Made by a program: the position numbers and the translations under genes. This document shows, one piece after another, positions 1 through 64,000 of a DNA stretch of 64,000 nucleotides. The stretch covers positions 16,554,001-16,618,000 of the forward strand of contig NC_043018.1 in the NCBI RefSeq assembly GCF_006345805.1, read 5' to 3'. Positions within the stretch are counted from its first letter, which is position 1. Every line of letters begins with the position of its first letter. The notes beneath the pieces were generated by a model. That model was given only the letters and a program-made list of their open reading frames with translations, had not been told where the DNA came from and searched no databases. Source of the DNA: Octopus sinensis. Taxonomy: Eukaryota.

Positions 1-185
1 TAGCGAATATTCTGATCAATACAACAAACTTGTTCGCCAGTTACTTGACTTTAACCACTTGACGATGTCCTTTAGTGGCTGACAATATGTGCATCTCTGA
101 TAATGGGCAGGAGTAGTTGGAGAGCCTGAAAGGGGAATCTTTAGGGTTTGAATCAATGTAAGGACATGAATGTCTGGAGGAAATA
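1..185 (+). mobile_element. Partial SINE-like repeat (same family as 58901-59445)
   Basis: aatattctg.tcaatac...gtcc.ttagtggctgac.atatgtgcatctctgat matches the reverse complement of ~59180-59345. Confidence 0.6.
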
Positions 186-736
186 TTATTCATTTTGCAT
201 AGTTTCTAGGGATAAGCAAAGAGGAAATAACAGTTGCTACCTAAGGTCAAAAATCGTGTTACAAACTTTCATAATTTCTGGACGTTAATTAAACGACCTT
301 AAGTTTCTACGAATATCGGAAAGGAGGTGGGAATATTGGAACCTTATTTATCGTCTCAAAAAGGAGGGAAAGAACAGTTGAACTGCAGGGATTCGAACTC
401 AGAATATAGAAGCCTGAATAAATACCAAAAAGCATTTTCTGTGATGTTTTAAGGCTTCCGCGAAATATGTTAACAGTACACATCTCATATCCTGCACTTG
501 GCATTGCAATGGGCAGTGTATCTTCATGATAGATGAAAGCGATAGTTTGAAAGAGTAATTGCAGTAAGATTTTTGTCGATGAGAAGTGTAGCTACATGTT
601 TTGACAAATATCGCCACACATTCGTTCATATGTTTTACACAACCCATTACTTATCTCTTTAACAAATAGAAGATGATACAGAAACACACACACATACACA
701 CAAACATACACACACACACACTACTATATATATATA

Positions 737-1497
737 CTAGCAGCATAGTCCGGTGTTGCCCGGGTATGTAAGAGCCCCTAGTAGGCAACGACTAATCCCA
801 ATGTAGTCCTTTCCCTCTAGAGAACGAAGGCGCATGTGTAGGTTGCAATGTCTTCTCTTCACTCCCAAATAACTATCAAACAGCTATCGATAATTCAACC
901 CAACCAATTCCTACCAGGAAAAAATTGCATTTGAGACTTTACCCGCAATAACGCCACTTCTGCTAATAGCTGCTAATAAAGTATCCTATTGGAATCAAAA
1001 GGGTCATATAGCTGCTTGGAGCAGACATGATGCTCGCTGTGAATTTAAAAAAAATTCCTGCCAATTTGTGAAAAATATTGTCGAAAATATGTCATCTTGA
1101 ATTTGAACGCGTTTTCCCAAAATGGCATGATTTTATCGATTTTTTCTGATGGTAAGGTATTGCATGGAAAACTAACGCCAGAATTAAGTTTCTTACGGTA
1201 ACATTAAGCTTCACCATGAGTTTGGTGAAAATCGATTGCAAGTTGCGAAAACTACAACAGAAAATGTGTTGCATATAAAAAGCTTAGTTTCTTGACCCCA
1301 TGTCAAATTTATCGATTTTTTTCCGAACCGGGGGAACTTTTCAAAATTTTCGCTGCGTTAGTTTTGAATTATGACATTGGACTACGTGTGTGTCAAGTTT
1401 CATCAGAATCGGTTGAAAGCCGTGGTCAGGGTGAGGGTACAACCTGACAGACACACAGACACACAGATAGACAAACTGCCGTTTATATATACAGAGA
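737..1497 (-). mobile_element. Non-autonomous Helitron-like element
   Basis: Minus strand starts TC-tctgtatatataaa with gtctgt microsatellite and ends in GC hairpin cccgggcaacaccgg then ctgCTAG, between A and T. Confidence 0.65.
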
Positions 1498-1952
1498 TAT
1501 TGTGGCGTACGTACACTTTGTTCTCTTATATGTAAGTACGCATGTCACTAAATTTTGAACGACCTCTTCAACACTCACTCTCTCTCTCTCTCCCCTCTCT
1601 CACATCTCTTTGCCTTTCTTACTTTGCCCTTCACTGTGTCACTGTCTCTCTCTTTTTCTCGCCACTCCTTGATTCTTCCGTCTACACACTCTCTCGCTCT
1701 CTCTCTCTCTTCTCTCCCTACTTAATACCTTTCTTCCAATTTTTTCTCTCTCTTCTCTCCCTCTTTGGTTCCTTTGTTCCTTTTTCTCTCTCTCTTCTCT
1801 GCTCACGTAACCGTTGGCCGACCGCTAGCCCTTATTCGATTGACCACGGTCACTGCCACAGTGATTATCTTCCCTCTGCCGTAAGGCTTAATTCCCAACA
1901 CGCCAGCTGAATTCAATTTGTCTCCAGTCGAAGGACGCCTGTTATTATGTCC

Positions 1953-1992
<40 letters not shown>

Positions 1993-2088
1993 TTTTATGT
2001 TTTTATTTTTTTTTTATTGTTATTATTATTATTATTTTTTTATTATTTTTTTTTATTATTATTAATATTATTATTATTATTATTATTA

Positions 2089-2122
<34 letters not shown>

Positions 2123-2129
2123 GTTATCT

Positions 2130-4725
2130 TTTTTCTTCATCTTTTAAATTTGCTTCCATTTCTTGCCGAGTGTCTTCCCGACTCATAGGGCAAAGAAACT
2201 CATAGTATACATTGGTAGGCCATTAAACTAAACTTACTAGTTCGTTTTTTTTTTTAAAAGTTAAATTAAAATACATGGGTAGTAACAGTTCTCACATCGA
2301 CAATGCTCTTCTCAATACGAGTGATGTACCAGTTAAGACAATCTTTTGCACTTCTTGCAGGGATGGTGAGCCAGGGATCATTCCCATATAATTTTCGGTT
2401 CCCTTCTTGATCATTCCTAGTGCTCCTACGATCACTGGTATTGTAACTGCCTAGAGATGCCACATTTTCTCAATTTCAATAAGTAGGTCTTTATATTTTC
2501 TGAGCTTGTCAAACTCTTTCGCTGAGATATTATGATCACAGGGGATGCTCATGTCGATCAATAAGCAAACTTTATTGTTTTGGTCTTTCACAACAATATC
2601 CGGTTTATTGGCTTTGATGGTTCGGTCTGTATGTACTGGAAAGTCCCACAGAATCGTTACAGTTTCTCCTTCAGTTACAGTTTCAGGGTGGTGATTATAC
2701 CACTTGTAGGCAGTTTTGATATTGTAATGCCGACTTATTAGCAAGTGTAGATATTGGCCAACTCTGTCATGTCTTAATTTATACTCCACTGGTGCTAAGA
2801 CTTTACATCCAGAGATTAGGTGGTCCACTGTTTCAATCATGTCGTTGCAGAATCGGCATTTTGGGTCTGCTCTATTTTTCATCACATTGGCCTGGTAGTT
2901 CCGGGTTAATAGGCTTTGATCTTGAGCACTCTCTGCTTTTAGCCCTGAGCTCCGTAGCCACTGATGGGTTTGCTTCTGGTCAACATCAGCTTGTTTGCTA
3001 CGGGCCACATATTTGCCGTGCAGAGATTTCTCCTCCCACCTATCAGCCAATTGCTCGTGCACTTTTTTCGTTGCCATTATTTTCACCTTCTTTGCAACAA
3101 TAGTTGCCGTACTTCCCTCGGGTTGTTCAGTTTGGGTATCCTGTACGAGATCAAAAGCAAATTTTTTGCTTTCCTTTATGATAGAATGAAGCTTCTTTCG
3201 TCTCGTGATTTTCCACGAGCTTTAGCATCCAGTCATTCGTTATTTCAAGATATTTGGCCAGTCCAATTGTGGTTGTTTTGTAAGCTAGTTCAAATTGGTT
3301 CATGCCTCGACCTCTTTGGGCTCTGGGAAGGTAAAGGTGATCTACGTCTGCCTTTGGGTGGTGCATCCTATTACAACTCAGCAGCTTGCGTATTTTCTTA
3401 TCTATATTCTTTACTTCACTCATATTCCAGTTCAACACATTGTAGCTATAAGTAACAACTGGAACTGCTAAGGAATTTATAGCTAACACCTTGATACGAG
3501 CATTTAGTTCAGATTTCAGGACTGCACGAACTCTCCTATAACATTCCTTCCTGATCTTCTCTTTCATGCTTGCATCCTGAATACCAGAGCCTTCATTTAT
3601 CCCTAAATATATTGTATGTTTCTTCTTCCTCAAGCTCTCTTATGACTGTGTCAACATCTAACACGATTGAATTTGTGGTCTTCACTTTCCCTTTCTGGAA
3701 AGTGGCCTTGGCACACTTCTCAAGTCCAAACTCCATCCCGATGTCATCGCTGAATGCTTTCACAGTGCGCAATAGGCCTTCAAGTTCATTATCGTCTTTA
3801 CCATAGAGTTTTAAGTCATCCATATAAAATAGATGGCTTATTTTTTATTGGCAATTTTATACCCATACCTTGTTCTGTTTAATTCGCTTGTAAGGGGTAT
3901 TAGGGCTATGCAGAATATTAAAGGTGAAAGTGAGTCACCTTGAAAAATTCCACAGTTGATGTTTATATTTTCTGAGGCAAGTACTCCATTAGAGTGGTAT
4001 AATTGGAGATTCGTATTCCACAACGACATATTGTGTTTCAGGAAGCTTGAAATCACAGGGGAAATTTTGAAGATGTCCAGCGATCTCAAGATCCATAGAT
4101 GCGGTATACTGTCGAAGGCCTTTTTATAGTCAATCCATGCGGAGCTGAGATTTCTGCGCTTGTTGTGACAGTTCTCAAGGATCATATGATTAATTAGCAG
4201 TTGATCTTTGCATCCGTATGAGCCTCGGCGGCACCCTTTTTGTTCAATGGGGAAAATATCGTTCTTCTCCATGAATGCATATGTTTTCTCCGCCAGGATA
4301 GATGTTAGGATTTTATACGTGGTGGATAGACAGGTTATAGGCCGATAGTTTTTTGGGAGGTTGGTTTCGTTATTCTTTGGGAGTAGGTAAGTAATACCAC
4401 TTGCTAACCATTCAGGTGTCTTCTTGGGGTCTCTCATAATTCCATTGAGCAGCTGAACTAGCCTACCGTGTGCGCATGGGAGCGATGCGAGCCAGAAATT
4501 CGGCACCCTATCTTTACCGGGGGATTTCCAATTATGGGCCTTTGTGAGTGCCTTTCTTAGGTCTGCTATTGTGATGTCTTCCCATGCTTGTTGTAAATTT
4601 TGGTAGGCTCCTTCAGTTTGTATAATCCAGTCTGCATTTATGTTGTACGTCTTCTTGTCACTCCAAATCCTTTTCCAAAAGTTTTGAACTTCTTCCATGG
4701 GAGGGGAAAAATAACTCTCAAAGAC
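2130..4725 (-). mobile_element. R4/Dong-clade non-LTR retrotransposon, 3' half (RT, CCHC knuckle, RLE endonuclease), decayed
   Basis: RT motifs (AWIDYKKAFDSIPH, GIFQGDSLSPL, LFYMDDLKLY), CRFC..ETVDHLISGC..RHDRV, ILWDF...KPDIVV..LLIDMSIP; broken into several frames; 3' end abuts an (AAT)n array. Confidence 0.85.
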
Positions 4726-5633
4726 TGGAACATCTACAATATCTTGTGAGTATTTAAAATTCTCTTCAAAATAAGTTAAGAAATTTACATATTTACATAT
4801 CTACAGTTTTCAAACATACATTCGATCAGCTTTAAAAACTTTAATACCCACAATTGCCTCTGTAAACATCCTTTTTTCTCTTCTCTCTAAACACATCACG
4901 CTTTTCTTTTTGTGGACTTACAAAAGACTATCTCAAAACCTTAAAACTTTCTATGAAAGTCTGACTTTTCTTTGCTTCCTCCCTGAATATTCAAATATAA
5001 ATGTAAACATATACTTTTTATTGCAAAAACACACCTGTTCTTCTAACTGGACATACAAACATCTCTAGAAAAGTCAACTTCAACCTCCACAATATTACCT
5101 TACACGAAATATACAAACACTTTTTACTGCAATAACACAAACGCACATGGGAAAAAGTAATGATGCTAAGATTCTCTCTGGTCGAACACAACTTCTCTAT
5201 TCACAAATAATACAGAACAGCCCTTCCTTAATTTTTCTTAAGGCTAGTAGTATTAGACATTTGAACTTTTTTTGACTGATAGGACCCCACTCCACCTAAA
5301 AAAAAATATCGCTAATTATGATGGTGCTGATGGTGATGGTGATGAAGGTGATGATGATAATAATGATAGTAATAGTGCTGATAATCTATCTATCTATCTA
5401 CACACACGCACTCACAGAGTTCAGCCAACACAAACTTCATCTCGGCTCTTTAGATGTTAACCAAATATGAAAGTATTATTTGACAGGCAAGAATTCTGGA
5501 GTTGAAGACAGCCAGCCAGCCAACCACCCAGCCAGCCAACGAGACAGACAGACACTACTGTGATGGTGATAATGATAAAAACAAAAATAACAATAATAAG
5601 ATACTGCAGTGACTACACATGAAACAATATCAT

Positions 5634-5676
<43 letters not shown>

Positions 5677-5904
5677 GGTGATGGTGATGATGATAATGAT
5701 GATAGTAATAGTGGTGATAATGATAATAGTGATAATAATGGTGATGATAATAACAATAATAAGCCGACTACGGCTGCTATAATGGTACGATTATAATTGT
5801 AACGGCAATGATGGCCGTCTCCCCACGAGCCAATCAAAGCTCAAAAATGATAACATTATCGTAGCACTAAAATGTTTTTGGAAACTAAAAGGAAAACTAA
5901 GTCA

Positions 5905-6846
5905 GTATACCAAATCGCTTGTCCTATGGTTAATCTGGAAGCACGTCCCCAGGGAAGAGCCAGCCTGGGATCGAAAAGTCATCAACTGGTACAAACTCTT
6001 CTCCGAATACGGACATGGATGGTCACTTGAACGGGAAATTCCCCATCTCGAGCCCTCCAAGTTCACCACCACAACCACCACAGAAAGAAAATTGTAAGCG
6101 GAACAAATGGACCCGAGAAGAGTATAAAGAAGTAATATACGCTTATTACTATGCATTAGGTAGGCCATCTCAAGAGAGACACACCGCAAACTCTTATAGT
6201 ATATGGGGAACACGGAATCAAGACAGTAAGCCCTATTTGGGCGAGAACAAATTGGCAATTGTGAGGAGGGATATCCTTAGAAATAACAGACTCACAGACA
6301 GTGAAATAAGCGCGATCAAGCAGCAACGGAAAATGACATAAATATAAGACACAAAGGAAATGAAGAATCAGATGAACAGTATAGCCCGCCACGAGGCGTA
6401 ATTGAAAGACTGCCATCTGACCAAAGTACGCAAAGGCCCGAAGAAACAAGAAATTCTATTAAACCTGTTAAAGATAGCCAGGAAAATGATAAAACAACAG
6501 TAACTGAAGATCTCGCATTTGCTGAAGAACACAGAGAGTCTATAGCAGAAATGAGGCAGAAAATCTTGAATACGCTTGAAGTTGTATGACATACAAGTAT
6601 GAATGATAGAGAAACACTTCATGATCTCTCAAATACAAACCAAAATAAAAACCAAATCAAAATTGGCAACTATGTAACAAATGAAATAATACAAGAATTA
6701 AAACCTGATTTTACTAAGTTAAATGAAATTATTTACAGTTCTGCAAGGGCAAATGAAACCAGCTGTATGCCTCCGAAAAAACGAAGAAAACCAAACCTAG
6801 GAAGAAATCAAACCTGGAGAAGTAAAATTGAAAAAGAGATTGAATT
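5905..6846 (+). mobile_element. R4/Dong-like element 5' ORF fragment, decayed
   Basis: KRNKWTREEYKEVIYAYYYAL...VRRDILRNNRLTDSEISAIK and later TWRSKIEKEI, typical N-terminus of R4/Dong ORFs; runs into (ATT)n. Confidence 0.6.
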
Positions 6847-6884
6847 TATTATTATTATCATTATTATTATTATTATTATTATTA

Positions 6885-6920
<36 letters not shown>

Positions 6921-7253
6921 TATTATTATTATTATTATTTTTATTGTTATTCTTATTTTTATTGTTGTTTTTGTTGTTGATTCTTTGTATTATTTTTGTA
7001 TTTATATTCGTGTAACATCGTACGTTTTTCCATCCCTATTTCGTATACATTCGATGCTTTTCTTCAAGGAATCTAATGCTCTTAGCTTAGCTTTTCCTTG
7101 GGGCTGGCCAGATTGAAGTAATCTCACGATTATTCGGCTGAAAATTAAATGCTTCGAATGACCCGTCAGTTTTTTTGTATCGTCTATCTGGATGTTTTGT
7201 GTCCTTTTTGTATTACCTAGTTGTGAGGATGTTTTGTCCCATTTCGTATTTTA

Positions 7254-7305
<52 letters not shown>

Positions 7306-7409
7306 TATATATATAATTATATATACATATACATACATATATATACATATAATATACGCACATATATACATATATATATATATATATATACATACAAATA
7401 CATACAAAC

Positions 7410-7449
<40 letters not shown>

Positions 7450-7452
7450 GAT

Positions 7453-7483
<31 letters not shown>

Positions 7484-7499
7484 CAGTCTGCAACACAAA

Positions 7500-8260
7500 A
7501 GAGGTATCTATCATAGTGTACCTGCACGCTAGAGAGGACAGTTAACTTCCAAACCACTATTAGCGATAACATTTCGAATAGTAAATGTTTTACTTTTCAT
7601 TCTATTCGAAATTTTATCCCTAATGACTGTCCTAATATCTGTCCCCTCTAGCGCCCAGGTATCACTATGATGGATACCTCTTTTGTTTTAAATGTACGCT
7701 GCATTTATATGAATAATATATAGTCTATTTAGTAAATGTCTTACATGTTAGGCCACTTGTAATGGAAATTTCTAATATTTCAGATTACCCTTTAATATTA
7801 TTAATTAGTGATAAATTATTTCTTGGATAATTTTCGAAATAAAAAGCCGTAATATTTATTTATAGACGAGAGGGAGCTGCGCTTGCGCGGTACATTTGAA
7901 AATATTGGAATGTATAAGCACGAGGCAGATACTGGATTGCCTCGTGTGTATATATTTAATCTAAGTTGTACCTGCTGAAGAAGCCTTCGCTTAGCAAATT
8001 ATTTTATTTGACAAAAAACGTCTGAAACCATTGGTCAAAGAGTTGGTAAATGTTTATATTTTACTTTCCATTCGAAATTTTATCCCTAATAGTGGTTTGG
8101 AATTTAACTGTCTCCTCTAGCGTGCAGGTAGTCCTATGATGGATACCTCTTTTGTGTTTAAATGTACACTGTATTTGTATGAATAATATATTGTCTATTG
8201 AGTAAATTTCCTACAGGATAGGCCTCTGGTAATGCAAATATTGCCATTTAACCTTTGGTA
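7500..8260. mobile_element. Penelope-like pseudo-LTR array (two direct copies plus a short inverted copy) between (TA)n tracts
   Basis: ~7575-7790 repeats at ~8045-8250; 7501-7565 is the reverse complement of part of the unit; CTGAAGA...GAAACCATTGGTC core at 7975-8036. Confidence 0.55.
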
Positions 8261-8319
8261 TTTACAATTAATTATATATATATGTATATGTATTTATGCA
8301 TGTATTTATATATATATGC

Positions 8320-8446
<127 letters not shown>

Positions 8447-8614
8447 GTATGCTTGTATATATATAATATATATATGTATATATATATATAGAGAGAGAGA
8501 GTGGCATATGTATATACAAATATACATATATATATGTATATGTGCATGTATCTATCTATCTATATATATACATATGTGTGTGTGTGTGTGCGTATATATG
8601 TATATATATATATA

Positions 8615-8786
8615 TAACGGGAAGCTTTATGAAAATAGACAAAAGACGAGGGCAGGTGGAAATCAAACGAACAATTGTATTAGTATGGCGCTCAGGAAAT
8701 ATAAATAAAACAAGTCTTTAACGTTTCGAGCCTACGCTCTTCAACAGAAAGATACACAGAGAGAAAAAAGAACACAGAAAGAAGGA

Positions 8787-8790
<4 letters not shown>
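8615..8790 (-). mobile_element. Short Penelope-derived repeat in (TA)n
   Basis: ctgttgaagagcgtaggctcgaaacgttaaagact; related copies at ~17045-17200 (-), 18320-18490 (+), 61070-61250 (+). Confidence 0.6.
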
Positions 8791-8833
<43 letters not shown>

Positions 8834-8879
8834 ATATGTGTGTGTATGTATTGTATTATTTGACATATTTGGTGCAATT

Positions 8880-9570
8880 TTGCAACCTCAGTGAAGAAGA
8901 TGCGAAAGACATCGGGATCACTCGCCTGGCAACGAATTACTGAAAACCCATCATCGTATCACGTGCAGCCTTCTTAAGAGTGGAACGACAGTGTGCACAG
9001 TGGGAACCTATGCACATTATATCTGTCAAAACGAATTTAGAAGTGATCATAACTCAATCACCTGTCGATCGTAACTCAATCACCTGTCTGCTCGACTACG
9101 AATGTCCGATGAACAACACCACAACATCAATAAATATTTTTGACAAGGAACCAACTTTGCAGCAACGGCTGCAAACGCGGGTGTCACCTTCCATAATCAC
9201 GAGGAGAGAACATTCAAGAAATATCAGGTAATCAGTGGCTACTATCAGTTTGTACCGGTTACGTCGAGACCTCAGGTGTTCTTGGACTTCATTCCCAGCT
9301 GAGGGATGAAGGCGGCTCATTGGATTAATGAGCATCAGGAAGTGGATGCTTCAATGTTCTTCGCGGCAACGCCATCAGGGTCACTACTGCGAGGCCCAGC
9401 TGAGCACACTATTCGTTCTGGGTTATGTGACCCATCGCCCTTCCCCTCAATTTCTACTGGTTCACATTCTTTTCTCTCTTTTCCTTTCTTATCTCTTATT
9501 TTTTTCCTATTTCTTTTTTAAAGTTTGTAAAATAGAACTCGGAGAATATATGTTTTTACAATATATAGCA
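8880..9570 (+). mobile_element. CRE-clade non-LTR retrotransposon 3' remnant (RLE domain)
   Basis: HEERTFKKY...YQFVPV..(ET)SG motif; homologous to 27230-27770 (-) including the aaatagaactcggag tail. Confidence 0.55.
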
Positions 9571-10067
9571 TAACACTGCAATGTAAATTCTTACCATTCA
9601 TATCGATAACTTAAAGGCAAACACCAAAGCGAAGAACAAACCACAAAGACTTTGTTACCGTTCAGTAACTTACAAACAAATAGCACAGTGAAAAACGAAG
9701 CACTAAGTATTTGTAATGCTTTAATAAATCTATTTAATTGAGATTTCATTACATTCGTCGTATTAATTTAGGTTTGTAAGAAACGTCTGAGATGTAAGTT
9801 ATGTTTTGTAGATTTTTTCTTCTTTTACCATTTCAGTTTTTGGTGCAACATACGTGAATTTCTTTCCAGGATAAACTACAAAATCAAACTTCTGCTCGTT
9901 GATATTTTATATTTCACTATGTCTCTTGATGTTTATTCAGAGTTTTCTACTATCATAGGATTCGACGATTGGTTAAATTACAAAATAGAAAAAGTAGTAG
10001 ATTTTCTCCTTGTATAACAACAATCTGACCTATGACATTTATCCAAAAGATTCAAAAGAGCAGAACG

Positions 10068-10269
10068 TCAATAATTTAGTAATTTTACAAGGAAAACGAG
10101 AATAGGGATTATACTTTGGCGTATACTGTTATGAGTGCCACGGGTGATATTTATAGGAATGCACCTGCATTTCTTTACTTCTATATCGCATTGACATTTC
10201 ATATCTGGGCAGCAATACCTGGTTGGCATAATGCGGAGACAAACTGTCTTTGAGCAGGAGGAGGACAAC
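10068..10269 (-). CDS. Gene A terminal exon 3b (8-Cys domain plus hydrophobic tail)
   Basis: Acceptor tattctgtatttacag; intact frame LSSSCSKTVC...CC...C.C...CRC...LLNY*. Confidence 0.88.
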
Positions 10270-12001
10270 CTGTAAATACAGAATATTGTAGTGAAGTAAT
10301 AAACTCATTAAATTATGGTTTCTCGTCAGGGAAGAAGCTGTTGCATTTTATTGACTTCGATAAATTGATAATCTTACAAGGAAAACGAGAATAGCGATTG
10401 CACTTTGGAGTATAGTGTTATGAGTGCCATGCGTGTTATTTTGTGAATGACACCTGCAACCCGATGTACCCAAAAGCATATACATTTCATACCTGGGCAG
10501 CAGGAAATGGCTGACATATATTTTTGACATATACTCGTTGTGCAAGCGTACCTGTAAATACAGAATATTGTAGTGAAATAAGAAACTCATTAAATTATGG
10601 TTTCTCGTTAGGGAAGAAGTTGTTGCATTTTATTGATGTCGAAAAAATCCAACGGGATGTGAATGTACATCATGCAGAACCGAAACAAATAGGACGGGTC
10701 ATATTTTTCCGTTCTTTCAAAAATTGTCATTTGTACTTTCTCCAGTATTTTTTAAAAAAACCAAGTCTATGAATATATATTTTCCGAATTTCATAAGTAG
10801 ATAAGTAGATGTAGACAGTGATATGGTAATTCTTTTCTACTCTTGGCACAAGGCCCGAAATTTTGGGAGAGTGGGGCAAGTCGAATAGATCGACCCCAGT
10901 AAACGACTGGTACATAATTTATCGACCCCGAAAGGATGAAAGGCAAAGTCGACCTCGGCGGAATTTGAACTCAGAACGTAGAGACAGACGAGATTTTCTC
11001 GTCTGCAATTGGGAAATCAAACCTGCATTTCTTTTGCTACGGTCATTGTGGTTTGTCCTATGTACTTCTCTACGCATCCTAAATAAGATGTGAAAACGAC
11101 GTTTACAAAAGAAGAGACAAAACAATCCTCCATCTTGAAACTAATTTTGAAATGGGAATCTTAACCTTTATATGCTTTTCAAATCTGGTTACTTTGGTAT
11201 ATTTGTCTCTGTATCAAATAAAAGGAAAGAAAGAAAGAGAAACCGGCTTTCTTGCCTCGTTGCTTCATTGTCATTTATTAAGGATGGATATTAATGTCTG
11301 TCTCTAAGTAAATGCTTAAGTTCTTGAAGCTGTATAGCATGTCACATTTGTGTATATAGTTTTGGCTAAATTAGCCTGCAAGAAAATAGTAATATGAATA
11401 TGAAGATCAACTTCTCTAGCGGTATCGCCCAGCGTTTCTCGGCTTTGTTTCGACCCTTTAGAATTAGAATTTTTGAAGAGTAATAATTTTGCATTATGTA
11501 GTTTCTTATTTTCTTTAAGAGAACATTTTTCTGGTTGAAACACACGGAAAAATGGCGACACAGCAATCAGAAAATCGTAAAAAGTAGGGGTTTTCATAGA
11601 AAAAAAAGCACCTTCGTGATGTAAATAATTTTTGGTTTTAATATGACCTGATTTGAATTTCTTCTCCTACCTTAAGGAAGAGCAAGCCTTCTTCTATCAT
11701 ACTCTTAATTTTGGTCAACTTACGCCGCAGGGTCTCAGAGGAGAGAGTGTAAGTTGAAGGCTACAAAACCTGCCACACACAGACAACTTCAGCTTTGTAT
11801 ATAGAGATAGATTAGTTCGAAAGGTGAAGGTGGAGTGGGTGCGAGGTGGAGTAAGACTGAGTAGAAGAGAGAGAAGGAGAAGTCAAGAAAAAGAGAAGAA
11901 GAAGTAGAGAGAAGTGATTAATATTAATATACTTAAGCCAAATGCGTTGTCTGGTGAGCTGAAGCGTGAGGCGATGAACGAGAGAAAAAGAGAATTCGAG
12001 G

Positions 12002-12046
<45 letters not shown>

Positions 12047-14134
12047 CGGCTGCTGTGATGGTAGTGGTAGTGGTGGAGGTGTGTTGACAGTGAAAATTAT
12101 CTATTTTTATGAACTAATTTTTTTTCTCATAGTGACCATTGCTTATCGTATAAGTGTAGTTATTTATTATATGCTCGCTTAAAATTTGATATTTGTTTAT
12201 AAAGGCCAACTCTGGATTCACAGGAAATACAGTTACAAGCTGCTCGAAAAAGAATGAGCAGACATGGAGCACGGATCAGAGGGGGAAAAGGTAAAAATAA
12301 TGCAGTCGATGACGTGAGGAAATGGATGCAGACAAACGTCAAAAATAATTAAAGAATACTTCTTTCTCTCTTAAACAGGTCCTCTATACGTTTCCCATTC
12401 CGTGGAATTTCGACGGGTCCCAATAACAGATATAGATAATAGAATTCCATTCAGTTTTCCTCTACCATATTCATTCAGCTGGTATTGGTCGCTGGTCGCG
12501 CTGGGCGTATAGCAGAAGACACATGTTCAGGGAATGAACGCTCGCACTTGTTAACTAGGCAGTCATGCTTGCACCTATGGCTGAATGAATTGTTGATGAA
12601 TTTTCTAGGCAAAATAGAAACGAATATTATTCAGTTTTTACTCTTTATTCTTTTGCTTGTTTCAGTCATTTGACTGTGGCCATGCTGGAGCACCGCCTTT
12701 AGTCAAGCAAATTTATTCTTTGTAAGCCTAGTACTTAATCTATTGGTCTCTTTTGACGAACCTATAAGTTGTAGAGACGTAAACACACAAGCAACGGTTG
12801 TCAAGCGATATTGGGAGGGGTGGGACAAGCACAGACACACAAACATATACACACACCTACATATATAAATACATATATACGACGAGCTTCTTTCAGTTTC
12901 CGACTACCAAATCCACTCACAAGGCTTTGGTCGGCCGAAGCTATAGTAGGAGACACTTGCCCATGTTGTCATACAGTGGGACTGAACCCGGAACCATGTG
13001 TTTGGTAAGCAAGCTCCTTACCACACAGCCACTCCTACGCCTATATTACTCGTGAAAATTTTCTCCTATCGTCTCACTTGATATATTCCCGTTTCATATT
13101 CACTTTTACGCCGAAACTACAATCAGGAATGAGTCTCAAGAAAGGAACTGCGCCAATATTGATGACCGCTCTACTATAGACACATGCCATGAAACCTTAC
13201 TAGAAGGCGCTTGTCTATTAAATCGATAACATATGTAGATATGTAGATCTTACCCTTTAGTCGTATTACTAAAACTTACAGAAGCTCCTCTCTTTTGACG
13301 GACGGAAGCGACATCTGAAAGAAATACTAAAATACATATGGAAGCATTAGAAGTCTATTTACCAAAGTTTCGTGTAGAAATACACAAAATACCCATGAAG
13401 CACTCAACAGGTAATTCATTGAATGGAGGATAACGTATTTATGGTAAGACGATCTGAAACAAGATGCAGGATCATGAAGACTGGAACTCGAAGTTCCTCA
13501 CTCCTACACTTAAATATGGCTCATCACTGTAGTGATGGATGTGTTTAATACATAAAAGGAGATAAAAAAAACCAAAGGAGCAATAAAAAGGAATGACAAA
13601 AAAAAATACACGTGAAACATTATATTTATAGCACTTGCTGAATCTCTTTTGTAATTATTTTAATAATTAAGAATTCTAAGGGAGGCGGCGGTGGAGAGCT
13701 GGCAGAATGGTTAGCTGGACGAGCAAGGTGCTTAGTGTCCTTTCGTTCGTGTTTACGTTCTGAATCAAATACAGGAGTAAGAGATGAGAGCACACCACTA
13801 GAATCCTTCCCGATTTGTATCAGTTATGTTGTTAATTAAATGTTATATATTATATAGAAGAATCTTAATTCCGTATACTTGGTCTATGCGTAGTTTTGAT
13901 AAATAGAGTTATTTATTTAAAAGCTGTAATTGCATATAAATTGGGTACACCCGGAACACCGTTAAGGTAACTTTATTCATTTTCCTCCTTCCCGCCCTTC
14001 TATTTTCCGCCTTTTTCCCTACTACATTTCGGATTGCTATAAAATAAAAGAAATTTCTAATTATACTTACCTTGTTTATCCGAGAAGGTGTATGAAATGA
14101 ATACACAAAACAATAGGACGCTGGTACCTTTCAT
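10068..14134 (-). CDS. Secreted 8-Cys knottin-like (agatoxin-framework) peptide precursor, gene A, 108 aa; exons complement(14071..14134, 13254..13314, 10068..10269)
   Basis: Spliced ORF MKGTSVLLFCVFISYTFSDKQ-DVASVRQKRGASVSFSNTTKG-LSSSCSKTVCLRIMPTRYCCPDMKCQCDIEVKKCRCIPINITRGTHNSIRQSIIPILVFLVKLLNY*. Donors G|gtaagt and GG|gtaaga, acceptors tttcag and tttacag; phases 1 and 2 fit. Signal peptide, RQKR site, 8 Cys, hydrophobic C-terminus. Every exon has a paralog in gene B. Confidence 0.85.
10348..10551 (-). pseudogene. Gene A tandem-duplicated alternative exon 3a (8-Cys domain) with apparent 1-nt deletion
   Basis: Same acceptor tattctgtatttacag, 282 bp upstream of exon 3b. Phase-2 frame YACTTSICQKYMSAISCCPGMKCIC, then 17 nt (not 18) before CRC; the tail HSQNNTHGTHNTILQSAIAILVFLVRLSIYRSQ* is in another frame. 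Confidence 0.75.
10820..10995 (-). mobile_element. tRNA-derived SINE family 3, partial
   Basis: ttctgagttcaaattccgccgaggtcgactttgcctttcatcctttcggggtcgataaatt on minus strand. Confidence 0.75.
12645..13042 (-). mobile_element. tRNA-derived SINE family 1 (head ggcgcaggagtggctgtgtggtaag)
   Basis: A-box/B-box-like head, internal (TA/TG) tract, tail cagtcaaatgactgaaacaagtaaaaga. Confidence 0.8.
13254..13314 (-). CDS. Gene A coding exon 2 (propeptide with RQKR furin-type site)
   Basis: 61 nt, phase 1 to phase 2; acceptor tttctttcag, donor gtaaga; paralog at 24047-24107. Confidence 0.8.
14071..14134 (-). CDS. Gene A coding exon 1 (signal peptide MKGTSVLLFCVFISYTFSDKQ)
   Basis: ATG at 14134, preceded by acceptor cag|gtgcgtg (exon starts 14141); donor gtaagt at 14070; 4 nt differences from gene B exon 1. 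Confidence 0.85.
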
Positions 14135-15886
14135 CACGCACCTGATGATAAACACAAAAAACGAGAGTGATTAATACAAAAGCATTTTTCTGAGAAAATA
14201 AGCAAAAGTCTTCAGCTGAAATTTAGGTAACAATTATCTTTTCGCTGTTCAAATATATTTCACTTAAAAAGCCAAGATTTACCATTTAAACAATAAGTAA
14301 TATGGCTAATTTAATTGCACCAATAGTACTAATGTACTAAAAATACGACTGTAAGTACATATTTTGGTGAAGATGACGCTTTCGAAGCATTTGTCCGTAA
14401 ACATTCTCCGTAGTGTTAACAGTGAATGAAATGTTCTTACTTCAATGTTTTCTGACTTCTGTCGCAAACAAATATGTAAGGCTTGTCACTTTGCATTGGA
14501 CAGAATGTTCTATGTGAAATATACAGTCAAAAATATTTTCTCTGTTTTCTATAACCAAAGTCAGCATTTCCTTCTCATTCCAGTGTATATTTAATTAACG
14601 AATTGCACTGGTATCTTACACCGTACCTAAAGAAGCTTTATTGTTTGCTGTTAAACATATGTGTCGTTTGATCCTTACACAGAAAATTAGGTAATCAACA
14701 TCTTTCAAATACAATACTTTCTGAAACAGCAGAAAATTACGTATGAGTTTTAAGTAATGACCTCTCTATTTATTTTATCTATTCAGCTAGTAATCTCGGC
14801 AAGGAAAAACTAATTAAAGAATCAATGAACAGGTACTCCAGGTATAAGTCTCATTTCAGAAGAAAGTTTGTACAGGTTCATATCTGGCAATTTGGAAGAT
14901 TCCAACAAGCATATCCTGCACCTGCGATAAATGCATCTTATTTCAGCCTGAAGAATACGCCATTGCTACCTGGAAAGGAACGTAACCGTTTTGCTGTAAT
15001 TGTCGAAAAATGTCTTCAAGACTATACAATCATCTTCAAACATACATTGTTGCCTGACTAAGACACAAACACACCAACTAAAACGCTATATGAAAAACAC
15101 ATTGTTTTGACTGCTATGACAAAGCTACTCCAGAACCAGAATGTATTCACACGATTTAAAACAAAAAATAATGGTCAATCAACTGAATACAAACAGCAAC
15201 CTACGGATAGCAAAATTGGTCAAATAGTGTTCTATGGAAAAGAGGGAAGCAGTTGGCCAGTGTTGCAAAGATCAGCAGTTTGTTGGATGTGAATGTTTTG
15301 ACGTAAAGTAAGAAAATGGGAACATCTTTCGTAAAATAATGAGAAATGTATAACACAAACATCCAGCCAAAATAGGTTCACTTGTTTCTTAGCAAACGAT
15401 TTACATTAATTAAAAAACAAAATTTACAAAAGCTCGACTTCATCCAAAACTGAAGGGGTCAACTGATTCCCTTTCATCAAATACAATCGATGAGATATAA
15501 AGTGAAAATCAGTAAATCATTCCGGTTATCCTCTCTCTTTGCAGATCTTGGATTGTTCACATGCAAACAGGCAACAAACGGTTTAAGCTCTGCCACTACC
15601 ACCATCATCATTACCATAACTGTGTAATGCTATTACTTAATCACATACAGTCGCAAAGAATAATTTATTTGTTACATACTTATTAGGTTCGAACGGTATT
15701 TATTCAGAGTTCAGTAGACGTTCTCTTGTGCAAAGTTCGAAATAATTGATGATAATATAATATTAGTTATCAAAAGAGCTTCTACCGTTCGATACTACGG
15801 CTTTCGTTTTGTTCTCTCTTTTTCAGTTTGTACTCCTTACCGTTTCGTCTTCTTGCTTACACTCACATATTTACATACATACATAC

Positions 15887-15926
<40 letters not shown>

Positions 15927-15981
15927 GCGAACATACATACACACCTATGATCTATGCATATATATTATATATGTATATATC

Positions 15982-16085
<104 letters not shown>

Positions 16086-17606
16086 AACAGCGTGATTTAT
16101 ACGATTTTATTCAATATTTATTAACTCTTGTAATTCAACAGCTGTGTGAAATAGTGAATAGAAAACGTCAATTGAAATTATATCAAATTTATGTCTGAAG
16201 TTACGCCAACGTTCATCATGGGAGACGTCAAAATTTAGGATTGAAACACGATAATGCTTATGTTGTTTTTTTTTTACACAGCAACATATAATTGATTCCT
16301 AAAAATCGATGCAAAGTTCAGATCCAAGTGATTCCCAATCCAGATTACATATGGGAAGAAGATTCTAATTTCTGTTGCTTGGCATCTCGACAACTGAATC
16401 ATGTTTGGAAAATCCCACAATACCTTCTGAGTAGAGATCGTGAATGGGAGCTATCTTTAATTTAGCTACGTCCATGTTTGCTAGAGCATGGAGAGACTCT
16501 TCGATTATATTTCCAAAACCAATGAAAACTCTTTTTTTTAGTTCTGGAAACCATCTGCTAACTTTGGAAGATTCCTTGACAGTAATTTTAATGCATCTGG
16601 CTTGAAATCGGTTGCAATGGCTTGAATCACGATGAAAAATTAAGTAGAAGAACTATAAGAGTGATTGAAATAAGACAAATCATTCAGGAAAGACGATAGT
16701 ATGCGGACTCTAACAACTCCTATCCTCTGTGAATTGACCGCTGATTCATTGGTGGGGGTGGTGAAGAATCACGTGGACAAATTACTGAATAGGTTTAGTA
16801 TTTTTAAAGCCTTCGATGGTATAGAATATTATCAATGGGATGAGTGGTATGATGAAGTCGAAGACGGAGAGGTGTGGTGTGTGGTAAAATGTGTTTTCCC
16901 AACAACAGGTTTCCCGCTTCAGTCCCATAGTGAGGCATTATAGGCTAATGTCTTCAAATATGTCCCCGGAACGCAAAAACCTTTGTGAGTAGAATTGGTA
17001 GACGGTAGATGAAAGAAACATGTCGTGTGTGAATATTCTAGTAATTTACAGAAAAACAAATGACGCAGACATGTGTATGAACAACAAGCCGGTGTATCAT
17101 TTTGACGCTCTGAAAAGTGAGAAAGTCTTTTACGTTTCGAGCCAAAGCTCTTCAACAGAAAGGAATAAGAGAAATTCATTTTTACATATGTCTATTTAGT
17201 GACCAAGCATATATATGTACGTCCGTGTTGAAGTTAAGCCCAGCTCTGACCTTGTATTGAAATCTTTTACGTTCCCCACACCGAATATTACCCATTAAGG
17301 CGTTATATCTGTCTGGTTCGGCAGGGGTTTAACCCGATTAACGGTTTCGATATACTCCTACACACCAAATATATCTTTGCACCCATAAACATAATTTTTC
17401 AGATTTACTTCTACCGACCTACCTACCTACCTACCTACCTACCTACCTACCTACCTACATATCTACCTACATACCTTACGAAGGTTTACAGATTGAAACC
17501 GGTACTAACCTTTACAAAATGTATTTCATGAGGAAATTATTTTAGCATTTTCAACCTTATCTTATTTTCCTTATACATATCAAATCGTGTGTCACTTTCA
17601 ACATTC

Positions 17607-17637
<31 letters not shown>

Positions 17638-17689
17638 GCACACGCGCGCATTGCAAAGATAATCTGGAACTCGACTGGGGAAAGAAAAC

Positions 17690-18297
<608 letters not shown>

Positions 18298-19074
18298 CAC
18301 ATATATATATATATTCTATTTTCTATTTTCTATTTTCTCTCCCTATTTATTTCTGTGTTCCTTTCTGTTGAAGAGCGTAGGCTCGAAACATAAAAGACAT
18401 TCTCACTTCCCGAGCGTTAAATTAATACATCTGTTTGTTGCTTACACAGCCGTCTTCGTCTTTTGTTTTTTTTGCAAATTCTCACTCTATATATACGTGT
18501 GTGTGTGTATGTGCGTGTATCAAAAACATGATTAATTTGCTAAAACTCTCGTGTGGCTTGAACACCTGTGTGGAGCTATAATATAAAAGTAGAAATTTGG
18601 AATAACTCATTTCAAAGAATATCAAATTTATAGTGTCAGTTACGTCAACGCTCATCACTGCAAGTCAGAACAACATCTGCCTGTCAAGAAGTTAGATTAT
18701 ATTTCTCTGCAGGACGTCAGTTTACAGATATTCGGATAAGAAATATCGTAACATATCTTTGAAGCACAGATTACACTGGGTTTCAAAGAATTTCTGTATG
18801 ATGTCGGGGTTTTTGACTGAGTATTCCGGCTTACACCTAAGATCGAACAAACGCTCCTTGCGGATCAAATTGGTAATATATTACTGTTTCGTCGGTTTTC
18901 AATCAGGAATCGGCAGTAGAAAGTCTACAACGTTTTATTTCCTGGAAACATAAACATAATACTTTTTCCACTTCGCATGGCAGACAATCAAAATCTAAAG
19001 CAAACTGAAAGAAAGAAAGAAAAAAGGAAAGAAAGAAAGAAAGAAAGAAAGAAATGGACAGAGAGAGATAAAAC

Positions 19075-19218
19075 AGTGGTGAAAACCACTTGCTGCAAGA
19101 GTTCAGTCCCACTGCGTGGAACCTAGGGTGAAGTGTTTTCTACTACAGCCTCGGGCCAACCGACGCCTTGTGAGTGGATTTGGTAGACGGAAACAGAAAG
19201 GATCCCGTCGTATATATG

Positions 19219-19297
<79 letters not shown>

Positions 19298-19490
19298 TTG
19301 TCCCCCAACATCGCTTAACAACCGATGCTGGTGTGTTTACATCCCCGTAACTTAGCGGTTCGGCAAAAAAGACCGATAGAATAAGTACTAGGCTCACAAA
19401 GAATAGGTCCTAGGGTCGATTTGCTCAACTGAAGGCGGTTCTCCAGCATGGCCGCAGTCAAATGACTGAAACATTAAAAGAGTTAAGGAG
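19075..19490 (+). mobile_element. SINE family 1, 5'-truncated
   Basis: Matches 30127-30535. Confidence 0.75.
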
Positions 19491-19586
19491 TAAAAGAGTA
19501 ATAAGTACATATTTAGGTTCTCATGTACTTAGGTTCTTTTACGATAATTCTCGCACGGTGTTGTCGTGCGATTGCAGTCGGTGGTA

Positions 19587-19639
<53 letters not shown>

Positions 19640-19809
19640 TGTGTGCTTTAACAAAAGTACTAGAGTAATTTAGCTCTTATTTCTAGCATCCCAGAGGTTC
19701 TAACAACCCCAGTAGCATTTAGTGAAATTACGCGCACACACACACACACATATATATACATATACATATATATGTTTTAATGTATGTATATATATATATG
19801 TATATATAT

Positions 19810-19885
<76 letters not shown>

Positions 19886-21174
19886 GACGACTCTCTTTTA
19901 GCTTCCTTACACCGAATGCTCTCACAAGGGTTGGTTTAGGCATCCCAAGGCTGTAGTTCACAACATTTATCCACTGTATCACACACTGGGACTGAGCCCG
20001 GAACCACGTGGACGCTAAAAGATTTTTTACCACACAGGAACATTTCCTTATCCTCCACTTCTTCATACCTGTCATCCCAGAAATATTCGTCTCTAGCATC
20101 CAGTATTTCAGAAATGCCAAATTGTTTCAATGACGTGTCAGTAATGTCAGACATTATGTTTCCCAATGAAGCAACGACCATTTCAAAGACGAGAAGCGTC
20201 CGTGCATCTTTCTTTCTTGTACATTTTCCCAAGTCATTCAACTTGCCTTTTCATTGTCGTTTACTGACACTAATATTTAATGCTTGAAAAACATTTGTTA
20301 TTCTGTCGATAATTTACAGCTCTGTCAGTGTGTGTTATCGAATGTTATCAATAACAATATTCCATTCTTTACTAAAGTGCTATAAACCGATCCCATACGA
20401 AGAAATAGTTTACTTTTTGTAGTCCATCAGACTGTAAAGTGCAAGCACTTATCCATTTGCGACATTTATTTTTATCCATGAATCTTTGAGCGTGCATGGA
20501 TGACATTTCGCCCACAAGGCCCGAGGCTATAGTAGAAGACACCTGCCCAAGTACATCAGAACTTAAGACAGTACTGAGATAATCCTAGTTTTCTTGGATC
20601 CAGTGGTTTTCATCACAGTTTCTTTTTCCTCTTCAATTTTTTTTACTTCTTTTTCTGCTTTGGTTTAGATTCTGATTCTCTACCATGTGAAAACGAAAAG
20701 GAATTTTATTTATGTTCCCATGAAATAAAAAAAGTTATAGTCTGTCTTCCACCGATTTCTGATTAAATACTGATGATTAAATACTGTAATATATCATGAT
20801 TCTGATCAGCAGGCATCATTTGTGAGATCTTAGTTCTCAGCCGAAGTAATCAGTCATAAATTCCATCCATCATGCAGTATTTCTTTGAAATTCTGTGTAA
20901 GATATATTGAAAAGAGATGTTACAACACGACTTTGCTTCTTCAGATATCTGTAACCTAATTTCCTGAGGAAAACTCTAATCTCACTACTCGAAACGCAGA
21001 TGTTGCTCTAACAGTCAGTGATGTTCATTGACGTCACTGGGGATACAAATTTGATATTGTTTCAAATGATTTATTCTTGTTACTATTTTTTATTACTCTT
21101 CCACACAGGTGTTAACAATATTTAACCACATCGCATAATCATGTTCTTGATACATACATACATACATACATACA

Positions 21175-21210
<36 letters not shown>

Positions 21211-21217
21211 TTATATA

Positions 21218-21270
<53 letters not shown>

Positions 21271-21292
21271 GATGTATGTATATATGTATATA

Positions 21293-21329
<37 letters not shown>

Positions 21330-21331
21330 AC

Positions 21332-21405
<74 letters not shown>

Positions 21406-21884
21406 GGTGGAAACAGACGTTGAAAGAGTTCTCATGATACTCTCTATATAAATTCCAGCAACTAGTTTGAACTTTGCGCATGAGAAGTCTCCTGATATCT
21501 TTGTAGGAATATCGTTCGAATATTTACAAGTATGTAACATTTAAGTTATTCATTGTAGCTGTATGTAAATTGGTAATACCATCATATAGAGTGGTATGGT
21601 AATGATTGTTTTTTTTAGAGGTAGATTGGGTGTTTATAAGCTTCAGCTCTTTGTTGCCTGTGTACAGCCCAAGAACCTCAACCAGAGAAAGTACCCATAA
21701 CGATTTTCAAATTTTCGCTTCACAACTTATTGATTGTATTTGGAGAAATTGCATAAACGTACTCCGTACTTCTTGGATAATCCCCGGAGCTTCTAGATTT
21801 TGTTCTTTGGTTAATGCAAAATGGTTGTTAAGAAACAAAGGAAAATATTGTTGTTGGATATTAAGGCTTTATGTTTTATTCTTT

Positions 21885-22125
21885 TATCTGCTTCAGTCAT
21901 TTGACTGCGGCCATGCTGGAGCAACACCTTTAATCGAGAAAATCAAATCTCGGAACTTATTCTTTGTAAGCCTAGTATTTATTCTATAGGTTCGTCATGC
22001 CGAACGGCTAAGTGACGGGGACGTTAACAAACCAGCCTCGGTTGTGAAGCGATGTTGTGGGGTGGCAAACACAGGCATACAAGCATATACATACACACAC
22101 GCTCACACAAATACACATACAATGC
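21885..22125 (-). mobile_element. SINE family 1, 3' half
   Basis: cagtcatttgactgcggccatgctggagca... matches family tail. Confidence 0.7.
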
Positions 22126-22858
22126 ATAAAATTCTTCTGGTATGAGTTGTATACCTGGTGTACTTATTCTTCGATTTTTTGCCTAGTTCTTCCTTGCCGA
22201 GATTGATAGCAGAAATCCTTAATGCATAAAAGAAACAGTGAGGCCATTAATTCAAACAGAAAGTGTTCTATTTGCAAAGACGTCGATAGCATAATTTTCT
22301 GTGTGAGAATCATAAGATGCGTTTAGCCACAAACAACTATGCTTATTCAGTATACTATTTACCAGTGCAACATGTTAATTAATAGACAGTGAAATGTGTA
22401 GAAAACATTGATTTTGGTTATAGAAAATTGTGAGAATACATTTGACTACGTACATTTCACCTACAGCAAGCCGCCAACTGCAAATTGACAAGCCTTACAT
22501 AATTGTTTGAGACAGAAATAAAAATAATATAGCTGTAGAAGCCAGATAAACTTGAAGTAAGAGTATTTCATTCACTGTTAACAATATGGAGAATATTGTT
22601 ATGGAGACGGACAAATGCGTTGAAGACATCATCTTTACCAAAATATTTATTCACATTAGTAGTTTTGGTGCAATTAAATTATCCATATTACTAATTATTG
22701 AAATAATAAAGTTTCGATTTTCAGTGAAATAAATTTGAATAGCTAAAAAAGGTAATTGTTACTTAAATTTCAACCGTAGACCTTTGCTTCTTTGTCAGAA
22801 AAAAGTTTCCGTTTTTCATGAACTCTCGTCGTTATATTTCTCTGTCTGCAGGTTCGTG

Positions 22859-22922
22859 ATGAAAGGCATCAGTCTCCTATTGTTTTGTGTATTCATTTCA
22901 TACACCTTCTCGGATAAACAAG
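22859..22922 (+). CDS. Gene B coding exon 1 (signal peptide)
   Basis: Acceptor tctgcag at 22851, ATG 22859, donor gtaagt 22923. Confidence 0.85.
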
Positions 22923-24601
22923 GTAAGTATAATTTTAAATTTCTCTTATTTTATAGTCATCAGAAATGTAGTGGGATAAAAAGCGGTAATAGAAAGGCGG
23001 AAAATAGAATAACGTTACCACAGCGGTCCTTCGGATGTACATCATTTATATGTAGTTACAGCTTTTAAATTGTTGTTTTCCCTTCTCGAGCCGCGCCTGG
23101 CTCATTAGGGCCTGTTTCCCGGTTTCCTTGGTGTCCCCCACCTGGACGGGACGCCGGTCCGTCGCAGGTGAGCTGCAAGATGCAGGAGGAAAGAGTGAGA
23201 GAAAGTTGTGGCGAAAGAGTCAGCAGAAGTTCGCCATTACCTTCTGCCGAAGCCGCGTGGAGTTTAGGTGTTTCGCTCATAAACACATACATCACCCGGT
23301 CCGAGATTCGAACCCGCGATTCCTCGACCGCGAGTACGCTGCTCTAACCACTAGGCCATATGCCTACACGCTGCTCTAACCACTAGGCCATATGCCTACA
23401 AGCTGCTCTAACCACTAGGCCATGTGTCTCCACACAGCTTTTAAATAAATAACTCTATTTATCTACACTACGCATAGTCATACGGAATTGCACTTCTTCT
23501 ATATAATGTATAACATCTAATTAACAATATAATTAAATAATCTTTTATAATACAAATCCGGAAGAATTCAAGTCGTGTAATCCGATTTGTTACTCCTATA
23601 TCAGAGCAGAGCGGGCGAAATGCCGCTGAGAATATTGTCTATCGAGCTAGCGATTCTGCCAGTTCGCCGCTGCTTTTGCGATTCTTAACTATTAAAATAA
23701 TTACAGAGATTCAGCAAGTGCTGTATATATAATGTTTCACGTGTCTTTAGTTTGTCTTCTTGTCATTGCTTGTTATTATTCCTTTGGGTTTTTTTTTATC
23801 TCCTTTTATGTATTAAAAACATCCATCACTACAGTGATGAGCCATATTTAAGTGTAGGAGTGAGGAACTTCGAGTTCCAGTCTTCATGATCTTGCATCTT
23901 GTTTCAGATCGTCTTACCATAAATACGTTCTCCTCTATTCAATGAATTACCTGTTGAGTGCTTCAGGGGTATTTAGTGTATTTCTACACGAAACTTTGGT
24001 AAATAGACTTCTAATGCTTCCATATGTATTTTAATATTTCTTTCAGATGTCGCTCCCGTCCATCAACAGACAGGAGATTATGTAAGTTTGAGTAATATGA
24101 CTTACAGGTAAGAACTACATATCTACATTTCTTATAAATGTAAATAATTTAGTATTGGCAATGCGGGAAATTGGCATAATCGTTAGCACTCTGGATAAAA
24201 TACCTAAAGGCATTTCTTCCGGCTTTATGTCTTGAGTTGAAATTTTGCCGATGTTGACTGCACCTTTCAAAGTTACTGGGTTGATGAAATATATACTAGT
24301 TGAGAAATAGGGTCTAGACAACAGAGCAGCACACTCCATCAACGTTTCAGGCCTTGTGAGTATAATAGGAAATTTATTAGTATTGACAAATTCATATTCT
24401 GCATAAAAGAATATCTGAAAGAGGGAGATATGAGGCGAGACGTATCAAAGAGAAAATTATTTTTCACGAGTCAAAATCAAATATTTTTTTTAATATTATC
24501 CCTACAAAATCAATTAACAAATTTATTGAAACCGTGACTATGGCTGTGTAGTTAAGAGATCCACTTCCTAACCACAAAGTTTGCAGATTCAATACCTGAG
24601 C

Positions 24602-24676
<75 letters not shown>

Positions 24677-24758
24677 GATAGATAATAAGATAGATAGATA
24701 GATAGATAGATAGATGATAGATAGATAGATAGATAGATAGACCGACAGACAGATAGAT

Positions 24759-24818
<60 letters not shown>

Positions 24819-24841
24819 TGGATAGATAGATAGATAGATAG

Positions 24842-24880
<39 letters not shown>

Positions 24881-24892
24881 GCAGATATAGAC

Positions 24893-24939
<47 letters not shown>

Positions 24940-26042
24940 GATAGATAGATAGATAGATAGATATATATATAGAGAGAGATAGAAAATGTGAACTGATATT
25001 TTCATATTTAATGGATCTCTTGTATTCAACTCTACATCGCCGTCGTTGATGTTCAGGTTTTACATGGATTGTAAAAGGATAAGGCAATGGCTGCCGCTGT
25101 AGTTTACATCATATAATCCATGCGATGAAGAACGGCATAATCCAGGCTGTAGTCTCTATCCTGACCTCCCTTTCAATATTATATTGACATTCAATTCGTG
25201 TCGTGAGTATGAAGAACATACATTTTTCCTCAGATGGTTGACAAGCATCTGAGAAATCTGGCGGTTCACGAGGATACAGCAGCAAATCTATTCAGCTTTA
25301 GCTGTCACTGTCTACAGTTTCGATTGAGATTCTGGCTATACAGCAACCCCTCGACTATCGCGGGTGTTACGTTCCAAAATATCCCGCGTTAAGTGTAAAT
25401 CCGTGAATTAGAATCTATATTGTACATATTTTTTATTATTTTTAGGATTTGTACATATTTATTTTACTATAAATGCAAAACAACATCACGGAGGTACCGA
25501 CGTAAGCTTAAAGAATAAACCGCGATAAGTGAATCGCGATATGGCGAGGTATTACTGTATATTTATATACTTAGTTGCTAAGAAATTCGGGATAATACAG
25601 TCATTAATCGTTAAAAGAAGGGAAAAATATGACTTGTGGTATTTGTTTCGGTTCTGCATGTCGTGAGTTCAAGTCTCCTTAGATTCTTTAGATCTATTGA
25701 TCTCGATAAAATAAACACCAGTATCGTCTAATCCCTTCGCTAAATATTCCTTGACTTCTCCCTTAATTAGAAACCATAATTTAATAATGTCTTTTATCTC
25801 CAACTATATTCTGTATTTACAGTAAGAGGGTTAAGAGAATGAATCCTAAATGTAACGAAATGTTCTGTGACGGTAGCGGACGTCCAACACGCTACCCCTG
25901 TTGCCCGGGTTTGAGATGTGTATGTAGAACATTACTTGGTTGCAGGTGTAGTTCACAAAATACGATCCATGTGGCTCATAGCGTTATACTCCAAACTGCA
26001 ATCGCTTTTCGGATTTTCATTGTAAATTTACCATCTTATTGA
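22859..26042 (+). CDS. Secreted 8-Cys knottin-like peptide precursor, gene B, 114 aa; exons 22859..22922, 24047..24107, 25823..26042
   Basis: Spliced ORF MKGISLLLFCVFISYTFSDKQ-DVAPVHQQTGDYVSLSNMTYS-KRVKR-MNPKCNEMFCDGSGRPTRYPCCPGLRCVCRTLLGCRCSSQNTIHVAHSVILQTAIAFRIFIVNLPSY*. 64+61+220=345 nt; canonical splice sites; RVKR site directly before the Cys domain. Confidence 0.87.
23065..23432 (-). mobile_element. tRNA-derived SINE family 2, diverged copy with triplicated 5' end
   Basis: Homologous to 26836-27222; 32-bp head unit repeated three times. Confidence 0.7.
24047..24107 (+). CDS. Gene B coding exon 2 (propeptide)
   Basis: Acceptor tttctttcag, donor AG|gtaaga; 61 nt as in gene A. Confidence 0.8.
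24601..24985. repeat. (GATA)n/(GACA)n microsatellite in gene B intron 2
   Basis: Direct reading. Confidence 0.95.
25341..25557. mobile_element. pogo/Tigger-like MITE in gene B intron 2
   Basis: TA|cagcaacccctcg...cgaggtattactg|TA terminal inverted repeats with TA flanks and internal cgcg motifs. Confidence 0.7.
25823..26042 (+). CDS. Gene B terminal exon 3 (KRVKR, 8-Cys domain, hydrophobic tail)
   Basis: Acceptor tattctgtatttacag identical to the gene A exon-3 acceptors; open to TGA at 26042. Confidence 0.88.
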
Positions 26043-26420
26043 CATTCTGCTCTGGTGAATCTTGTGGATAAATGTTATACGTGAGATTGTTTTTATCCAA
26101 GGTGGAATTCGATGAGAAGAAATGCAGACAAACAAAGCAAAGGAGCCGGTTAAGCAGCAAAAGTACACACAACTACAACAAGAACATCAACACGTGTTGT
26201 TACTGATAATACTGCTGTATTTCTCTACGTACTCCTACTCCTCCTCTTTCATCATTTCATCCTGATCCTCTCCGCTTCCTCCTCCAAATCTTTGCCGGCG
26301 TCCTCTACTCCCAGTTCTTCCCCCTCATCCTCATCCTCATCTTCCTCCTTCTACTACTGCTACTTTTTTCAATTTCGAAATTTAACCAGTCGTCAAATTC
26401 TCTGACAGTAGAAAACTATG

Positions 26421-26681
26421 AATAAACATCAAGAGACATAGTGAATATAAAAATATCAACGAGCAGAAGTTTGATTTTGTAGTTTGTCCTGGAAAGAAAT
26501 TCACGTATGTTGCACCAACAACTGAAATGGTAAAAGAAGAGAAAATCTGCAAACCATAACTTAAAACTGTGACTTTTCTTACAAACCGAAATTAATACGA
26601 CGAATGTATTTAATATCTAATATATTTTTGCTATTATTCCTTCAAATTTTAAAGAAATCTCACTTAAATAAATTTATTAAA
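26421..26681 (+). promoter_or_regulatory. Candidate polyadenylation signals of gene B (AATAAA 26421, AATAAA 26667, ATTAAA 26676)
   Basis: Hexamers lie in a 3' region conserved with gene A, whose minus-strand equivalents are AATAAA at 9932-9937 and ATTAAA at 9720-9725. Confidence 0.4.
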
Positions 26682-26835
26682 GCATTTCAAATACTTAGTG
26701 ATTCGATTTTCGCTGTGCTGCTTTTTTAAATGTTATTGAACGGTAACAAAATCTCAGTGCTTCGTTCTTCGCTGTGGTATTTGCCTTTAAGTTATCGATA
26801 TGAACGGTAAGAATTTACATTGCAGTGGTATGCTA

Positions 26836-27222
26836 TGGAAGCACTCCGTCGGTTACGACGATGAGGGTTCCGGTTGATCCGAATCAACGGAACAGCCTGT
26901 TCGTGAAATTAGCGTGTAAGTGGCTGAGCACTCCACAGACACGTGTACCCTTAACGTAGTTCTCGGGGATATTCAGCGTGACACAGAGAGTGACAAGGCC
27001 GGCCCTTCGAAATACAGCTACAACAGAAACAGGAAGTAGGAGTGAGAGAAAGTTGTGGTGAAAGAGTACAGCAGGGATCACCACCATACCCCTGCCGGAG
27101 CCTCGTGGAGCTTTTAGGTGTTTTCGCTCAATAAACACTCACAACGCCCGGTCTGGGAATCGAAACCGCGATCCTATGACCGCGAGTCCGCTGCCCTAAC
27201 CACTGGGCCATTGCGCCTCCAC
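26836..27222 (-). mobile_element. tRNA-derived SINE family 2 (head tggaggcgcaatggcccagtggttagggcagcggactcgcgg)
   Basis: A-box TGGCCCAGTGG, B-box-like GGTTTCGATTCCC; tail gacggagtgcttcca. Confidence 0.85.
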
Positions 27223-27229
27223 AGTGGTA

Positions 27230-27770
27230 TGCTCTATTATTGTAAAAAAAAAAAGAATATCCTCCGAGTTCTATTTTTATAACATTTAAATACAGATGAA
27301 TAGGAAATACTGATATAAGTAGAGAAGCGAGAGCAGAGAAAGAAGGGTGTAGTAAAGATAGAGGACAATGGGCAATACACCTCACAACAAAAACTGTTTA
27401 GCCGCGGCGATGACCGTATGGCCAGCGCTACTTGCTGCAGCAACCACGCCCGTTTCAAGGGCTTATTCATGCAATAGGCTGCCTTCGTCCTAATCTTGGC
27501 TTTGAACTCGGTATTACAAAATCCGAAAACTCCTGAGGTCTCTACTGTAACCCACACAATCTGACAGGGGCTACTGAGTTCACTGTATTTATTGATTTTT
27601 TCTCTCCTCGTGATTATGGCCGGCGTAAATCGGATTCGTAGCCGTTGCAGCAAGTTTGGCTCCTTCTAAAATACCATTTTGCTCAGCTTGCAACAGATGC
27701 CGCCGGATCGCCACGAAAGAATAATAAAACAAAGAAACTGATACAAGTTACATTAATCATTGGCAACATG
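27230..27770 (-). mobile_element. CRE-clade non-LTR retrotransposon 3' remnant (RLE domain)
   Basis: TRREKINKYSEL...VTVETSGVFG...WLLQQVALAIR, matching the RLE tail pattern REEKK.KY..L...ETxG..G...L.QR.S.A.QRGN. Confidence 0.6.
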
Positions 27771-28092
27771 CAGAGACGTAACAACTACAGCGTTGGTTGT
27801 TTAGTTACGTCTGGCCAATATTATTTATTGCTATATCTTCTTTTATTCTTCTGTCAGCCGAGGGACTAAGTCGTAAAAGCCCGTCCATCATTCAGCTTTG
27901 AATCCGGTGTAAGCTGTGCTACGTACAGATGTTATGGTCCGATTTCGGTTATTCAATAACCTGTAACCTAACGTCGTGCGGAAATCTTTAAACTTTTTGA
28001 CGCACATATATTGTTCGGACATGTGTAGCTGGACAGCTGTGGAACTGCAAGTGTCAGTAAATGGTAAGACACATCGCATAAAGCATGCCCGT

Positions 28093-28149
<57 letters not shown>

Positions 28150-28446
28150 ATGCATATATTAATGTACGTGCAGGAATTCGTATGTGTATATATGTGCTTG
28201 AGTCTGTGTGTATGTGTGTGTGTGCACGTGTATGTATGTGTGTGTGTGCGCGCCCGAGTGCGTGAACAAGAAGACGAAACTCTTGTGAGAGCAAATTCAG
28301 AAAAACAGAGGGAAGCGAAACCTGGAGCAAGCAAAGTTTAAAGCTGTTCACTGAATAACTAACGCTACACAACCCTCATCAACCAGTTTGAAGTTTGCAC
28401 AAAAGAAAGTCTACTGAGCTGTTTGTAAAATACCGTTCGAATCTGG

Positions 28447-28757
28447 ATGGAAGCACTCCGTCGGTTACGACGACGAAGGTTCCGGTTGATCCGAATCAAC
28501 GGAACAGCCTGCTCGTGAAATTAACGTGTAAGTGGCTGAGCACTCCACAGACACGTGTACCCTTAACGTAGTTCTCGGGGATATTCAGCGTGACACAGAG
28601 AGTGACAAGGCCGGCCCTTTGAAATACAGGTACAACAGAAACAGGAAGTAAGAGTGAGAGAAAGTTGTGGTGAAAGAGTACAGCAGGGATCACCACCATC
28701 CCCTGCTGGGGCATCGTGGAGCTTTAGGTGTTTTCGCTCAATAAACACTCACAACGT
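28447..28757 (-). mobile_element. SINE family 2, 5'-truncated
   Basis: Matches family body and tail. Confidence 0.8.
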
Positions 28758-28865
28758 GCGTGTGACTCTGTGTGTGTGTGTGTTACGTAGGTATGTGCAG
28801 GGTTTTGAAAAGAAAACGATCAAATTGATCTGTTGCAGATGGAGAAAAGAGATGTGCAGGAGGCT

Positions 28866-28867
<2 letters not shown>

Positions 28868-28933
<66 letters not shown>

Positions 28934-29198
28934 CAAACAGACAGACAGACAGATAGAGATACAGAGAGAGAGAGAGAGAGAGAAAGAGGGAGAGAGAGAA
29001 AGAGGGAGAGAGAGGAAATAGAAAGAGAGAGGGAGAGAGAGAGAGAGAGAAAGAGAGAGAGACAAACAGACAGACAGACAGACAGAAATACAGAGAGAGA
29101 GAGAGTGAGAGAGAGAGAGAAAGAGGGAGAGAGAGAAAGAGGGAGAGAGAGGAAATAGAAAGAGAGAAGGAGAGAGAGTGAGAGAGAAAGAGAGAGAG

Positions 29199-29229
<31 letters not shown>

Positions 29230-29369
29230 TATATATATATAGAGAGAGACAGAGATACAGAGAGAGAGAGGGAAAGAGGGAGAGAGAGAAAGAGGGAGAG
29301 AGAGAAAGAGGGAGAGAGAGGAAATAGAAAGAGAGAGGGAGAGAGAGAGAGGGAGAGAGAGAGAGAGGG

Positions 29370-29400
<31 letters not shown>

Positions 29401-29535
29401 GAGAGAAAGACAGCGATACAGAGAGAGAGAGAGAGAAAGAGGGAGAGAGAGTAAGAGGGAGAGAAAGAGGGGGAGAGAAGAGAAAGAGGAAAGAGAAAGA
29501 GAGAGGGAGAGAGAGAGAGAGAGGAGAAACAGAGA
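28868..29535. repeat. Compound (GA)n/(GACA)n array with higher-order units
   Basis: Repeated gagacaaacagacagacagac...aggaaatagaaagag blocks. Confidence 0.9.
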
Positions 29536-30126
29536 TGAGACACTTGAAGGAAAATTATGCATTTTATTGAACTCATTGTATGCATATGATTAGTGTCGCC
29601 ACCACCATAACCACTGACATCATCACCATCATCATCATATCATCATCATCATCATCATCAATAATAGCACCGACAAAAATCAACATCACCTTCCTTATCA
29701 TCATCATTATCATCATCATTATCATCATCATTATCATCATCATTATCATTATCAATATCATAATCAGTGACGTCCTCAATATTATAGTCAACATCAAGAA
29801 ATATCCATAGCAAACAAATAAATAAATAAAAGCCAGGAGACAGCAAACGTAACAAGTCTGATCCTATTTTATTTATCTGGAATGAGGCATGAAATCAACT
29901 TAATATTTATCAATAGGAGTGTTTGATAGCAGAGGAGGTAGTTGGATTAGTTTAGCTGATGAAAGGAGTGTACAAGCTAACGTTTCCAGTCACTTGTCCT
30001 TCGCTAGTAAGTCAGTCAAAAGCAGCAAAATAAAGAGATTATACCACTGGTAAGTAAATAACTCAGTTTTTTTTTCAAAACGAAGATTCTCTTCTTTCTC
30101 AGCATCACTTTAAAAAGAAACAAGTA

Positions 30127-30535
30127 GGCGCAGGAGTGGCTGTGTGGTAAGCAGCTTGTCTACCAACCACATGGTTCCGGGTTCAGTCCCACTGCGTGGC
30201 ACCTTGGGCAAGTGTCTTCTACTATAGCCTCGGGCCGACCAAAGCCTTGTGAGTGGATTTGGTAGACGGAAACTGAAAGAAGTCTGTCGTATATATGTAT
30301 ATATATATATATGTGTGTGAATGTGTTTGTGTGTCTGTGTTTGTCCCCCTAGCATTGCTTGACAACCGATGCTGGTGTGTTTATGTCCCCGTCACTTAGC
30401 GGTTCGGCAAAAGAGACCGATAGAATAAGTACTGTGCTTACAAAAGAATAAGTCCCGGGGTCGAGTTGCTCGATTAAAGGCGGTGCTCCAGCATGGCCGC
30501 AGTCAAATGACTGAAACAAGTAAAAGAGTAAAAGA
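30127..30535 (+). mobile_element. SINE family 1, full length
   Basis: Near-identical to 41878-42275. Confidence 0.85.
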
Positions 30536-30858
30536 GAAAGAGAGTAATACATCTCTAAAATATCACATAATATAATCACTAGCTTGCACTTCGATACTCA
30601 CACCAGTCGTATTCACTGTCCATTACCACCACCACCACCATCACCATTCAAAGGAACCTGCACAAACACTGCTACCCACAATTATTTATTCCGTTTCACA
30701 TAATACTCCTCACTCATACAAACATCTACAAAAACTGAAACGGTTTACCACACGTTCTACTACCTGTGCAACGATAACCATATCCAAATACGCTGTCAAG
30801 CATATTTTACAAACACTTCAGAACATTCCCACGCACAAATGCATACGATCATCATGTA

Positions 30859-32487
30859 CAGTTGCGGTCAAAATGTTCAGAACGGCATTGTTTTCGTCAG
30901 AAAAGTAGATATAATTTTTTTATCAAAGTTGTTTTATATTCTATAATTTTCACAGACAATAAATACGATATTATTTGTTATTGCCTGAGATTTTGGTGCA
31001 ATTTGAGAGGATAATACAAAAGTTATGGATGATTTAGTGATTTACTGCAAAACCCATGGCGGCCAAAATGATCAGAACGGTTGCTTTTACTCCGTGTTTT
31101 AGTATATTTAACCGGCGAACTCTAATGTTTTGAATTTGTTTACGTGACGGTTCGTTTACTAAACATTAGTAAGAATATTTGCAGTGTACTTTGTTAATAT
31201 AATGCCACTTACTCCGTTACCAATTCGTCAGCAGATTATTAAGCTTCGAAGGAAGGATAATTTAAGTATTGGATCTATTGCAAAGATTGTTAACAAGTCA
31301 AAAAGTGTTGTACACGGTATTCTTAAGGTCTACGATGATTGTGGTTCGTGTGAAGCAAGAAAGTTTACAGGTAGGCCAAGAAAAAACGACCAAGAGAGAA
31401 GATCGTGCTATGGTAAAGTTGGTTAAAAAGGACAGATTTAAAACTGCTGCTGCTGTTTCTCGGAAAATGAGCATTGTATTGAAGAAAACTTTATCTCGAA
31501 AAACTGTCTCGTCGTTTAGTTGAACATGACCTACAAGCAAGAGCACCTGCAGTGAAGCCACTGATCAGCTCCAAGAATAAAAAGTGTCGTCTTACCTTTG
31601 CAACCGAACATGTGTTGTGGTCTCAAGAAAAATGGCAAACGGTGCATTTCAGTGATGAATCTAAGTTTATGCTATTTGGCTCAGATGGGAAAAGGTACGT
31701 TTATCGAAAAGTAGGTGAAAAATTGTCGCCTAAATGCCTTAAGACTAGTGTTAAATTCGGTGGAGGAAGTGTCATGGTTTGGGGGATGATATCTGGAGAT
31801 GGTGCGGGCCCTTTGGTGCGATTACATGAAAAGGTAAATGCAGGAGTTTATAAACAACTTGTAAAAGATCATGTCTTGCCTGTGCTGAGAAATTCAACTA
31901 TGCGACCACCCATATTCATGCAGGACAATGCCCCATGTCACAAGGCTAAGGTGGTCATGAACTTCCTCAAGGCTGAAAAGGTTATTGTTATGGATTGGCC
32001 TGCTCAAAGCCCAGATCTCAAGCCTATTGAAAATGTGTGGAATATTCTAGGAGAACGTTCGAAAGCCAGAAATCCTAAAACAACTGAGCAATTATGGAAT
32101 GCCCTTCTGGAAGAATGGAATAAGATCACCCAGCAAGAAATTGAAAATTTAATTTCCTCATGCAGTCGAAGATGTCAGAGTGTGATTGAAGCTAAAGGGC
32201 TTCACACTAAATATTAAATAATTCCAGTATTTTCTGTCATGTTTGATTATTTTGTTATTTTTTCAACCGTTCTGATAATTTTGGCCGCCATGTGTTTTGC
32301 AGAAAATCACTAAATAATCCATAAAGTTTGTATTATCCTCTCAAATTACACCAAAATCTCAGACAATAACAATTAATATTGTATTTATTGTCTGTAAAAA
32401 TTATAGAATATAAAACTACTTTGATAAAAACTTATACCTACTTTTCTGACGAAAACAATGCCGTTCTGAACATTTTGGCCGCAACTG
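30859..32487 (+). mobile_element. Full-length Tc1-family (DD34E) transposon, 1629 bp, with ~220 bp IR/DR terminal repeats
   Basis: TA|cagttgcggtcaaaatgttcagaacgg...ccgttctgaacattttggccgcaactg|TA; inner repeat ggccaaaatgatcagaacgg. Confidence 0.95.
31202..32217 (+). pseudogene. Tc1 transposase with two frameshifts
   Basis: MPLTPLPIRQQII...TGRPRK / TTKREDR...SRKTVS / KPLIS...FSDESKF...FMQDNAPCH...WPAQSPDLKPIENVW; 34 residues between the second D and E. Confidence 0.9.
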
Positions 32488-32685
32488 TACATACACTGGC
32501 ACGTAACCTTCAAGAGTTCCTCACACACTCTTACAATATCTAGATTTCTCCATGCTCGACGTACACGTCGAATTGCTACAAACAATTGTTTTCTTACGAT
32601 TTAAAGTGAAAATATGCAATCGGTCACCAGACCAGTTAGGATTTGCCTGAATTGATATTATACAGCAACAACAGCAGTGACAGCA

Positions 32686-33005
32686 GTGGAGGCGCAATGG
32701 CCCAGTGGTTAGGGCAGCGGACTCGCAGTCGGAGGATCGCGGTTTCGATTCCCAGACCGGGCCTTGTGTGTGTTTATTGAGCGAAAACACTTAAAGCTTC
32801 ACGAGATGACAAACAAGGACAGACATAGGTATTATTAAGTCGATTACATGACCCCAGTGCGTAAACTGGTATTAATTTATCGACCCCGAAAGGATGAAAA
32901 AAAGTCAAAGTCGACCTGGCGGAATTTGAACTCAGAACGTAGCGGCAGACGAAATACCGCTCAGCATTTCGTCCGGCGCGCAAACGTTTCTGCCAGCTTG
33001 CCGCC
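32686..33005. mobile_element. SINE family 2 head (+) joined to SINE family 3 copy (-)
   Basis: 32686-32810 family-2 head; 32810-33005 reverse complement of family 3. Confidence 0.7.
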
Positions 33006-33262
33006 CTGTAAGTGTATCGATTAGTTTCGTGTTCCACTTTGATCAATAATATCGATTATACACACATTCACTTTGTAAATATGCCGGCATAAAAAATTCT
33101 TTATCTATTCATTGAATCGATTGTCGTCATCTGCAGAACAAACATGTCCGTTCCTGACCATTCATGTGTTTCCAATACCATACGATGTATTTAGTATGCA
33201 GATTGAGTCCCTAAGGAGAAGTTTCACTTTGGTTACCATTGCATCCCTGTCCTATGAAATAG

Positions 33263-36200
33263 ATGGTGGTGGTGGTGGTGGTGGTGGGTTGGTGATGGTG
33301 ATGGTGGTGGTGGTGATGGTGGTGGTGGTGGTGGTGGTTGGTGGTTGATGGTGGTGGTGATGGTGGTGGTGGGGTGGTGGTGATGTGGTGTGGTGGTGGT
33401 GGGTGTGATGGTGGTGATGGGGTGGGTGGTGGTGGTGGTGTGGTGATGGTGGTGGTGGTGGTGGTGGTGATGGGTGTGATGGTGGTGGTGGTGGTGTGGG
33501 TGGTGGTGGGTGTGGTGGTGGTGGTGATGGTGGTGGTGATGGTGGTGGTGGTGGTGGTGGTGATGGTGGTGGTGGTGGTTGTGATGGTGGTGATGGTGGT
33601 GGTGGTGGTGGTGGTGGTGGTGGTGGGTGGTGGTGGTGGTGTGGTGGTGAGGTGGTGGTGTGGTTGGTGGTGGTGGTGGTTGGGTGGTGTGATGGGTGGT
33701 GGTGGTGTGGTGGTGGTGGTGATGGTGGTGGTGATGGTGGTGGTGGTGGTGGTGGTGATGGTGGTGGTGGTGGTTTTGATGGGTTGGTGGTGTGTGGTGG
33801 TGGTGGTGGTGGTGGGGGGGTGGTGGTGGTGGTGATGGTGGTGGTGGGTGGTGGTTGGTGGTGGTGGTGATGGTGGTGGTGGGTGGTGGTGGTGTGGTGA
33901 TGGTGTGGTGGTGGTGGTGATGTGTGGTTGGTGGTGGTGGTGGTGGTGGTGGTGATGGTGGTGGTGGTGGTGGTGATGGTGTGGTGGTGGTGGTGGTGAT
34001 GGTGGTGAGGTGGTGGTGGTGGTGGTGATGGTGGTGGTGGTGGTGTGTGATGGGGTGGTGGGTGGTGGTTGAGGATGGTGGTGGTGGTGGTGAGGTGGTG
34101 TGGTGGTGGTGGTGGTGGTGGTGGTGGTGGTGGTGGTGATGGTGGTGGTGGTGGTGATGGTTGGTGGTGGTGGTGGGTGGTGGTGGTTGATGGTGTGTGG
34201 GTGGTGATGGTGGTGATGGTGGTGGGTGGTGGTGAGGTGGTGGTGGTGGTGATGGTTGGTGGTGGTGGTGGTGGTGTTGTGATGGTTGTGGTGGTGATGG
34301 TGGTGATGGTGTGGTGGTGTGTTTTGGTGGTGGTTGGTGGGTGTGGTGGTGGTGGTGATGGTGGTGGTGGTGGTGTGTGAGGTGGTGGTGGTGGTGTGGT
34401 GGTGTGGTGGTGGTGGGGGTGGTGGTGGTGATGGTGGTGGTGAGGTTGGGTGGTGTGGTGGTGGTGATGGTATGGTGGTGGTGGTTTGATGGTGGTGGTG
34501 GTGGTGGTGGTGGTGGTGTGATGGTGGTGGTGGGGTTGGTGATGGTGGTGTGGTGGTGGTGGTGGTGTGGTGGTGGTGGTGGTTGGTGGTTGATGGTGGT
34601 GGTGGTGGTGGTGTGGGTGGATGGTGGTGGTGGTGGTTTTGATGGTGGTGATGGTGGTGGTGGTGGTGGTGGTGGTGATGGTGGTGGTGGTGGTTGTTGG
34701 GTGGTGGTGGTGGTGGTGGTGATGGTGGTGGTGATGGTGGTGGTGATGGTGGTGGTGGGGGGGTGGGTGGTGGTTGGTGGTGGTGGTGGTGTGGTGATGG
34801 TGTTGGTGGTGGTGGTGGTGATGGTGGTGGTGGTGGGTGGTGATGGTTGTGGTTGGGTGATGGTGGTGATGGTGGTGGTGGTGTGGTTGATGGTTGTGGT
34901 GGTGGTGGTGGTGATGGTGGTGGTGGTGGTGTGGTGGTGGTGGGGTGGTTGATGGTGTGATGGTGGTTGGTGGTGGTGATGGTTGGTGGTGGTGATGGTG
35001 GTGGTGATGGTGGTGGTGGTGGTGATGGTGTTGGTGATGGTGGTGGTGTGGTGGTGGTGATGGTGGTGGTGATGGGTGGTGGTGGTGGTGATGGTGGTGG
35101 TGAGGTGGTGGTGGGTGGTGATGGGGATGGTGGTGGTGTGGTTGGTGGTGGATGGTGGTGGTGATGGTGTGGTGGTGGTGGTGGTGATGGTGGTGGTGAT
35201 GGTGGTGGGGGTGGTGATGGTGGGTTGGTGATGGTGGTGGTGGTGGTGGTGGTGGTGGTGGTGATGGTGGTGGTGGTGGTGATGGTGGGTGGTGGTGATG
35301 GTGGTGGTGGTGGTGGTGGTGGTGGTGATGGTGTGGTGGTGGTGATGGTGTGGTGGTGGTGGTGTGGTGATGGGTGGTGGTGGTTGTGGTGGTGATGGTG
35401 GTGGGGTGGTGGTGGTGTGGTGGTGGTGGTGGTGGTGGTGGTTGATGGTGGTGGTGATGGTGGTGGTGGTGGTGGTGGTGATGGTGGGTGGTGGTGTTGA
35501 TGGTTGGTGGTGGTGGGTGATGGTGGTGATGGTGTGGTGGTTGGGTGGGGTGGTTGTGGTGGTGATGGTGGTGATGGTTGGTGGTGTGGATGGTTGGTGG
35601 TGGTGATGGTGGTGATTGGGGTGGAGTGATGGTGGTGGTGGGTTGGTGTGGGTGGTGGTGGTGGTGAGGTAGTGGTGGTGGTGGTGATGGTGGTGGTGTG
35701 GTGGTGAGGGTGGTGGTGGTGTGTGTGGTGGTGGTGGTGGTGGTTGTGGTGGTGATGGTGGTGGTGGTGGGTGGTGATGGTGGTGGTGGGTGGTGATGGT
35801 GATGGTGGTGTGGTGGTGATGGTGTGTGGTTGATGGGGTGGTGGTGGTGGAGTGATGGTGATGGTGGTGGTTGGTGGTGATGTGGTGGTGATGGTGGTGG
35901 TGGTGGTGGTGGTGGTGATGGTGGTGGTGGGGTGTGATGGTTGTGGTGGTGATGGTGGTGATGGGTGGTGATGGTGGTGGTGGATGTGTGGTGGGTGTTG
36001 GTGGTGGTGGTGGTGATGGTGGGTGGTGGTGGTGATGGTGGTGGGGGTGGTGTGGTGATGGTGGTGATGGTGGTGGTGGTGGTGATGGTGGTGGCGGTGG
36101 TGGTGGTGGTGATGGTGGTGTATGGTGGTGTGGTGATGGTGGTGGTGATGGTGGTTGTGGTGGTGGTGATGGTGGGTGTGGTGATGGGGTGGTGGGTGGT

Positions 36201-39200
36201 GGTGGTGGTGATGGTGGTGTTGGTGGTGGTGAGGGTGGTCGCTGGTGGTGGTGATGTGGGTGGTGGTGGTGGTGGGTTTGTGAAAGTGGTGGTGTGATGG
36301 GGTGTGGGTGGTGTGATGGTGGTGGGGTGGTGGTGGTGGTGTGATGGTGGTGATGGTGGTGGTGATGGTGGTGGTGGTGGTGGTGGTGGTGATGGTGTGG
36401 TTGGTGGTGGTTGGTGGTGATGGTGGTGGTGGTGGTGGTGGTGGTGGTGGTTGGTGATGGTGGTGTGGAGGTGGTTGATGGTGGTGGTGATGGTGGTGTG
36501 GTGGTGGTGGTGGTGGTGATGGTGGTGTGGAGAGGTGGTGATGGTGGTGGTGGGTGGTGGTGGTGGTGATGGTGATGGTGATGGTGTGGTGGTGGTTTGG
36601 TGGTGGTGGTGGTGATGGTGGTGTGGATGGTGGTGAGGGGTGGTGATGGTGGTGTGGTGGTGGTGAGGGTGGTGGTGGGTGGTGAGTGGTGTGATGGGTG
36701 GTGGTGGTGGTGGTGGTGGTTGATGGTGGTGGTGGTGGTGGTGATGGTTGGTGGTGGTGGTTGGTGGTGGTGGGTGGTTGGTGGTGGTGGTGATGGTTTG
36801 GTGGTGGTGGTTGGTGGTGGTGGTGGTGATGGTGGTGTGGTGGTGGTGGTGGTGTTGTGTGGTGGTGGTGATGGTGGTGTGGGTTGGTGGTGGTGGTGTG
36901 GTGTGCTGGTGGTGTGGTGGTGGTTGGTGGTGGTGGTGATGGTTGGTGTGGATGGTGGGATGATGGTGGGTGGTGATGGGTGATGGTGGTGGTGGTGGTG
37001 ATTGGCTGGTGGTGATTGGTGATGGTGGTGGTGGTGATGGTGGTGGTGATGGTGGTTGTGGTGGTGGTGATGGTGGTGGTGATGTGGTGTGGTGGTTGTG
37101 GTGGTGGTTGATGGTGTGGTGGTGGGGGTGGTGATGGTGATGGGTGGTGGTTGGTGGTGGTGGTGGTGATGGTGGTGTGTGTGTGGTGGTGGTGATGGTG
37201 GGTGGTGATGGTGGTGGTGTGGGGATGGTGGTGGTGGTGGTGATGGGGGTGATGGTGATGGTGGTGGTGGTTTGATGGTGGTGTGTGGTGGTGTGGTGGT
37301 GGTTGGTGATGGTGGTGGTTGGTGGTGTTGGTGGGGGGTGTGGTGGTGATGGTGGGGTGGTGGTGGTGGTGGTGGGGTGATGGTGGTGTGTGGTGTGTGA
37401 TGGTGGTGGTGATGGTGGGAGGGGTGGTGGTGTTGGTGATGGGGTGTGGTGGTGGTGATGGTGGTCGTGGTGGTGGTGGTGGGTGGTGGTGATGGTGGTG
37501 GGAAGGTGGTTGGTGGTGGCGGTGATGGTGGTGGTGATGGTGGTGGTGGTGGTGGTGGGGTGGTGATGTGGTGGTGGTGGTGGTGATGGTGGTGGGGTGG
37601 TGATGGTGGTGGTGGTGGTGGTGGTGGTGATGGTGGTGTGGTGGTGGTGATGGTGGGTGGTGATGGTGGTGGTGGGTGATGGTGATGGTGGTGGTGGTGG
37701 TGGTGGTGGTGATGGTGATGGTGGTGGTGATGGTGGGGGGGTGATGGTGTGTGTGGTGTGGTGGTGATGGTAGGGTGGTGGTGATGGGTGGGGGTGATGG
37801 TGGTGGGGGTGGTGGGTGGTGGTGGTGGTGGTGGTGGTGGTGGTGGTTTTGTGGTGGTTGATGTGGTGGTGGTGATGGTGGTGTGATGATGTGATGGTGT
37901 GGTGCTGGTGTGGTGGTGGTGGGTGGTGGTGGTGGTGGTGTGATGGATGGTGGTGGTGGTGAGTGGTGGTGAGGTTGAGGTGGTGGTGTGGTGGTGGTTG
38001 GTGATGGTGGTGTGGGTGGTGGTGATGGTGGTGGTGATGGTGGGATGTGGGGGTGGTGGTGTGATGGTGTGGTGATGGTGGGTGGTGGTGGTGGGTGGTG
38101 ATGGTGGTGGTGGTGGTGGTGGGGTGGGGTGGTGGTGGTGTGATGGTGGTGGGGTGATGGTGGTGATGGTGATGTGGTGGTGGTGGGGGTGATGGTGGTG
38201 GTGATGGTGGGTGGGGGGTGGTGGTGGTGGGGTGGTGGTGGTTGTGATGGGGTGATGTTGGTGGTGGGGTGGTGGATGGTGGTGGTGATGGTGGTGGTGA
38301 TGGTGGTGGTGGTGGTGGTGGTGGATGGTGGTGTGGTGTTGGTGATGGTGGTATGGTGGTGGTGGGTGGTGGTGATGGTGGTGGTTGGTGGTGGGTGGTT
38401 GGTGATGGTGTGATGGTGGTGGTGATGGTGGTGGTGGTGGTGATGATGGTGGTGGTTTGGTGGTGGGGGTGGTGGTGGTGGTGGTGGTGATGGTGGTGGT
38501 GGGTGATTGGTGATGGTGGTGATGGTTGGTTGGGATGGTGGTGATGGTGGGGTGGCGGTTGGCTGGGGTGGTGGTGGTGGTGGTGGTGGTGATGGTGGTG
38601 GTGATGGTGGTGTGGTGATGATGATGGGGTGGTGGTGGTGGTGATGGTTGTGTGTGGTGGTGGTGGTGGGATGATGGTGGTGGTGGTGGTTGGTGGTTGG
38701 TGGTGGGTTGATGGTGGTGGTGATGGTGGTGGTGGTGGTGATGGTGGGTGTGGTGGTGGTGATGGTGGTGGTGATGGTGGTGGTGGTGGTGGTGGTGATG
38801 GTGGTGGTGGTGGTGGTGGTGTGGTGGTGGTGATGGTGGGGTTTGGTGGTGGTGGTGATGTGATGGTGATTGGTGGTGTGGTGGTGGTGATGGTGGTGGT
38901 GGTTGGTGGTGGTGGTGATGGTGGTGGTGGTGGTGATGGTGGTGTGGTGGTGGTGATGGTGGTGGTGATGGTGGTGGTGGGTGATGGTGATGGTGGTGGT
39001 GGTGGTGGTGGTGATGGTGGTGTGGATGGTGATGGTGGGTGGTGATGTTGGTGGTGATGGTGGTGGTGATGGTGGTGTGTGGTGGTGGTGGTGGTGGTGG
39101 TGGTGTGGTTGGTGGTGATGGTGGTGGGTGTGGTTGGTGGTTGGTGATGGTGGTGGTTGGTGGTGGTGATGGTTGGTGGTGGTGATGGTGTGGTGGTGGT

Positions 39201-39741
39201 GGTGGGGTGATGGTGATGGTGGGGTGGTGGTGGTTGGGGTGGTGGGTGGTGGTGATGGTGGTGTGGTGGTTGTGATGGTGGTGATGGTGGTGGTGGTGGT
39301 TGTGGTGATGGTGGTGGTGGTGGTGGTTGATGGTGGTGGTGATGGTGGGGGGGGGGTGGTGATGGTGGTGGTGATGGTGGTGGTGGGATGGTGGTGGGTG
39401 GTGGTGATGGTGGTGGTGGTGTGGTGATGGTGGTGTGGTGGGGTGATGGTGGTGGTGGTGATGGGTGATTGTGGTGGTGGTGGTGATGGTGGTGGTGATG
39501 GTGGTGGTGGTGATGATGATGGTGGTGGTGGTGGTGGTGGTGGTGATGGTGGTGGTGGTGATGATGATGGTGGTGGTGGTGGTGGTGGTGGTGGTGATGG
39601 TGGTGGTGATGGTGGTGGTGGTGGTGATGGTGGTGGTGGTGGTGGTGATGGTAGTGGTGATGGTGGTGGTGGTGGTGATGGTGGTGGTGGTCATGATGGT
39701 GGTGGTGATGGTGGTGGTGGTGGTGGCGGTGTTGGTGGTTG
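33263..39741. repeat. 6.5 kb degenerate (GGT/GAT)n array
   Basis: Almost pure G/T with frequent 1-nt indels. Confidence 0.95.
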
Positions 39742-40129
39742 GAATAATAATATAGACAAAGACGATGATGACGTTACCAGTGGTCCTGAGAGTAAAGAGA
39801 GTAAAGCTAGTAAAACATATATCAACATCGTTTTAGGTTGAAATTCCGTTGAGTTTGAGTTTGATTATAATCCCCTCGAAATTTTAAAATAAGTTTCAAT
39901 TATTAAGTTACGGGCTTGATGTAATTGACTTTATTTCAGCATTCATGGCCTTGCTATAATGCTGATGGTGGTGATGATAATTTTCATTTGCCCCACAAGG
40001 GCAGTGGATGAAGGGGACATTGCAAACACATGTTGCAATCTACTTGAAAGTTTACGTAAAATCGGATAAAGAGGAAGGAAAAAAGAAAGAGAGATGTAAG
40101 GTGAAAAGTGTACACGATATAAGGGGTAA

Positions 40130-40365
40130 AGACCCCTTTCGGTCATGAATGACCATGGGATTGCACCTAGAAAGTTGCCCTCCTAGACACAAGTCCGGGC
40201 AAGGTTGTTTATGGAAGACCAGCAGTCGCCCATGCATACCGGCCTCCCCTCTCCACGCCACCAGTGTTATCCAAGGGAAAGACAAAGGTCGATACAGCTT
40301 GGCACCAATGACGTCGCAACTCATTTCTACAGCTGAGTGAACTGGAGCAACGTGAAATAAAGAGC
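40130..40365 (+). mobile_element. SINE/LINE-tail-like repeat (unclassified)
   Basis: ggggtaaagacccc.ttcggtcatgaatgaccatggg...gagtgaactggagcaacgtgaaataaag, GC-richer than flanks and recognisable as an interspersed repeat. Confidence 0.45.
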
Positions 40366-40810
40366 ATACAAACATACAAATACATGGACAATGCAGGACG
40401 CTGGTGTAAGAAAGTCTTCATAAATTGGACTTCCTTCAGTTGAAGTTGGTCAAACGCCTGCAAGCCGGGATAAGAGTTTTTTCTGAGGAAGAATGGTAGT
40501 AACTCATGACAGTATCTTTGTTGTCCGCTTCCTGGTGCCGATATTTATCCAAGAGAAATTACACCGAGCCAATACTTGAGCCAATACAGTTCACTATCAA
40601 TGCCATTGGTGGCGTTGTTTTAAAATGCATTAGATTTAAACTTTATAAATCTTGTGAATGCTACTGGGATAGGTTTGAACATCACATCATCCTGTTTCGC
40701 ACATGCCCTCCAACTTAATCCGGTAACTGTTTGTGCCTAACCAAAGACAAGTAACAAATGCAAATATTAAAAAGCTTAAGTCCTTTTAATTTCAGATAAT
40801 CCACAGATAA

Positions 40811-43800
40811 ATGGAAGATAGTAACACTCTTAACCATAAGGTCGATGGGCAGTTGCGGAAATCCATTGATTTTGATTATATACAGCTTGCAAAAAACTGT
40901 AAAGGATATTTGGTAAGAAACTATTATATTGTCTGTACTTGCCCTACATTTGTTAAAAACCACACACACACATCATCATCATCATTGTTCGACCGTGGTC
41001 GAGACAATGGAATTCACTATGTTACGCCAGACTTCACGGTCCATCATAGCATTACGGAGGTCCTGTTGCTAGATGCCTGTATCCCTGGAGATTACATCAG
41101 GGTAGGAGTGTGTGCGCCCTCTGGTATCGTGATCAGATGGCTTCTAGAGGAGAAGAGTAGAAATTACCTCGTTTTCAGCTCTGCAACAATGTCCAGCAAA
41201 CTGGACTCTTCTACCTTTCATAAGAGATGACACAGGTGGTAATTTCCCATATATATATTATATATCTGCATATATAATAGCAACAGTTAATAAACAATGC
41301 GTGCTTCCAAAATGTCGCCCCGTAAAGATTTACAACTCAGTGATTTGGTTTCTAATTTCAGTAATATTCCTTCATATCGCGTCCATTTACTGACTTCATT
41401 AGTACAATCGCTATACGAGCATCTCTATCACGAGCGAGATAGACTGTGCGACTCATACAGCTGATGTTTACAGTGTTGACTTTTTAAATGTGTTATTGGT
41501 ATCTTATGTATGTGGTATTAAATAGTAGGAGTTAAAAGTGTTGAACATGGACAGAAGAAAGCACTGGTGGCAGATAATACCATTTCATAACAACCTTTTC
41601 GATAAACATCAACCAATAGCTTGCAATAAAGTGAATATGAAATATACACACATTTTTATAATGAGAAACAAACAATTATGAAAGAAAAGGTACCGATCTT
41701 TCTCTATTTTTGTATCCAGGACCTTAGAAGCAGTAAAATAACATTGGAAGAACTCACTATTTTGATACCTCACATTGTTGGAAATATTCGCATTAATACC
41801 TTTGACCTCTCACGTAAGTACGCCAGTTGTATATTTTCAATGTGTCATAGAATAAATTGATATCTTGTACATACATAGGCGCAGGAGTGGCTGTGTGGTA
41901 AGTAGCTTGTTTACCAACCACATGGTTCCGGGTTCAGTCCCACTGCGTGGAACCTTGGGCAAGTGTCTTCTACTATAGCCCCGGGCCGACCAATGCCTTG
42001 TGAGTGGATTTGGTAGACGGAAACTGAAAGAAGCCTGTCGTATATATGTATATATATATGTGTGTGTGAATGTGTTTGTGTGTCTGTGTTTGTCCCCCTA
42101 GCATTGCTTGACAACCGATGCTGGTGTGTTTACGTCCCTGTCACTTAGCGGTTCGGCAAAAGAGACCGATAGAATAAGTACTGGGCTTACAAAGAATAAG
42201 TCCCGGGGTCGATTTGCTCGACTAAAGGCGGTGCTCCAGCATGGCCGCAGTCAAATGACTGAAACAAGTAAAAAAAAAAAATACATACAAGCAAAAGGCG
42301 ATGTAAGCCTATGTTTCTAGAAGGGCTCAAAGTGGCAGCAACTTTGACAACCAGACTAGACTATCCTGGACTAACTAGCGGGATATCAGCTCGCACTTTG
42401 AGGAATATATTTTAGCAATACAGAAACAGTGGCTCTCAGTGAAACCAAACTCTCCAACCGATGAACTTTCATCGCCCACTTTCAGTGAATACGAGATTTA
42501 CTTACACTCCGTATCCTGTATGTTAACGGTATCAACGGAGGTGCTTTCAGAGAGGTGGCTGCTTATGCTCCGACAGGGGCAGAACAGATTTCTGAATTCT
42601 CCTAGCGGTATTTCGTCCATCTTTACGATCTGAGTTCAAATACCGTCGAGGTCAACATTTCCTTTCGGGGTCGATAAAGCAAGTACCAGTTACATACTGG
42701 TTTCGATTTAATCGACTAGCGCCCTTCTTCTTAATTTCAGACCTTATACCCATAGTATAAAGCATTATTCTTATCGTTATTAAGGTGGAGAGCTGGCTGC
42801 GATTGTTAGCGCATGCGACGAAATATGTAACCGTATTCTGAGTTCAAATTCAACCGGGGTCAAGTTTGTCTCTCATCCCTTCGGGGTTGATATAATAAGT
42901 ATTAGTCAAGTAGTGGCATCGATGTAATCAATTTACTCATTTCCCTTCAAAATTCCTGGCCTTGTACCAAGGTTAGAAAGAAAAATAATACTTATTGTAT
43001 TTCGCTTTTGGATTTGGTTTGCAAGATTCTTTATATGAGTTCGTGTGTTGAAGCATATTCTGTTGTGTCTGGGGAGAGTTATTTTCTTTTTGTGCCTTAT
43101 AATGTAACACACTCACCGGTAAAATTTCCACTTATTTCTTATTTTTATTTTCCTAAAATTTTCGTTGCGTCTTGCAACCTTTTCAATAGTCTTGACTCAA
43201 GAGTTATTTGTTATTTTCAGAAAATCACTTCAGTGATGAATACGGCAGAATTATCGCCAGAATCATAAAGGTATATTACCTTTTTTTACACTTAATTTTT
43301 ATAGATCTTTCACTTCTTATCTGAATACTGTGATAAGGTTGTGGAGGCGCAATGGCCCAGTGGTTAGGGCAGCGGACTAGCGGTCATAGGATCGCGGTTT
43401 CGATTCCCAGACCGGGCGTTGTGAGTGTTTATTGAGCGAAAACACCTAAAGCTCCACGAGGCTCCGGCAGGGGGTGGTGGCGATCCCTGCTGTACTCTTT
43501 CACCACAACTTTCTCTCTCACTCTTACTTCCTGTTTCTGTAGTACCTGTATTTCAAAGGGCCGGCCTTGTCACTCTCTGTGTCACGCTGAATATCCCCGA
43601 GAACTACGTTAAGGGTACACGTGTTTGTGGAGTGCTCAGCCACTTACACGTTAATTTCACGAGCAGGCTGTTCCGTTGATTCGGATCAACCGGAACCCTC
43701 GTCGCCGTAACCGACGGAGTGCTTCCACACTCTATCCGTAAATCCGCAAATCGCAACTAACTCTATGCTCATCCTCGGAGTTTGAGAAAGACAATGTATC

Positions 43801-44689
43801 AGGCATACAGTGGACTGATGTCCATCATTTGTGACGCTGTTTACTCTCTTTTTTCTCTTTCACTTGTTTCAGTCATTTGACTGCGGCCATGCTGGAGCAC
43901 CGCCTTTTTAGTCGAGCAACTCGACCCCGGGACTTATTCTTTGTAAGCCCAGTACTTATTCTATCGGTCTCTTTTGCCGAACCGCTAAGTGGCGGGGACG
44001 TAAACACACCAACATCGGTTGTCAAGCAATGCTAGGGGGACAAACACAGACACACAAACACATACACACACACATATATATATATATTATACATACATAT
44101 ATACGACAGGCTTCTTTCAGTTTCCGTCTACCAAATCCACTCACAAGGCTTTGGTTGGCCCGAGGCTATAGTAGAAGACACTTGCCCAAGCTGCCACGCT
44201 GTGGGACTGAACCCGAAACCATGTGGTTGGTTAGCAAGCTACTTACCACACAGCCACTCCTGAGGAATTTCAAACAGAAGACAAGGCATTATGCTAAGGC
44301 TATGTTGCTTTGAAACTTTGTAGCATGCCGGAAACGGGTGAGCATATTATCGCTCACTGCATGACTACATTCACATACACACATGTCTGTGATGGGGAAA
44401 ATGTACACACACACACGCACACACACACAGACACACACACACAGACACACACACACAGACACACACATACACGCACTTACACACACATACACACACACGC
44501 ACACACACAGAGACTCACACACACAACACACACATACACACACATACACGCACACACAAACACACACACACAGACACGCACACACATACACACACACACA
44601 CATACACACACATACACACACACGCACGCTCACACACACACACCACACACGCGTACACACATACACACACCACGCACACACGAACACAC

Positions 44690-44762
<73 letters not shown>

Positions 44763-46932
44763 AATGCATTTATTTAGATATTTACTCTTCTTTCTTAATC
44801 GTCATTATTTCTTCCCTTTTTCTACAGAATTCTGATTCAATTGTGGAATTCTGTCTGAAACTGAACAATCTAGAAGGCAGAGGAGTCCAGTATATCGGTC
44901 AAGCCATTGGTCAGTATACCCCCAACACACTTGTGAAGGAAAGAGAAAGAGAGAACGAATGAAAAATAGAGAAAGTGATATGTATATATTTCTTTACTAC
45001 CCACAAGGGGCTAAACACAGAGGGGATAAACAAGGACAGACAAACAGATTAAGTCGATTACATCGACCCCAGTGCGTAACTGGTACTTAATTTATCGACC
45101 CCGAAAGGATGAAAGGCAAAGTCGACCTCGGCGGAATTTGAACTCAGAACGTAACGGCAGACGAAATACCTACGGCTACGCATTTCGCCCGGCGTGCTAA
45201 CGTTTCTGATATGTATATGCATGCGTGTATGTGTATGTGCGTGCGAGTAAGTGTACATGTGTGTGCGTGAGTGTGTGCAATTATTCACAGTTTTCTCATC
45301 ACCAATATCATCATTAACAAAGAAAATGTTGTTATTATCGATGATGATGTCGCTACTACTCGGTTGTATGCTGGTGGTAGAGTTTAGATTATAGTTGGTA
45401 TGAATGTTATCGTTGTAATTATAATTGCACTCGACGAAAACGAGTCGACATATTCGAACGCGAATATGCTAATCGCTGTTGTGAGCCGATGGTCAGTTTG
45501 TTCACCGATATCAAAAGCAAGATTATATGTTCGTTTTAGATTTATTGACCCGGGGATACTTTTAGCTGGCGACACGCAACGGTAACGAAATACCTAATCT
45601 TCCACAATAATTTGCGTTAATGAACGGACTGCGTTATGAACATATAGCGAACGTATTTGACGCAATGGTGAAGTTGTTCTCCTGTGACAAACAGAACCGT
45701 GATTAGCATATTCACATCCAAATCTGTCGGGAGAAGACAATGTTTATATATGTATAATGTTTATATTTTTCTAGACGGAGCAAAAAATGCTATACCTCGT
45801 TCGCAAAATCACATGAAAAGAAAACCTTAAGTGTATTATATTTTGTATATATATAAATATATGTCTATAAATGTGTATCTATGTATTATATATGTATATA
45901 TGTATTATATATGTATATAAGTATTATATATATATTATATATAACACACACATTTATAGACGCTTATACATTCGTATATATATGTATATATGTATTATAT
46001 ATATATATATATTTATATATTTCGGAATGGTCATATTGCCAGTTTAGCCAATAAAAACACACGCACTATATATTTGGTGTTATTTTGCTTATATATCACT
46101 ATATATCACTATATATATCGCAGGATATAACAACAGTATCGAGATATTAGATATGAGTTGGAATCACATCCGCTGGCCAGGAGCTGTGTCTATTTGCAAT
46201 GGTATCAAGGTAAGGTATGCTATTGAATATATCATCTACTTTTCAGGTTGATATTAACACAAGATGACTTCTGTATTTGATGTTCATCTCTTTACGTACT
46301 AGTCTACCTAATTCTCTCTATACCAGCCTGGTATTCATAAATTTGTAGACTTATTTCCACCTTGTCCCATTTTGTATTTTATATATGTATAAACTTAGAT
46401 AAATAAACTTAGATATGTTTCGACCAAAGATTGGTCCAGGCCATGTCTAACTTAATAGCACCACCTGATAGGATTATTCGAATCCTGTCTAAGTCAAGTT
46501 TTGTTTAAGTCAAGTTTTGTTCAAGTAGTGAGTTCTTGTTGGGTGAGTTGTATCCAATTATGGGTGGCTTATCTGGTATTCTTTGAAGGAATCTATCCAG
46601 ACTCTGTTTAAAATTGATGGGATCCTTTTCCTCTTTGATCTCCCTCGGGACAATGTTAAATAAGGCAGGGCCTGTTGAGGAAAAGAAATTATGTTGCAGT
46701 GTATACATACATATCGTAATTATATATTATATTTTAGATTAACAATTGCCTAAACACTCTCAATGTTGCCTACAACGGGTTTGGTTATGAAGGAGCTGTT
46801 GCCTTAGGAGAGATGCTTAAACATAATAAAACTCTGCAGACTCTTGATGTTTCCAGCAACAGGATATGTTGGAAAGGGTCATTGATAATAAGCAAGGGTC
46901 TCTCCAAGAATCGGTCGTTGATCAACCTTAAG
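40811..46932 (+). CDS. LRRC74A: Leucine-rich repeat (RNI-like) protein of the LRRC74 family, 3'-partial; exons 40811..40912, 41720..41813, 43221..43270, 44828..44909, 46124..46209, 46738..46932
   Basis: GT-AG exons with matching phases (0,1,0,1,0) give ...FDLSQNHFSDEYGRIIARIIKNSDSIVEFCLKLNNLEGRGVQYIGQAIGYNNSIEILDMSWNHIRWPGAVSICNGIKINNCLNTLNVAYNGFGYEGAVALGEMLKHNKTLQTLDVSSNRICWKGSLIISKGLSKNRSLINLK, about 28-aa LRRs resembling recalled LRRC74A motifs (LDLSWN..RGAVALCNGL..N..L..L..S.NGFG). Orthology and the first exon are less certain than the family call. Confidence 0.75.
40975..41235 (-). mobile_element. RTE-clade LINE 3' end in LRR gene intron
   Basis: RRVQFAGHCCRAENE...RGRTHSYPDVISRDTG...MMDREVWRNIV then (gat)n tail. 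Confidence 0.75.
41878..42275 (+). mobile_element. SINE family 1, full length
   Basis: Near-identical to 30127-30535. Confidence 0.85.
42595..42980 (+). mobile_element. Two diverged SINE family 3 copies in tandem
   Basis: ctgagttcaaat...cctt(t)cgggg..gataa...agta motif twice. Confidence 0.6.
43341..43727 (+). mobile_element. SINE family 2, full length
   Basis: Near-identical to 50255-50638. Confidence 0.85.
43855..44262 (-). mobile_element. SINE family 1
   Basis: Reverse complement of family consensus. Confidence 0.85.
44404..44760. repeat. (CA)n microsatellite
   Basis: Direct reading. Confidence 0.95.
44985..45208 (-). mobile_element. SINE family 3
   Basis: Reverse complement of 52170-52402. 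Confidence 0.8.
46495..46705 (-). mobile_element. CR1/L2-like LINE 3' fragment
   Basis: NFFSSTGPALFNIVP..I...FKQSLDRFLQRIPDKP...GY...NSLLE. Confidence 0.65.
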
Positions 46933-46943
46933 GTTTGTTGAGC

Positions 46944-47043
46944 NNNNNNNNNNNNNNNNNNNNNNNNNNNNNNNNNNNNNNNNNNNNNNNNNNNNNNNNN
47001 NNNNNNNNNNNNNNNNNNNNNNNNNNNNNNNNNNNNNNNNNNN
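46944..47043. other. Assembly gap (100 N)
   Basis: N run 11 nt after the last identified LRR exon. Confidence 1.
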
Positions 47044-47145
47044 ATTTCTGCAATAAGATAAACATGGCACAAGGAATTTAAAACGCACCGAAATTAAGAA
47101 CAATGGCATGTACCACACACGCACGCGCACGTATGTATATATATA

Positions 47146-47178
<33 letters not shown>

Positions 47179-47190
<12 letters not shown>

Positions 47191-47573
47191 TAAGGCACTC
47201 AGTCGGTTACGACGACGAGGGTTCCGGTTGATCGAATCAACGGAACAGCCTGCTTCGTGAAATTAACGTGTAAGTGGCTGAGCACTCCACAGACACGTGT
47301 ACCCTTAACGTAGTTCTCGGGGATATTCAGCGTGACACAGCGAGTGACAAGGCGGCCCTTTGAAATACAGGTACAACAGAAACAGGAAGTAAGAGTGAGA
47401 GAAAGTTGTGGTGAAAGAGTACAGCAGGGATCACCACCATCCGCTGCCGGAGCCTCGTGGAGCTTTAGGTGTTTTCGCTCAATAAACACTCACAACGCCC
47501 GGTCTGGGAATCGAAACCGCGATCCTATGACCGCGAGTCCGCTGCCCTAACCACTGGGCCATTGCGCCTCCAC
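47179..47573 (-). mobile_element. SINE family 2, full length
   Basis: Reverse complement of 43341-43727. Confidence 0.85.
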
Positions 47574-47974
47574 ATATATTATATATATATGTATTCACAC
47601 GCATAGTCCATAAAAACTAAAACCCAAATCAGTTTTCCAACAAAAAAATCCTCAAGAAGTATATTTTGTTTCGCAGCGGAAGTAGTTTAATCTGAGACTG
47701 TGCGTTAAAACGCAGGATTTCGTCTTGCGAGATGTGTATTAGCCATTTAACAAGAGTAAATGGAAAGGAATTACGGGAGAGATCAGTGGCAGAAACAACT
47801 TCGATTAACTGAACTTTTACGAACTAAATAAAATGAATGTCAAGAAATTATTTTTTGTTTTTGGAGATTTAAAAATGATTTCTCCACGAGGATATATGTT
47901 TTATTCAGAACGAATATGTTTTATAATTTAGGTTATTTTTACATCGAGATATGCAATATGTGGAAGGCACTATA

Positions 47975-48370
47975 TCTTTATATATAAAAGTGAGGTTGTG
48001 TGCTGTCTGTCTCTTCGATATAGATTCCTAACTACTCCCACATTTTGCGGTGCAGTTTAACCAAAACCGGGTATCTTATAGTCGTGATTCATATCGAGCC
48101 CTTCTGGGTATTAGCGCGCGTCTACGATGAGTCTACGATTTTAAAAAATTTACCATTAATTTTTCCCATTTTTAATGCATTTTTGGCATATATAAGGGAA
48201 GTAACTCTCTAAAATATTTATTATTAAATCTCAGAACGTAAAAAGCTACAGTAACACCACCCCACTATGTGGTTAGCCATATTGAGATGGCTATTATACT
48301 TTACATCTTTAAAAATGCTTATATAGTTATTTCCCTTACAAACCCGAGCAACGCCGGGCGATACTGCTAG
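47975..48370 (+). mobile_element. Non-autonomous Helitron-like element
   Basis: A|TCtttatatataaaag...cccgagcaacgccgggcgatactgCTAG|T. Confidence 0.75.
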
Positions 48371-49574
48371 TTTTTTTATAAAATACATTTATGAAGCATT
48401 GCTTGGAGAAAAGGTGTGTTTTAAGAACTATATACCCAGTAAATAGTTGACGTTTTTACATAACTGGTACAACAACGGAAATTGAACTTGGTAAATAGTA
48501 TAGGCGAGAAGAGATCATTTTAATGAGTTAGCCATACAAGATCGAATTAAAGAAGTTGTCTTTCTATGCTTCCATACCATTCTGTACCAACCAAGGTGTT
48601 GCACGTTTTGTTCCATACAACTTGGTTGTGCACACTTAGCTTTAGCTTCGTAAAATATTCTCTGTTGGAGAACAGTTTAAAGAGCAGTTTCTAAGTACTC
48701 GGCCGTTAAATACTGCTGTAATAATTAGTTGGTTCTTGTATTGGTCTTTGCTTGGGATCACTGTGTTTTCACCATGACAGTTAAATAGAAACATCTGATC
48801 CAGACGCTTACATTATCTGGATGTGAAGTATATCAAATAACAACCGACAAACATTTTGTTCCCTGCAATTTTAGGAATAATTTACATTAACAGCATTGCT
48901 TGGAAAAAAAAAAACGACTTCTCAATTTCCACAGTTGTCACATAATCTTTTAACCTTTTAATCTTTTAATCTACAATTAGTTTTGTTCTACTTGGAAACA
49001 TTTTAAAAAGCAACAGTTTCGTAACTAAATCTAATTTCTCTTTCGATTGAATCTTACTTACTTCTATTCTATTACCGTGTGTCGTTCTATAGAATTTTCA
49101 AAGATAATTTCCAAAGGCCTGGTTTTTAAAGAAATCTTTTCTCTATTACTATTTTAATTCATCATTTAGGGTGGATATTCCTGTTTGCCGTAAGATTTGC
49201 TGTTTGTTTACATTGCTTTTACTTATCATACAGAACATATATTTTACACTCGAAAACATTATCAACTAGCATCTGGTTTATCTTACTTCACTACGTTAAG
49301 TGATTAAAATGTTTAATTTAGCCGACCAGTCTTTTATTCTCTGGAAATAAACTACTATCTGGTGTAAGAATATATTCTTTATTCAACCTCAAATTTCTAA
49401 TGTTGAGTGAATACAAACATAGTTAAAAGAAGTCTTGTTTTTTATCAGTGGGAATTGATACTGAGGGATGTCGAATTCCCATTTGTACGTTGTTTCAGCC
49501 ATCCTCCTTTCACTTGTGTCGCAACTGAAAAACGGGTTTCCTAAAATAATCTCTCGCTACTACTACTACTACTG

Positions 49575-49623
<49 letters not shown>

Positions 49624-49699
49624 CGTGTAAACCATTCTGTATTTCGTTATGCAATCTTCTGGAAACTACAATTGAAACCATCAATAGCAACAACAACCG

Positions 49700-49749
<50 letters not shown>

Positions 49750-50254
49750 GTATGCTGCTGCTGCTGCTGCTGCTACTACTACTACTACTACTACTACCAC
49801 TACCACTACTACGAAAAGCTATTTCACTTTGTTCTAACTAATAATAAACTGTGTGTCCGTTGGCATTTATCATCAACTCCTTATTGTTATGGATGTTGCC
49901 CTCATCGAGAATATTAATATTTCCATAGATACATACTAGTAGATAAATCTACTATCACTGTGATATTATTAGTACTATCACTGCTCTTTTCCCCAACATT
50001 ACAAGATAGAGCTTTCAGTCTTTACTATTTCGTTTCGCTACTTCGTCCACTAATGTCCTCTGTTAGTATGTCCATTGTTATCGTCCGCGAGGGTAAATAT
50101 TTGTATTCTCTTAGCAGAAACTTTTTTGTCATCTGTAGAGGAAATCTCGGTTATATTTGTTTCTACTGTCGATACATCGATTTTTTTTGTGAGATGTAGA
50201 AACACTAGTCGCGCCGGACAGTCTATAGAGTTAAACACGTTTAGTCCAACATGT

Positions 50255-50638
50255 GTGGAGGCGCAATGGCCCAGTGGTTAGGGCAGCGGACTCGCGGTCA
50301 TAGGATCGCAGTTTCGATTCCAGACCGGGCGTTGTGAGTCTTTATTGAGCGAAAACACCTAAAGCTCCACGAGACTCCGGCAGGGGATGGTGGTGATCCC
50401 TGCTGTATTCTTTCACCACAACTTTCTCTCACTCTTACTTCCTGTTTCTGTTGTACCTGTATTTCAAGGGGCCGGCCTCGTCACTCTCTGTGTCACGCTG
50501 AATATCCCCGAGAACTACGTTAAGGGTACACGTGTCTGTGGAGTGCTCAGCCACTTACACGTTAATTTCACGAGCAGGCTGTTCCGTTGATTCGGATCAA
50601 CCGGAACCCTCGTCGTCGTAACCGACGGAGTGCTTCCA
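50255..50638 (+). mobile_element. SINE family 2, full length
   Basis: Near-identical to 43341-43727. Confidence 0.85.
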
Positions 50639-50915
50639 TATATTTTAAAGTCCAACATGTTAAATGACTTGATGTCGCAGAATGTTAACGGAGTACAGCA
50701 ACAGTAATGGCGATGGCGAGAACGAGACATGGCGTCCGTATGGACATCAACAACTAGTTAGACTGAAAAAGGAAACAGGGATTTAGCATTATTTAGGACC
50801 GCTTGCGGCACCATGGCATTGGCACGTTTGACTTTCGGTTACAATGTTACAATACATTCACATGCTAATCTCTCTCACCCCCTCTCTCTCTCCCTCTCTC
50901 TTCTTTCCCGTATTA

Positions 50916-51313
50916 TCTTTATATATAAAAGAGAGGTTGTGCGTCTGTCTCCTACGATTTAGATTCCTAACTACTCCCAGATTTTGCGGTGCAGTTTAAC
51001 CAAAACCGGGTATCTTATAGTCGTGATTCATATCGAGCCCTTCTGGGTATTCGCGCGCGTCTACGCTGAGTCTACGATTTTAAAAAAAATTACCATCATT
51101 TTTTTTCCATTTTAATACATTTTTTCGCTATTATATAAGGGAAGTAACTCTCTAAAAATGTCTACGATGAGTCAACGATTTTAAAAAAAATTACCATAAT
51201 TTCTTTTCCATTTTTGATGCATTTTTTTTGCTATTTTTTGGCTATAACTCTCTAAAAATGCTTATATAGTTATTTCCCTTGCAAACCCGAGCAACGCCGG
51301 GCGATACTGCTAG
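50916..51313 (+). mobile_element. Non-autonomous Helitron-like element (sister of 47975-48370)
   Basis: Same termini and hairpin; internal duplication of tctacgatgagtc.acgattttaaaaaaaattacca. Confidence 0.75.
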
Positions 51314-52111
51314 TTCTTAATATTTGTACATTGTGCTACTGACTGCACCGGAGATGGCAAAGTTAACATTGATCAGAATGTGACAGATGCTCATGTGGTC
51401 GTCAAAATATCCCCGCCAAAATATCAACAACAACATTACTGGATAAAACCTAACAGTTATCTCTAGCTATGGTGTTGGCGGTGGTTGTGGTTGTGGTGGT
51501 GGTGGTGGTGGTGGTGGTGGTGGTGGTGGTGGTACTGCCATTATTTTTTTTTACATTCTTAATTCAACTGTCTTTTTATTCAATGTTATCTTTCATTTTA
51601 TATATTGAGGTCGTTTCAATCGATTATAACCCTGCCATTGAATGGCTGTTCCTCTGGTGACCTAACAAATCGATATTACGGCCTATCCCCGTTCTGAGTC
51701 CAACTACGACATTGTTATTATTTCAAAACAGAAATCCCAGCAGATGTGCGACTCCCATGTCAGGTTGCTGGTCTCAAAGACTCTCTTCTCCCACTTCTTT
51801 TCTTTAATATTAAAGGGAAGAAAATTGTGTTTCAATTCATTCTGGTATCAGATCATATGGTGTCTTTATCTTCGTGTGGCAAAACCCCCTCCAATAAATT
51901 ATCTAATCCCGCCCTGCAAAACTTTTTGGATAACCTTGCATTTAGTATGAGTCTGTTTGTTACTCCAGCAGAAATGGAGGGAAAATTTCGAATATCTCCT
52001 GCTCGTGGACACGCAATCATACAAGACTGAACTGATAACAGTTTTCTTAATGGTCGTGGTTTTGACATTGTCCCAACTAAAAATATACATACATACATAC
52101 ATACTCACACA

Positions 52112-52162
<51 letters not shown>

Positions 52163-52169
52163 TAATGAA

Positions 52170-52402
52170 AGGCGACGAGCTGGCAGAAACGTTAGCACAC
52201 CGGGTGAAATGCTTAGCGGTATTGCATCTGTCGTTGCGTTCTGAGTTCAAATTCCGCGGAGGTCGACTTTGCTTTTCCTTTCCTTTCGGGTCGATTAAAT
52301 TAAGTACCAGTTACGCACTGGGGTCTATGTAATCGACTTAATCCGTTTGTCTGTCCTTGTTTGTCCCCTCTATGTTTAGCCCCTTGTGGGCAATAAAGAA
52401 AC
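52170..52402 (+). mobile_element. SINE family 3, full length (head ggcgacgagctggcagaaacgttagc)
   Basis: A-box-like tggcagaaacg, B-box GAGTTCAAATTCC. Confidence 0.8.
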
Positions 52403-52914
52403 AGATATAATGAAATTATAACAGGGTAAATGTTAGATGAGAGAAGAAACTATTTAAAACAAAATTCTCCGCTGAAAATATTTTTTCCATAAATGCTGAA
52501 AACCCACAGTACTAGAGAGTATCATGTCACATAGCTGATATTAAGGCCTGCTAGTCCTAATTAAACCAAAAACCTTCCAGCTGGGATCATCTCGTCTTTT
52601 GGTGGACAATTCTTTTCAGCCATAAACGAAAACTAGTCAGAAGTTAGAGCGACGCTATCACTGCAGGATGAAGAACCAAATTTTACAAGAGCCAATACCT
52701 TGCTGTCTGCACACCGTTTGCTGACAATTCGCTGTTTAGAGCCGTACACATTACAGAAGCGTTTTCAGAATTTACAATCAACTGTCATAGACTGTCATCA
52801 GGTATCTGTTTAGATGCAGACTTGGAAATATCAAGAGGATATAGGAATTAAAGGGAACCAAAATCGATTCGATTCTAGTAACGAATCGACTGTTCACGAA
52901 ATGCAAGATATATA

Positions 52915-53340
52915 CTCTTTTACTCTTTTACTCGTTTCAGTCATTTGACTGCGGCCATGCTGGAGCACCGCCTTTAGTCGAGCAAATCAACCCCGGGGAC
53001 TTATTCTTTGTAAGCCCAGTACTTATTCTATCGGTATCTTTTGCCGAACCGCTAAGTTACGGGGACGTAAACACACCAGCATCGGTTGTCAAGCAATGCT
53101 AGAGGGATAACACAGACACACAAACATATACACCACATACATATATATATTATATATTATAATATAATACCTATATACGACAGGCTTCTTTTAGTTTCCT
53201 CTACCAAATCCACTCACAAACAAGCTTTGGTCGGCACGAGGCTATAGCAGAAGACACTTGCCCAAGATCCCGCAGTGGGACTGAACCCGGAACCATGTGG
53301 TTGGTTGGCAAGCTACTTACCACACAGCCACTCCTGCGCC
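52915..53340 (-). mobile_element. SINE family 1
   Basis: Reverse complement of family consensus. Confidence 0.85.
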
Positions 53341-53665
53341 TATATTAAATAAATAAAAACAATTAACATGTTTAGGACTACAATGTCCGACATGTCCTTC
53401 CATCTTAAAACATTGGTGTGGGATTTGAGAAAAACAGTGACTACTTTTAGGCTGTCAAACAATCATCTAGAGACTTCCTCGCTAGGGAAGCACTAAAGAC
53501 TTGTAAAGAGGTTCAATCTCATTTTCATTTCTTTCCTAGTTCAACAGAGACACGTCCTCGTAAATATATTTACATTAATTCCCGTATTTATGCATCTATG
53601 AATCAATGTATATATGTATGTGAGTGCATATACAAAGGTATATGTATGCATGTATGTATAAATAC

Positions 53666-53696
<31 letters not shown>

Positions 53697-53702
<6 letters not shown>

Positions 53703-54008
53703 CCAGTGGTTAGGGCAGCGGACTCGCGGTTGTAGAATCACGGTTTCGATTCCCAGACCGGGCGTTGTGAGTGTTTATTTGAGCGAAACATCTAAATCTC
53801 CCACGAGGCTCCGGCAGGGGATGGTGGCATCCCTGCTGTACTCTTCTCGCCCACAAACTTTCTCTCACTCTTTCTCTGTTTGTCTCTCTTCTCTTGTCGG
53901 CTTAGCCACGCGGTGGCATCATTTGAAGGCTAAAACAATGTGAAGCGCATTGTGACCAGCTACGTGTAGCAACATCTGATAGCCTGGTCGGTCACGGTGA
54001 TCACGGTG
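53697..54008 (+). mobile_element. SINE family 2 head with a different 3' body
   Basis: Family-2 head to ~53880, then an unrelated tail ending ggtcacggtgatcacggtgat. Confidence 0.65.
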
Positions 54009-54015
54009 ATATATA

Positions 54016-54056
<41 letters not shown>

Positions 54057-54409
54057 ACACACATGGAAGCGCACATGCAGCCACAGACATATACATAAAT
54101 CTATATACGTTTATGCAGACACATACACACAAATGCATACACTCATGCATATCTATATGCACGTGCGTATGCAAATATTGCACTGAGATATCAACTCAGA
54201 TAAGTTCACCGTGTCATTGTAAGAGAAATGTAAAAGTGCTTCTTCCCAAATATTGCCGCCATTAGAACATATCGAAGTAGATACCTCGGTGTTAATGGCC
54301 ATTAATCCTTCTCCTTTTATCTAATGGTAATTATAATTAATTGCCTGTAAAATGTGTTTACATACATACGTATACATATAAATATGTATATATATATATA
54401 TATATATAT

Positions 54410-56528
54410 TATATAAAAGGGCTTAGTAAAATAAATTACTTTGCCGCATACTGAACTCGTTAGAAATAGCAGCTAAAAAACTATTTCTAACACTTAAAGA
54501 AAACCTCTCTCATATAGTGCTTGCTCAATTCAACCCAAGAAAGTATGAGGGTAGAGACATTAAAATCAAATGCAAAGGTTTTTGAGTACGTACGTTTCAA
54601 GATTAGCCAAGTTCGACCCTTCTCTCATCAGCTCAGAATGCCCTTGTTTGAGTTTGAAAACACTGAAAATGGGGCATACCCTTTCGGCTGTTTCGCTTCT
54701 TGAAGATCTGTTCCCAACTAACATGCTAGCTAACTCAATATGCAAGAGAAAAATTTCTGTTCTCCCCTTTCCACCAGCGTGGGTTAAAATCAGCAAACAC
54801 TATCCTTTTTTTCGGTAAAATCCAAGACAATTAGTAGAGAGAGATGAATTAATAATTTCAACAATTGAGGGTAAAATTAATTATTAATTAATCAATTTCA
54901 CCAAGTATTCAGTATGCAAGGGACCATTTAAGGCAAATTCAAATTATTACATTATATAAAGGGTTATAAAATAAATTACTTTGCCGCATCTGAACTCGTT
55001 AAATATCAGCTAAAAAACTATTTCTAACACTTAAAGAAAACCTCTCTCATATAGTGCTTGCTCATTCAACCCAAGAAGTATGAGGGTAGAGACATTAAAA
55101 AATCAAATGCAAAGGTTATTTGAGTACGTACGTTCAAGATTAGCCAAGTTCGACCCTTCTCTCATCATCGCTCAGAATGCCCTTGTTTGAGTTTGAAAAC
55201 ACTGACAATGGGAGCATACCCTTTCGGCTTGTTATCGCTTCTGAAGATCTGTTCCCAACTAACAGTGCTAGCTAACTCAAATATGCAAGAGAAAAATTTC
55301 TGTCTCCCCCCTTTCCACCAGCGTGGGTTAAAATCAGCAAACACTATCCTTTTTTTCGGTAAAATCCAAGACAATTAAGTAGAGAGAGATGAATTATAAT
55401 TTCACAACAATTGAGGGTAAAATTAATTAATTATTATCAATTTCACCAAGTATTCAGTATGCAAAGGGACCATTTAAGGCAAATTCAATTATTACATTAT
55501 ATAAAAGGGCTTAGTAAAATAAATTACTTTGCCGCATACTGAACTCGTTAGAATAGCAGCTAAAAACTATTTCTACACAGATCTTCAGAAGCGATAACAA
55601 GCCGAAAGGGTATGCTCCCATTTTCAGTGTTTTCAAACTCAACAAGGCATCTGAGCTGATGAGAGAAGGGTCGAACTTGGCTAATCTTGAAACGTACGTA
55701 CTCAAATAACCTTTGCATTTGATTTTTTAATGTCTCTACTACCCTCATACTTTCTGGGTTGAATTGGCAAGCACTATATGAGAGAGGTTTTCTTTAAGTG
55801 TTAGAAATAGTTTTTTAGCTGCTATTTCTAACGAGTTCAGTATGCGGCAAAGTAATTTATTTTACTAAGCCCTTTTATATAATGTAATAATTTGAATTTG
55901 CCTTAATGGCCCTTTGCATACTGAATACTTGGTGAAATTGATTAATTAATTAATTAATTTTTTACCTCAATTGTTGAAATTATAATTCATCTCTCTCTAC
56001 TTAATTGTCTTGGATTTTACCGAAAAAAAGGATAGTGTTTGCTGATTTTAACCCACGCTGTGGAAAGGGAGAACAGAAATTTTTCTCTTGCATATTTGAG
56101 TTAGCTAGCACTGTTAGTTGGGAACAGATCTTCAGAAGCGATAACAAGCCGAAAGGTTATGCTCCCATTTTCAGTGTTTTCAAACTCAAACAAGGGCATT
56201 CGAGCTGATGAGAGAAGGGTCGAACTTGGCTAATCTTGAAACGTACGTACTCAAATAACCTTTGCATTTGATTTTTTAATGTCTCTACCCTCATACTTTC
56301 TGGGTTGAATTGAGCAAGCACTATATGAGAGAGGTTTTCTTAAAGTGTTAAAATAGTTTTTTAGCTGCTATTTCTAACGAGTTCAGTATGCGGCAGTAAT
56401 TTATTTTACTAGAAGCCCTTTTATATAATGTATTAATTTGAATTTGCCTTAAGGGTCCCTTTGCATACTGACTACTTGGTGAAATTGATTAATTAATTAA
56501 GTAATTTTACCCTCAATTGTTGAAATTA
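54410..56528. repeat. Fold-back tandem array of a ~545 bp unit (about 2.1 units +, then about 1.7 units -)
   Basis: Units start ~54410, 54953, 55498; inversion junction ~55578; inverted units end ~55880 and ~56426; flanked by (TA)n. Confidence 0.9.
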
Positions 56529-56699
56529 TATATATATAATATATATATATATATATTATATATATATATATATATACAAATATACATATATACATATATA
56601 CATAGTATATGCATATACATATATATATTTACTACATTTATATTTAATATATACTATATATATGTATATATACATTTATATATATATAGTAGATATATT

Positions 56700-56739
<40 letters not shown>

Positions 56740-58687
56740 CTATATATATATATATGCACACCACTACATGCAACGTACACCACGCTCATTTCTTTAATTA
56801 TTCAAAATTCGTCAGCGGCTAAACTGAAGATGTCAAAGTACGTAAAAGACGCGACCGATTTTCAGATAATATTCATGCTTTCTCTTCTCTCAAACTACTT
56901 CTGAGACGATGAGAGAAGCAAATTCATGCAAATTCTTGCGGATGTCGCTCTGTGATTGCGAAACGATATTCTTTTGCACGAAACCATGGTTTCCCTTTGT
57001 AACAGTAAATAGACTCCCGATCGAACTCTAAATGCCTCTGCATCTAACTCTGAATGTCCTGTGTGCTTCTAGATGTCTCCTTTTCTTGCAGTTAATGTCA
57101 CCATGTGTAGCGATAATCTTCTAAAAATATTTACAGAAGAAGACAGTTATGTCCACACAATTTATTAAACTAAATGAGTAAATTTTAATTATTCATTTCC
57201 AACAAAGTAAACAAGTGCAGGGTTTTAAATATGTAGACGAGAGATTAAAAGATAATGAAATTAACGATAATTGAATGTTTTTAATATCAAAATTTGTTTA
57301 TCAGTTTAGAAACATCTGTGTGAGTCGTTGATGCTGTTCAACCCCAAGTTAGACATGACTGGATGAACCACACCAGGGAATTATGATCATTCGCTATGAT
57401 GACTGGTGTAGTCGTAGTGCTTTGTTTCTTTTACCAGGTTATATAATTCAAAGTAGCCATCACATTTAATAAGCAAAAATCTGATTTCAAAGATCTTTTG
57501 CTGTTATATCTAGCAAAACGAACGTTGATGCAGAGGGCTCTGTGTTGGACAGTTCTATATTTGTCTTTTGAGAATAGGAAGTTTTTTAGTGGGGTGAGGG
57601 ACGTGTATGTGTAAGCGTGTGTGTTTGAGTGTGTGTTTTTGAGAGTCTGTCACCGAGTAACATACTCGTTCATTATGTATGAGGTTAGCCAAAACTCTGT
57701 TTAAAAATAAGGCCTCTGGGAGGACATCAGTGACATACACTCCTGAAATACGCCTAACGTTTCCATTCCTAATTAAATTTTAAAACTATACTTCCTAATC
57801 ATCTAAATGATCTGTACTGTTTTAGGTCAAAATACTGAAAGCGTAATGGGAGCATGGGAATTTAAACAAACATCTTAAAAAAAAATACTTGTTCTATTTT
57901 CATACGAAATTACATTTATGATTATAAATACATACTTTGGAAAACTTTCTATATATAAGTTTAGAAAACTTAAATCGTAAATTATTCATATATGTCTGTA
58001 TGTATGTATATTAGGGTGAAACGAAATAGGTACTTTTTACACAGATTTTCAAAATATGATTTTAAGAATATATTTTTTGATGTAAAATCATTTAGAAGCA
58101 ACTCTGTTAAAATCTGAAATTTTTAAATTAACATTGTCAGGCTCCGCAGCTCACCTGAAATTTTGAATAATAAGTGAAAAATCAATTTATAACACATTTG
58201 CCGTTCCTCGTTTAGTTTTTACATTCATTGTTAGAAATTAGTTTTCCTTTGTGAAATCCTTTAACACCAAGAGTGTTAAAAGCACTAAAATTTATATCTT
58301 CAGACACCTCAGCGCAATTGAAATTTCGAAATTATGTGAAATAAAATAGACTTTTCTACTTTGTTTTTCTTTATCATTTTTAATACTAGCTCACCGAATA
58401 TAGGTGTTACATGAGATCTAGATTAAACACACTTTAAATTAAAATTACGTGTGAACCAACTTTTGATTCCTGACACATTTTGGTAATAAAAATAATTAAC
58501 ATTACCAATTTACAGTTCTACATTTAAGAGATGTAGAATTATGTACTTTATTTACATTTGACGGATATTTTGTCCTCATCTTTTTTGTTGCTAAGAACAA
58601 CGATTCGGCTGATGTACTCTCCAGCCTTCACCAAGTGTCTTGGTGGAAATTTCGAACCTGAGTTCTCATTACTAAGATATTTTTTAA

Positions 58688-58750
<63 letters not shown>

Positions 58751-58757
58751 CATTATC

Positions 58758-58789
<32 letters not shown>

Positions 58790-58805
58790 ATATTATTATT
58801 TATTA

Positions 58806-58836
<31 letters not shown>

Positions 58837-58900
58837 CATCATCATCATTATCATTATCATTATTATCATTATCATCATTATTATTATTATTATTATTATT

Positions 58901-59445
58901 GAGAGAGAGCAGTTCATGCCATCAATTGACACTGGGGTAAAATATACGAAGCCCAATATACCCATCATGACTAACTGTCTGATAAAGGTACACCAGGCAC
59001 ATGCATCACAACCATATGTGCGCGACATGGTGATCTCATATCAAGATAAACAGCACATGACCTTGCAGGAGATGCCAGTTAGAATTTTCTTCAGGTTGAT
59101 AACCCATCCCGCTCACAACGGTCCCTGAATAAGGGTTGTTTAAGGATGTTGAAAGAACCACCCATGTTTCCAGAGGTGAACTATTCAAACCCCAAAGAAT
59201 CCCTCTCACACATGGCTATGTCTCCCCACTACTTCTGCTCGTGATCAGAGATGCACATATCGTCAGCCACTAAGGGACATGCTCAACTGGTTAAGGTCAA
59301 ACAACTGACAAGCAAATCTGTGGTATTGAGCAGAATATTTGCTGTAGCCCATCTTTTATACCAAGACAAAACAATGTACATGATAACACTTCCAATCAGT
59401 TAAGATCAGAAGCCATGAGAGCCACTGCCTGGTACTGCATCATTA
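58901..59445 (-). mobile_element. SINE-like element inserted in (ATT/ATC)n arrays
   Basis: Unique 545 bp between trinucleotide arrays; partial copy at 1-185. Confidence 0.55.
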
Positions 59446-59487
59446 TTATTATTATCATTATTATCATTATCATTATTATCATTATCA

Positions 59488-59527
<40 letters not shown>

Positions 59528-59539
59528 CATTATCATCAC

Positions 59540-59596
<57 letters not shown>

Positions 59597-59628
59597 CATT
59601 ATCTTTATTATCATTATCATCATCATCA

Positions 59629-59668
<40 letters not shown>

Positions 59669-59772
59669 CATTATTATCATTATCATTATTATCATTATCA
59701 TCATCATCATCATTATTATTATTATTCTTATTACTATTATTATTATTATCATTATCATTATTATCATTATCA

Positions 59773-59848
<76 letters not shown>

Positions 59849-59960
59849 CATTATTATTATCATCATTATCATTATTATTATTATATTATTATTATTATTA
59901 TTATATTATTATTATTATCATCATCATCATTATCATTATCATTATTTTCATTATCATCAC

Positions 59961-60015
<55 letters not shown>
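59446..60015. repeat. (ATT/ATC)n array
   Basis: Direct reading; similar array at 58690-58900. Confidence 0.95.
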
Positions 60016-60996
60016 TAAATCACTGAATAATATATAATGTAAATAATTTCCAATTTATTAGAAATAATTTCATGTAACGAAACAATACGAATCGTTGTAG
60101 TGCATTCCTTTTCGCTCCAGTTTATTATGGCCAGTAAAATAACTGGAAATATAATATTATAGCCGGTCAGAAAGACGTTTCCTTGCCTACATAGCCTTTC
60201 CCCCTAAAGTTATGTTAATTTTGGAAAATTTTAAATTCTTGTGACCATTTCTTTTTCATTTGTTTGGAGTCGGTGCCAATTGTCACCAAGCGCTTCGTTT
60301 TCTTTCTCTGGAGTCTATAATTTCTATAAATTAAAAATTTCTCCCCTTGCCCGCCACATATAAGCACACACACACACACACACACACTTATATATTTATG
60401 TAATACACACTAACACTTATTCATTCATATACGCGAATGATGTGATTGATACGAATAGGGTATATATACCTGATGTTGGACACGTACATAAATGTGTGCG
60501 AGTGCATATGTATATGTGTTAGCGTATGTGTGTGCGCGCGTGCGTGTAAGTGTACATATTCCCGAATACCTATGTGAAGGGGAGGAGGGAGGAAAAGCAG
60601 AAGGGGACAAGAAAAGCAAACGTTATGCCGTGGGTTAGAGAGTTTCTCATTGTGCGTTATGTAAGTCAGTTTCTGTTTAACAAGTCGTAACCTTGTAAAA
60701 TATGTATAACGGAAAAAAAACGAAACGCAGCTGTTGCATAAAGTTTGAGCAACAAAAAGTTTTTAACAAAATGAAAACATAAGTTTCCCTTTCACTCAAT
60801 TGATATGCGTTTATTGATTTTGTAGCGCAGACTATATATATATCTATATATATATATTATATATATAATATATATATATATTATATATAGAGAGAGAGCG
60901 GAGAGAGATAGGTAGATAGGTAGATAGATAGGAGATAGATAGATAGATATAGATATAGATAATTATTATATACGTATACTATATATATAATATATA

Positions 60997-61036
<40 letters not shown>

Positions 61037-61241
61037 CTTATATATATATATATATATATATATAGGCGATTTTTTCATCCGTCTTCCCTTCTTTGGATCT
61101 TTCCTTCTCCTATGTTTCCGACGAAGAGCTCCGCTCGAAACGTTAAACCCTCCGTCTTTCTTTCTTTCCTGAGCGTTCAATAATACTATACTTGTTCCAC
61201 GTCCTCGCGTTGTTGTGTTTTCTCTTTGTTCATGTTTGAAT

Positions 61242-61285
<44 letters not shown>

Positions 61286-62594
61286 AAAGATATGTTCGAA
61301 CCGTTTGGTTTATCATTATTCTTACTTTTATACTAACACTTGACTTGTGTAACAGCTCTTGAGAATAGCAGATTCGATTCGGTTCGATTTAATTGAATTG
61401 ATTTTGAATGTATTATAGGTGAACCAAAACATTTCAGTGAAATGTTTCATTGTTTTCTGAGCAAACGCGGCCCTAACCTTTCTTCACGAGTTTCTGAAAA
61501 AGTAAACTACATGTTGTTCACAGCCATTGATTGGCTCACACACCGATTAAACACACACAGAATAACGTATAAAAGTACTTTTATGGATTTTCTTCTACCT
61601 TTTGGCCGTTTCGTATTGTTTTTTGCTTTTTTTTTTTTGCAAGATATAGAATCAATATTTAATACTCATTGAAATATGTACACAACTGTTACCGCAGTTT
61701 TAATGCTAAGCTATATATTCACTCACACATATACACAGATATATACATATATGGATGGTATTCAATGAACAATAAGAGCCGGAACGTGCGTATGAGCGTA
61801 AACAAATACACAGACGTGTACATATATATATATTATATATAATAAAGTATATAAACTATATATTATATATATATGTGGTGTGTGTGTGTGTATGTGTGTG
61901 TGTGTGTGTTGTATATATATATATATTTATATTATATATATAACATATATAATATATATATTATATATATATATATTATATATATATATATCCATAAATA
62001 TAGGTAAGTATGTATGTATGTATAAGCGCACATATACATTTATATACACTACAACACACATTTCCTCTCGTATTAAAAGCAAAAGTACATAAAAAGAAAG
62101 AGGGAAGGAAAGAAAGATGGCGACTACTAATCAAAGAAAATTTTAAAGAGAGAGACAAAGATATGACTAGAAACTCTTAGTTTAGTGAGAGAGAGGAGAG
62201 AGTTGAGGGGGAAAAGAAGAAGAAAGAGAGAGGGTGAAAGAGAAAGGGGTGAAAGAGACAGAGAGAGAGATAAGACTCGAAACTGTTGGTTGCTATGTGT
62301 TACAAGGGATTATCAAGTGACATTTTTATAATTTAATGGCGGCAATGACGGGATATAGAGATAAGAAAGTTTACCCTTGCTTTTACAATTCAGATATCTG
62401 AATTGAAAAGATTATACTATTTATTTGCTCGTTCGCTGAATTTATTTTATTGAAAAAGATAAAATACACACACGCATACACGCATCTCCACACACGAATC
62501 CGCATACACAAATGCATATACATAGATAAACACATTTATATAAGCATGTAATCAGTCTAGTTTCGTAATTGTCTTTTCACTACGAAGGTGTATA

Positions 62595-63191
62595 GTTATA
62601 GACACACACACGCACACACAAAACACACACACACACGCAAACACACACACATATACACGCACACACGCGCACACACGCACACACAAAACACACATACACA
62701 CACACGCACACACACACATACACACGCACACACACTAAACACACACAGACTAAACACACGCACACACAAAACACACACACACACAAACAGAAAACACACT
62801 CACACACAAGCACACACATACATACACACGCACACACAAAACACACACACACAAACGCACACACAACACACCACGCACACAACCTAAACACACACACACA
62901 AACACAACACAACACACAAAGACACAACACACACCAAACCACACACACACACAAAATCACACATACAACACACAACACACACCAAAGCACACACCACACA
63001 CACAACACACACACATACACACACACACACAACCACACAAAACACACACACACACACACACACACACCTCACTCACACACACACACACACAACCGCGCAG
63101 AGGAGTCTGAAGTGTTTTTCACTGCTTCAAAACAAAATTCTCTGCATAAAATAAAACAGTGGACCCACAATGTGTTTGCAATACCAATACT

Positions 63192-63231
<40 letters not shown>

Positions 63232-63434
63232 AGTGTGTGTGTGTTTGAGTGTGGTGTGTGTGTGTGTGTTTGAGTGTGTGCGTGCGTGTGTGTGTGTGTT
63301 TGAGTGTGTGTGTGTGTATGTGTGTGTGTGTGGTTGAGTGTGTGTGCGTGTTGTGTGTGTGTGTGTGTGTGTGTTTTTGATTGTGTGCGTGCGTGTGTGT
63401 GTGGTGTGTTGTGTGTGTGTTTGAAGTGGTGTGC

Positions 63435-63469
<35 letters not shown>

Positions 63470-63491
63470 AGTGTGTGCGGTGGCGTGTGTG

Positions 63492-63525
<34 letters not shown>
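62595..63525. repeat. (CA)-rich tract followed by (GT)-rich tract
   Basis: 62595-63095 CA-rich, ~100 bp spacer, 63193-63525 GT-rich. Confidence 0.9.
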
Positions 63526-64000
63526 CAAAAGACCCGTTAATTAATAAAGCTGTGCTGTTTGAAGACGAATGGAAGTACCATAGAAACCAACGACAAAATG
63601 GCTTCATTGCAAATACTCGTTTGATGCAATTGCTGTACTCTTGGTTGCTAGAGTCACTCCATTTGGCACAATTACTTGCTGCTTTGGTTAATACCATTGA
63701 AATACTTTGAAAACATCGTGTCGAAAATTTTATCCTTACAGGTGAAAGAACACATTTGTTCGTAGGCGATATTCCAAGGACACAGACAATTTCCATGTTT
63801 CTAAGTAGCTTGTCATTAAATCGACTGTCATTTAGAAAATTCCATTGGCCATAGGCTGGATTAGACAGAAGAATTTGCTAAGAATTTCAAGTGATATATG
63901 GATGAATTTAGCCAAAAGAAATGTTCGTATATGACAGTTGAACGCGGAGAAGCAGATTTCTAAACATTATACGTTAGCATCCGTTGTCTTTCATCCTCGC

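Follow-up and report, generated by a model that had tools for sequence, protein, structure and literature searches.

Gene conversion probably accounts for most of the exon-intron divergence contrast in a pair of Octopus genes predicted to encode secreted cysteine-rich peptides

Concerted evolution by gene conversion takes place in tandem and inverted duplicates, for example in globin and other multigene families. Precursor genes of the conotoxin type in cone snails encode a signal, a pro- and a mature region, mostly on three exons (PMC10561478). For snake-venom phospholipase A2 genes, Nakashima et al. 1993, as relayed in PMC7285919, described introns that are better conserved than the exons coding for protein. 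Here, we compare with these systems two genes, A (minus strand) and B (plus strand), from Octopus sinensis. They lie in one window, by which we mean the whole 64-kb stretch of DNA that was analysed, and form an inverted duplicate, arranged head-to-head with their first exons 8.7 kb apart (Table 1). Both genes share the same precursor layout of three exons, which correspond to a signal, a pro-region, and an 8-cysteine knottin-like domain followed by a hydrophobic tail. As in conotoxin genes, the three coding exons are short, the introns are long and repeat-rich, and the genes occur in tandem multigene arrays. The conserved and variable parts are likewise distributed as in conotoxins, with a strongly conserved signal, fast pro- and mature regions, and an invariant cysteine scaffold. 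This general pattern of a conserved signal and fast downstream parts, together with the gene model itself, had been described correctly in a first-pass annotation of the window.

In contrast to conotoxins, the A/B family has another cysteine framework and a conserved hydrophobic C-terminal tail of ~30 residues, and sequence homology between the two is undetectable. No homology to a conotoxin superfamily emerged when 1.84 billion representatives were searched exhaustively with a HMMER profile of the A/B family. Of the nine hits, eight were Octopus proteins, and the ninth, a weak one (E=2e-5), was a repetitive protein of 1124 aa. A and B are members of a tandem family, so far uncharacterised, which our searches found in Octopus only. 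O. vulgaris carries at least six units of this family in 76 kb, with a best identity to the window of 92-95% (locus L004). Mature-peptide exons are duplicated in the family, which together with the tandem expansion is a toxin-like hallmark. The proteins of genes A and B themselves were sought in the protein collection and neither was present, and our search of the literature on octopus knottins and on this family found no description.

The domain encoded by exon 3 was most similar to spider ICK peptides of the omega-agatoxin-IV, mu-agatoxin, delta-palutoxin, and psalmotoxin-1 type, with which it shares eight cysteines in the order C...C...CC...CxC...CxC. The spacing in gene A is C-x5-C-x9-CC-x4-C-x-C-x7-C-x-C, and all eight cysteines are invariant among 10 family members (C-x4-C-x9-11-CC-x4-5-C-x-C-x4-6-C-x-C). 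The family thus has a knottin-type framework, that is, a CC doublet and at least six cysteines within a domain of ~35-40 residues. A C-terminal beta-hairpin is predicted as in the spider peptides, and the top PDB matches, by profile as well as by fold, were all of this class, although none of them was significant. In a Pfam search, the only matches, Toxin_7 at E=2 and Toxin_9 at E=3, stayed sub-threshold, and an assignment of the A/B proteins to either family was rejected. The PDB profile search likewise gave nothing significant, with omega-agatoxin as the best match (E=0.69). While the full-length AF2 model (pLDDT 54) was too poor for a fold search and gave weak hits, a model of the cysteine domain alone (pLDDT 71.7) showed a beta-hairpin. 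Its top Foldseek hit, psalmotoxin-1, reached a TM of 0.62 at a non-significant E of 0.85, and most top hits were ICK peptides. In contrast to the spider peptides, the A/B proteins carry a long hydrophobic tail, which remained unaligned to any matched chain (35-49 residues). The A/B peptides are predicted to be secreted and processed, and any function would likewise be a prediction from their sequence.

Splicing of A and B was predicted from the sequence and from O. bimaculoides protein models. The resulting structure of three GT-AG exons with 64, 61, and 202-226 nt exactly reproduced the NCBI O. bimaculoides models LOC128250513, LOC128250514, and LOC128250516 (hereafter Obi513, Obi514, and Obi516). 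The boundaries of the 61-nt exon 2 are supported by this agreement and by the fact that its donor is the sole one leaving exon 3 in frame. An inner GTAAGT at exon 2 bases 36-41 was considered as the true donor and rejected, as the resulting 35-nt exon leads to an immediate stop in exon 3; moreover, Obi516 and three O. vulgaris copies do not keep this motif, and it is the 61-nt exon that appears in the NCBI models. Intron 1 of gene B contains an insertion of ~360 bp, which is found neither in gene A nor in the O. bimaculoides orthologs and which, from a reading by eye, may be SINE-like. A search with ARAGORN identified no tRNA in the 64-kb window.

Table 1 Features of genes A and B, with positions counted from the first nucleotide of the window
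Feature	Position	Strand	Remarks
Gene A exon 1	14071..14134	-	64 nt; start codon, signal peptide (MKGTSVLLFCVFISYTFS) plus DKQ; phase 1 end; donor GTAAGT
Gene A conversion tract	13303..13576 (minimum; maximum 13674-13285)	-	B-type sequence
Gene A exon 2	13254..13314	-	61 nt, phase 1 to 2; pro-region (D)VASVRQKRGASVSFSNTTK(G); acceptor tttctttcag, donor GTAAGA
Gene A exon 3, upstream tandem copy	10374..10551	-	1-nt deletion; frame shifted past sixth Cys; 6 Cys and aberrant tail left; a probable pseudo-exon
Gene A exon 3, intact copy	10068..10269	-	8-Cys domain, 30-residue hydrophobic tail, stop
Gene B exon 1	22859..22922	+	Signal peptide
Gene B intron 1 insertion	23071..23433	+	~31-nt unit in three tandem copies
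Gene B counterpart of the tract, putative donor	23783..24058	+	Divergence in tract: B-Obi513 12.7%, a usual value for orthologs; A-Obi516 24.5%
Gene B exon 2	24047..24107	+	Pro-region (D)VAPVHQQTGDYVSLSNMTY(S)
Gene B intron 2, degenerate exon-3-like relic	24981..25184	+	Tail part readable; stop codons upstream
Gene B exon 3	25823..26042	+	KRVKR processing site, 8-Cys domain, hydrophobic tail, stop

Comparison with O. bimaculoides and O. vulgaris copies showed that A and B are old paralogs, which predate the split from O. bimaculoides and each have their own ortholog in that species. Non-coding sequence of A and B is mostly 20-25% diverged or no longer alignable. An orthology pattern is seen at the informative sites in distal intron 1 and in the 3' half of exon 2, and it continues through intron 2 and all of the exon 3 region. 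The exon 2 peptides pair accordingly, A with Obi516 (GASV.F) and B with Obi513 and Obi514 (GDYVSLSN).

The first-pass annotation had compared exon 2 with its adjoining intron and proposed diversifying selection. Its counts were confirmed in our analyses. Pairwise MAFFT alignment of A and B revealed 11 differences in the 61 nt of exon 2 (exon bases 9, 16, 21, 25, 31, 34, 44, 52, 57, 59, and 60), all of them non-synonymous and spread over 10 codons in the frame set by exon 1 (phase 1). In comparison, there were 6/166 differences in the intron directly 5' of the exon (Fisher p=7.6e-4) and 4/64 in the signal exon, two of which are synonymous. The neutral probability of observing no synonymous change among 11 is 0.03-0.07, a marginal value that depends on the transition bias. 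However, the step from this contrast to diversifying selection fails, because the similarity of the intron is that of a conversion tract which ends 12-30 bases into the exon. A recent conversion tract ending at the exon was indeed the event that the annotation itself had named as speaking against its proposal. Conversion reset the intron, and it is this, not an acceleration of the exon, that makes exon 2 seem the more diverged of the two.

The tract was delimited by informative sites, of which 22 followed orthology, the next 18 consecutive ones, covering the minimum tract, showed the pattern 'A=B, Obi513=Obi516', and the remaining 26 again followed orthology. A run of 18 concerted sites was not equalled in 100,000 permutations (p<1e-5). 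In gene A, the tract takes in the final ~260 nt of intron 1 and continues for 12 nt or more into exon 2, with its end inside the exon lying between bases 12 and 31. Divergence between A and B amounts to only 9/261 (3.4%) in the tract compared to 148/619 (23.9%) in the other intron sequence (p=9e-16). Measured against this unconverted intron, the 11/61 differences in exon 2 (18%) did not stand out (p=0.34); since unconverted introns of A and B differ by 24%, the divergence of their second exons corresponds to the background level. Neighbour-joining (NJ) analysis with 500 bootstraps separated the window and O. vulgaris from O. bimaculoides within the tract, and B, Obi513, and Obi514 from the rest downstream of it, each with 100% bootstrap.

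Divergence between B and Obi513 was 12.7% in the tract, 11.5% in distal intron 1, and 14.8% in all non-tract intron, indicating that the tract evolves at a normal intron rate between species and is not constrained. Inside the tract, A was 24.5% diverged from Obi516, whereas B and A were both about 13% diverged from Obi513, which shows that the conversion ran from B to A. The tract of about 275 bp is therefore a gene conversion with B as donor and A as acceptor. No conversion was detected in the exon 3 region, where the orthology pattern persists throughout. O. bimaculoides has tracts of its own with other ends: near-identity of Obi513 and Obi514 extends to exon base 49, and the end of an Obi513-Obi516 tract lies upstream of the exon, at a distance of about 170 bp. 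Two further candidates in the conserved intron stretch were discarded. A hidden exon was rejected as the lone acceptor-like site (cag/ATCG) meets a stop in the phase of exon 1 in a by-eye translation, and an RNA gene was rejected as an Rfam search of the stretch gave no match.

We regard it as unlikely that diversifying (positive) selection drives exon 2 to outpace neutral sequence and is the main reason for its excess over the intron, although several rates besides the 11 non-synonymous and no synonymous A-B changes would suit it. The maximum-likelihood (ML) codon model M0, applied to 11 copies and 19 codons under a single-tree assumption that is violated by recombination, gave an omega of 1.65-1.96 for exon 2. 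Values of 0.5 or less were rejected, but omega did not significantly exceed 1 (likelihood-ratio test (LRT), 2dlnL 1.2-2.3), so that a dN/dS above 1, as expected in the first-pass annotation, holds as an estimate and not as a significant excess. Sample sizes for exon 2 are tiny throughout (19-21 codons). NG86 omega of exon 2 ranged from 1.2 to 4.3 between clades, compared to 0.05-0.5 for exon 1 across paralogs and orthologs. Exon 2 of A differs from that of its ortholog Obi516 by 21% versus 12% in the introns (p=0.045), and in seven A-type copies 16/61 exon 2 sites are variable compared to 51/386 in both flanking introns (p=0.012). The first 30 exon 2 bases carry four A-B differences, all derived in the A-type lineage, versus 9/261 in the adjoining tract (p=0.034). 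P>S, H>R, and T>R, three replacements that the A-type copies have in common, and a Q>K found in A of the window only together give rise to an RQKR motif in A.

In contrast, the orthologs B and Obi513 showed an exon 2 omega of 0.39, and their exon divergence of 11.5% is no higher than the 14.8% of their introns; moreover, the intron that had served as yardstick is the conversion tract itself. Hand parsimony on five genes assigned about 23 non-synonymous and 5 synonymous changes to exon 2. Within the A-type array, synonymous changes are also frequent, with about 4 of them to 13 non-synonymous ones in a hand count; this suggests that the exon was homogenised less and does not suggest selection. 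The pro-region is under little or no purifying selection and evolves at an about neutral or somewhat faster rate, while signal peptide and all eight cysteines stay constant. Diversifying selection may act on exon 2 in addition to the conversion mosaic.

A broader joint reading appears doubtful to us. According to it, recurrent conversion would homogenise the signal exon and the adjacent intron, selection would keep the cassettes of pro-region and cysteine loops different, and tracts entering exon 2 would be selected against. In gene A, the H>R and T>R changes, which the O. vulgaris A-type copies share, and the Q>K unique to A would have created a furin-type RQKR cleavage site in place of the K-R site lost where exons 2 and 3 join, and the hydrophobic tail could make the peptides membrane-tethered (GPI-signal-like) channel modulators and not free toxins.

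It is quite improbable that gene A is a decaying pseudogene with a merely drifting exon 2. In favour of this reading, a frameshift is present in the exon 3 copy closest to exon 2, the K-R site that directly precedes the cysteine domain in B, Obi513, and Obi514 is missing from A, omega is about 1, and exon 2 carries a deletion in two O. vulgaris copies. However, this deletion is in frame (12 nt), exon 2 is open with intact splice sites in 11/11 copies, and the second exon 3 copy of A retains all eight cysteines, the tail, and the stop. An N-x-T sequon is moreover present in 8/11 copies (lost in Obi516, N-P-T in two O. vulgaris copies), and the signal exon of gene A is under purifying selection. 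It is highly improbable that the near-identical intron stretch is constrained by a non-coding function, be it as splicing regulator, as enhancer, or as intronic RNA, beside an exon of normal divergence, as the stretch, despite its 96-97% identity between B and every A-type copy examined and its position next to the splice acceptor, diverges between species by 12.7-13.1% like ordinary intron, follows a strict species grouping, is rearranged in its 3' part in Obi516, and has no Rfam match.

Our preferred reading, which we consider probable, is that exon 2 is the pro-region of a secreted cysteine-rich precursor and that its contrast to the intron results mainly from conversion of A by B. A non-reciprocal recombination with B as donor and A as acceptor would have overwritten the 3' end of intron 1 over about 275-390 bp and run 12-30 bases into exon 2, and only about 3% differences have accumulated in the tract since then. 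The conversion would have stopped where usable homology runs out, and this probably happened in exon 2 because the A and B types already differ by 23% in the 3' half of the exon and are practically impossible to align in intron 2. Independently of the conversion, the pro-region changes at about the neutral rate or somewhat faster.

Gene conversion from B to A resembles globin-type concerted evolution in its short tract, in paralogs that are more alike within a species than orthologs are, and in its sharp breakpoints. It is also non-reciprocal and directional, with independent tracts in the sister species. Particular to the A/B tract is its end inside a 61-nt exon, beside the point where the gene types stop aligning. 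As in snake-venom phospholipase A2 genes, introns and the signal-coding region are more alike between paralogs than the remaining coding sequence, and KA is near or above KS. In contrast to these genes, the conserved intron sequence of A and B is one short, species-grouping tract with a mapped breakpoint, whereas in the rest of their intron sequence divergence equals or exceeds that of the exon. The single short tract, the species grouping, and the mapped breakpoint identify the intron similarity as concerted evolution.

For multigene families, genes A and B hence serve as a warning: where an exon exceeds its intron in divergence, a conversion tract that reset the intron can be the cause, and the neutral yardstick must be unconverted sequence or orthologs. 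Moreover, the locus reveals an uncharacterised family of the Octopus lineage, comprising small, predicted-secreted 8-cysteine peptides with toxin-like gene-family hallmarks. If these peptides are venom components or neuro-/chemosensory modulators, they would represent a second molluscan case of such evolution, independent of cone snails.

Comparison of the window with itself revealed an inverted duplication in which 9139-16218 matches 27671-21019, so that two genes lie head to head (A, minus strand; B, plus strand), each with a signal exon, a pro-region exon and an exon encoding an eight-cysteine domain. Gene A exon 1 encodes a typical signal peptide, MKGTSVLLFCVFISYTFS, and exon 3 of both genes is open in the phase set by the 61-nt exon 2. 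An inner GTAAGT was rejected as exon 2 donor, because exon 3 would then stop immediately; this donor is also not kept in other copies. The predicted proteins matched only uncharacterised Octopus bimaculoides proteins, with 75% and 60% identity of B to LOC128250513 and LOC128250514 (513 and 514), and 55% identity of A to LOC128250516 isoform X1 (516). Each of these NCBI proteins is reproduced exactly by a 64/61/~210-nt GT-AG structure at its locus, and the splicing predicted for A and B follows these orthologs. O. bimaculoides genes are also arranged head-to-head: an unannotated family signal exon (minus strand, 2706-2768 of locus L001) faces LOC128250513 from 7.2 kb upstream, with the start of LOC128250516 another 3.6 kb away. 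The signal exons of A and B are 8.7 kb apart.

Features of the octopus gene pair and its surroundings (window positions, except for the O. bimaculoides loci L001 and L002)
Feature	Position	Strand	Details
Gene A exon 1	14134-14071	minus	64 nt, ATG start; ~760 bp upstream of exon 2
Gene A exon 2	13254-13314	minus	61 nt; good acceptor tttctttcag, donor GTAAGA
Gene A exon 3	10269-10068	minus	8-Cys domain, ~30-residue hydrophobic tail, stop codon
Gene A mature-peptide exon, two tandem copies	10374-10551, 10068-10269	minus	period ~282 bp
Gene B exon 1	22859-22922	plus	
Gene B exon 2	24047-24107	plus	
Gene B exon 3	25823-26042	plus	8-Cys domain, ~30-residue hydrophobic tail, stop codon
Hydrophobic tail	A 10158-10071, B 25950-26039		last ~30 codons of exon 3; approximate
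Degenerate exon-3-like copy, gene B intron 2	24981-25184	plus	
Extra exon-3-like copies, O. bimaculoides	L001 12339-12485; L002 21899-22120, 26880-27101, 30604-30392		
~360-bp insertion, gene B intron 1	23071-23433		three tandem copies of ~31-nt unit, GCTGCTCTAACCACTAGGCCATATGCCTACA-like
Dispersed ~400-bp repeat	12644-13043, 19101-19495, 30125-30532, 41875-42280, 43839-44261, 52913-53348	both	
Imperfect (TGG)n microsatellite	33264-39739		6.5 kb, ~2,166 units, 78% matches
Reverse-transcriptase ORFs, non-LTR-type element	2451-4698	minus	Pfam RVT_1 E=2e-17, weak zf-RVT
Tc1/mariner-type transposase fragment	31552-32217	plus	DDE_3 E=6e-16

The first-pass annotation had described exon 2 as more diverged than its flanking intron, with exclusively non-synonymous changes, and had proposed diversifying selection. 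Its counts were exact: A and B differ at 11 of 61 positions in exon 2, at 6 in the adjoining 166 nt of upstream intron (Fisher p=7.6e-4 for exon 2 versus intron), and at 4 of 64 in exon 1 (2 synonymous). All 11 exon 2 changes are indeed non-synonymous; under neutrality, the probability of finding no synonymous change among 11 is marginal (0.03-0.07).

Identity between A and B is very uneven along intron 1, with ~60-93% over most of its length and 96-98% in the last ~260 nt. The exon 2 peptides of A and 516 share GASV.F, and those of B, 513 and 514 share GDYVSLSN; this pairing indicates that the A/B duplication is older than the split from O. bimaculoides. In a four-way alignment of A, B, 513 and 516, 22 informative sites in distal intron 1 follow this orthology, the following 18 sites, between A 13576 and 13303, all read 'A=B versus 513=516', and from A 13284 onward at least 26 sites follow orthology again. 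A concerted run of 18 sites was reached in 0 of 100,000 permutations, and NJ trees of this tract versus the segment directly downstream gave mutually exclusive splits with 100% bootstrap each. The intron likeness is explained by a conversion tract, the alternative that the first-pass annotation had itself raised against selection. A and B differ by 3.4% across the tract, by 23.9% over the remaining intron sequence and by 18.0% in exon 2; compared to the unconverted intron, exon 2 is no different (p=0.34), whereas the tract differs (p=9e-16). The tract is not constrained and diverges between species like ordinary intron (B-513, 12.7%; A-513, 13.1%), and an Rfam search of it returned no RNA family. 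Within the tract, A and 516 are 24.5% diverged, roughly twice the 12% found elsewhere in their introns, which indicates that A's original sequence was replaced by B-type sequence, with B as donor and A as acceptor.

In the window genes, concerted sites extend to exon 2 base 12 and orthology sites resume at base 31, which places the tract end within exon 2. Between the A and B types, intron 2 can barely be aligned (36-52% mismatches), and the tract may plausibly stop in exon 2 because usable homology ends there. Separate tracts, ending elsewhere, occur in O. bimaculoides: 513 matches 514 at 99-100% identity as far as exon 2 base 49, and matches 516 at 95-100%, but only to ~170 bp before exon 2. 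The 513-514 pair also has an exon more diverged than its intron (2/260 in the intron tract, 4/61 in exon 2); all four exon 2 differences lie after base 49, so that this second conversion tract ends within exon 2 as well.

In the signal exon, NG86 omega was 0.05-0.5 apart from a value of 0.82 between the closely similar 513 and 514, and in exon 3, where all cysteines are kept, it was ~0.5-1.2. For exon 2, it reached 1.2-4.3 between clades and was 0.39 for the orthologs B and 513, and hand parsimony counted ~23 non-synonymous and 5 synonymous events across five full genes. Our own one-ratio codon model of 11 exon 2 sequences gave an omega of 1.65-1.96, which is not significantly above 1 (2dlnL 1.2-2.3), while omega <=0.5 was rejected (2dlnL 8-11). 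The pro-region is free of ordinary purifying selection, and positive selection on it is possible. Among seven A-type copies, nucleotide diversity is 11.5% in exon 2 versus 4.1% and 6.5% in the neighbouring introns (variable sites, 16/61 versus 51/386 in both introns; p=0.012); ~4/17 changes are synonymous by hand count, and weaker homogenisation fits this excess as well as selection does. Between A and its ortholog 516, exon 2 is 21% and the introns 12% diverged (p=0.045), and B versus 513 showed no exon 2 excess over introns. The earlier interpretation is partly supported: it holds for the fast evolution of exon 2 and fails for the contrast, whose main cause is concerted evolution of the intron, atop a fast, roughly neutrally evolving pro-region exon. 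As such, the phenomenon is ordinary. Snake-venom PLA2 genes are the classic case of introns more conserved than coding exons (PMC7285919); unlike in these, the octopus pattern is restricted to one mapped conversion tract, outside which intron divergence matches that of the exon.

Four A-B differences within exon 2 bases 9-25 are all derived on the A side. P>S, H>R and T>R are common to gene A and all O. vulgaris A-type copies, and are thus older A-type features and not recent in gene A, and Q>K was found in window gene A alone; shared changes and Q>K together form R-Q-K-R in A. Gene A lacks the K-R site present directly before the cysteine domain in B, 513 and 514, and we hypothesise that its processing site may have been relocated to RQKR.

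The upstream copy of gene A exon 3 carries a 1-nt deletion that shifts the frame past the sixth cysteine. A comparable out-of-frame reading (…YRVAGVEHKIK…YSKV) in O. vulgaris model CAI9738802.1 indicates that the frameshifted version is old and multi-copy. Extra exon-3-like copies sit inside or between family genes, and duplication seems to affect mature-peptide exons more frequently than entire genes. The O. vulgaris locus (OX597835.1:7562061-7638077, 76 kb; best identity to the window 92-95%) contains a tandem array of at least six further A-type units, spaced ~9-11 kb with one inverted, whose annotation is one fused 'hypothetical protein' of 250 aa.

The window as a whole is AT-rich eukaryotic DNA, dense in microsatellites and remnants of transposons, and the (TGG)n array produces a GC skew near +1 and 60% G+C over 6 kb. 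Copies of the dispersed repeat are 71-90% identical to one another; one lies within intron 2 of gene A, starting ~200 bp past exon 2, and others occur in the O. vulgaris locus. The gene B intron 1 insertion, absent from gene A and the O. bimaculoides orthologs and therefore lineage-specific, looks SINE-like by eye; ARAGORN detected no tRNA in it.

Searched exhaustively with a profile, 1.84 billion representative proteins yielded 9 matches, eight from Octopus; the ninth, a repetitive protein of 1124 aa, matched weakly (E=2e-5). The Octopus matches comprise seven models from a single O. bimaculoides chromosome and three O. vulgaris models that are badly fused. A literature search found no description of this octopus family, which is uncharacterised and moderately interesting. 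Its three-exon layout, conserved signal and variable mature part parallel the signal/pro/mature organisation of conotoxin genes, likewise with conserved signal and variable mature part (PMC10561478). Ten family members share eight invariant cysteines (C...C...CC...CxC...CxC). Pfam returned spider-toxin matches only, all sub-threshold, and a PDB-sequence profile search exclusively spider ICK toxins (E=0.7-7), namely omega-agatoxins IVA/IVB, mu-agatoxin-I, delta-palutoxins, purotoxin-1 and an atracotoxin-family peptide. The cysteine domain as modelled by AlphaFold (pLDDT 71.7) contains a beta-hairpin, and its best fold match was psalmotoxin-1 (TM 0.62, E 0.85), with mainly further ICK peptides ranking next. 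The family resembles knottin-type secreted peptides and would at most be a candidate member of a known toxin family. The conserved hydrophobic C-terminal tail that follows the last cysteine (…SSQN.IH…ILQT.IAF.IF.VNLPSY) is a predicted helix with mean hydropathy up to +1.8. Among paralogs it is more strongly conserved than the loops between cysteines, and the matched spider toxins have no counterpart. The tail resembles a putative GPI-attachment or membrane-anchor signal which, if true, would make these tethered peptides and not free ones.

What the first reader, a model, noticed from the sequence alone, without database searches (positions are those of the whole stretch)
25930..26042. Conserved 30-aa post-knottin tail resembles a GPI signal: possible natural membrane-tethered toxin
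Seen: after the last Cys all three exons have a small/polar spacer and a terminal hydrophobic stretch with no cytoplasmic tail (IPINITRGTHNSIRQSIIPILVFLVKLLNY, SSQNTIHVAHSVILQTAIAFRIFIVNLPSY, HSQNNTHGTHNTILQSAIAILVFLVRLSIYRSQ). Tail length is identical in the two intact genes, and N-glycosylation sequons occur (NIT, NNT, and NTT/NMT in exon 2). Established: GPI-anchored toxin-fold modulators exist for three-finger folds (lynx1/Ly6), and GPI-tethered knottins are used as engineered tools. Inference: an endogenous GPI-anchored knottin acting on channels or receptors in cis.
Basis: inference. Interest (0 to 1): 0.8.

Follow-up and report, generated by a model that had tools for sequence, protein, structure and literature searches.

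The report
Octopus knottin genes with GPI-like tail
Two octopus genes here encode small toxin-like (knottin-type) peptides that end in a 30-residue greasy tail shaped like a signal for attaching a lipid membrane anchor, which would be a first for this fold; the tail shows no sign of being kept by selection, so its role needs a bench test.

Summary
The window holds two intact three-exon genes, head to head. Each encodes a signal peptide, a propeptide, an 8-Cys knottin-like core and a 30-aa hydrophobic tail.

They belong to an uncharacterised, tandemly amplified family found only in Octopus (O. bimaculoides, O. vulgaris). All 17 intact cassettes carry a 28-35-aa tail.

By rule-based checks the tail looks like a GPI-attachment signal:
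- There is an N-terminal signal peptide and no cytoplasmic residues.
- The apolar run is only 5-13 residues, too weak for a transmembrane helix.
- It is not amphipathic.
- Most copies have a small-residue triplet (Cys-Ser-Ser) 9-12 residues upstream.

"Conserved" is misleading, however. The tail diverges exactly as fast as the adjacent 3'UTR. Its dN/dS is 1 or more, third codon positions vary least, dead pseudo-exons keep the tail equally well, and the candidate omega site is not conserved. Both window genes carry Arg, Lys or Pro in the tail, and gene A has Cys-Ile-Pro at that site.

What stands out is the hypervariable core, 6-9 times more diverged than its flanks. That argues against a conserved modulator of the animal's own channels.

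GPI anchoring is the best single reading (about 0.4) but remains unproven.

The parts
22859..22922 (+). Gene B exon 1 (CDS): signal peptide MKGISLLLFCVFISYTFSDKQ, donor G|GTAAGT, phase 1
24047..24107 (+). Gene B exon 2: propeptide DVAPVHQQTGDYVSLSNMTY with N-M-T sequon, phase 2
25823..25949 (+). Gene B exon 3, first part: SKRVKR dibasic site plus the 8-Cys knottin-like core (C-x4-C-x10-CC-x4-C-x-C-x6-C-x-C)
25950..26042 (+). Gene B 30-aa tail SSQNTIHVAHSVILQTAIAFRIFIVNLPSY plus TGA (the finding itself). Arg interrupts the hydrophobic stretch.
26043..26122 (+). First 80 nt of gene B's 3'UTR, as conserved across paralogs as the tail. AATAAA lies at 26421, beyond a low-complexity insertion.
25089..25187 (+). 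Relic pseudo-exon tail in B's intron 2 (GCRCSLHHIIHAMKNGIIQAVVSILTSLSILY*). Its core is replaced by a microsatellite. An orthologous relic lies in O. bimaculoides at L001 12408-12503.
14071..14134 (-). Gene A exon 1: signal peptide MKGTSVLLFCVFISYTFSDKQ
13254..13314 (-). Gene A exon 2: propeptide DVASVRQKRGASVSFSNTTK (RQKR site, N-T-T sequon)
10161..10269 (-). Gene A exon 3, core: LSSSCSKTVCLRIMPTRYCCPDMKCQCDIEVKKCRC
10068..10160 (-). Gene A 30-aa tail IPINITRGTHNSIRQSIIPILVFLVKLLNY plus TGA. C-I-P follows the last Cys. AATAAA at 9937.
10348..10551 (-). Tandem duplicate of gene A's exon 3, frameshifted between the CIC and GCRC parts. Its tail HSQNNTHGTHNTILQSAIAILVFLVRLSIYRSQ has lost the TGA (pseudo-exon).

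Best explanation
Genes A and B belong to a young, tandemly amplified, Octopus-specific family of secretory-pathway peptide precursors.

Exon 1 encodes the ER signal peptide. Exon 2 encodes an N-glycosylated propeptide. The last exon encodes a dibasic cleavage site in most members, a hypervariable 8-Cys knottin-like head and a constant ~30-aa hydrophobic C-terminal extension.

The most likely fate of that extension (inferred, not shown) is to act as a GPI-attachment signal. After translocation the weakly hydrophobic C-terminus would be recognised by GPI transamidase. It would be cut at or just after the last Cys (C-S-S in most copies) and replaced by a GPI lipid. A furin-like convertase would then remove the propeptide. 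The result would be a ~35-residue knottin head tethered to the outer membrane leaflet, possibly released later by lipases or on vesicles.

The tail looks constant because it belongs to the slowly diverging flanks of a cassette whose core diversifies very fast. No purifying selection on the tail's residues is detectable. Some copies, including both window genes, may therefore carry weakened signals.
For: Shown:
- Intact 3-exon CDSs with a signal peptide.
- NCBI models of O. bimaculoides orthologues and paralogues use the same structure and include the tail.
- All 17 intact cassettes in three genomes carry a tail of 28-35 aa, and 14 of them one of exactly 30 aa. Of these 17, 15 were checked at DNA level and 2 are known from protein models only.
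- There is no stop and no dibasic site between the core and the tail.
- The hydrophobic segment is 14-24 aa by the windowed hydropathy criterion and ends 0-3 residues from the C-terminus in the intact copies scanned.
- The best 19-mer insertion energy is +2.5 to +8.8, against +1.2 to +7.3 for four human GPI signals and -2.9 for the glycophorin A TM. The longest apolar run is 5-13 residues. The hydrophobic moment is 0.11-0.38.
- Rule-conforming omega triplets C-S-S or C-N-S with a 5-12-residue spacer occur in 10 of the 11 intact copies scanned and in 3 of the 6 O. vulgaris copies.
- There are zero indels in the tail, against 1.8-2.5 gap columns per pair in the UTR.
- The core model has the knottin hairpin, and its best PDB matches are nearly all ICK peptides at TM 0.5-0.6.

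From established knowledge:
- A signal peptide plus a terminal hydrophobic stretch without a cytosolic tail is the defining layout of metazoan GPI proteins.
- A disulfide-bonded Cys can be the omega residue, as in Thy-1.
Against: - No dedicated predictor or experiment was available.
- The omega+1/+2 residues are not conserved: SS, NS, IP, NP, RT. Gene A has Pro at omega+2.
- Gene B has Arg, and gene A has Lys and Pro, inside the hydrophobic stretch.
- Tail dN/dS is 1.1-4.4.
- Third codon positions are the least variable.
- Tail divergence equals 3'UTR divergence in every pair, Fisher p 0.48-1.0.
- Retention of hydrophobicity and absence of stops are not significant against simulated neutral change, P(no stop) = 0.10.
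- Dead pseudo-exons keep the tail just as well.
- An omega site abutting a compact disulfide knot leaves no flexible linker.
- A tail-less relative exists, LOC128250511.
Confidence: 0.4

Rival explanations
1. The tail is an uncleaved hydrophobic C-terminal anchor or propeptide. It would hold the precursor in the ER, Golgi or granule membrane for sorting or quality control until a protease releases the knottin head. This resembles the C-terminal extensions of mollusc antimicrobial peptide precursors or the C-terminal propeptides of plant class II defensins.
For: - The omega triplet is not conserved.
- Dibasic sites before the core in most members show convertase processing typical of regulated secretion.
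- The tail is predicted helical at low confidence.
- From my own knowledge, C-terminal extensions after Cys-rich domains are common in mollusc AMP precursors.
Against: - There is no basic or other recognisable cleavage site between the last Cys and the tail in any copy.
- The apolar run of 5-13 residues and the positive insertion energy make stable membrane integration unlikely.
- Known mollusc and plant C-terminal propeptides are acidic, not apolar.
Confidence: 0.2
2. The tail stays on a secreted peptide and acts as a lipophilic handle that partitions the knottin into target membranes. Known parallels are spider ICK toxins with hydrophobic C-terminal tails (omega-agatoxin IVA type) and two-domain ICK-plus-helix toxins.
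For: - The weak best sequence matches are to 8-Cys spider toxins, including omega-agatoxin IVA/IVB, with the same CC-x4-CxC-x6-CxC spacing.
- The hypervariable core fits a toxin acting on external targets.
Against: - An uncharged 14-17-residue apolar segment with low hydrophobic moment should aggregate or be caught by ER quality control rather than be secreted.
- Known toxin tails are shorter or cationic and amphipathic.
- The matches to spider toxins have E about 1.
Confidence: 0.15
3. The tail has no function of its own. It is a tolerated read-through of constant flanking DNA in a young, rapidly turning-over gene family, with many copies drifting towards pseudogenes.
For: - dN/dS is >=1, and codon-position variability is the reverse of what purifying selection gives.
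- Tail divergence equals UTR divergence.
- The simulation shows no excess retention of hydrophobicity.
- Arg, Lys and Pro substitutions occur in the window copies.
- Pseudo-exons are frequent.
- One O. vulgaris copy has lost a core Cys.
Against: - All 17 intact cassettes keep an open tail of 28-35 aa, and the 13 compared at DNA level have no indels, while the UTR does have indels.
- A 15-residue apolar C-terminus on a secretory protein is not biologically neutral. Unprocessed GPI-like tails are normally retained and degraded, so premature stops should be favoured if the tail were useless.
Confidence: 0.15

Closest known systems
Ly6/uPAR proteins (lynx1, CD59, Drosophila sleepless/quiver)
   Same: A small disulfide-rich toxin-type fold made with an N-terminal signal peptide and a C-terminal GPI signal. 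The omega site lies close to the last Cys. Some members modulate ion channels while tethered.
   Different: The fold and Cys framework are three-finger, not C-C-CC-CxC-CxC. These proteins are conserved, not hypervariable, and have no dibasic propeptide. Here GPI anchoring is only inferred.
8-Cys spider ICK toxins (omega-agatoxin IV, mu-agatoxin, purotoxin, delta-palutoxin types)
   Same: The Cys pattern is the same in the C-terminal half. The best, weak, sequence and fold matches are to this group. Some carry a hydrophobic C-terminal tail.
   Different: No significant homology (E about 1; Pfam Toxin_9 E 0.049, Toxin_7 9.2 bits against a cut-off of 27). Spider tails are short and remain on a soluble secreted toxin. 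The phylum is different, so convergence is likely.
Cone-snail conotoxin gene superfamilies
   Same: Three-exon layout of signal, propeptide and mature peptide. Constant signal and UTR with a hypervariable Cys-framework core, raised at both synonymous and nonsynonymous sites. Tandem amplification within a mollusc.
   Different: No sequence similarity was found. Conotoxin precursors have no 30-aa hydrophobic C-terminal extension. The tissue of expression here is unknown.
Engineered membrane-tethered toxins (t-toxins)
   Same: A knottin or other toxin head fused to a GPI signal so that it acts on channels of the expressing cell. This is exactly the layout proposed here.
   Different: Those are artificial constructs using the lynx1 signal and linker. 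No natural animal example turned up in the literature searched.
C-terminal extensions of mollusc Cys-rich antimicrobial peptide precursors (myticin/mytilin type)
   Same: Mollusc precursors with a signal peptide, an 8-Cys mature peptide and a C-terminal extension of tens of residues. These families are polymorphic and fast-evolving.
   Different: Those extensions are acidic and are removed. Here the extension is apolar with no cleavage motif. This comparison rests on my own knowledge and was not tested.

Membership tests
GPI-anchored protein (C-terminal GPI-attachment signal) | N-terminal ER signal peptide | tested here: met
   Exon 1 encodes MK + a 13-residue hydrophobic core + TFS in both genes, 79% identical across the family. 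Judged by inspection; SignalP was not available.
GPI-anchored protein (C-terminal GPI-attachment signal) | Moderately hydrophobic segment of about 10-20 residues at the extreme C-terminus, with no cytosolic tail, too weak for a TM helix | tested here: met
   Segments of 14-24 aa end 0-3 residues from the stop in the intact copies. The best 19-mer energy is +2.5 to +8.8, within the range of four GPI controls and unlike the glycophorin A TM at -2.9. Gene B is weakened by an internal Arg.
GPI-anchored protein (C-terminal GPI-attachment signal) | Omega site: small residues at omega and omega+2, no Pro at omega+1/+2, followed by a polar spacer of about 5-10 residues | tested here: inconclusive
   C-S-S or C-N-S with a 5-12-residue spacer occurs in gene B and most copies. 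Gene A has C-I-P, and O. vulgaris copies have C-I-P, C-N-P and C-R-T. This was a rule-based scan only.
GPI-anchored protein (C-terminal GPI-attachment signal) | Positive call by a trained predictor (NetGPI, PredGPI, big-PI) | not testable with these tools
GPI-anchored protein (C-terminal GPI-attachment signal) | Release by PI-PLC, or dependence on GPI transamidase | not testable with these tools
   This needs an experiment.
Inhibitor cystine knot (knottin) peptides | At least six Cys in a C-C-CC-C-C framework within about 30-40 residues | tested here: met
   C-x4-C-x8-10-CC-x4-C-x-C-x5-7-C-x-C, with the eight Cys invariant in 10 sequences.
Inhibitor cystine knot (knottin) peptides | Knottin fold: a beta-hairpin with knotted disulfides | tested here: inconclusive
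   The AF2 core model has pLDDT 68 and a hairpin at E26-30/E34-38. The top Foldseek PDB hits are mostly ICK peptides at TM 0.5-0.6, but E is >=0.86. Disulfide connectivity cannot be tested here.
Inhibitor cystine knot (knottin) peptides | Significant match to a curated toxin or knottin family profile | tested here: not met
   Best Pfam matches are Toxin_9 at E 0.049 and Toxin_7 at 9.2 bits against a cut-off of 27. PDB sequence matches have E >=0.89.
Ly6/uPAR three-finger family | Three-finger Cys framework (8-10 Cys, C-terminal CCxxxxCN) | tested here: not met
   The Cys pattern is the ICK type, and no Ly6/UPAR Pfam hit was found. The similarity is functional analogy only.

The most novel reading that the evidence does not exclude
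These genes would encode the first natural GPI-tethered knottins: a repertoire of hypervariable toxin-fold heads displayed on octopus cell surfaces. They could act as contact or recognition cues, for instance for the nicotinic-receptor-like chemotactile receptors of the suckers or for skin self-recognition, or as tethered channel ligands.
Probability: 0.25. Interest if true: 0.85.

Novelty: new variant of a known kind. Interest (0 to 1): 0.55.

Why it matters
- Knottin peptides are known as soluble toxins, antimicrobials and hormone antagonists. Membrane-tethered versions exist only as engineered tools. A natural GPI-linked knottin family would show that evolution reached the same design.
- It would also give cephalopod biology a new class of surface molecules.
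- Independently of the tail, this is an unannotated, Octopus-specific, tandemly amplified peptide family with conotoxin-like cassette hypervariability. Cephalopod venom and secretion studies have not described ICK peptides.
- The analysis also carries a caution. A constant segment next to a hypervariable one can look 'conserved' without being under selection.

Tried and rejected
- RNA-level explanation for the joint conservation of the tail and 3'UTR. RNAalifold gave -6.7 kcal/mol with covariation about 0. The single-sequence z-score was 0.15. Rejected.
- Splice donor at TGCAG|GTGT inside exon 3 that would skip the tail. The GT is absent in the O. bimaculoides copies. Rejected.
- True transmembrane helix or amphipathic helix. 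Rejected on insertion energy, apolar run length and hydrophobic moment.
- Purifying selection on the tail. Tested by Nei-Gojobori dN/dS, codon-position variability, comparison with the UTR and intron, comparison with pseudo-exons, and a mutation simulation. No signal was found.
- Search for the tail on other protein types or in other taxa. The profile search of 1.84 billion representatives found only Octopus proteins. The profile of the C-terminal half found nothing at E<=10.
- Exact look-up of window ORFs or proteins in public assemblies. The source species of the window stays unidentified. It matches the O. bimaculoides and O. vulgaris loci retrieved at about 78-95% only.
- Literature searches for octopus knottins, GPI knottins, the LOC identifiers and the NLPSY motif. 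Nothing relevant turned up.
- Full-length AF2 model. pLDDT of 55 was too low to use beyond its secondary structure.

Full report
**What is there**

The window is AT-rich animal DNA full of microsatellites, SINE-like repeats and a Tc1/mariner element.
- Gene B tail: 25950-26039 on the + strand.
- Gene A tail: 10160-10071 on the - strand.
- Third tail: 10449-10351 on the - strand.

The two strands carry an inverted duplication, with arms at about 16218-9139 and 21019-27671 and 67-84% identity. Aligning the arms shows two head-to-head three-exon genes with canonical splice sites. Spliced in silico they give intact proteins of 114 aa (B: 22859-22922, 24047-24107, 25823-26042) and 108 aa (A: 14134-14071, 13314-13254, 10269-10068).

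Each protein has four parts:
- a signal peptide (exon 1);
- a propeptide with an N-x-T sequon (exon 2);
- a dibasic site (SKRVKR in B, RQKR in A) followed by an 8-Cys core, C-x4-C-x8-10-CC-x4-C-x-C-x5-7-C-x-C;
- a 30-residue tail ending at TGA.

The third tail belongs to a tandem duplicate of A's last exon (10551-10348). Its front and back halves lie in different frames and its TGA is lost, so it is a pseudo-exon. A fourth, relic tail lies in B's intron 2 (25089-25187). Its core has been replaced by a microsatellite.

**Relatives**

The word-index protein searches (two of the three gave hits) and one exhaustive profile search of 1.84 billion representatives found the family only in Octopus.
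- O. bimaculoides: 'uncharacterized' LOC128250513, 514, 516 (two isoforms with different last exons), 517, 536 and 541. The four loci whose DNA could be retrieved lie within about 29.18-29.26 Mb of one chromosome.
- O. vulgaris: two mis-fused models.

LOC128250513 is the orthologue of gene B (75% identity). LOC128250516 X1 is the likely counterpart of gene A, judged by core similarity and by its head-to-head position next to 513, as in the window.

The retrieved loci hold further unannotated last-exon cassettes. They also include a 76-kb O. vulgaris stretch with six tandem A-type units.

All 17 intact cassettes have a tail of 28-35 aa, and 14 of them have exactly 30. A more distant neighbour, LOC128250511, has the Cys core but a short polar, basic end instead.

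No Pfam family is matched: Toxin_9 E 0.049, Toxin_7 9.2 bits against a cut-off of 27. PDB sequence matches to 8-Cys spider toxins have E about 1.

An AlphaFold model of the core has pLDDT 68 and shows the knottin hairpin. Its best structural neighbours are almost all ICK peptides at TM 0.5-0.6, but with E >=0.86. 'Knottin' is therefore well suggested but not proven.

**Is the tail conserved?**

At the protein level the tail looks conserved. Mean pairwise identity among nine proteins is 79% for the signal, 33% for the propeptide, 36% for the core (16% without the Cys) and 50% for the tail.

At the DNA level the picture changes.

| Region | Measure | Value |
|---|---|---|
| Tail, 13 copies from three genomes | mean pairwise nt difference | 21.9% |
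| First 80 nt of 3'UTR, same copies | mean pairwise nt difference | 19.5% |
| Tail vs adjacent UTR, 7 pairs | Fisher p | 0.48-1.0 |
| Tail codon positions 1 / 2 / 3 | mean pairwise nt difference | 0.232 / 0.260 / 0.165 |
| Tail | dN/dS (Nei-Gojobori) | 1.1-4.4 in every pair with a defined ratio |

The codon-position pattern is the reverse of what purifying selection gives.

A simulation applied the observed number of random substitutions to the consensus tail. Neither the retained hydrophobicity (P 0.12-0.86) nor the absence of stop codons (P about 0.10) was unusual.

The tail of the dead relic exon differs between the window and O. bimaculoides at 8 of 31 residues. The live B tail differs from its orthologue at 8 of 30.

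The only hint of constraint is the absence of indels. There are none in the tail, against 1.8-2.5 gap columns per pair in the UTR.

No conserved RNA structure explains the constant tail-plus-UTR block.

What is exceptional is the core. In recent paralog pairs it is 28-31% diverged, against 3.5-4.7% for tail plus UTR (p about 7e-9). This is conotoxin-like cassette hypervariability.

**Does the tail look like a GPI signal?**

No GPI predictor was available, so I applied the classical rules.

Met:
- There is an N-terminal signal peptide.
- The hydrophobic segment is 14-24 aa and ends 0-3 residues from the C-terminus in the intact copies.
- There are no cytosolic basic residues.
- The longest run free of charged or strongly polar residues is 5-13 residues.
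- The summed Hessa insertion energy of the best 19-mer is +2.5 to +8.8 kcal/mol.
- The hydrophobic moment is 0.11-0.38.

So the tail is neither a credible TM helix nor an amphipathic helix.

An acceptable omega triplet with the right spacing exists in most copies. It is the last Cys followed by S-S or N-S. From general knowledge, Thy-1 shows that a disulfide-bonded Cys can serve as the omega residue.

These positions are not conserved, however. The O. vulgaris copies have I-P, S-S (three times), N-P and R-T. Gene A has I-P. Gene B has an Arg inside the hydrophobic stretch where its orthologue has Leu. Gene A also has Lys and Pro there.

**Interpretation**

The layout is a signal peptide plus a weakly hydrophobic extreme C-terminus, with no cleavage motif between core and tail. 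In metazoa this is what GPI proteins look like. Unprocessed tails of this kind are normally retained and degraded.

I therefore rank GPI anchoring first, at about 0.4. The rivals, in order, are:
- an uncleaved anchor or propeptide (0.2);
- a retained lipophilic handle on a secreted toxin (0.15);
- a functionless read-through in a fast-turnover family (0.15).

The hypervariable head and the dibasic processing sites point instead to external targets or to recognition.

No literature on this family, or on natural GPI-anchored knottins in animals, was found.

**Verdict**

- This is a new variant of a known kind: an ICK-like peptide family with a GPI-signal-like C-terminal extension.
- Interest is moderate to high, pending a predictor run and a PI-PLC test.

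Noticed in passing
window 33264-39739: A 6.5-kb imperfect (TGG)n array with about 2166 copies, 78% matches and GC skew near +1.
   Followed up: partly
window 30917-32430: A Tc1/mariner-like element with 167-nt terminal inverted repeats (93% complementary). Its transposase is split over two ORFs (31184-31426 and 31552-32217).
   Followed up: no
window 24464-25087: A large microsatellite that reads as LSIY repeats when translated. It sits exactly where the Cys core of the relic exon in gene B's intron 2 should be.
   Followed up: partly
window 26835-27091, 28447-28756, 43514-43727, 50330-50640: Copies of a roughly 210-310-nt interspersed repeat at 96-98% identity, in both orientations. This looks like a young SINE-like family.
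   Followed up: no
window about 26111-26356: About 250 nt of low-complexity sequence, with a CT-rich part, in gene B's 3'UTR that has no counterpart in gene A. It pushes the first AATAAA to 26421, against 131 nt after the stop in A.
   Followed up: partly
L005 (O. vulgaris OX597835.1, 7.56-7.64 Mb): Six or more tandem A-type gene units with a period of 9-13 kb are fused into one 250-aa annotated model (CAI9738802.1). That model reads one tail in the wrong frame. One unit has lost the second core Cys.
   Followed up: partly
L002 21902-22120, 22869-23087, 26883-27101: Three intact last-exon cassettes lie in a row downstream of one O. bimaculoides gene (LOC128250514). LOC128250516 has isoforms with different last exons. 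This suggests alternative use of terminal cassettes.
   Followed up: partly
P0011-P0013 (O. bimaculoides LOC128250511): A neighbouring, more distant relative has the same Cys core but a short polar, basic C-terminus instead of the hydrophobic tail.
   Followed up: partly
window 26043-26110 and the equivalent in all paralogs: The first 65 nt or so of the 3'UTR is at least as conserved as the coding tail across three genomes. No RNA structure was detected and the reason is unknown.
   Followed up: yes
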